Below are positions 1 to 39,653 of a DNA stretch of 39,653 nt, piece after piece; position 1 is the first letter of the stretch; each line of letters starts with the position of its first letter. The DNA is from Octopus bimaculoides (taxonomy: Eukaryota), in the NCBI RefSeq assembly GCF_001194135.2, contig NC_069005.1:18079588-18119240 (forward strand). Reading direction: 5' to 3'. A model generated the notes under the pieces. The model ran no database searches. It worked only from the letters and a program-made list of their open reading frames with translations, and was not told the origin of the DNA. Position numbers and translations under genes: made by a program.

Positions 1-92
1 GACCGATAGAATAAGTACTAGGCTTACAAGGAATAAGTCCTGGGGTTGATTTGCTAGAAGAGATGGTGCTCCAGCATGGCCACAGTCAAAAA
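1..92 (+). mobile_element. 3' fragment of tRNA-derived SINE (same family as 31862-32262)
   Basis: gaataagtactaggctt..gaataagtcct..gg.gctccagcatggcc.cagtcaaa closely matches the tail of the full SINE at about 32155-32240. Confidence 0.8.

Positions 93-93
<1 letters not shown>

Positions 94-125
<32 letters not shown>
94..125. repeat. (TA)n microsatellite
   Basis: Perfect TA run. Confidence 0.95.
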
Positions 126-128
<3 letters not shown>

Positions 129-144
129 GTAAATGTTTTCCCAA

Positions 145-480
145 ATAAAATGGCAATTCACCAGCCCCAATTTCTGGCCTCCTAATTCCCCTGATTGAAA
201 TCCCATGGATTACTACGTGTGGGGTGTTAAAATGTTGGGGTGCAACTAAGAAAGATACCAACTGCTCTGCCTGCAATACCAAGATCAATAAGGTGTTCAA
301 AGATCTTCCCAGGGACTCAGTGAGGAATGCATGTGCCAGGCTCCAAAGCCATCTTGAGGCTGTGGTGGAAGCTTATGACTGCTACTGTTATCTGCCAGCC
401 ATAATCTAGTTGATATTGTTTGATTTTTTCACAAAGTATTTTTTAATGGGATATTGTTTTCTTTTCTGTCAAATTTAGCC
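145..480 (+). pseudogene. Tc1/mariner transposase C-terminal remnant
   Basis: 166-228 reads PNFWPPNSPD*NPMDYYVWGV (WPPNSPDLNP motif); after a frameshift VRNACARLQSHLEAVVEA (typical C-terminal helix). Confidence 0.85.
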
Positions 481-490
481 CAAACACCAG

Positions 491-727
491 CGTGCATGCG
501 TGTGTGTGTATTTGTGTGAGTATGGGTTTGTGTGTGTTTCCTTGTTTTGACATCACAAGATAGTCGTAAATAAGTCTTCCTGTCAAACAAGCATGGTCAT
601 TCATTTTCAATATTCTACAAAACATGTCTGGTCATGGAGAAATATTACCTTGCTTAGAAACAATAAATTGTTTGACCCATGCAAACATGGAAAAGTGAAC
701 ATTAAAACAACAATGATGATGATGATG
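491..727 (+). mobile_element. SINE 3' half with RTE-type (GAT)n tail
   Basis: atgtctggtcatgg.gaaatattaccttgctt.gaaac...atggaaaagtg.acattaaa..(gat)n; homologous to 10497-10885 (-), 27761-28115 and 33536-33830 (-). Confidence 0.7.
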
Positions 728-983
728 TATATATATATATATATAGATATAAAGAGAGAGAGAGAGCAGTACATATACATATATCATCATCATCTATATA
801 TATACATACATGTAAATCATGACATGTTCAGGTGAATAGCATGGACCTGAACTGGGCAGATACAAGGTATATATAGGATAATGAATCTAAAGACAATACC
901 CAGTTATTTGCCCCTAACTATCTATTGTCTGCCATAAGCCTACAGGATAAGAGATAACTTGGAGCAACAAAACAACAACAAAC

Positions 984-1053
984 CTTAACTTCTTCCTTTG
1001 TAATGAAGCTGTAATTCCGATAAACTGTGTAAAAGGCTGGGATGTGTTTTTGA
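984..1053 (-). CDS. POLRMT: POLRMT exon, 70 nt, phase 2/0: (S)QKHIPAFYTVYRNYSFITKEEVK
   Basis: Acceptor ttgtatttttccag|, donor AAG|gtttgt; PAFY.VYR...EEVK normally precedes the PHP motif (next exon outside the window). Confidence 0.88.
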
Positions 1054-1480
1054 CTGGAAAAATACAAATGATATGTGAGTGTGTGTATGAGAGAGAGAAA
1101 GAGAGATAGATGGTCTGTAAACTGTTCACTGGGATCTTATCAGTTACACAACATTATGTCACCCACCAACATATTTCCATATACAATGAAAGCTGTTTAT
1201 TACAATCATAGATATTATCAATCAGTTATTATCATGATAATTAGTTGATCTCAAACTTGCTATTTGTTTAATGTTGTTGGTTGGTTATTCTTATCAAAAT
1301 CAGTTGATCTCAAAATTTTTTATTTGTTTAATGTTATTAACTAATTATTGGCCATAAAAATTAATTGGTCCTAATCTCTGGTTACTAGTTGGTTATTGTA
1401 CTAAAAAGGTTTTATCCTGGAGTGATTGCAATAAGTGGCTTCCACAGTAAATACAATAAAAACAACTAAGTGCAACATAC

Positions 1481-1557
1481 CTGTTACTTTTGTCTTTGTC
1501 TTGGTTCAGCTCAATATGTAAGTCATATAGAATTATGTCAAACAGAATCCTTCCAAC
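1481..1557 (-). CDS. POLRMT: POLRMT exon, 77 nt, phase 0/2: VGRILFDIILYDLHIELNQDKDKSN(S)
   Basis: Acceptor gtttttgtctttcag|, donor AG|gtatgt; matches the VG.FLY.I...D.KID.N consensus. Confidence 0.9.
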
Positions 1558-1845
1558 CTGAAAGACAAAAACTAACATCAAACGAAGGTAAAATTTAAAA
1601 AATGAGCTGACATAACAAAGGAGAGAAATAGTTTAACAGAAAACCAAGACATCATAGTGGTTTTCATAAAACATCTAGCATTGTTCATTACATAAGTTTG
1701 TCTGTAAAACAGTGCTATATGTATCAGTGATAAATGAATCATTTCCACACGCTTCGTAAATGGAATAAATGGTAGATTCAAAAGCAAAACTTCCACTATC
1801 ATGTATTTTCTTGATCATCACTACCTTATCTTAAAGAGAATACTT

Positions 1846-2112
1846 TCATCATCATCATCGTTTAAACGTCCGCTTTCCATGCTAGCATGGGTTGGACAAT
1901 TTGACTGAGGACGGGAGAACCAGATGGGTACACCAGGCTCCAATCTGATTTGGCAGAGTTTCTACAGCTGGATGCCCTTCCTAATGCCAACCACTCCGAG
2001 AGTGTAGTGGGTGCTTTTACGTGCCACCGGCACAAGGGCCAGTCAGGCAGTACTGGCGACGGCCACACTCAAAATGGTGTATTTTACGTGCCACCTGCAC
2101 AGGAGCCAGTCC
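1846..2112 (-). mobile_element. RTE LINE 3' UTR and (GAT)n tail
   Basis: Reverse complement matches the 3' end of the RTE copy at 31000-31457 (ggaagggcatccagctgtagaaac ... atggaaagcggacgtttaaacgatgatgatg). Confidence 0.85.
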
Positions 2113-2626
2113 AGTGCTCTTCTATCCCTAGTTTCCTCATTGACCACCAGATGAGGGNNNNNNNNNNNNNNNNNNNNNNNNNNNNNNNNNNNNNNNNNNN
2201 NNNNNNNNNNNNNNNNNNNNNNNNNNNNNNNNNNNNNNNNNNNNNNNNNNNNNNNNNNNNNNNNNNNNNNNNNNNNNNNNNNNNNNNNNNNNNNNNNNNN
2301 NNNNNNNNNNNNNNNNNNNNNNNNNNNNNNNNNNNNNNNNNNNNNNNNNNNNNNNNNNNNNNNNNNNNNNNNNNNNNNNNNNNNNNNNNNNNNNNNNNNN
2401 NNNNNNNNNNNNNNNNNNNNNNNNNNNNNNNNNNNNNNNNNNNNNNNNNNNNNNNNNNNNNNNNNNNNNNNNNNNNNNNNNNNNNNNNNNNNNNNNNNNN
2501 NNNNNNNNNNNNNNNNNNNNNNNNNNNNNNNNNNNNNNNNNNNNNNNNNNNNNNNNNNNNNNNNNNNNNNNNNNNNNNNNNNNNNNNNNNNNNNNNNNNN
2601 NNNNNNNNNNNNCTACGAAAGATTAC

Positions 2627-4135
2627 CTAATCTAACAACTTGATACCTCTGTAATTATTTGTATCTAAAGAGTCACCTTTGCCTTTGTAGCAGTTGACTA
2701 TGGTGCTGCTACACCAGTCATTGGGTATGACTCCTTCGTGTATCACCTGGTTAACAATACCGGTGACTAGGCTATAGCCAACACTGCCAGATATTTTGAG
2801 CATCTCTGCAGTGATTCCTGATGGGCCAAGGGCTTTCCCTGTCTTCATACTCTTAATTGCTTTATCGACCATGGTACTGTCAACTCGGATAGCTGGTCCC
2901 TCTGTTGGGTCAACATTCGGCAGACTCTCTTTCTCCCATTCAGTCTCTTTATTGAGTAATCTTTCGTAGTGGCGTCTTTAAACCTCTTTCTTTGCAGCCT
3001 CGTTTAGTGCAAGTGTACCATCATCCATGCGAACACATTTCTCTCCTACGACATCACGATTCTCTCTCACACACTGTCTTGCAACACGAAATACCTCAAG
3101 TCTTTCATCCTCACAGCACAGAACATTGGCAAATTTTTTCTTATCTGCNNNNNNNNNNNNNNNNNNNNNNNNNNNNNNNNNNNNNNNNNNNNNNNNNNNN
3201 NNNNNNNNNNNNNNNNNNNNNNNNNNNNNNNNNNNNNNNNNNNNNNNNNNNNNNNNNNNNNNNNNNNNNNNNNNNNNNNNNNNNNNNNNNNNNNNNNNNN
3301 NNNNNNNNNNNNNNNNNNNNNNNNNNNNNNNNNNNNNNNNNNNNNNNNNNNNNNNNNNNNNNNNNNNNNNNNNNNNNNNNNNNNNNNNNNNNNNNNNNNN
3401 NNNNNNNNNNNNNNNNNNNNNNNNNNNNNNNNNNNNNNNNNNNNNNNNNNNNNNNNNNNNNNNNNNNNNNNNNNNNNNNNNNNNNNNNNNNNNNNNNNNN
3501 NNNNNNNNNNNNNNNNNNNNNNNNNNNNNNNNNNNNNNNNNNNNNNNNNNNNNNNNNNNNNNNNNNNNNNNNNNNNNNNNNNNNNNNNNNNNNNNNNNNN
3601 NNNNNNNNNNNNNNNNNNNNNNNNNNNNNNNNNNNNNNNNNNNNNNNNNNNNNNNNNNNNNNNNNNNNNNNNNNNNNNNNNNNNNNNNNNNNNNNNNNNN
3701 NNNNNNNNNNNNNNNNNNNNNNNNNNNNNNNNNNNNNNNNNNNNNNNNNNNNNNNNNNNNNNNNNNNNNNNNNNNNNNNNNNNNNNNNNNNNNNNNNNNN
3801 NNNNNNNNNNNNNNNNNNGGTGAAGGACTAATCTAATCTTAAGTATTCTATCGCATACTCTAGCTACCTCGATTATCTTATCCACCCATTTCTCTGCAAG
3901 AAGTATACCCACGCTCCCGACCCCGTCTGTGTTCCCTGCCCAGAAAATCTTGTACCTGTGAGGAACCTCCTCTCCACCTTACTTCTTGGAGGCAGCAGAT
4001 ATCGACACATCTCCTTTCAAGCATCTCAACAATCTCACCAGACCTACCTTTCAGTGTGCCGACGTTGAGAGTGCCAATCCTGAGGGTGTGGGAGGTATGG
4101 GCCCGTGGAAACCTCTTACCTACTTGACAATTGCA
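2627..4135 (-). mobile_element. RTE-clade LINE, 5' half (APE endonuclease plus RT N-terminus), interrupted by an assembly gap
   Basis: LRIGTLNVGTLKGRSGEIVEMLERRCVDICCLQEVRW (APE N-terminus), GILLAEKWVDKIIEV, KAIKSMKTGKALGPSGITAEMLK..IPNDW..YKGKGD..NYRGIKLL (RT domains 0-1). Confidence 0.92.
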
Positions 4136-4154
4136 TTTCTAGCTCTGTCTTCAA

Positions 4155-4511
4155 GGAAGCTTTACTTCTTGGACTCACGTTTTTGTGCGCAACAATGTTG
4201 TTAAACTTCCGTTAACAGCACTGTATGCAAGTCCTTTCCATTTTCTTTCACACATGGATAAATTTTTCATTATAGACCTTAATGGTCATAAAGACACTAT
4301 ATCAGTGAATAGACTAAAAAAAACCTTCATAGAGAAGACTGTCCCTGTTCCCACTGCAGATGACACACACACAGCATTACAAACACGGCCCACACACCCA
4401 CCTTCACATTCCATGACTACCATTGGGATCAATCAAGTACCAGACAAGGATTCTGGATTATTTTTCCATGTTTTTTACTTAATTTTTGAGAATGGTCAGG
4501 TTCATTTTTAG
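4155..4511 (+). pseudogene. Gypsy/Ty3 LTR retrotransposon integrase C-terminal (GPY/F-like) fragment
   Basis: THVFVRNNVVKLPLTALYASPFHFLSHMDKFFIIDLNGHKDTISVNRLK resembles the THVFVR..L.PPY.GPF.V....TVSIDRLKP consensus. Confidence 0.75.
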
Positions 4512-4639
4512 CATTCTCATTTGTGAGTTTATTTCAGATATTCTTGTTTTAAAAATCATCTCTGGCTAATCATTGAGAGGACATTGGTGTTTCCTTGGCA
4601 GAGGTTTGTGCTCTCTGAGTGCTCTTGTTGTTATTATTG

Positions 4640-5200
4640 TCAAACTGGCAGGACCTTTACCATGTTAGACATCATTTCTTCTAGTTTTTTACATTCTGAA
4701 TTCAAATTCGATCAAAGTTGATTTTGCTTTTCATCCTTTCAGGGTTGATAACAAAGTACCAGCCAAGTACTGGGTTTGATGAAATCAACTAACCCACTCT
4801 CCAGAAGTTATTAGCCTGGTACCAAAATTAGAAACAACAATATAGCAGAATTGCTAGAGCATTAGAAAAATATTTTTGGCATTAGATCCGACCCACTACA
4901 TTCTAAATTCAAATCACATTACAGTCAACTTTGCCTTTCATCGTTTTGGGGTACTTATTTTAATAAATACCGATCAAATACTCGGGGTCAATCTAATTGA
5001 TCAATTCTCTTCCCCTCAAAATTACTAACTGTGCTAAAATTAGTGCTTATGGCAGAAAGATGGCAGAATTGTTAGAGTGCCAGACAAAATGGCTTTTGAA
5101 GTTCTGAGCTCAAACCATGCCATGGCCAATTTGCTTTTCATAATTTTTAAGGTCTATTAAATAAAGTACCAGTCAAATACTTGCCTTTCACTCTCAAAAC
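4640..5200 (+). mobile_element. Cluster of about three degenerate SINE fragments of one family
   Basis: Repeated ..aattcaaat...gtc.actttgcctttcatc...ggg...ataaa.tacc motif at about 4700, 4905 and 5125; same family inverted at 10235-10450. Confidence 0.6.
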
Positions 5201-5489
5201 TGCTGCCAATATTATTATTGTTGCTGTTATTATTTGTCATTTTATGTCTTAGTCAGAAGAGGAAATGCAGTGTCCATAACATTTTTGCAGGATTTACAAG
5301 AATGTTTCCAATAAGGGGAAAATCTTGATATTAACAAATCAAAGATCTGATCTCTATGCTAACATCAGATTGAGCTCTACTAAAGGCATATCCAAGAGAC
5401 AGGTGAATTGAATTAAGTGATGGATTAAGTTCATCACCCCAATAACAGGTAGTCCATCTGGTGAACTTTGGCATAGTCTTTGCCTACAC

Positions 5490-5814
5490 CAGAGGTTCTC
5501 AACCATTTTTTATCTATGGACCCCTTTGTTTATCATTTTATTCTGGTGGATCTCCATAGCCATTTGATGTTTAAAAGTTAATTTTATAGATACTTCTTTC
5601 AAAATTTGTATTTTGCTATTCACACACTCAGTTGTACAAGTTGAACTATGTAAAATGTTAGTCATTTCTTGCAATACATACATATAAATCAAAACTTTTC
5701 ATGGACCCTTAAAATACTACTGTGGATCGCCAATTTACTATTTTGCTAGTGTGAACCCCACAAAATTTTAAATGGACCCCCTAGGGTCATATGAACCTCT
5801 ATTAAGAACCACTG
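5490..5814. mobile_element. hAT (Charlie-like) MITE, 325 bp
   Basis: Termini CAGAGGTTCTCAAC / ATTAAGAACCACTG; degenerate 8-bp TSD gcctacac / gtcaacac. Confidence 0.75.
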
Positions 5815-7167
5815 GTCAACACAATTTCATTCACAAGGGCCTAGGAAGACCTAATAAAAATACACTGTAATAGATGATACTTGTCCAAGGTACCACACAA
5901 TGAGACTAAACTCAGATTCATGAGTTTGTGAAGCAAATTATTTAACCACAAACCTACACCTATGTGTAGATTCAGGTCATTTCTAACAAAAGAGACCCAT
6001 AGAACAAGTACAATCCACAGATTCAATATTTCAAATATATTCAGCATGCAACTATTCAAGACCATACACAGTGCACTGTAATACTTTAATTGAGTTGTGT
6101 AGCCCTTGGTTAGTCAACTCAGCTCAAGTAAAAAAAGTGGTGGTTAGTTGCAGAGAGCACAAGCATAGTCATGATTACAAACTGAAGCATCACAGTGGGC
6201 AGAATCTGGAGTGGAAGTGTGCAACAATGTTAAGTAGACCTAAAGTAAAAACATCAAGCAGACCAAGAACACACAGGTCAAGAAGAAATAGAATACACCA
6301 CACAAATTTTACAAACAAATGAAGCACACACAGAGGTAGTTAGCTAAGTGAATTAATGTAACACACATTGTCATATCTACACCTCTTTGATGAAGGAGGT
6401 GATGATAATGAGGAGGATGATCTCTTGTCTTGTGTCATGTATGTAAAAAAATTATTTTTGTAAAAATCAATTAACTTAACCTCAGTTTATTACTAGTACC
6501 ACTCTCTCCACCAACCTGATCAAAACATTTGATGTGAAATATATAAATTACTACTGCTGATGATAGTGATGATAACAGTGGAGATGATGGTGATGACACT
6601 GATAATGATAACAAAGACAAGAATCTATATATTAATACACTAAGGCCAAATACATTATGTAGCCATATAGTTAGTTGAAGGGAGAGGTGAAGAGCAAGAG
6701 TAAAAGAGGAAGAGAGTTAATGGAAGCGAAAAATGAATAGAAAGAGAGAGAGAGAGAAATGATAACAATGTGAAGAGGAGAATTACATGTTTGTTGAAGT
6801 TAGAGGTAAAGAAAAAAAAGAGAGTGAAATATGAAGTGTTCAGCAGGGGGAAATTTTAAACATCATATATCATTGTGACTGACAAAAGAATAACATTTTA
6901 ACATTCAATTTTTGATATTTTCTATCTGTCAATCTATTTAGCTATCTATCTATATTGACAATTACATCAGTGGGTGGACAATGGAAAGAAAGCATATATT
7001 AGATATAATAATAAAACGATGAAAGTAAACAAAGTTTGTTTTAGAAGCACTGAGATGTATTGAAAGATACAGAAATAATTTTTTTTTTTATTCTCAAATG
7101 CGTGATAATGCTAATAAATAACGTGATCAGGATAAATTATCCATACATTGCAGAAAAATACGTTACC

Positions 7168-7240
7168 GGCCAGTCATGAAACTCGAACTCACATCCCTGT
7201 GATTATGTGTCGAGTGCTTTACCATTAAGCTAAACTACCC
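7168..7240 (-). pseudogene. tRNA-like sequence (copy 1; loop CACATAA)
   Basis: Box A TAGCTTAATGG, box B GTTCGAG, D-stem GCTT/AAGC; anticodon stem broken; T5 terminator about 10 nt downstream. Confidence 0.7.
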
Positions 7241-7514
7241 AGTAACGAATTCTTCAGCAATTTTAGAACTTATAAATTTAGTTTCATAAGACGCTCACGT
7301 AAAATTCAACTTATGATGAAAGTAGACAAACACAATATTTATTAGCATTATCATGCGTTTGAGAATAAAAAATAATAATTTCTGTATCTTTCAATACATC
7401 TCAATGCTTCTAAAATAAACTTTGTTTGTTTACTTTCATCGTAAGTTGAATTTAACGTTAGCGTTGTATGAAGCTAAATTTATAAGTTCTAAAATTGCAG
7501 AAGAATTAGTTACT

Positions 7515-7587
7515 GGGCAGTTTAGCTTAATGGTAAAGCACTTGACGCGTAATCACAGGGATGTAAGTTCGAGTCTCATGGCTGGCC
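7515..7587 (+). pseudogene. tRNA-like sequence (copy 2; loop CGCGTAA)
   Basis: Box A TAGCTTAATGG, box B GTTCGAGTC, D-stem intact, acceptor stem partial, anticodon stem broken; TTTTT at 7597-7601. Confidence 0.7.
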
Positions 7588-7899
7588 TGTAACGTATTTT
7601 TCTGCAATGTATGGATAATTTATCCTGATCACGCTATTTATTAGCATTATCACGTGTTTGAGAATTAAAAAAAAAAAATTTCTGTAATAATAAACTTATA
7701 AATAGAAAATAGATTTTTCAATGAAAGCAAAATAACTTAGCAAAATAGTCTTGGTTGGCAAACAACTTTGACTGAGCTTTGTTACTAAAAACTGTGGTGG
7801 TGGTGGTGGTGGTGGTGGAGATGAGTGAATAGTGAAAAAGAAGTAGTAAGTGCAATTATTTATCGTCTGCTCACTTGAAAATTGATATTTGTTTTTAAA

Positions 7900-8270
7900 A
7901 TATGAATGATAATGTAAGCTAAACAAAAGAAAGAATGAGAGGGCATAGGCAACAATGTAAAGAGAAGCAGAGAAGTGAATCACTAGAAGAAGCATGAGGA
8001 CTGCAGCGTAAAAGGGAAAATATGAACAAAGAGAATATAGTGAGCATTTACAACAGACAAGAGAATGTCTGATAAAATAGAAAATGAAAATGAGAATGTC
8101 AAAAAATTTGTAAACATATGATTGAAAGTTACATCATTGGTGACATGAATATCCTCTGTAATCATTGTGAAACTCTTAGATTTATAAATGAACCTTTCAA
8201 CTCTTGAGAGAATGAGAAAGTCATGCTCCATCAATTACAACCTTATCCAGAACTGAAAGGTTTTTTAAAA
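7900..8270 (+). pseudogene. Helitron Rep/helicase N-terminal Zn-finger-like remnant
   Basis: YIIGDMNILCNHCETLRFINEPFNS*ENEKVMLHQLQPYPEL resembles G.M...C.HC.A.RF..E...CC..GKV.L..L.P; a charged helical tract lies upstream. Confidence 0.6.
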
Positions 8271-8542
8271 TTAAATTAATGCAGAATATACAATTTCAAA
8301 AGAAACACTAATTTTTATGGTTCTATATAAACTTCCAACTATCTAAATAAATTCCACAGATACTGCTAGTAATAATGATAATTATGAAAATAACAATAAA
8401 GATGAAGATGATGATGATAATGTTAACATGGATTATGACAATGAAAACAATAATGCTGAAACTTAGAGTTAAAGACAAAGAAAGGGTGTTGTAACATTCA
8501 TACTTTCCTCAAAGTCACCCTTTATTGAGGTATACTACTTAC

Positions 8543-8584
8543 TCCTTTAATTACATGAAGAGGCCATGTTTTGAGAGGAACATC
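8543..8584 (-). CDS. POLRMT: POLRMT small exon, 42 nt, phase 0/0: DVPLKTWPLHVIKG
   Basis: Acceptor ttgttcttgcag|, donor GGA|gtaagt; supplies the conserved WP..V between GPS and VG(R/K)(F/I)L. Confidence 0.85.
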
Positions 8585-10073
8585 CTGCAAGAACAAATTA
8601 ATAAATGAAAAAAATGATAAGTTATAAATAAGAGAAGATGAAAATAAAAATAGAAAACATAAATAAGTATTAATTTGATAGAGAAAATGACATGTCCACA
8701 TTGTGAACCCGTTGTAACTTGTAACTGTTGTATCCTTTACATGTTGGTAAATTAATAGACCCACTTTGGTAATCGCAGCATCACTATTAGCTCTGCCAGA
8801 CACAACTCTCAACACAGTCTAACACATACTGTCTGTACCATTATTATTAATTCCCTACATCTCCCTTTTTAAGTTTTTCTTAAGAAGTGACATTTTATTT
8901 AGCAATATTTTTTTTTATTCACCCCACCTCCCTTTTCTGAGGTTTTTTTTTTTGTACAATTTAATATTTTTGCTCTTGGCATCTATTTTCAGGAACTCTG
9001 TGTTTTCATTTCCTCTCACTTGTACATCTGGGTTCAATCACCTGCAGTGCCTCATCAATGTTTTTGGTAAAAAAAGATAAAGTTTGCTCAATGTATATCC
9101 CCATTATGCAAATTACCTACAACACTACTGGAGTAATGGAATACAAAGTGACAGAGTGCAAAGTAGCAGGATTGAGTAAATAGAAAATTGAAAGGTTGGT
9201 CTGAATAGTGGAGGTCATGCTCTCTCTTACATATGCTCATACACACTCAATTGTTTACATATAAACACAAGAGAGAAGAGAGGATGGAAAGAGATAACTC
9301 TGAAGCAATGTGGATGCAATGGCAAGGGTAACAACAGCAACAATACCAATCACAACAATAACAACAATGACAATAATAATAAGAATTTCAAGTAAAGTAC
9401 TTACAGCCACTGTCATACATCAGAGGTAAAGGGTGTTATTGCTCATTTCCTGTGACAAGTTTATAATGAAGGCTTCAAATAACCAACTCTTAAGCAGACA
9501 GACAAACCAGGTGTGTGTAAAAATTTCCATAGTCTGTAGTGAGCAACTCACAGTGTACCTGCTCCCCTCACAACTTTTCATTTGTATATGCCCACCATCA
9601 ATTGCATAGTTACCTATTCACACCCGTGCATACAATGCTAGTCCTAAACATCAATACACTCATACTCAAATTCCCTCCTTACTATTATACCATATGGTAA
9701 CTAAACTTCTTAAGTTGCTACTACTACTCTTCTATTCTGCCCATGCACATACCCACAGTAGCAAAGAAGCATATAAGTTTGAATTCACATAAACAATGGT
9801 AGAATATTCAAGTATTTTATGTAAGTTCAGTGGATCCAGTAAGTTAATTGGCCTACTGAATCTGAAGTTGTAGGAGATGCAAAATGCATTCTGCAGAAGG
9901 GTGGATATTACATATGTCTGTTATCTCAAAGTTAGAAAGTTTGATTTAAAAGAGATTTGGTTGCTACTTCTCGGAGGTCAATTGACCTCACTGACTTGAG
10001 GAACACATTTTACAATGCTATGTAAAACATAACGGAGGAAATTATGTAAAAGTATCAAAGCAAGACAATTTAC

Positions 10074-10190
10074 CAAAGATGGCCCATCACAGTGTTTCTT
10101 CATCAGGTTCAACCAAATAAGTCGATGATTGACCAATTCTGGTTGTTTTTCATTGTATTTTTCAATATACTCATTGTATAAGTGGACAGT
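10074..10190 (-). CDS. POLRMT: POLRMT exon, 117 nt, phase 0/0: TVHLYNEYIEKYNEKQPELVNHRLIWLNLMKKHCDGPSL
   Basis: Acceptor ttttttatttttactgcag|, donor TTG|gtaaat; N.R..W..L.....GPS motif. Confidence 0.9.
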
Positions 10191-10234
10191 CTGCAGTAAA
10201 AATAAAAAAAGAAATATATAAGTGTGACATACAT

Positions 10235-10450
10235 TGGTTTCAAATTTTGGCACAAAGCCAGCAAGCTCAGGGGAGGAGGTAAGTCAATTACATTGACCCA
10301 GCTTTCAACTGGTACTTATTTTATTGAGCCTAGAAGAATGAAATGCTAAGTCAACTTTGGCAGAATTTGAATGCAGAATGTAAAGAGAAACAAAATGCCA
10401 CTAAGCATTTCACCCAGCATACTAACAATTCTGTCAGCTTTCCACCTAAA
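10235..10450 (-). mobile_element. SINE (same family as the 4640-5200 cluster)
   Basis: Reverse complement contains ttctgccaaagttgacttagcatttcattc...aataaaataagtaccagttgaaagctgggtcaatgtaattgac...gtgccaaaatttgaaacc. Confidence 0.65.
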
Positions 10451-10496
10451 TGTGACATGTATTGCTTTGGCTAAACATTAACATATCTTTAGTTAT

Positions 10497-10885
10497 ATCA
10501 TCATCATTTAACATCCACTTTTCCATTCTTGCAGGACAGAGACAAGATTTGTTGATGTAGATTTTCTACAACTAGATGTCCTCCCTGTCCACATTCCTCA
10601 CCTGTTTCCAAGCAAGGTAATATTTCCATGACCAGACATGTTTTTTATGAAAGCCTAGAAGCAAACAACATCACTTGTATGACAATGATGCTCATTTACA
10701 ACCACTATCTGGACAAAAGTTTCACACAAGCATGCATACATATATATACATGTGACAGGCTTCTTTCAGTTTCCATCTACCAAATCCACTCACAAGATTT
10801 TGGTCAGCCAAGGTGTTGTGCAGTGGGACAAATCTCAAGACGATATAATTGAGAATCAAGCTTCTTAATCACACAACCACACCTG
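10497..10885 (-). mobile_element. Near full-length tRNA-head/CORE SINE with RTE-type (GAT)n tail
   Basis: Head caggtgtggttgtgtgattaagaagctt, central ggatttggtagatggaaactgaaagaagcc, tail gtggatgttaaatgatgatgat. Confidence 0.75.
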
Positions 10886-10912
10886 TTATAATTTGTTGAA
10901 CAGAAAAAAGGT

Positions 10913-10975
10913 AAAGAAGACATGGGCACAGGAGTAGTGAGGGATGATCTCAGGATGCTGAGCCCTACAGAGGGA
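10913..10975 (+). mobile_element. Short RTE ORF 3'-end fragment
   Basis: aagaagacatggg..gagtagtgagggatgatctcaggatgctgagccctacagagg aligns with 30763-30820 of the RTE copy. Confidence 0.55.
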
Positions 10976-11113
10976 GTGCTGAAGCAGCTTCATGCAGCAT
11001 GGAAAATTTGAATGTATCACTAATACTGGAGATGGAACAGAAAAAAAAAAAAGAAAAGAAAAAAGCATAAAAAGTAAGAAAATGAAAAATATGTGGAAAT
11101 AAATAGGTTTTAC

Positions 11114-11245
11114 CTTTTTGGAAACTAAAGAGTTGATTTTATCTTCAATAAGAAAGCGATAGTAAACTTTGTTGCCCATACGTAACCAGAGGAAATTGAG
11201 GCTAGGGCTGAATGCTTCTGAATCACTAGCCAAACGCTGAGCTTC
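11114..11245 (-). CDS. POLRMT: POLRMT exon, 132 nt, phase 0/0: EAQRLASDSEAFSPSLNFLWLRMGNKVYYRFLIEDKINSLVSKK
   Basis: Acceptor tttatttctgcag|, donor AAG|gtaaaa; only frame 0 is open; resembles the invertebrate POLRMT E.R.LA.GSE.FSP....L...LG.KV motif. Confidence 0.9.
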
Positions 11246-11321
11246 CTGCAGAAATAAACATCACATTATATGGAAATATATATATATATACTATGGTTAT
11301 GACTTTTTCACAACCTAATAA

Positions 11322-14300
11322 CCCTATACTGTAATTCAATGAATAATTTCATAAAAGTCAGGAAACTAACATTTATTTTGCTTCATTTGAAAAAATGTTA
11401 CCCCCAACTTAAGAAATCGATCACCACTTCTGGTCCAAATCATGCAAAATTCTAGCAGGGTTCATGACATCTGCTCAAGTGTTTACCAAACTTGGTGTGC
11501 TGACTCAATGCAATGCAGAAATAGTATATCTGAAATTTCACCTTTCTAGTTGAAGTAGTTTCGGAGTTATGGACTTTTAAAAGTGTAACAAACTCATAAG
11601 AGGCGGAGAGAGAACGTAAGTTCGTTTGCCCGAACATGAGAAATTATTGATTTCTCATTGGTTAAAAATTACTGCCCATATACGAATTCTGAACTTCGTT
11701 GAAGAAGTTTTTCATGGGGTACGGTTCTAGGAAGTAGTTATAAAAACCCTAATTTTTGGCAAACTCTCCAGTGATCGTTGGGTTGCTACTAAAATCCACG
11801 GCACTCACCCTCTTGAGTATCGCCTAATATTTATGCCGTGTTCAATACTCAAATCCGACAATATTTAATTGTTGTGAACCCTTATAGCTAGAATGAAAGA
11901 TTAGTTAGTATAAATCTAAGTCGTAATTCTCTACGACGAAATGACTTTATTTCTAAATGTACTATAAATGCCAAAAATGTACATAATAAATTAATGTAGA
12001 AATTTAATTCCTTTTACTTCTCATTTTTTTCAACTTGTTGAATTTATTTCTGTATATTAATGAAACTGTATTTTTTTTAAGTGTAACAGTCAAAAAAATA
12101 TAATCTGTATCTTCAACATACATGTACGTATGAACGCACATTCAGCGTCTTGGTATGTATACATCATAACATTTACGCAGCCTAAACTAAGAGTTATGCT
12201 TAGTGATAAATACTTATAATTAAGTTATAAGTAACGAGATTATCATTATAGCTTTTAATTAAGAAACTATAATATTTGTTATAACTTACGATCGGAAACA
12301 TTGTAAGTAGAGATATAGTATATATCTCACTATCCGACCTATTACCACAAAAGTATAATCATTAGATGGCACTAGATTCACACTTCAGTATTTTCACTAC
12401 CTAAATCTTTGTAAAAGCAAGAGAGATGTGAAATAAAAGTGTATTTATACATTTTTAAAATTACTAAATTGAAATTGCACTATGCAAAGGTTCAAAACAG
12501 CTATTTTAAGACAGAGGCCACTACAAGCATTCGATACCATACAAAATTAAAAACAATACATATTTTTTTACTTTATAGGATTAATTCCAGTTTTAAATAT
12601 ATAGGAAAAAGGGTGCTGGATGTTAGTAAATTTTAAACATAACAAAGAATTAATATGATTTGTTAGATAAAATAAATCGAAGCTGAAGTTTCTCCTTTTT
12701 ACAAACATCATAAAGATCTTGAAGGCACCTGATTGCTCATTCTGCACTCTAATTTCTTCTGGGAATTTTGATGGTTCTCAACTTCAAAAGTTTTTTACAG
12801 AGTTCAATGCTTTTCTATGAACTTGCAGACTCTCACATAACTTCTGATAATCATGTGCATTAAACATTTGGTCAGTAAACCAAAAATTTGCCTAGCTGTA
12901 AATGATGAATCAACAAACATTGAGAAGCAAAACTCTTTTCTCTGGTAAAAGAATAAATGCCAAAAAAGCTAGTATTGCTCGAGAATTCTCTCTTGTATTA
13001 CTTAAGTTGGGTATTTTTTGAAACTTTACAGTAGGAAATTTTCCAATTTCTTCAAAGAAACGTAAAACACTGGTCAAATGAAATAGAAATTTTATGTCAT
13101 CTCACCATCCTGCTGATTCAGTAAAATTTTTTTCACCATTGTTGAAATTAGCCAGGAGTTTCTTGTAATTACTTAGAAGCTCTGGGATGAATGCATATTC
13201 AATATTGGGAGATGACTTTTTTCTCGAAGTTTGTTATCCATTACAACATGAAGAACTCTATCAAGGATATAATACTGACAACCAATAAATTGCAGTTCTT
13301 TCAAACCTTATTGAGCAAAGTCTTTGCAACTGAATGACAATGCCATTTCTTTTCCCAATATTCACACTCATTGTATCAGCAACAATCATCTTTACACAGT
13401 TCCATAAATTGAATTCATCTAAATCAGCTGTTATTCCTTTCACAATAGTATCGGTTTTTCCCTTTGGTAATTGGAGTGCTTCTGACTTAACTTCTCTCTG
13501 TTCATTCTTTAAAACTAGCACTTGGTATACTTGATAATTAATATGTTTACCATCAACATGCAATGACCAGTTTTCTAAATGTACTGTTTTCTCCATTTTC
13601 CTTTTCAGTTTAACAGTTTCTTTGATAGTCGATCTGAAAATACCAGATTGGGAAGAAGTCTCGACATTGATTCCATCTTGAGATAATTGTTGACAAACTG
13701 TTGTTGCTTTTAGGGTTGATAGCTTGGAAGATATTACTAACTTGGTTGCAGTTCCAGTTTTGCTATACTTCCTCCTTGTTTGCACGGATTCTTCATCTGA
13801 TTTTTCAGACTCTTGATATTCACTTTCAGTCTCTGCCTCAAATGTTGACAATGACACTGGAGTTGCTCTGGTTAAAGTTGGCATTAAGGATACTTTTCTG
13901 CTTTTGGATGGGTGGATAGTTTTGGAATTGGCTGCCTTACCAGTTGCATACCCAACCTGTCCCTTGCTTTCAATTTGAAGATAATATAACCTTCTATCGT
14001 CACTGCACAGCCATTTCTTTTGTGATGTCAAAAATTCTTTTCAATAAATTGTATTTTCCTTTTTACATATTTATTGTAGGTATTCAGCACTTTTTCTACT
14101 TTGCTTGTACATTTTGAATTGATAAATATGGGAAACTTAATTTCTTTTGCCATAAAAAAGTTACTTATTTCAAAATTTCCTTTATTATTTCTTTCACTCT
14201 TTTGATGGTACCTCCAAGGAACAGATAGCAATCAACAATTTGAAGTTTCATTGGTATCCTGCAGTTGCTTTCCTAAGAATGCTCTTCCAGAGGAACAGGT

Positions 14301-14786
14301 GTTCTTTTCCTATGTGAGTCTTGAAATTGCACAAGATTCTTCGTCCAGATTTTTTTGTTTCTTTGAGTGACACAAGCACTCCTCTTATGAGACATTATTT
14401 TAGATACTCCAGTTGGATAAGCCTATTATTCTGAAAAACAGTTAATGTAGTCAGAGCTTTTAGCGTCACAGAAATAAAAAGGAGAGGAAGAGGATATCTC
14501 CTAAAGCAGGGCCTAAGTGGTAACAAATTAAAAACTCTATAACTCCTAAAGTACTGAAACTTGAAATTTGAGATAGACTGCTTCTGCATTGCATTAAGTC
14601 AGCACACCAAGTTTGGTAAAAACTTGAGTAAGCATTATGAACCTCCACAGCCCTAGAATTTGGCATGATTTGGGTCAAAAGTGATGTTAGATTCCTTCAG
14701 TTAGGGGTGACGTTTTTCTAAAAAAACTTAAAATAAAAATTATTTTCCCTCCTTATATGAAATTGTTCATCGACTTTCAATACAGG
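11322..14786 (-). mobile_element. hAT-like DNA transposon, about 3.5 kb, with long (~260 bp) imperfect terminal inverted repeats
   Basis: 11322-11580 is inverse-homologous to about 14520-14786 (for example accaaacttggtgtgctgact.aatgcaatgcagaa); internal transposase remnant; exact termini and TSD not resolved. Confidence 0.8.
12650..14400 (-). pseudogene. Disrupted DDE transposase (hAT-like)
   Basis: WSLHVDGK (D1), KMIVADTMSVNIGKRNG (D2), QFIGCQYYILD (decayed CxxH), SNTRENSRAIL (decayed RWNS); frameshifts and stops. Confidence 0.75.
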
Positions 14787-15781
14787 AATTTGCTTACTTC
14801 CAAGGCAGNNNNNNNNNNNNNNNNNNNNNNNNNNNNNNNNNNNNNNNNNNNNNNNNNNNNNNNNNNNNNNNNNNNNNNNNNNNNNNNNNNNNNNNNNNNN
14901 NNNNNNNNNNNNNNNNNNNNNNNNNNNNNNNNNNNNNNNNNNNNNNNNNNNNNNNNNNNNNNNNNNNNNNNNNNNNNNNNNNNNNNNNNNNNNNNNNNNN
15001 NNNNNNNNNNNNNNNNNNNNNNNNNNNNNNNNNNNNNNNNNNNNNNNNNNNNNNNNNNNNNNNNNNNNNNNNNNNNNNNNNNNNNNNNNNNNNNNNNNNN
15101 NNNNNNNNNNNNNNNNNNNNNNNNNNNNNNNNNNNNNNNNNNNNNNNNNNNNNNNNNNNNNNNNNNNNNNNNNNNNNNNNNNNNNNNNNNNNNNNNNNNN
15201 NNNNNNNNNNNNNNNNNNNNNNNNNNNNNNNNNNNNNNNNNNNNNNNNNNNNNNNNNNNNNNNNNNNNNNNNNNNNNNNNNNNNNNNNNNNNNNNNNNNN
15301 NNNNNNNNNNNNNNNNNNNNNNNNNNNNNNNNNNNNNNNNNNNNNNNNNNNNNNNNNNNNNNNNNNNNNNNNNNNNNNNNNNNNNNNNNNNNNNNNNNNN
15401 NNNNNNNNNNNNNNNNNNNNNNNNNNNNNNNNNNNNNNNNNNNNNNNNNNNNNNNNNNNNNNNNNNNNNNNNNNNNNNNNNNNNNNNNNNNNNNNNNNNN
15501 NNNNNNNNNNNNNNNNNNNNNNNNNNNNNNNNNNNNNNNNNNNNNNNNNNNNNNNNNNNNNNNNNNNNNNNNNNNNNNNNNNNNNNNNNNNNNNNNNNNN
15601 NNNNNNNNNNNNNNNNNNNNNNNNNNNNNNNNNNNNNNNNNNNNNNNNNNNNNNNNNNNNNNNNNNNNNNNNNNNNNNNNNNNNNNNNNNNNNNNNNNNN
15701 NNNNNNNNNNNNNNNNNNNNNNNNNNNNNNNNNNNNNNNNNNNNNNNNNNNNNNNNNNNNNNNNNNNNNNNNNNNNNNNNN

Positions 15782-16143
15782 AACATTGCTTGTTTTCACT
15801 TTTTCGATATCAGTGAATAACTTCACTGGAAAAAAACTTATATTTTGCCAAGGGATTGTCCTTCTCATCGAAGGTCGGCGATTATCGTACGCTGAAGAAG
15901 GGAAATAACCCTGAAACTCGGGTCCGTACGTATCGCAGACCAAGATGGGAGGGATAACTTCCCTTGGCAAAAATAGACAGGACACAGATGTGTGTCGATA
16001 AGCCAGCTGGAGGAGATGTTCTCCTGGGGCTAAAAGCAACAGTAACATCCACCCTTAGGGGTCAGCCACATTTAAATGGCAAATATACTTCACTTTATCA
16101 TGCAGTTACTGTTAATACCTCGTTCAGAGATTTAACATTGCTT
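15782..16143 (+). mobile_element. ~350-bp structured non-coding unit carrying the hammerhead (retrozyme or PLE pseudo-LTR candidate)
   Basis: Rod 15841-15975 encloses the ribozyme; further hairpins at 15811-15828, 15981-15996, 16001-16031 and 16038-16113; aacattgctt repeats at 352-bp spacing; ends in (TA)n. Confidence 0.55.
15878..15936 (+). ncRNA. Type I hammerhead ribozyme (minimal stem III), predicted cleavage after C15924 (GUC)
   Basis: Stem I CGTACG(15886-91)/CGTACG(15925-30) plus GCGAT/ATCGC; core CTGAAGA (15892-98); stem II AGGG-aaataa-CCCT; GAAA (15913-16); stem III AC-tcgg-GT; C17. Confidence 0.9.
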
Positions 16144-16699
16144 ATATATATATAGTTTTAGGGAAAAGAACCATGCACATTTATGAATTTGTTTTGCAAG
16201 ATTCCTGATGTGAAATGAACTAGGCAGAGTAGGAGGGTACACATAGATGGAAAGGATCACTAAAGAGGTCACAGATGTGTGACAGAAGATTTCCAGACAA
16301 TGAACATAAGATAAAATAATAATAATAATAAATGAGTGGAGAATGAATATATAGTGTGTATTTATTTGACAAAAAAAATTTTTTTAATGACTATCTTAAA
16401 ATATAACAATATATATAATTCTGTGTACATGTATGGGTGTCTGCAGTTAGGTTAGCTGAGTTAGAGGTTAAAATAATCATCTAAGGGATAGAAGTATCCA
16501 TTATACTACTGGTATATTACCGATGTTTAACCATGGGCATACATATTCAAGCATATTATGCTTATAAATTATAGGTAAAGACAAGGATAAACGTGAGTTT
16601 ATGAAGAATCAAATGTTGGAGGGCTGAAGGGGTTAGGGAGAGTCTAGGAGTATATGCATTTGAAGATGGGAGATAAGTGATGCATATATGGGGAGAGAA

Positions 16700-16830
16700 G
16701 GTGAATATACGAGGAGGTACCCAAAAGTAACCAGAAACATTCTCTGTGGTCGATTTGTTCGACCAACGGCAATGCTCCAACATGGCCGCAGTCACATGAC
16801 TGAAACAAATAAAACAAGTAAAAAAACTAT
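16700..16830 (+). mobile_element. SINE 3' fragment
   Basis: ggtcgatttgttcgac...gctccaacatggccgcagtcacatgactgaaacaa matches the SINE tail at 32190-32255. Confidence 0.75.
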
Positions 16831-16834
16831 GCCA

Positions 16835-17740
16835 TCTTAATCCCGAGATGGTTAGTGAGAGCTGTGCGAGCCATGTACAGAGACGCTGTTAGTAAGGTGA
16901 GTACAGTGAAGAACTCTGGGTAGAGGTAGGGGTCCACCAAGATTCTGTCCTCAGCCCCCTCCTATTTATCATAGTCCTCCAGGCTATAACAGAGGAATTC
17001 AAGACAGGATGCCCCTGGGAGCTCCTCTATGCTGATGACCTTGCACTAATTGCTGAGTCACTATCAGAACTAGAAGAGAAGTTTAAGGTGTGGAAGCAAG
17101 GACTAGAATCGAAGGGCCTTAGAATCAACCTAGCTAAAACCAAAGTCCTAATAAGTAGGAAGGTAGAAAAATCACAAACACCTTCAGGTAGATGGCCCTG
17201 CTCGATCTGTAGAAAAGGTGTAGGTAGAAACTCTATAAGATGCAACCAATGCAAGCTATGGACACATAAGAGGTGCAGCAATATCAAACGAAGGTTAACT
17301 AGGAAGTTAGTTTTTGTATGCAGCAGATGTGCTGGAGCTATAAACACTGTAAATGTGGAGAAAACAACTTTTGCCACATTCCAGGGAGAAAAACTAGAAG
17401 TGGTTGATAGCTTCTGATACCTAGGTGACCAAGTTAGTAGTGGGGGAGGGTGCGCTGAAAATGTAGCTGCTAGAATAAGAATAGCCTGGGCAAAGTTCAG
17501 AGAGCTCTTACCTCTGCTGGTGACAAAGGGCCTCTCGCTCAGAGTGAAAGGCAGACTGTATGATGTATGTGTACGGACAGCCATACTTCATGGCAGTGAA
17601 ACATGGGCCATGACTGCTGAAGACATGCGTAGGCTCGCAAGGAATGAAACCAGTATGCTCCGATGGATGTGTAATGTCAGTGTGCATACTAGACAGAGTG
17701 TAAGTACCTTGAGAGAAAAGTTGAACCTAAGAAGCATCAT
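16835..17740 (+). mobile_element. RTE LINE fragment: RT core (YADD), PHD-like finger and C-terminal domain; truncated at both ends
   Basis: VGVHQDSVLSPLLFIIVLQ...WELLYADDL (YADD at 17028-17039); C4HC3 at 17199-17330; KGRLYDVCVRTAILHGSETW. Confidence 0.92.
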
Positions 17741-17949
17741 TAATCACATTATTTTATACTACCCTCATGCATATATATGTGTGTGTGTATACTTGTGTAT
17801 GTGTGTGTGTATATATATATACGAATGAAAGCATTAATATGCAATGCCAATACACAACCAATTGATTGATTAATTATTAAATTGAGTAACTGATTAATCG
17901 ATTGATTGATTAGCTAATTGGCTGATTAGTTTTACTATCTTCTTCTTAT

Positions 17950-20380
17950 TATTATTTGTTAGGTAGTATGATTTCTTGTTTGTATTTGTCAGCTTCCTTA
18001 AATACTGAAAACAGTTTTTTGTTTTGCTCGTGTTTTGTGGCTATTTGTATTAGCTTTCCTTGCTTCTGAAGTAGGTATTTTTGCAGTCCTATGGTGGTTA
18101 TTTTATAATAGTTTTCCAGCTGTATGAGGCCTCTACCACCTTCTATACGTTGTATATATAGCCTTTCTATGTCAGATTTTGGGTGGTGCGTCCTAGATCC
18201 TGTCATTATTTTTACTTGTTTTCCTGTCTATTTCGGTTAGTTCATTTAGTGTCCAGTTAAGGATATTGTAGCTGTAACTTATTACTGGGACGGCTAAAAT
18301 GTTAATACCTATTATCTTGTTTTTAGCATTGAGCTCTGTTTTCAGTATTGATCTAACTTGTCTATAGTATTCTTTCTTTATTATCTCTTTCATTTGTGTG
18401 TGCTGTATCCTATCTAGTTCATTGATTCCTAAATATTTGTATGTCTGGTTTTATCTAGTGTGATGTTGCTACTCTTAACTAGTTTTCCTATTTTCAGGGT
18501 TGCTTTGGCACATTTTTCTAATCCAAATTTCATATCTATCTCTTTGGTAAATCCATATACTCTCTGTAGTAGTGTTTCCAGCTGTTTATCATTCGTAGCG
18601 TATAGTTTTAGGTCATCCATATAGAAGAGGCGGCTGATTGTTTTGCCGTAACATTTGTATCCACATCCAGTTCTGTTTAGCATGTCAGATAAAGGTGTCA
18701 GTACCAAGCAGAACAGGAGTGGAGAGAGCGTATCTCCCTGGAATATTCCTCTTCTAGTGGGGATGGCTTTGGTTTTCACAAGTCCCTCTTTTGTTTGGAG
18801 CTGTAGCACTGTCTACCATTTATTCATAGAGTATCTTTTGTATTTTATAATTATTGGTGCTACCCTCTTTATGGCTAGTGTTTCGAGGATCCACGTGTGG
18901 GGAACACTGTCAAAAGCCTTTCGGTAGTCGATCCAGGCCATACTGAAGCCTTTCTTCTTTCTGCGGCTGTCTTCAGTTATGGCTTTATTGATCATTAATT
19001 GATCTTTACAGCCGTATGAGCCCTTGCAGCATCACTTCTGCTCTTCTGGAAACAGGTGGTTATCTTCCAGGTGCTTATTCAATCTCTGTGATATTATTGC
19101 AGTAAAGGCTTTGTAGATTATAGGGAGACAGGTTATAGGTCTGTAGTTTTGTGGTTTTGCCATTTCCGTGGATTTGGGAATTAGGATAATTTTCCCTTTC
19201 GTGAACCATTCAGGCATTGTCTCTGGCTCTGCTAGTATGTCGTTAAAGTTTTGAGCCAGCTTTTTGTGTATTCCTGTCAGATATTTTAACCAGAAGTTGG
19301 GGATCTTGTCGTGCCCAGGTGCCTTCCAGTTGCTTAGTCTTTGCAGTGCCTGGGTGACCTCTTCAGTTGTTATAGGGGTCCAGAGTTGCTCAGGTGCTAA
19401 GTTTGTTGTTTTAATAGTCCTTTTCTGAGGTTGTTGCTTCACCGACCATATTTCTTTCCAAAATTCTTCCACTTCTTCTGCTGTTGGTGCTGCAGTAATG
19501 TCTATTTTATTTTTGTCAAGTTCTTGGTAGAATTTTTGGGGGTTGGAGTTGAACTGTTTGTTTTGTTCAAATAAACTTTGGCGTTTCTCATACCGGCAGA
19601 TCCTTTGTGCTTTGGCAAGGATATCTTGCTTTAGCTTTTCTTTTACTTCAGGTAAATCTTTTTCTGTAATGTTGTATTTGCACAGTATTTTTGTTTTATT
19701 CTTGCTACTTAGTAGTGTTGATTGTCTACTAACTTCATTAAGAATCTACAGATCTTTTCTCTTTTTTTAAATTTTTTTTTTGGATATTATTTATCCGCAG
19801 GGTTTGTTTGGGTGGTGGAACTCCTGTTTGGATGGGTTTGAGGGAGTATCCTGCTTCTTTTGTGGCCACAGTTGCTGCTGCATACATTATGTCATTTAGC
19901 TTGGTGATATTACCATTTGTTTCTGTGGTTATTAGTTCTGTGACGGCCAGGTTTATACTATTTATTATTGATGTTGTTTTATTGTCTATTTTGATTTTTG
20001 GGAGATATAATCTGTGGTCTATTCTGAGATCTGTGGTTTTTAGTTCTTTGATTATTCTCATTTTTATAGTATCATAATCATTAGGTTCCCCTTCACTGTT
20101 TCCAGGTTTTAGATTTGTTTCGCCTTCCTTCTCATTCATATGTTTGTCTGTGGTGTTCTGGATTGGTGCTTTTTCTGCATTATTATACATCCCTACGGTC
20201 TGGGTTTGTTGTTTTTTGTTTACTTCGTTTTTGTTGGGAATGTTACGTTTGTCTTTGTGTTTTACTATCTCAGTGTTTATATTATTATTTGGCATTGTTG
20301 TGTGGCTACTATCTACATTTTCCTGATGTATTTTTCCTTTTAATTGTTCTATTTCTATTTCTGATATTTTTTTTTTTGCT
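17950..20380 (-). mobile_element. R4/Dong-clade non-LTR retrotransposon, 3'-truncated and disrupted
   Basis: NWKAPGHDKIPNFWLK, NYRPITCLP, SMAWIDYRKAFDSVPH, RGIFQGDTLSPLLFCL, LFYMDDLKLY, HHPKSDIERLY..R.EGGRGL; no RLE domain retained. Confidence 0.88.
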
Positions 20381-20513
20381 TTGAGATTTATTCTTGCTCA
20401 ATGTTAAGAGCAAGAATAAATCCTGGACAGTATTTTTCAAACACTCTAGTAATTCAGTTAACCAATCCTTACAACAGGAATAACAATAACAATAAAAATA
20501 ATTAATAACTTAC

Positions 20514-20587
20514 TCTTAACATGATGTTCACATAGTCTTTGACAGGGAACAGTTTCAGGTAAGGATAGAGTGTCATAGAATTCTCAT
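20514..20587 (-). CDS. POLRMT: POLRMT exon, 74 nt, phase 1/0: (Y)ENSMTLYPYLKLFPVKDYVNIMLR
   Basis: Acceptor cacttcag|, donor AGA|gtaagt; LYPYL...YV.IML matches the LYP(F/Y)L motif of POLRMT. Confidence 0.9.
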
Positions 20588-20822
20588 CTGAAGTGTTTCC
20601 AAAGTTTTTGAGGAAGAAAAGAAATAGAAAGTAAAAAAGACAATGAAACGTCAAATTTAGAAACATGAAATAATCCATTGAAACATTTCTTTATTGGTTT
20701 TAAAAACTGTTGCACCTAGAATTTTCCATGCAATGTAGTTCTCTATTATTTCTTGATCTCCATATATACTTAGAAAATGCAGTGGTCTACACCAGGAGTA
20801 GAAAATAGAACAAGATACTCAG

Positions 20823-21074
20823 TGTTGTGCAAGAGTACAACATCCCCTGGTGAGAATGGACTGAACCACTACATATAAATAGAAGTAGTCTGAGTAAGTG
20901 AGGTTTGTGTTAGTTCTACAGTCCGTATGTTGATAGTTCAAAGTTGGAGTTAGTGTGTTGGATTGTTGGTTCTTAAAAGATTGTTGTTACGTTACGTGTG
21001 GTTGCTGCTGTTTATTTTGATTATATTGTTATTACACTTTAGCAGTATATTCATTTATCCATAAGGATATAACA
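20823..21074 (+). mobile_element. Probable solo LTR, 252 bp
   Basis: TGTT...AACA termini, flanking 5-bp near-TSD ctcag/cttag, internal TATAAATA at 20874-20881. Confidence 0.65.
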
Positions 21075-21371
21075 CTTAGGTACCAGTATTTATGAATGGA
21101 TTGAATTTTTGTGAACTCTTCATATTATTGGTTATCCAACTCCAATCATAAACAAAAGAGACAAACTTATTTCAACCACTAACACACATCAAAAATCCTC
21201 CTCTCAAATTTCAAAACAGACTCCTCTGATGGATGATGAATTAATATTGACTTTAAAGACTACCTGATTACTTACAAGCACAGCAAATAATGTTTTCCTT
21301 GTCAGTACACTGATGCATAATTAGTCAAATGGTGCTGCCTACTTGGATGACTGAGAATCACAGCAGCAGAG

Positions 21372-21394
21372 GGGTTAGGGTTAGGGTTAGGGTT
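21372..21394 (+). repeat. Short interstitial (TTAGGG)-type repeat
   Basis: GGGTTA x3 plus GGGTT. Confidence 0.85.
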
Positions 21395-21399
21395 CTATT

Positions 21400-21857
21400 T
21401 AGAAAATGCCAGGCTGTTCTCTATATTATCGAGTTTGAAGGATATATTTTCCAGTTTTCTTGAGATGGTGGGGAAAAGACATTTTAAAATGCTGATTTGA
21501 GATTCTCCACACTCAGCTTTCTTGGAGGTGGCTTGTCTTGAGGGCATCTCTTGCTTCTAAATTTCAACTCTGCGAAAATGTGTATGATCAGTGCTGCAAT
21601 CAGTTCCACACATAGATTTTGTTATCAGCACATTACTGAGATCACAGGTTTTCACACTTATGCATACCTGAAAATGCCAGTGTTTACAGCAAGGATGCAT
21701 CCAAGATGTTCTGCATCTTACTGGAAAGCATAAGTTTGGGTGGGCTATAAAGCGACTGTGTTTGGAACATTTCCTGAGAAGGAAGAGGCTATTACTATTA
21801 CATGATCTCACACTATGGTGACCAATGATAGAAGGTTTGGGAACTTTTGCTCCTAAC
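21400..21857 (-). mobile_element. Old RTE/BovB-type LINE, APE endonuclease C-terminal part
   Basis: IIGHHSVRSCNSNSLFLL..RTSWMHPCCKHWH..VLITKSMCGTDCSTDH resembles the GHHGVGNCNSNG / TSWMHPRSKHWH / TDH motifs. Confidence 0.8.
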
Positions 21858-22618
21858 AAAGAAAACTGAAACGTAGAAGGCAGACATTCTCCAAAAACAA
21901 GAATAAAACGACGATGAGAATTTGCAAATAAGGCCGTAAGTCATTTTAATCTTGACACTGCATGCAAATTACAGTATTTGTATAGAAAGAGATAAAGGCA
22001 GTTTCTGTGAGTTTGTATTCATATGCATAAGAGGTGGTTATGTTTGACCGTTACATCACTTGGAATTGCAGCAGGAAGAGAACACGTCTAATCACTTTGG
22101 TTGCGCTGTCCAAAAGCTATAGATTTAACTATCCCACAATGCAACACCATGGCGTGCACTATCCAGCAGCCAATGGATGAGACAACTGGTTTCAAGGGAG
22201 GTAACTGTTTACATGGCTTCCCTGCAAGACTCAAAGTCGGAAATAATGAACAGTGGACAGAAAGTTAAGGGAATACAAACACTCAGAGATTGCAGAGAGG
22301 CAACAGTGGGAGAAATGTGTACAAAGTGAAAAAGAAAAAAAACATGTGTCTATGAGGTGTCCCAAATATTTCAAGCTGGAAGATCCAAACTCTCACTTGG
22401 ACGGATTGATTTTCACACCAAAAGAACACAAACATTTGAACAACTGTGTTAAATGCTGGATATGTCTAATCACTTTGATTGCGCCGTCCAAAAGCTATAG
22501 ATTTAACTATCCCACAATGCAACACCACAACATGCACCATCCAGTGGCCAATGGATGAGACAACTGGTTTCAAAGGAGGTAACTGTCTATAGAGGCTATC
22601 CAGCGCTGCCATATTTCA
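21858..22618. mobile_element. Unclassified ~760-bp insertion containing a 123-bp direct repeat (22086-22208 / 22464-22586)
   Basis: Splits the LINE APE sequence between FNA and (V)GA..; the repeat copies are about 90% identical at 378-bp spacing. Confidence 0.55.
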
Positions 22619-23200
22619 CTGGCATTGAAATTGTCAAGCAAAAATAGTTTACCTGAAGCTGACACACCTGAGAGTGTGGATTCAACATCTTAGTAAAACT
22701 CATTCCTAATCTCACCAGAATGGGTCATGGTGGGAACATATGCACTGATAAATTTATTCCTCTTTTCAAGTAAAATTCTCAGGAACATGATTCTATGCTT
22801 AGTCCTTTGGAAACAGATTCCAATTGAGTAAGAGAAGAAGTTTGCATATCTTCTATATTTTCTTTACCTTTCCAGAGATACATATAACCTAAACATATTT
22901 CTTTCTGCTGACCCTTATTGGCAAACTGAGTCTCACTGAGTGCAACTATATCTAGATTATACTGAACAAACTGAAGAGAAATTAGTGCTGCTCTTTTATA
23001 GTTGCTGTCATTATCTTTGAGGGCCCACCATCATCTCTACATAACAATGGCCTTAAAAAGTTTTTAGATCTACCCAAATCCAGCACTACAACACTCTGCC
23101 TGGCTGAGCCTGTCCTAACCCTTAATTGCTTTTCTTTCTCTGGGGAATTTCATAAGCATGTTAGTAGTGTCACTATGGGAACTAGGATGCAATCCAATTA
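22619..23200 (-). mobile_element. Same RTE/BovB-type LINE, APE N-terminal part and probable 5' UTR
   Basis: YNLDIVALSETQFA, ISAYVPTMTHSGEIRNEFY*DVES..KLFLLDNFNA (frameshifted). Confidence 0.75.
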
Positions 23201-23469
23201 TGCCAATGACTTTGTAAGTCACACTGAAGAGCAAGTCATTATATTACCAACTTTTGCTGGTGCCACCATTCTTATAAGACAACAATTGAATAGTTTTATC
23301 GCTTCCATTAATGCTTTGGGATTTAACCAATACTTCTGTTAGTGTTCTTGATATCTCCATCACCATAAAAATATTCACTTATATACATCTCCAGAGCACC
23401 CAGCCCCACACTTTGTGATGATGCAACATCTGCCCCTAACCAACACTGAGTCTAAGTCCCAATATCATA

Positions 23470-23620
23470 TTCAAAATATTTGTTACACATTGTATAACCT
23501 TATATACTGTTTCATATGCAAAATTTGCTGCACCTTTTATTTCGAGGAAATGAGTTGATGCCTTACTAGTCACTTTCAAAAGTACATTCAAAACACAAAC
23601 TATATATACCAGGCCAACAT
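23470..23620 (+). pseudogene. Degenerate Penelope-like GIY-YIG fragment
   Basis: YNLIYCFICKICCTFYFEEMS*CLTSHF resembles NLIYCI.C..C...YIGETGR.L..RF. Confidence 0.5.
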
Positions 23621-23759
23621 GTTGCCACTTACTTCTGATATGTAGACCATCACCCAACCACGAGTTTCTCTCACCCCAACTTTTTCCTGGGGAAGAACTG
23701 CCTGGAAAGTTGGATTTTCCACTCCTCATGGCTAACACTATACAAATTTTAGTGATGGT

Positions 23760-23762
<3 letters not shown>

Positions 23763-23809
<47 letters not shown>

Positions 23810-24202
23810 NNNNNNNNNNNNNNNNNNNNNNNNNNNNNNNNNNNNNNNNNNNNNNNNNNNNNNNNNNNNNNNNNNNNNNNNNNNNNNNNNNNNNNNNNNN
23901 NNNNNNNNNNNNNNNNNNNNNNNNNNNNNNNNNNNNNNNNNNNNNNNNNNNNNNNNNNNNNNNNNNNNNNNNNNNNNNNNNNNNNNNNNNNNNNNNNNNN
24001 NNNNNNNNNNNNNNNNNNNNNNNNNNNNNNNNNNNNNNNNNNNNNNNNNNNNNNNNNNNNNNNNNNNNNNNNNNNNNNNNNNNNNNNNNNNNNNNNNNNN
24101 NNNNNNNNNNNNNNNNNNNNNNNNNNNNNNNNNNNNNNNNNNNNNNNNNNNNNNNNNNNNNNNNNNNNNNNNNNNNNNNNNNNNNNNNNNNNNNNNNNNN
24201 NN

Positions 24203-24252
<50 letters not shown>
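23763..24252. repeat. (GA)n microsatellite spanning an assembly gap
   Basis: GA runs on both sides of the N-run. Confidence 0.9.
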
Positions 24253-24257
<5 letters not shown>

Positions 24258-24471
24258 GTGTGTGTCATTTATGCACTGCAAGACTAATAATCTGGTGTAT
24301 TTCTCAATATACATACATTTCGGAACAAAGTGTTAGATGAGTATAGAGCAGTAATAAGAAAAAGAGAGATGATAGAAAAAACAATAGTTATGCTATGAAC
24401 TTCATTAGCGTACAGCTGTTTCTGCTATAAGAGATACATACACACATATATACACATACTTACAACATATA

Positions 24472-24690
24472 CAGTAATCCCTCGACATATTGCGGTTCAC
24501 CTATTGTGTTTTATTATCTAAGCTTACAATTCCTCTGTGGTATTGTTTTGCATTTATAATAAAATAAATATAAACAAATTATATAAACAATTTTTTAAAT
24601 ATACGGTCCAGTACTGTTTCTACTTCATGGATTTTCACCTATTGCAGGGGTTTTTAGAACGTAACATCCACGATAGTCGAGGGATTACTG
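24472..24690. mobile_element. Tc1/mariner-pogo (Tigger-like) MITE, 219 bp
   Basis: Perfect 15-bp TIR CAGTAATCCCTCGAC / GTCGAGGGATTACTG with a TA target duplication on both sides. Confidence 0.9.
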
Positions 24691-24859
24691 TACATATGTA
24701 CTTATATATGCATACACACACTTATGAAAAGGTGTGAAATAAGGTGTGTAGAAATAATGGGGGGGGGGCTTACTATGTGGGAGGGGTGGGATGTATTTAG
24801 GGACATAGGTAAAATAAGTAAAATAAGAAAAATAAGATATAATGAAAAATTATCTTGTA

Positions 24860-26065
24860 TTGTCAGATGAGATGTTGAATGCCTTTAGGTATAGAGGTAA
24901 TACATGATGTATCCAAATTGTGTTGTGAAGAGGAGAAGGTTGGTTCCAAGTTGTGGAAGAGGCAAGGTGTCATCATGTATAATAAGAGTGCAAACTTAGG
25001 ATCTTGTATATCTAGATACTTGTAAAGGAATATATAATGTTGGTATAGAAGAGTGGTAAAGCAATGGGTAGACATAAGAACATTCCTGGGGTAGCTGAGA
25101 GCAAATTGGATAGCTAACCAGTTGATAGCTTGAAGAATTTTTGAAGAGGCTTCCTATGGAGGGGACATGATTTGGAGTTTAACAGTTTGAGTGGTAACAT
25201 TAGGATGTTAAATTTTTCTGCTAAGCAGAATTGGCACTTACTACCGATCGAACATGCTGGGGTCAATTCTATAATACTTAATTTAATGCTATAGGAAGCA
25301 CCTTCGCTTCTTAAATTTGAAATATATTGTGAGAAGGTTGTTGATTTTTTGTCTTCATGTCTGAAGGTGTGTGTATGTTGGGTGTACCTTGATTTGAAAT
25401 GCCTACATAGCATTTTGAATGCCTGTATAGCATTTTGAATGCCTATATAGCATTTTGTATCACTACTGATATTATCAATAGTAGTTAACACTTCAGCACA
25501 AAAAATCAATTTTTTTTTAAGGCATGCACCTTTATTAAGACAGTTGCACTGAGATGAGGGTCCATTAGTAGGAAATGGATTTAGTTTTTTCTCTATTAAG
25601 TGTAGCTGTAACTAACTTTTAGATCGAATCTATTAAAAAATCTCATGAAACTTGTGGTTGCTAGGAAAATGTTGGCTTACTAGATTCAGGAATGCTCTTC
25701 CAATATTAGATTTTGCTCTTAAGCTGAAAGGTGGGTTGTACCATATAGTTTTCTCTTCCTGGTTCTTATACTATTAGTGCTATTTAGTTGAGGGATGTAA
25801 TTTATTGTTTCATTAAAGCCATTTCTTTTCAGGGCATTGTTGTAAAATTTAGCTGCATGGTCGAAAAATTTTTTATTGGAAGAGATCTTTGATATTCCTT
25901 TTGCTAATGTTTGTAGATAAGTTTTTGATATTAGATGGGTGAATAGAATGCTTACTAATGTATCACCTTGTTGGATTTTTCTGTAGGGGCTGTAGGATCC
26001 TGAATTTAGGTTCATTGTAATATCTAGGAAATTAACTATTCTAATTTTGAGTTTAAAGTTTTTAA
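24860..26065 (-). mobile_element. Penelope/Poseidon-type PLE 3' portion (RT thumb, linker, GIY-YIG)
   Basis: VNFLDITMNLNSGSYSPYRK, SNIGRAFLNLVSQHFPSNHKFHEIF, CNCLNKGAC, KCYIG..FKSRYTQHTHTFRH..CQFCLAEKFNIL; 20-bp x2.8 minisatellite at 25401-25456. Confidence 0.85.
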
Positions 26066-26710
26066 ATATATCAACCAGGTGTCGACCAGTGTGTCCAATG
26101 TATGGGGAGTACATTGAGCACAAAAAAGAGCAGTGGACGCAGTAATTACTGGATGTGCAAATGATGGAGTTGTGGTGTGGAAGGAGCAGTTATGGGTACT
26201 GTTGAAGAGGGTGGTTTGAGAGGAAGAGACAGGTGGAAGAGTATGTTCAAGAGCAGTGGAAGTAGCCGGGTTGAGTGCCAGCAGAGGAGAAAGAATAGGG
26301 TGGAAGGTTGGTGAGTTGAAGGGGAGGCAGGTAAGGGTTGGACAACTATGAGGGAAAAGGGCTGATGTCAACAGAATGAGCATGGATGAGGGCAGCTTGG
26401 ATAACAGTAGTGGGATATCCTCATTGAGTGAAATGGCAAGCCACGAGTTGGAACTGTCTCAAAATTATGAACGTCAGTACAGAACTGATAGAGAAGGAAG
26501 AACTAGAAATAGGGGATGGATAGTTTAGAGTGGGAAGGAGAAATTAGGGTAGGAGCAGGAGTTTGTAGGCTTCTAGTGGATAAAGGTGGTGTGAGAGGAA
26601 TGGATGATAGCAACAGAAATGTCAAGAAAATTAACGGTGGTGTTGAAGACAAAGTAAAATTCAAGTGAGGAAGGAGTTTTTACAGGAAAGTGTGGTTGCA
26701 TCGATACAAT
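26066..26710 (-). mobile_element. Second PLE family fragment (RT C-terminal part to GIY-YIG; Neptune-like, related to 38905-39653)
   Basis: INFLDISV..KPTNSCSY (RT), then CTSSNYCVHCSFLCSMYSPYIGHTGRHLVD (GIY-YIG). Confidence 0.75.
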
Positions 26711-27560
26711 TGTCAAAGTACTTAGTAATTCCATAACTATAAGTATCTGTACTAAATCTTAACCTTGAACTAAGACCTACTACTTAACAAGTATTACCCC
26801 CTCCCTTATTAATCCCCCATTCTTATACATACCAAATTCTTCTAAACCACTACTTCCCACTGCCCTCATAGCCTCCCCACTACCCTCTTATTTCTCCTCC
26901 TTACCAAAAGTACTTAATACTACCTGACTCCTTTGGGCACTAACCTCTATCCCCTCCCTATTCACATCCCTCTATTCAATTTCATACACCTCTGCATACC
27001 ATGGCACTCCCCCCACCAATACCAACCCAATTCCTTTGCCCTACTAACAACTGCTAAATTGACCACCTACTCACCCCCACTCTATCTTCCCTGATACCTC
27101 TCTACATACCTTAGTAATCTCCCTCAGCCACTGAACCAGTCAACTTACTTCCCTGAAATAATAGCCATTCCCTTTCTCACTATCTCAACCATTAATTCTA
27201 TAGCTTTCATACAAATTAACACAAAAATCACCATTTGTATACTACTTAAACCACTCTCCCCTCTTCCTCCAACTTTCCACCTCTACTACTATGACTCCTT
27301 ACTAGCCTCCTAATTAATCTCTAACCCTTGAAATTTATTTTCTCCTCTCACTATCCTCCATCTGAATACCTCCCCAATTCCTCCTCTAATACACATTGCT
27401 CTCCACAAAATCATTCCATTTTTAATCAACTTTCTGTCAACACCTCAAATATAAAATTTCTTTCCTGAAGACAGAGGCTTGTATCACCCGACAATGGAAT
27501 CAATTTACAATCATAATTTTGGACCATTAAACCCCAGAAACAGCTGTTGGATTTGTAATA
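26711..27560 (+). mobile_element. Highly decayed PLE-like 3' end followed by a pseudo-LTR with a hammerhead-like motif
   Basis: C-rich decayed coding-like tract; CTGAAGA at 27465-27471 and GAAACAGCTGTT at 27537-27548. Confidence 0.5.
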
Positions 27561-27760
27561 TTCTTCTTCAACCCCCTTAATTCTTGATGTCATTTCTATT
27601 CTGTGTAAGCTGGACCTTTTTGTAGGTAAATATATACACTTTTTTTGTATTTAATGTATTCTTTGTACATTGACCTGCCTAACTTGCTTGTCCTTATATT
27701 TACTCCTATATATAAATATATATACATGCACACTATATATATATATATATAAAATATAAT

Positions 27761-28115
27761 GTCTTCTACAATAGCCTCAGGTTGAACAAAGCCTGGTGAA
27801 TGGATTTGGATGATGGAAACTGAAAGAAGCTGTCATGTGCAAGACATTGCATGTTAGTTGCAAATGAATGTCACTGTCATACAACAGTGTGAGAATATAT
27901 CTGGTCATGGGGACATATTACCTTACTTAGAAACTGGCAAGGTTTGATGACAGCCATAGATCCATCTCAAATAAACTGTCTTACCCATGCAAGCAAGAAG
28001 AAGAATGGGTGTGAAATGATGATTGCTAATGAATGATAATATATTGGACAAACAGGTAAGGGTTGACAACAGAAAGGCATCCATCCAAAAAGGGAATGCC
28101 AAAATGAACAAATGA
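27761..28115 (+). mobile_element. 5'-truncated CORE-type SINE with RTE-like tail region
   Basis: gtcttctacaatagcctcagg..ggatttggatgatggaaactgaaagaagc..atatctggtcatgggg. Confidence 0.7.
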
Positions 28116-28279
28116 GCAACGCACATACACACACACATGTAAAATAGCTTCAGAGCGAAATTAGAAACTATATTTTTGTCAGTGATAGGTTTGTCATATC
28201 TAACATTATACTAACACCTACTCCTACCCCCAGTAGGGGCAACAATCTTAACATGCTTGAATGTCTGAATAATGACAGG

Positions 28280-31200
28280 TCGAAAGTGAGAACAGGTGTA
28301 GCATGTCTATCAAACACGAAAACCTTCTTCTTTTCAGACACTGAATAACATCTCCCCTTCCCATGCCTCCTCCTACATTCATTTCCCTGTTTTTAGAGTT
28401 GGCACTGTCAATGTAGGCACACTAAAAGGTAGGTCTAATGAGATTGTAGAGATGCTTGAACAGAGACATGTTGATGTATGCTGCATACAAGAGGTAAGGT
28501 AGAGAGGAACTTCAGCCAAAGTCCTCACAAGTAAGGCACATAGGTATAAAATCTTCTGGGAAGGTAAGTGATGTAGTAGGGGATGTAGGCATACTCTTTG
28601 CAGAGAAATAAATAGATAAGGTCATAGAGGTAGTCAGCATATGCGATAGAGTGTTTATGGTCAGGCTAGTCTTACAGAATAGCATTGCTACAATTATCTC
28701 TACCTACGCACAACAAGCAGGCCTACCAAACAGTCAGAAGGACCACTTTTATGACACCCTTCTACAGGCTACCTCAGAGACGAGTGGCAATGACCTCATC
28801 TTTGCGGGTGGAGATTTTAATGGGCATATCAGACGGCAATCCGGTATCTTCCATGGTGTTCACGGAGACCATGGAATTGGTTCCCGAAACAAAGAAGGAA
28901 CTAGACTACTGAAGTTCTGTGATGCATGCAACCTATTAATCTGCAACACTAACTTCAGGAAGCCAGACAACCACCTGATAACCTATTAATCAGGCCAGAT
29001 TGATTTCATACTCACCAGACAGTGGGATGTAGGATTGCTCTTAAATACAAAGACCTTCCCTGGTGAAAAATGTATCCTCCAGCATAGACTAGTTATTAGT
29101 GACTTTAGGCTCAAGGCCAGAAGGATGCCAAGAAGCAGACCAATCCAGAAAAGAAGGATTTGGAAGCTAAAGAAACCCTTCACATAGTCAGACATTCAGG
29201 GACATACACACTGAGAAATCTGATGAGAGAGAAGAGGAGCTACAAACTTCAGACATAGAAGGTAATTGGAAATTCCTACGGGACAGCTTACTGAGCGCCA
29301 CAGACCAAATCTGCAGCTGGTGCAAAGTCCCTTCCAGACCTAATGTGGTCGTAGAAGACTACAGTAGACAAGGCCATTAGAGCAAAGAAACAGGCCTGGA
29401 AAGCCCGGAAAAGTGGAGATAGCAGGGAACTATACCAGATAGCCAGAAGGGAGGCTGGGCAACAACTATACATAGCCAAGGGTGAAGCAGAAAAGTTTGC
29501 CAATGTTCAGCGACGTGAGGACCAACGAACTGAAGTATTTTGGATTGCAAAATAGTGTGTGAAAGAAAATTGCTTAAAATATCTGGTGGTGTGGGTTATG
29601 GTCTAGTCACCCGTATTGTAAACCAGGTAGTTCACGAAGGAGTCATACCCAATGACTGGCATAGCAGCACTATAGTCAACTGCTACAAAGGTAAAGGCGA
29701 TGCTTTAGATAGAAATGACTACAGGGGTATCAAACTGCTGGATCAGGTGATAAAGATCATGGAGAGGGTCATAGCCCAACTAATTAGGGAGAGGGTCTGC
29801 TTAAATGAGATGCAGTTCCACTAAGGATCAGTCCTCAGCCCCCTTTTATTCATTATAGTCCTCCAAGCAATAACACAGGAATTCAAGACAGGCTGCCCTT
29901 AGGAGCTCCTCTCATAGCAGAATCACTACCAGAACTAGAGAAGAAATTTCAGTTGTGGAAGCAAGGTTTAGAATCGAAGGGCCTTAGAGTCAATGTTGCA
30001 AAAACCAAAGTCCTAGTTAGTAGGAAGGCAAACACATCACAAACCCCTTCAGGTAGATGGTCCTGCTTGATCTGTAGAAAAGGTGTAAGTAGAAATTACA
30101 TAAGATGTACCTAGTGCTATGGATGCATAAAAGGTGCAGCAATATCAAAGGAAGGTTAACCAGGAAGATAGCTTTTGTGTGCGGCAGATGCACAGGAGCA
30201 ATAAACACTGCAGATGCTCAGAAAACTGATACCATCACATGCCAGAGGAAGAAACTAGAAGTAGTTGATAGCTTCCGCTACCAAAGTGACCAAGTTTGTA
30301 GTGGAGGTGGATGCTTGGAGGGCATATCCACTAGAATAAGAATAGCCTGGGCAAAGTTCAGAAAGTTCCTACCTCTACTGGTGACAAAGGGCCATTCACT
30401 CAGAGTGAAAGGTAGATTGTACAATGCATGTGTGTGAACTACCANNNNNNNNNNGTGAAAGGTAGATTGTACAATGCATGTGTGTGAACTACCATGCTAC
30501 ACAATAGTGAAGCATGGGCCATGACTGCTGAAGACATGCATAGGCTTGAAAGAAATGAAGCTAGTATGATCTACTGGATGTGTAATGCACACACGACAGT
30601 GTTAACGCCCTGAGAGAAATGTTGAACATAAGAAGCATCAGATGTGGTGTGCAAGGGAGACGACTGTGCTGGTATAGTCATGTGCTACATATAGATGAGG
30701 AGAGCTGTGTGAAGAAGTGTCACTCCCTAACAGTGGAAGGAACCCGTGGAAGAGGAAGATCCAAGAAGACATGGGATGAGGTGGTGAAGCATGACCTTTG
30801 AATGTTGGGCCTCACAGAGGCAATGACGAAAGACCAAGACCTCTGGAGATATGCTGTGATTGAGAAGACCTGGCAAGGGAAGTGAGATCACAGCTGTAGC
30901 CTACACCAGTGTTGCATAACCAGCCCATTTAAAAAGTACCTTTGAATCGTCGGGTGACATTCCATGCTTAAGGAGACCCATTTGAGTCATGTAAATCAAA
31001 ATCAAATCAAATCATAATCAAATGGAAATTGTAGTTGTGGCCATTACCAGTGCTGGTGGCATGCAATAAGCACCATTCATGCATGGTTTGCTGCCAGATC
31101 CACCTGACTGGCTCCCTGTGCTGGTGGCAAATAAAAAGCACCATCCAAACGTGGTCGATGCCAGCCCCGCCGCCCCAACTGGCTCCTGTGCTGGTGGCGG

Positions 31201-31457
31201 TGGCACATAAAAAGCACCATCCGAACATGGCTGATGCCAGTGCCGCCTGACTGGCTCCCATGCTGGTGGAACGTAAAAAGTATCCACTACACTCTCAGAA
31301 TGGTTAGTGTTAGGAAGGACATCCAGCTGTAGAAACATTACCAGATCAGATTGGAGCCTGGTGTGGCCTCCTGACTTGTCAGTCCCCGATCAAACCATCC
31401 AACCAATGCCAGCATGGAAAACGGACGTTAAACGATGATGATGATGAAGATGATGAC
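28280..31457 (+). mobile_element. Near full-length but internally deleted RTE LINE (APE, partial RT, PHD-like finger, 3' UTR, (GAT)n tail)
   Basis: FRVGTVNVGTLKGRSNEIVEML, GGDFNGH, NTNFRKP, IPNDWHSS..NDYRGIKLLDQ, RGRGRSKKTWDEVVKHDL; tail gttaaacgatgatgatgatg. Confidence 0.93.
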
Positions 31458-31474
31458 TACAACAATATACTCAC

Positions 31475-31565
31475 ATTTCTTGTTTTCATAGATATTAATC
31501 TTCCTTTTGAAGCCAGCTTCCAGATCTTTCTGCCATGTCCTTAACAGTTTCTCAAGTACTGGTTT
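31475..31565 (-). CDS. POLRMT: POLRMT exon, 91 nt, phase 0/1: KPVLEKLLRTWQKDLEAGFKRKINIYENKK(Y)
   Basis: Acceptor ctcattctgtattcag|, donor T|gtgagt; phase matches both neighbours; W...L..(A/G)F motif precedes the LYPYL motif. Confidence 0.85.
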
Positions 31566-31861
31566 CTGAATACAGAATGAGATATGTTACATTGGTAACA
31601 ACATATACAGTAAAGGATATGCAAGTTTGACAGGAGTGACATTTTCTCTTGGACTACTTGATATACCTATCAAATCTTCTTCAAATCATACACTACTGTC
31701 TTTAAAATAGAAGATATTCTCAATGCACTAAGGTGAATAAAAGACAAAACACATCAAATAATGTAGTCTTAGATAAACGGTGTCTCAACAAAAGACAGAA
31801 CACATAAGATAGTCCTAGATACAGAGGTCTGAATAAAAGACAAGAAATATAAAGTAATGTA

Positions 31862-32262
31862 GGTGCAGGAGTGGCTGTGTGGTAAGTAGCTTGCTTACCA
31901 ACCACATGGTTCCGGGTTCAGTCCCACTGCATGGCACCTTGGGCAAGTGTCTTCTACTATAGCCTCGGGCCGACCAAAGCCTTGTGAATGGATTTGGTAG
32001 ACGGAAACTGAAAGAAGCCCGTCGTATATATGTATATATATGTGTATGCGTGTGTATATGTTTGTGTCTGTGTTTGTCCCACCAACATTGCTTGACAACC
32101 GATGCTGGTGTGTTTACGTCCCCGTAACTTAGTGGTTCGGCACAAGAGACCTAGAGAATAAGTACTAGGCTTCCAAAGAATAAGTCCTAGGGTCGATTTG
32201 CTCGACTAAAGGCGGTGCTCCAGCATGGCCGCAGTCAAATGACTGAAACAAGTAAAAGAGTA
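31862..32262 (+). mobile_element. Full-length tRNA-derived CORE-type SINE
   Basis: Box A TGGCTGTGTGG, box B GGTTCAGTCC, CORE-like ACCTTGGGCAAGTG, internal TA/TG tract, tail gactgaaacaagtaaaagag. Probably one of the described octopus OK/OR SINE families (not verified). Confidence 0.88.
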
Positions 32263-32660
32263 ATGCATTTTAGACACACAATTTCTGAATAACAAGAATG
32301 ATACATTAGATAACATAGTCCTACATATCAATAAAAGGAAGAAACAGTCACAGCTGGAATGTATTTGACTATAGGTCTGCTGGATTAGGTCTGACTAGGG
32401 GCTACATAACTATATTCATTCAAATTAACTACTATACAATACATTGACTATTGTTGTCCTAGGTATACTATGTCTGAATAAAATATGGGATGGTCACAGT
32501 TGGAACATCTCTGACTACAGATGTGCTGGATCAGAGAAGACATGAAGCCAAAAAAAATATAGTCCAATGGAGCAGGAAATTGAGGCAAACATCACTGAAA
32601 CAATGACTTGGTATGTATTTGCATATGTATAAGACAACGATAAATATGATATCAGCATAC

Positions 32661-33165
32661 CATCATCATCATCATTTAATATCCGTTGTCTACGCTGGCA
32701 TGGGTTGGACAGTTTGACCAGGGCTGGCAAGCTGGGTGGGGGGCTGCATCAGACTCCAGTCTAATTTGGCATGGTCTCTACAGCTGGATGCCCTTCCTGG
32801 TGCCAAACAATCTAAGAGTGTAATGGGTGCTTTTACGTGCCAGTTGTGTGACACCAGTATCTGCCATAACTACAATTTCACTTGCCTTGATGGATCTTCT
32901 TCTCAAGCATGGCATAATGCCAAAGGTCTCGGTCATTTCTCACTGCCTCTATGAGGCCCAACACATGAAAGGTGCATTTTACATGCCACTGGTATCAGCC
33001 ACCTTTGCCTCCATGAGGCCCAATATTTGAAAGGTACATTTTACATGCCACTTACATGACACCAGCATTGGCTACAACTATAATTTCACTTGGCCTGAGA
33101 AGTCTTTTCATGCATGGCATATTGCCAAAGGTCTTGGTCATTAGTCATTGCCTCTGTGAGGAACA
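32661..33165 (-). mobile_element. RTE 3' UTR fragment with (GAT)n tail
   Basis: catcatcatttaatatccg..ctctacagctggatgcccttcctgg and repeated ttttacatgccac motifs. Confidence 0.75.
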
Positions 33166-33352
33166 AAGTTCAAAGAACATACTTCACCACCTCGTACCAT
33201 GTCTTCTTGGCTCTACTTCTACCACAGGTTCCTTCCACAGTTAGAGATTGGCACTTCTAAGTTTAATATTAGTACAATTGTTTCAGTACCACTCCATTCT
33301 GAACTACATAACACTTCTTCCTATGCTTACCAAATTCTTGTAGAATACTTAC

Positions 33353-33493
33353 AGTTGAAGGCTGGATTTTCTCTTGGTTGATAACAGACTTTAGCACCAC
33401 ATGGTCATCACATTCCCACTTATGCTGTAACAATAACTGTTTCTCCAGATGGTCGTTATCCACTACTCCATGGTAAGGATTCTTTTCAATGAC
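33353..33493 (-). CDS. POLRMT: POLRMT internal exon (1st in window), 141 nt, phase 0/0: VIEKNPYHGVVDNDHLEKQLLLQHKWECDDHVVLKSVINQEKIQPST
   Basis: Acceptor tttcttatatgaag| (weak), donor ACT|gtaagt; open frame joins the next exon; resembles the Q..E...V.V.SV segment of animal POLRMT as I recall it. Confidence 0.75.
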
Positions 33494-33535
33494 CTTCATA
33501 TAAGAAATACAGAGACATATGTCAGCATATATATA

Positions 33536-33830
33536 CATCATCACATTATTTTAACATCCAATTTCTATGCAGCGCGAGTGAGATAAAGTTTATTAGGCAG
33601 AACGTCTATGGGCTGATGCCCTTCCTGTCACCAACTCTTGTCTGTTTCTCAGCAAAGTAATATTTCCCCATGCCCAGACATATTTTCGTAGAACATTAGA
33701 AATGAGTGATATTCATTTACAACAATCATGTGATGCCAAGACAAGGAGACATAGACACACACACACATATACAACAAACTTCTTTCAAACCATGTGGTTG
33801 ACAAGCAAACTTCAACCTATACACACACAC
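33536..33830 (-). mobile_element. SINE with RTE-type tail
   Basis: ttttaacatcc..gatgcccttcctgtcacc..gtaatatttccccatgcccagaca, as in 10497-10885. Confidence 0.65.
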
Positions 33831-34669
33831 ACATAAATATATATATATANNNNNNNNNNNNNNNNNNNNNNNNNNNNNNNNNNNNNNNNNNNNNNNNNNN
33901 NNNNNNNNNNNNNNNNNNNNNNNNNNNNNNNNNNNNNNNNNNNNNNNNNNNNNNNNNNNNNNNNNNNNNNNNNNNNNNNNNNNNNNNNNNNNNNNNNNNN
34001 NNNNNNNNNNNNNNNNNNNNNNNNNNNNNATATATGTATATATATATATATATATATATACCATAAAAACCCATGTAATTTACACAGGTGATTTTCAGGA
34101 TAAAAACTGTTAGAAAAAAGTTTATACTCGTGTAGAATTCGCACCCAAAAGTTTTCAGAATTGTCAATATGGCCAGAGGGAAAGTGTTTACAATTTAGTT
34201 GTATTTAGCATAAGTTAACTTACTTATGATTAGATTTTATTAAATTTTCATTACATAAAAATAATTTCTGTTTAAAAGCTATTAAATTACAAAGTATTTG
34301 TATTGTCTTCTATAAAAATAAAAATCCGTTTTGCTCACTTGGCATATCCTCACTCAGTATACCCTCTCCTTCTTTCAACAATGTCAGTCCACTTTACTCA
34401 CTTGCCAAACCTTCCCTTCACGTTAGTGTTCTAATAAAAATAAGTACATGAAAAATATGATGCTGACATCTGTATGTGTGTATGTGTGTGTGCATGTGTG
34501 TGTGTGTGCACATGCGTGTATGTGTAATTGTATGACACTACATGTTTAAGTGATTTTATGTGTATGTAACAGCATGAGGCTCTGTGTTTGTGTGTCTCCT
34601 CATAACTGTGAGTTTAACCATAAATAACTAAAGTATCATTTCACAAATTGTGAGCAGACGGTAATTGAA

Positions 34670-34915
34670 CCATACTCGATGACTGGTACCTGTGCCAGTG
34701 GAGCACTAACAGCACTGTCTGAGAGTGTACATTGCCAGAGCAGCTGTCTGGCTTCCGTGCTAGTAGTCCGTAAATAGCACCATTTGAGCATAATCGTTAC
34801 CAGCGTCACCTTCTAGCACTTCTGCTGGTGGCACATAAAAAACACCTTTTTGAGCGTGGCCGTTACCAGTACTGCCAGACTGGCCCTCATGCCGGTGGCA
34901 TGTAAAAGCACCCAC
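34670..34915 (+). mobile_element. RTE 3' UTR repeat fragment
   Basis: Several tgc(t/c)ggtggca(c/t)..taaaa(a/g)cacc units. Confidence 0.7.
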
Positions 34916-35015
34916 NNNNNNNNNNNNNNNNNNNNNNNNNNNNNNNNNNNNNNNNNNNNNNNNNNNNNNNNNNNNNNNNNNNNNNNNNNNNNNNNNNNNN
35001 NNNNNNNNNNNNNNN

Positions 35016-35050
<35 letters not shown>

Positions 35051-35313
35051 ACAGCTATTTTCATAATATCTTAACTATTCGAACTTCATGTTGAACGACG
35101 ATAACATAGGCTGAGCATGCTATCATCGGAATGGAGCGGTTAAACAGATGTAGTAGCAGAAGAACATTACTCATCAGTGATATTAATATTATTATAGTTC
35201 ATTTTCTCTATAAAGGGAAGAGCAATCTAATTAAAAATCCAATTAAAATATGTATTCAGTTTTAATTGGATTGTTCCTCCATTTTTAGACAAAATGAAGT
35301 ATGATATATATGC

Positions 35314-35354
<41 letters not shown>

Positions 35355-35435
35355 AGGTTGAAAAGGAACACAGGAGTTGATATGTATAAGGAAAAAAGTC
35401 AAGGTAGAAAATGCTAAAATAATTTTATCATAAAA

Positions 35436-35485
35436 AACATTTTAGTACCGGTTTCAGTCATTGAGACTTTTTCAACTCAAAGTTT
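35436..35485 (-). ncRNA. Degenerate hammerhead-like motif, U3-A8 core variant
   Basis: Minus strand ..ctttgag TTGAAAA GTC tcaat GAC T GAAA C CG GT A ctaaaatg; palindromic stem III ACCGGT; stem I and the stem II junction are imperfect. Confidence 0.55.
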
Positions 35486-35899
35486 ACTAAAAGAATATTT
35501 GCATAGTATTCAAATACAGGGGGAATTTTTCTTGTTTCTGCCTGTCTCTGTCTCTCTTGTTTACTCTTGTGGGGTCGAGGTCATTGTGAATTCTTGCCAG
35601 AGAAGAAGAAGAAGAACAAGAAAAAAAAGAATGTGAGAGTTGTATTATAGCAGTAGGATGTTAAATGGTCAAATGCCCTGAAAGTGACTTGGCGTGGATG
35701 GTAGTAGTGATTGTGTTTATTCTAAACAGCAGTACTAGTAAAGTAAGGAAGGAGGTGGCGGAGAGGAAGAAGACGATGAAGGAGAAGGAGAAAAAGAGAA
35801 AGAATAATACAAGAATGCAGGAGTGGTATGATAGTAGTATGATGTTAAATGGTCAAGTGACCTAAAAGTGGCTCGTTGTGGATTATAGTAGTGATTGGG

Positions 35900-38880
35900 A
35901 CTGTTTGTAATGAATTCTTGAGGGCCCAGACGAATGAAGATCAACCAAGAAATTAGCAAAATGACCCAAGGCCCCGACTAAGAGAAGATCTCCAAACTAT
36001 GGAAAGAGGATTTTGATAAAGAAGAACTGAAATCCCTCCAACGCTGGGAGAAAAGCGCCTCTTTGTTCTCAAACTATGAAACCATATTTCAAACAGAGCA
36101 CGCTTCCAAAAACCCTTTCCTGAAATTAAGAAAATCAAAACAACACTCAAACACTGATTCACACCTGTCTAAAAATCGGAACCATCACTGCTACCAAAGA
36201 AAAGAATACAAGACCTAACCCTAACTTTGTAAGCCACCAGCAATACAATATCGGGAGTACCCCAACTTCAAACAGAGAAAGGAAAAGTCACTACCCGCAG
36301 GATAGACATTGCAACTTCCCCCCCCCCATAAGGAGTTACCAACGAAATTTTCATTCCAACAATCTACTAAACATCCATACACAACAAACCCGTACCACAC
36401 GCAATAATTACCATTGACGGCCCCATAAAACACCACATCCGAACATGGGATATCGGGACACACCTTTCAATACCCTTCCAAGAACATGCACCATAAATCA
36501 CAATAGGGCACCCCGCAACACCAAGAAATAACTACATAACAGCTACCGTTCCAATCACCTCATTTTTTAAACCCAATACGCAAACACAGAGACACAAGAT
36601 AGCACCAAACAGAGAGGAGGAACCAAAAGTGATAAAAAATTATCAATCTAACTCACAAAGAACTAACAGCAAACCAAATCAACATACTCTCCAAAGGGCT
36701 CAGGTTTACACCCACCCCCACCTCACTAACGCCCCAACTGAATGAAATGAAAGAAGATGTCGCAGAATTCTGTAGAAAATTATGACTTGCTGAGGAGCTA
36801 TACAACAAATACAACAAGGACAAATCATTAGTCCAAAATAGAAGTAACTACACCCCTTCAAAATGTAAGAACAAAACTCTTGATCATTTCTGTAAATACA
36901 TCTCAAATTATCCATTCTAACAGATACACAAACAAAAACACAAACCAAACTTCAGCAAAAAAGAATGGGCTGAGCTGAAGAAATTAAAAGATGATAAAAC
37001 AATAACAATCAAAGAGGCTGATAAAGGGAGTGCAGTTGTCTTAATGGACACGGTATACTATATAACTCTAGGACTATCCATATTGTGAAAAGGTCCAACA
37101 CTACAGAAAATAACAAGAAACTTAAAATTCATGTTAAACCTAAACAGAGAAGGGCTCACCGACAAGGAATACGACTACATGACCAATTTCAAAACTAAAT
37201 CCAGTCAATTCTACGGTATTCCTAAGATACACAAAAGTAAAAAAATAATTAACGCATGCAGGATAGCCACAGACATAATAATCAAAGTTCCTACTCCCAA
37301 TGACCTCAAATTGAGACCTATAATAGCATGTCCCACATGCGAAACCCACTGCCTCAGTAAATTTTTATATGCCGTCTTAAAAACCATTCCTCAAGCATAT
37401 CAAAAGCTACATAAGGGACGACCTGGATATGCTCAATCACCTCCCTGAAACAATAAACAAAAACACCCTATCAGTATCCTTCGATGTAGTCAACCTCTAT
37501 TCTAATATCCCCCACAACCTAGGAATGGAGGAAATTCACTTCTGGCTAGAAAATGAACTCCCATATTGCAAAAAAGAATTTGTAATAGAAGGGTTAAAAT
37601 TCATCTTGGAGAATAACTATTTTGTCTTCAAAGACAATTTCTATCGACAAAAATTGGGGACTGTGATGGGTACAAGAATGGCCCCCTCCTCTGCTAACCT
37701 AGTCATCAGATATCTTAAAATCAGTCTTTATCGTAAGGTGCTCGAAAAATACGGCAACCCATTCTCCCTCTACATAAAAAATAACTGGAAGAGATATCTG
37801 GATGACTGTTTCATTCTTTGGCATGAAATTATAGAGAGAAAGAATTTCAAGCACATATAAGTAGACTTGACGTAAACATTCAATTTACGATGGAATATAG
37901 CCATTAACAACTTCCTTTCCTTGACATCTTCATTAAGAAATCTAACAATGTAGTAGAAACAGATATATACTATAAGCCCACGAACTCCAAGCAATATCTA
38001 CTGTTCAACTCATGCTACCCCAGACACACTAGAATGAATATCCCTTTCAACCTAGCAAAAAGGATTTGTACTATAGTTTCTAATACAAGCACCAGGGGCA
38101 CAAGACTACATGAACTAAAGGATACACTAATCACCAGGAACTACCCACCATCACTAATTGACATATGCCTTACAACTCAACATCCACGAACTCAGACATC
38201 CCAAATTAAAGAAGGATTTACAACTAAAACTCCCACCATACATCTCCATACACAACCCTCTAAACAATGAAGCCTTCGACAACTTCCTCCAAAACATTCC
38301 CCTATTAAAAAGGGACCACAGAATGAATTTAATTCTTCAAATGCACACCATCATAAAAAGCAAGAGACAGCCCAAATCTATGCAAAGTCTCCTAACACAA
38401 GCCCGAATTCGCCTAACAACAACACTGAAGCCGTCAGCAAAAAAATGCGGAAAACTTAACTGAGGCATATGCATTAATCTAATTGAGGGAGCAGAGTTCT
38501 CTTTCAAACAGGGTCAATATTCCACAGCGAAAAGCAACTTCACATGTGCTTCAGAGAACCTGATATATGTATTAACCTGCTCTGGGTGTCAAGAGCAATA
38601 CATAGGCCAAACAAAAAACAGTAAAAGCCAAAGGATGGCTCTGCATAGACCCCAGATCAAAATTCCGAAAACAGAAAAATAGCGTTCGGCGAACCCATCA
38701 ACATTTGTGCCAATAACAAACAACCGAGCTTCAGAATCTTTCCCCTCTATCAATTCAGGGACAATACAACCTGTAGTCAGCATATCAGTAGAGTCATTCA
38801 TTATCACAAAATACCAACCTCTTTTGAATGCATCTACAACAAATGACACTGTCACAAGGGCCTTAGAATAACACACACAA
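35900..38880 (+). mobile_element. Near full-length Penelope-like element (RT plus C-terminal GIY-YIG), disrupted
   Basis: IKEADKGSAVVLMD, FYGIPKIHK, LRPIIA, SFDVVNLYSNIPH, GTVMGTRMAP, WKRYLDDCF (37795-37806), NIPFNLAKRICTIV, CASENLIYVLTCSGCQEQYIGQT (38545-38613). Confidence 0.92.
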
Positions 38881-38904
38881 ATATTAAAAACCATATATTC
38901 AAAA

Positions 38905-39653
38905 CAATCACCTCAAGAATGAGAATTGGTCAGTGCTGGTGTGTGTGTGGTGGTGTGTTGTGTTGTGATGTGTAGCGTGGTGTGGGGTGATCGTGTTAGG
39001 AGGTGGGGGAGGCGAAACTGGGGAAAGCACGGGTGGGGTGTAAGTTAGGCTAGGGGTGGGGTAGAGGTGGGGTATGTGTGTAGGCAGAGGTTGGGGGTAG
39101 GTGGAGTATGTGAGAGAGGGTGTAGNNNNNNNNNNNNNNNNNNNNNNNNNNNNNNNNNNNNNNNNNNNNNNNNNNNNNNNNNNNNNNNNNNNNNNNNNNN
39201 NNNNNNNNNNNNNNNNNNNNNNNNNNNNNNNNNNNNNNNNNNNNNNNNNNNNNNNNNNNNNNNNNNNNNNNNNNNNNNNNNNNNNNNNNNNNNNNNNNNN
39301 NNNNNNNNNNNNNNNNNNNNNNNNNNNNNNNNNNNNNNNNNNNNNNNATGTCTCGGAGGTGTTCTGCGAACCGGTCACCCAAGCGGCGCCCCGTTTGTCC
39401 GATGTACAGAGAATGGCAGAGAGAGCAGGAGATGCAATAGATGATATTGCAGGTGAAGGAGTCAGTGATGCGATAGGGTTGATGATGGGTGACGGTGAGG
39501 AGGGTGGTGTCGGAGAGGTAAGGGCAAGTGCGGCAGCATGGGCAGGAGCAAGGGAACGAGCCAGGTTGGGAGGTTGGGTTGGGGAAGACGCTGTGGACCA
39601 AGAGGTCTCGTAGGTTATGGGCTCGTTTGAAGGAGGGGTGGGGTCGGTTAGGG
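38905..39653 (-). mobile_element. Neptune-like PLE 3' portion (linker and GIY-YIG), convergent with the previous element
   Basis: PGSFPCSCPCCRTCPYL..FTCNIIYCISCSLCHSLYIGQTGRRLGDRFAEHLRD. Confidence 0.88.

What the first reader, a model, noticed from the sequence alone, without database searches (positions are those of the whole stretch)
15782..16143. Intact hammerhead ribozyme capping a 135-nt rod in a ~350-bp ORF-less unit: candidate cephalopod retrozyme / viroid-like circRNA
Seen: every catalytic-core nucleotide of a type I hammerhead is present (CUGAAGA, GAAA, GUC at 15922-24). Stem I extends by GCGAT/ATCGC and GGTC/GACC into a further long helix, 15841-15869 with 15944-15975. Three differences between those arms are G-U compatible, which hints at selection on RNA structure. 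Stem III is only 2 bp, but ACUCGGGU is self-complementary (6 Watson-Crick plus 2 G-U pairs as a dimer). The rest of the unit is also hairpin-rich (cagtgaa/ttcactg, gacaca/tgtgtc, aggaga/tctcct, aacagtaac/gttactgtt, accc/gggt). The 10-mer aacattgctt recurs 352 bp apart, and the unit abuts a 973-N gap and ends in (TA)n. Established: minimal type I hammerheads with palindromic stem III work as dimers in Penelope pseudo-LTRs and in tandem metazoan non-LTR retrozymes of a few hundred nt, which yield circular RNAs. Inference: this is the last monomer of a tandem array collapsed in the gap, producing self-cleaved ~350-nt linear or circular RNA mobilised in trans by the PLEs abundant here. It is antisense to POLRMT, so it would not cut the host pre-mRNA. 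Caveat: the same 10-mer also occurs in the SINE at about 32084, so the period evidence alone is weak.
Basis: partly seen in the sequence, partly recalled or inferred. Interest (0 to 1): 0.85.

Follow-up and report, generated by a model that had tools for sequence, protein, structure and literature searches.

The report
Hammerhead ribozyme in octopus repeat
A real, sequence-intact type I hammerhead self-cleaving ribozyme caps a long RNA hairpin in a roughly 350-bp non-coding repeat, an ordinary ribozyme-carrying animal retroelement ("retrozyme"/Penelope-derived); only one copy is visible, so tandem repeats and circular RNA remain unshown.

Summary
At 15886-15930 (+) there is a 45-nt type I hammerhead. 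It has the canonical metazoan geometry: helix I 6 bp, helix II 4 bp, helix III 2 bp plus a tetraloop, with cleavage predicted after C15924. It sits at the tip of a 135-141-nt rod. It is the only such motif in the window. None met the strict descriptor in 1500 dinucleotide shuffles. A covariance model I built from independent canonical hammerheads ranks it first (27.4 bits, E about 2e-6).

Rfam's own Hammerhead_1 model does not report it, although it scores control hammerheads at 26-47 bits. The motif has A10.1-U11.1 instead of the usual G-C, and an unusual helix II and loop 2.

Folding predicts an inactive monomer, because CUGA pairs with the helix III loop. It predicts an active "double hammerhead" with an 8-bp helix III when two copies meet.

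This is the canonical hammerhead typical of non-LTR retrozymes, not the minimal hammerhead of Penelope pseudo-LTRs. But no second copy, tandem period, circular RNA or Penelope linkage could be shown. One related copy was traced, in Octopus bimaculoides. No POLRMT exon was found on either strand.

Verdict: a new member of a known kind, of modest interest.

The parts
14809..15781 (.). Assembly gap of 973 N directly upstream of the unit. It hides whatever precedes the unit: more units, a PLE body or unique flank.
15782..15791 (+). AACATTGCTT, the first 10 bases after the gap and identical to the last 10 bases of the unit. It could be the end of a preceding tandem unit, a target-site duplication, or chance.
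   Evidence: also at 32084; many other 10-mer chance matches are listed
15792..16143 (+). Putative 352-bp non-coding unit (GC 42.6%). The + strand RNA is highly structured.
15838..15978 (+). Rod: a long imperfect hairpin that is the extension of hammerhead helix I. It has 4 G-U pairs and no A-C apposition. The + strand folds at -71.4 and the - strand at -56.2 kcal/mol.
15878..15936 (+). Distal part of helix I: GCGAU/AUCGC, plus the internal loop 5'-UAU (15883-85) / 3'-U (15931). Canonical type I hammerheads from the metagenome loci L007/L014 have the same arrangement.
15886..15930 (+). 45-nt type I hammerhead ribozyme: helix I 6 bp, CUGAAGA, helix II AGGG/CCCU with loop AAAUAA, GAAA, helix III AC/GU with loop UCGG, C17.
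   Evidence: 27.4 bits, E~1.8e-6; Rfam negative
15924..15925 (+). Predicted self-cleavage site (after C17 = 15924).
   Evidence: Inferred from the motif register; not tested.
15979..16133 (+). Remainder of the unit. Predicted hairpins: GACACA/UGUGUC, AGGAGA/UCUCCU, AACAGUAAC/GUUACUGUU and others.
16134..16143 (+). Second AACATTGCTT, at the right end of the unit.
16144..16154 (.). Short (TA)5.5 run abutting the unit. It is compatible with the (TA)n insertion bias of PLE endonucleases but is common in this AT-rich DNA.
   Evidence: PMC8557442 for the bias

Best explanation
This is one copy of a small non-coding retroelement that carries a canonical-geometry type I hammerhead ribozyme. It is either solitary or the last unit next to an unassembled stretch. 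It belongs to the class called metazoan non-LTR retrozymes, now regarded as non-autonomous derivatives of Penelope-like element termini.

Shown: the motif, its uniqueness in the window, the rod, the strand asymmetry of the fold, and the existence of at least one related copy in Octopus bimaculoides.

Inferred mechanism: in + strand RNA the ribozyme sits at the tip of a roughly 45-bp extended helix I. In a single copy, the core CUGA pairs with the helix III loop UCGG. This locks an inactive hairpin about 6 kcal/mol more stable than the active fold. When two copies meet, in a multimeric transcript or in trans, their ACUCGGGU segments form an 8-bp common helix III (a 'double hammerhead'). Each copy is then cut after C15924, giving 5'-OH and 2',3'-cyclic phosphate ends. 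If units are tandem, this releases a ~352-nt monomer. A tRNA ligase (RtcB) could circularise it, and a Penelope-like reverse transcriptase/endonuclease could copy it back into (TA)n-type targets.

At this locus, with only one ribozyme visible, the expected outcome is at most a single inefficient cut of any + strand read-through transcript.
For: - Motif: it matches the definition of canonical metazoan type I hammerheads in PMC4209133, with helix I 6 bp, helix II 4 bp and helix III 1-2 bp capped by a 2-4 nt loop.
- Chance: 0 strict hits in 1500 shuffles.
- Independent model: a covariance model built from eight metagenomic canonical hammerheads plus the RF00163 consensus puts 15886-15930 first, at 27.4 bits, full length and without indels. 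The next hit scores 14.7 bits.
- Helix I architecture: the UAU/U internal loop followed by a 5-bp distal helix was not part of any descriptor or model. It is the same as in comparators L007/L014/L018.
- Dimer: the bimolecular MFE is the double hammerhead, -56.9 against 2 x -27.4 kcal/mol.
- Monomer: the inactive fold is -27.4 and the active fold -21.1 kcal/mol.
- Rod and strand bias.
- Non-coding: only one related ORF turned up in 5.8 billion protein clusters. It is a 54-aa 'uncharacterized protein' of O. bimaculoides, 73% identical and read on the antisense strand across the ribozyme. The other five frames gave nothing.
- Size and GC fit retrozymes (PMC7229834).
- Monomeric retrozyme copies are common, and retrozymes group with PLE pLTRs (bioRxiv 10.64898/2026.07.22.740005).
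- A comparator hammerhead (L014) also caps a ~65-bp rod as a solitary copy.
Against: - No second unit, partial unit or periodicity is present in the window.
- The 10-mer repeat is weak evidence, since dozens of equal chance matches are listed.
- For a hypothetical tandem dimer, the double-hammerhead fold (-256.7 kcal/mol) is 7.5 kcal/mol less stable than two inactive rods (-264.2).
- Rfam Hammerhead_1 does not report the motif, yet it detects controls.
- The conserved G10.1-C11.1 pair is A-U here, which may lower activity.
- Copy number in the genome could not be measured. Only one relative was found, and its inferred sequence has a weakened helix III.
- No RNA evidence was available.
Confidence: 0.55

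Rival explanations
1. It is a solo pseudo-LTR, meaning the 3' end of a 5'-truncated Penelope-like element. The ribozyme would be the ordinary PLE terminal hammerhead, and any RT/EN remnant would lie in the 973-N gap. No autonomous small RNA or circle would be made.
For: - PLE hammerheads are mostly found as single dispersed motifs from truncated copies (PMC4209133).
- PLE relics exist in the window: RVT_1 at 37429-37857 and a weak GIY-YIG at 39350-39601.
- The unit ends at a (TA)n run, a known PLE target preference (PMC8557442).
- Retrozymes and pLTRs are phylogenetically intermingled (bioRxiv 10.64898/2026.07.22.740005).
- Tangled PLE insertions often break short-read assemblies (PMC8557442).
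Against: - Metazoan PLE hammerheads are 'min-HHRs'. They have helix II of 6-8 bp, a bulged base after A9, a short helix I and little or no helix III (PMC4209133). This one has the canonical 6/4/2 geometry.
- The unit has no similarity to the PLE pieces in the window.
- No RT or EN coding sequence lies in the visible flanks on the + strand.
- The + frame entering from the gap has no homologues.
Confidence: 0.2
2. It is a dispersed, SINE-like or foldback-type non-autonomous element that carries a hammerhead, as Schistosoma Sm-alpha does. It would be inserted singly, with AACATTGCTT as a 10-bp target-site duplication. The ribozyme would trim the element's own transcript rather than make circles.
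For: - The 10-mer flanks a 342-bp body exactly.
- Retrozyme-type insertions have target-site duplications longer than 4 bp (PMC7229834).
- The comparator family from ERZ1740055 has canonical hammerheads at rod tips. They occur as single copies on six different contigs.
Against: - No tRNA-like head or pol III boxes were found.
- A contig starting exactly at the first base of a target-site duplication would be a coincidence.
- The 10-mer is not statistically compelling.
Confidence: 0.15
3. It is a decayed relic: homologous to hammerhead-bearing repeats but catalytically dead and never transcribed, with no present function.
For: - It has A10.1-U11.1 instead of G-C, and loop 2 is AAAUAA instead of the canonical YAAAUA.
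- Rfam model RF00163 gives no hit.
- The inactive fold is favoured.
- The only relative found is about 27% divergent at the protein-translation level and has an indel.
Against: - All single-stranded core positions and all three helices are intact.
- All non-Watson-Crick appositions in the rod are G-U on the ribozyme strand.
- Axolotl retrozyme hammerheads with a U-U at the base of helix II still cleave, especially as dimers (PMC7229834).
Confidence: 0.1

Closest known systems
Metazoan non-LTR retrozymes (coral, mussel, axolotl; Cervera and de la Pena 2020, PMC7229834)
   Same: - A type I hammerhead with 6-bp helix I, 4-bp helix II and a short helix III.
- A non-coding unit of 170-400 nt with GC below 50%.
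- Highly self-paired RNA.
- Mussel retrozyme hammerheads also lack the archetypal loop 1-loop 2 nucleotides.
   Different: - The defining tandem arrangement is not visible here, since there is only one ribozyme in 39.6 kb.
- No expression or circularity data exist.
- The base of helix II is A-U.
Newt satellite 2 and axolotl HHR_Amex1/2 'double hammerheads' (PMC7229834, PMC6155905), and the ASBVd hammerheads
   Same: - Helix III of 1-2 bp with a near-palindromic tetraloop.
- Poor activity is predicted for a monomer and good activity for a dimer, through an extended common helix III.
- HHR_Amex2 also has a non-canonical base of helix II (U-U).
   Different: - Loop 3 is UCGG, so the dimer helix has two G-U pairs instead of being a perfect palindrome.
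- Loop 2 is AAAUAA.
- Copy number is unknown here, against about 10^5 in axolotl.
Penelope-like element pseudo-LTR min-HHRs (Cervera and de la Pena 2014, PMC4209133)
   Same: - A type I topology, thought to act as a dimer, in a retroelement context.
- A (TA)n-type target.
- PLE relics are present in the same window.
   Different: - min-HHRs have a long helix II, a bulged base after A9, a short helix I and no real helix III. This motif has none of these features.
- No adjacent RT/EN ORF or flanking direct repeat is visible.
Rfam RF00163 Hammerhead_1 (Schistosoma Sm-alpha and newt type)
   Same: - An identical 45-nt geometry, column for column (consensus shown).
- The same UAY/U internal loop in helix I.
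   Different: - It scores below the reporting threshold of RF00163.
- The helix II sequence, the 10.1-11.1 pair and loop 2 differ from GUCC-CAAAUA-GGAC.

Membership tests
Hammerhead ribozyme, type I (canonical metazoan form) | Conserved single-stranded core C3 U4 G5 A6 N7 G8 A9 / G12 A13 A14 / A15.1-U16.1 / H17, in type I order | tested here: met
   Sequence 15892-15924. The descriptor hit is unique in the window. There were 0 strict hits in 1500 shuffles.
Hammerhead ribozyme, type I (canonical metazoan form) | Helix I about 6 bp, helix II 4 bp, helix III 1-2 bp capped by a small palindromic loop (PMC4209133) | tested here: met
   The geometry is 6 bp / 4 bp / 2 bp plus the UCGG loop. The loop is only G-U-palindromic.
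Hammerhead ribozyme, type I (canonical metazoan form) | G10.1-C11.1 base pair | tested here: not met
   The pair is A15899-U15912.
Hammerhead ribozyme, type I (canonical metazoan form) | Reaches the Rfam RF00163 gathering score (34 bits) | tested here: not met
   No hammerhead-clan hit at gathering threshold or at E<=10. Control hammerheads score 26-47 bits with the same tool.
Hammerhead ribozyme, type I (canonical metazoan form) | Significant match to a sequence-plus-structure model of independent canonical type I hammerheads | tested here: met
   Model R1 gives 27.4 bits and E~1.8e-6 (rough calibration) over model positions 1-45, and is the top hit of the window. Caveat: the model has 9 sequences, 6 of them from one family.
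Hammerhead ribozyme, type I (canonical metazoan form) | Loop 1 / loop 2 elements for the tertiary contact | tested here: inconclusive
   The internal loop 5'-UAU/3'-U plus a distal helix is as in comparators. Loop 2 is AAAUAA, not YAAAUA.
Hammerhead ribozyme, type I (canonical metazoan form) | Self-cleavage after position 17 | not testable with these tools
   Only thermodynamic prediction is available: active fold -21.1 against inactive -27.4 kcal/mol, and the dimer favours the double hammerhead.
Non-LTR retrozyme | Head-to-tail tandem units, each with a type I hammerhead | tested here: inconclusive
   One unit and one hammerhead are present in the window. The upstream 973-N gap could hide more.
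Non-LTR retrozyme | Unit of about 150-450 bp, GC below 50%, no ORF, no LTR/PBS/PPT | tested here: met
   The unit is 352 bp if the 10-mer marks the period, with GC 42.6%. It has no ORF with homologues apart from one spurious antisense ORF.
Non-LTR retrozyme | Multi-copy family in the genome | tested here: inconclusive
   One relative was found, and only as a predicted protein of O. bimaculoides. Its DNA was not retrievable. No cephalopod DNA collection was available.
Non-LTR retrozyme | Expressed as linear and circular monomer RNAs | not testable with these tools
   No transcriptome data were accessible.
Penelope-like element pseudo-LTR | Direct repeats flanking an RT-GIY-YIG ORF | tested here: not met
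   There is no repeat of the unit. There is no RT/EN on the + strand in the visible flanks. The gap leaves a loophole.
Penelope-like element pseudo-LTR | min-HHR architecture: long helix II, bulge after A9, no helix III | tested here: not met
   Helix II is 4 bp, there is no bulge, and helix III is present.

The most novel reading that the evidence does not exclude
The unit is the edge of a tandem array of a cephalopod retrozyme family. Its hammerhead uses an A10.1-U11.1 core variant that standard Rfam scans miss. In that case octopus genomes would hold an uncounted population of self-cleaving repeats producing ~352-nt rod-like circular RNAs.
Probability: 0.2. Interest if true: 0.45.

Novelty: new member of a known kind. 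Interest (0 to 1): 0.3.

Why it matters
It adds a cephalopod example to the widespread animal hammerhead-bearing retroelements. It also shows that a structurally complete type I hammerhead can escape the Rfam model that genome papers use to count them. The A-U pair at 10.1/11.1 and the built-in inactive pairing (CUGA with loop 3) make it a tidy natural test case for dimer-dependent control of self-cleavage. It does not open a new class of element. Nothing here shows an effect on the host gene or on RNA biology in octopus.

Tried and rejected
1. Rfam at gathering threshold on the whole window, and at E<=10 on 419 nt and on 79 nt, gave no hammerhead. I first suspected the motif. A positive control and my own model show that the site is hammerhead-like, but outside what RF00163 reports.
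2. I searched for more family members:
   - The antisense 89-aa ORF gave one O. bimaculoides hit.
   - A chimeric query of all other frames gave nothing.
   - Exact look-ups found no contig.
   - A family-specific core pattern in metagenome contigs gave 0 hits.
   - No collection of cephalopod DNA was on hand, so copy number and tandem period remain unknown.
3. Sensitive blastn of the unit against the window found no other copy and no link to the PLE or LINE pieces.
4. A Penelope-type min-HHR scan of the window found only the same site.
5. The POLRMT claim found no support:
   - T7-like RNA polymerase motif regexes in six frames gave only one motif-C-like match, HDSF, in a segment with in-frame stops, which I take as chance.
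   - Pfam on minus-strand open segments from 57 to 18227 gave none.
   - PDB phmmer on non-repeat open segments of 40 aa or more gave none, on the minus strand or the plus strand (segments of 42 aa or more).
   - Short or poorly conserved exons could have been missed.
6. ARAGORN found no tRNA-like SINE head.
7. I rejected the chance explanation (shuffles) and a host-domesticated intronic ribozyme (no host gene identified; repeat-like, with a diverged paralogue).

Full report
**What is there.**

The stretch 15782-16143 follows a 973-N assembly gap (14809-15781) and precedes a short (TA)5.5 run. On the + strand, positions 15886-15930 spell a complete type I hammerhead:
- helix I CGUACG/CGUACG (6 bp);
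- CUGAAGA;
- helix II AGGG/CCCU closed by AAAUAA;
- GAAA;
- helix III A-U plus C-G closed by UCGG;
- C17 at 15924.

Helix I continues through an internal loop (5'-UAU, 3'-U) into GCGAU/AUCGC and GGUC/GACC. It then runs into arms 15841-15869 and 15944-15975, so the ribozyme caps a 135-141-nt rod.

The one thing it overlooked is that the pair at the base of helix II (10.1-11.1) is A-U. PMC4209133 describes this pair as a highly conserved G-C.

**Is it more than chance?**

- A structural descriptor (core boxes, helix I >=5 bp, helix II >=3 bp, helix III >=1 bp) finds only this site on either strand of the window.
- In 1500 dinucleotide-preserving shuffles of the window, a relaxed version hit once and the strict version (6 bp / 4 bp) never hit.
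- The 362-nt unit folds 8 standard deviations better than its shuffles.
- The rod's non-Watson-Crick appositions are all G-U on the ribozyme strand, and none is A-C. The + strand rod is therefore 15 kcal/mol more stable than its complement. With four such positions this is suggestive, not proof, of selection on the + strand RNA.

**The Rfam discrepancy.**

Rfam reports no hammerhead family here, at gathering thresholds or at E<=10 on as little as 79 nt. To see whether that meant 'not a hammerhead', I did two things.

First, I fetched canonical type I hammerheads from metagenome contigs with a generic pattern. The same tool scores them at 26-47 bits with RF00163, whose 45-column consensus is shown.

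Second, I built a covariance model from eight of those sequences plus the RF00163 consensus. Searched over the window with filters off, it puts 15886-15930 first, at 27.4 bits and E about 2e-6 (rough calibration). The alignment runs end to end without a gap, and the next hit scores 14.7 bits.

The motif therefore has exactly the RF00163 geometry. It departs from it in the helix II sequence, the 10.1-11.1 pair and loop 2 (AAAUAA instead of YAAAUA).

A feature outside both descriptor and model also agrees with the comparators L007/L014/L018 and L010: the UAU/U (UAY/U) internal loop after six base pairs of helix I, followed by a short distal helix (5 bp in the L007 family).

**How it would work.**

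For the 69-nt ribozyme domain, the minimum-energy fold pairs the core CUGA with the helix III loop UCGG (-27.4 kcal/mol). The catalytically competent three-helix fold is at -21.1. Two copies together prefer the classical double hammerhead, with an 8-bp common helix III formed by ACUCGGGU. That fold is at -56.9 against 2 x -27.4, and the helix III duplex alone is -10.3 kcal/mol.

This is the behaviour described for newt and axolotl type I hammerheads and for ASBVd (PMC6155905, PMC7229834).

For a hypothetical tandem dimer of the 352-nt unit, the double-hammerhead fold is well formed. It is nevertheless 7.5 kcal/mol above two inactive rods. Cleavage would therefore depend on co-transcriptional folding or on tertiary contacts that the energy model ignores.

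The consequences of cleavage are inferred from the retrozyme literature, not from anything in this sequence. They are a ~352-nt RNA with 5'-OH and cyclic phosphate ends, ligation by RtcB, and reverse transcription by a PLE enzyme.

**Which kind of element?**

PMC4209133 and PMC7229834 separate two situations:
- 'min-HHRs' in Penelope pseudo-LTRs, with a long helix II, a bulge after A9, a short helix I and no helix III;
- canonical type I hammerheads in short AT-rich tandem repeats, the non-LTR retrozymes.

The present motif is of the second type. The unit's size (352 bp if the 10-mer marks the period), GC content (42.6%) and lack of coding capacity fit that type too.

A 2026 preprint (10.64898/2026.07.22.740005) places retrozymes as derivatives of PLE pLTRs and reports that monomeric copies are common. 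The boundary between the rival readings is therefore soft.

Against calling this a retrozyme outright, the defining tandem arrangement is not visible:
- There is no second unit, partial unit or related sequence anywhere in the window.
- The 10-mer AACATTGCTT at both ends is no better than many chance 10-mer matches and also occurs at 32084.
- It could equally be a target-site duplication.

The window's PLE relics are 10 kb or more away and unrelated in sequence. They are RVT_1 at 37429-37857, a weak GIY-YIG at 39350-39601, and a GIY-YIG-like peptide near 26.0 kb. The immediate right neighbour is a LINE-type element (PHD finger, RVT_1).

**Relatives elsewhere.**

No cephalopod DNA collection was available. 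Translating the antisense strand across the unit and searching 5.8 billion protein clusters gave one hit. It is a 54-aa 'uncharacterized protein' of Octopus bimaculoides (A0A0L8IHK6), 73% identical and with a two-residue deletion. All other frames gave nothing.

This shows at least one paralogous copy in an octopus genome and supports a cephalopod origin of the window. It says little about copy number.

Back-translation of that protein keeps the CUGAAGA-helix II-GAAA block (peptide FQGYFPSSA). It implies changes on both strands of helix I at 1.4/2.4 that would still pair (A-U to U-G), and a weakened helix III. This is inference from amino acids, not a DNA alignment.

Hammerhead_1 hits have already been counted in a cephalopod (235 in the giant squid, PMC6962438).

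**Side claims.**

I could not find POLRMT on either strand:
- There was no convincing T7-like polymerase motif (only one motif-C-like match, HDSF, in a segment with in-frame stops).
- There was no Pfam domain on minus-strand open segments from 57 to 18227.
- There was no match to any solved structure, human POLRMT included, for non-repeat open segments of 40 aa or more on the minus strand or 42 aa or more on the plus strand.

Short or fast-evolving exons could have escaped, so the claim is unverified rather than disproved.

**Verdict.**

The retrozyme-type reading is the best available. Tandem arrangement, circular RNA and PLE mobilisation remain untested. This is a new member of a well-described kind, with a mildly unusual core.

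Noticed in passing
window 16748-17676 and 29817-30587 (also 32191-32257): Two copies, 80-88% identical, of a LINE-like element. The left copy encodes a PHD-finger ORF (17088-17414, Pfam PHD E=6e-7). On the opposite strand, 18432-19472 carries RVT_1 fragments of another LINE.
   Followed up: partly
window 37131-37860 (+), 39350-39601 (-), about 25722-26123 (-): Penelope-like relics: an RT fragment (RVT_1 E=6e-6, with a YGIPKIHK motif upstream), a weak GIY-YIG match (E=0.006), and a GIY-YIG-like peptide (YSPYIGHTGRHL) with no Pfam hit. None carries a recognisable hammerhead.
   Followed up: partly
window 7079-7345 / 7410-7676: A large inverted repeat, with 267-nt arms, 90% complementary and 64 nt apart. 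It may be a foldback or MITE-like element.
   Followed up: no
window 13264-14031 (-): A 256-aa open reading frame left of the gap, with no Pfam family and no exact record in the protein collection. Its nature is unknown, and it may be transposon-derived.
   Followed up: partly
L014 3380-3537; also L007, L018, L020, L026, L040 (ENA assembly ERZ1740055): A dispersed family in a metagenome assembly. A canonical type I hammerhead (RF00163 26-44 bits) caps a ~65-bp rod (-83.9 kcal/mol for L014), with one copy per contig. The helix I architecture, UAU/U internal loop plus distal helix, matches the octopus motif.
   Followed up: partly
window 22086-22211 and 22464-22589: Two 126-nt direct repeats, 91% identical and 378 bp apart.
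   Followed up: no
window 6551-6581 (+): A second-best hit of my hammerhead model (14.7 bits). It has only CUGAUGA plus a 6-bp helix I, with helices II/III deleted, and is probably chance.
   Followed up: partly
window 15979-15994 and 16266-16281: Two similar palindromic hairpins, GACACAGATGTGTGTC and GTCACAGATGTGTGAC. One lies inside the unit and the other 120 bp beyond its end. The match is 16 nt at 94%, E=0.5, of unclear meaning.
   Followed up: no
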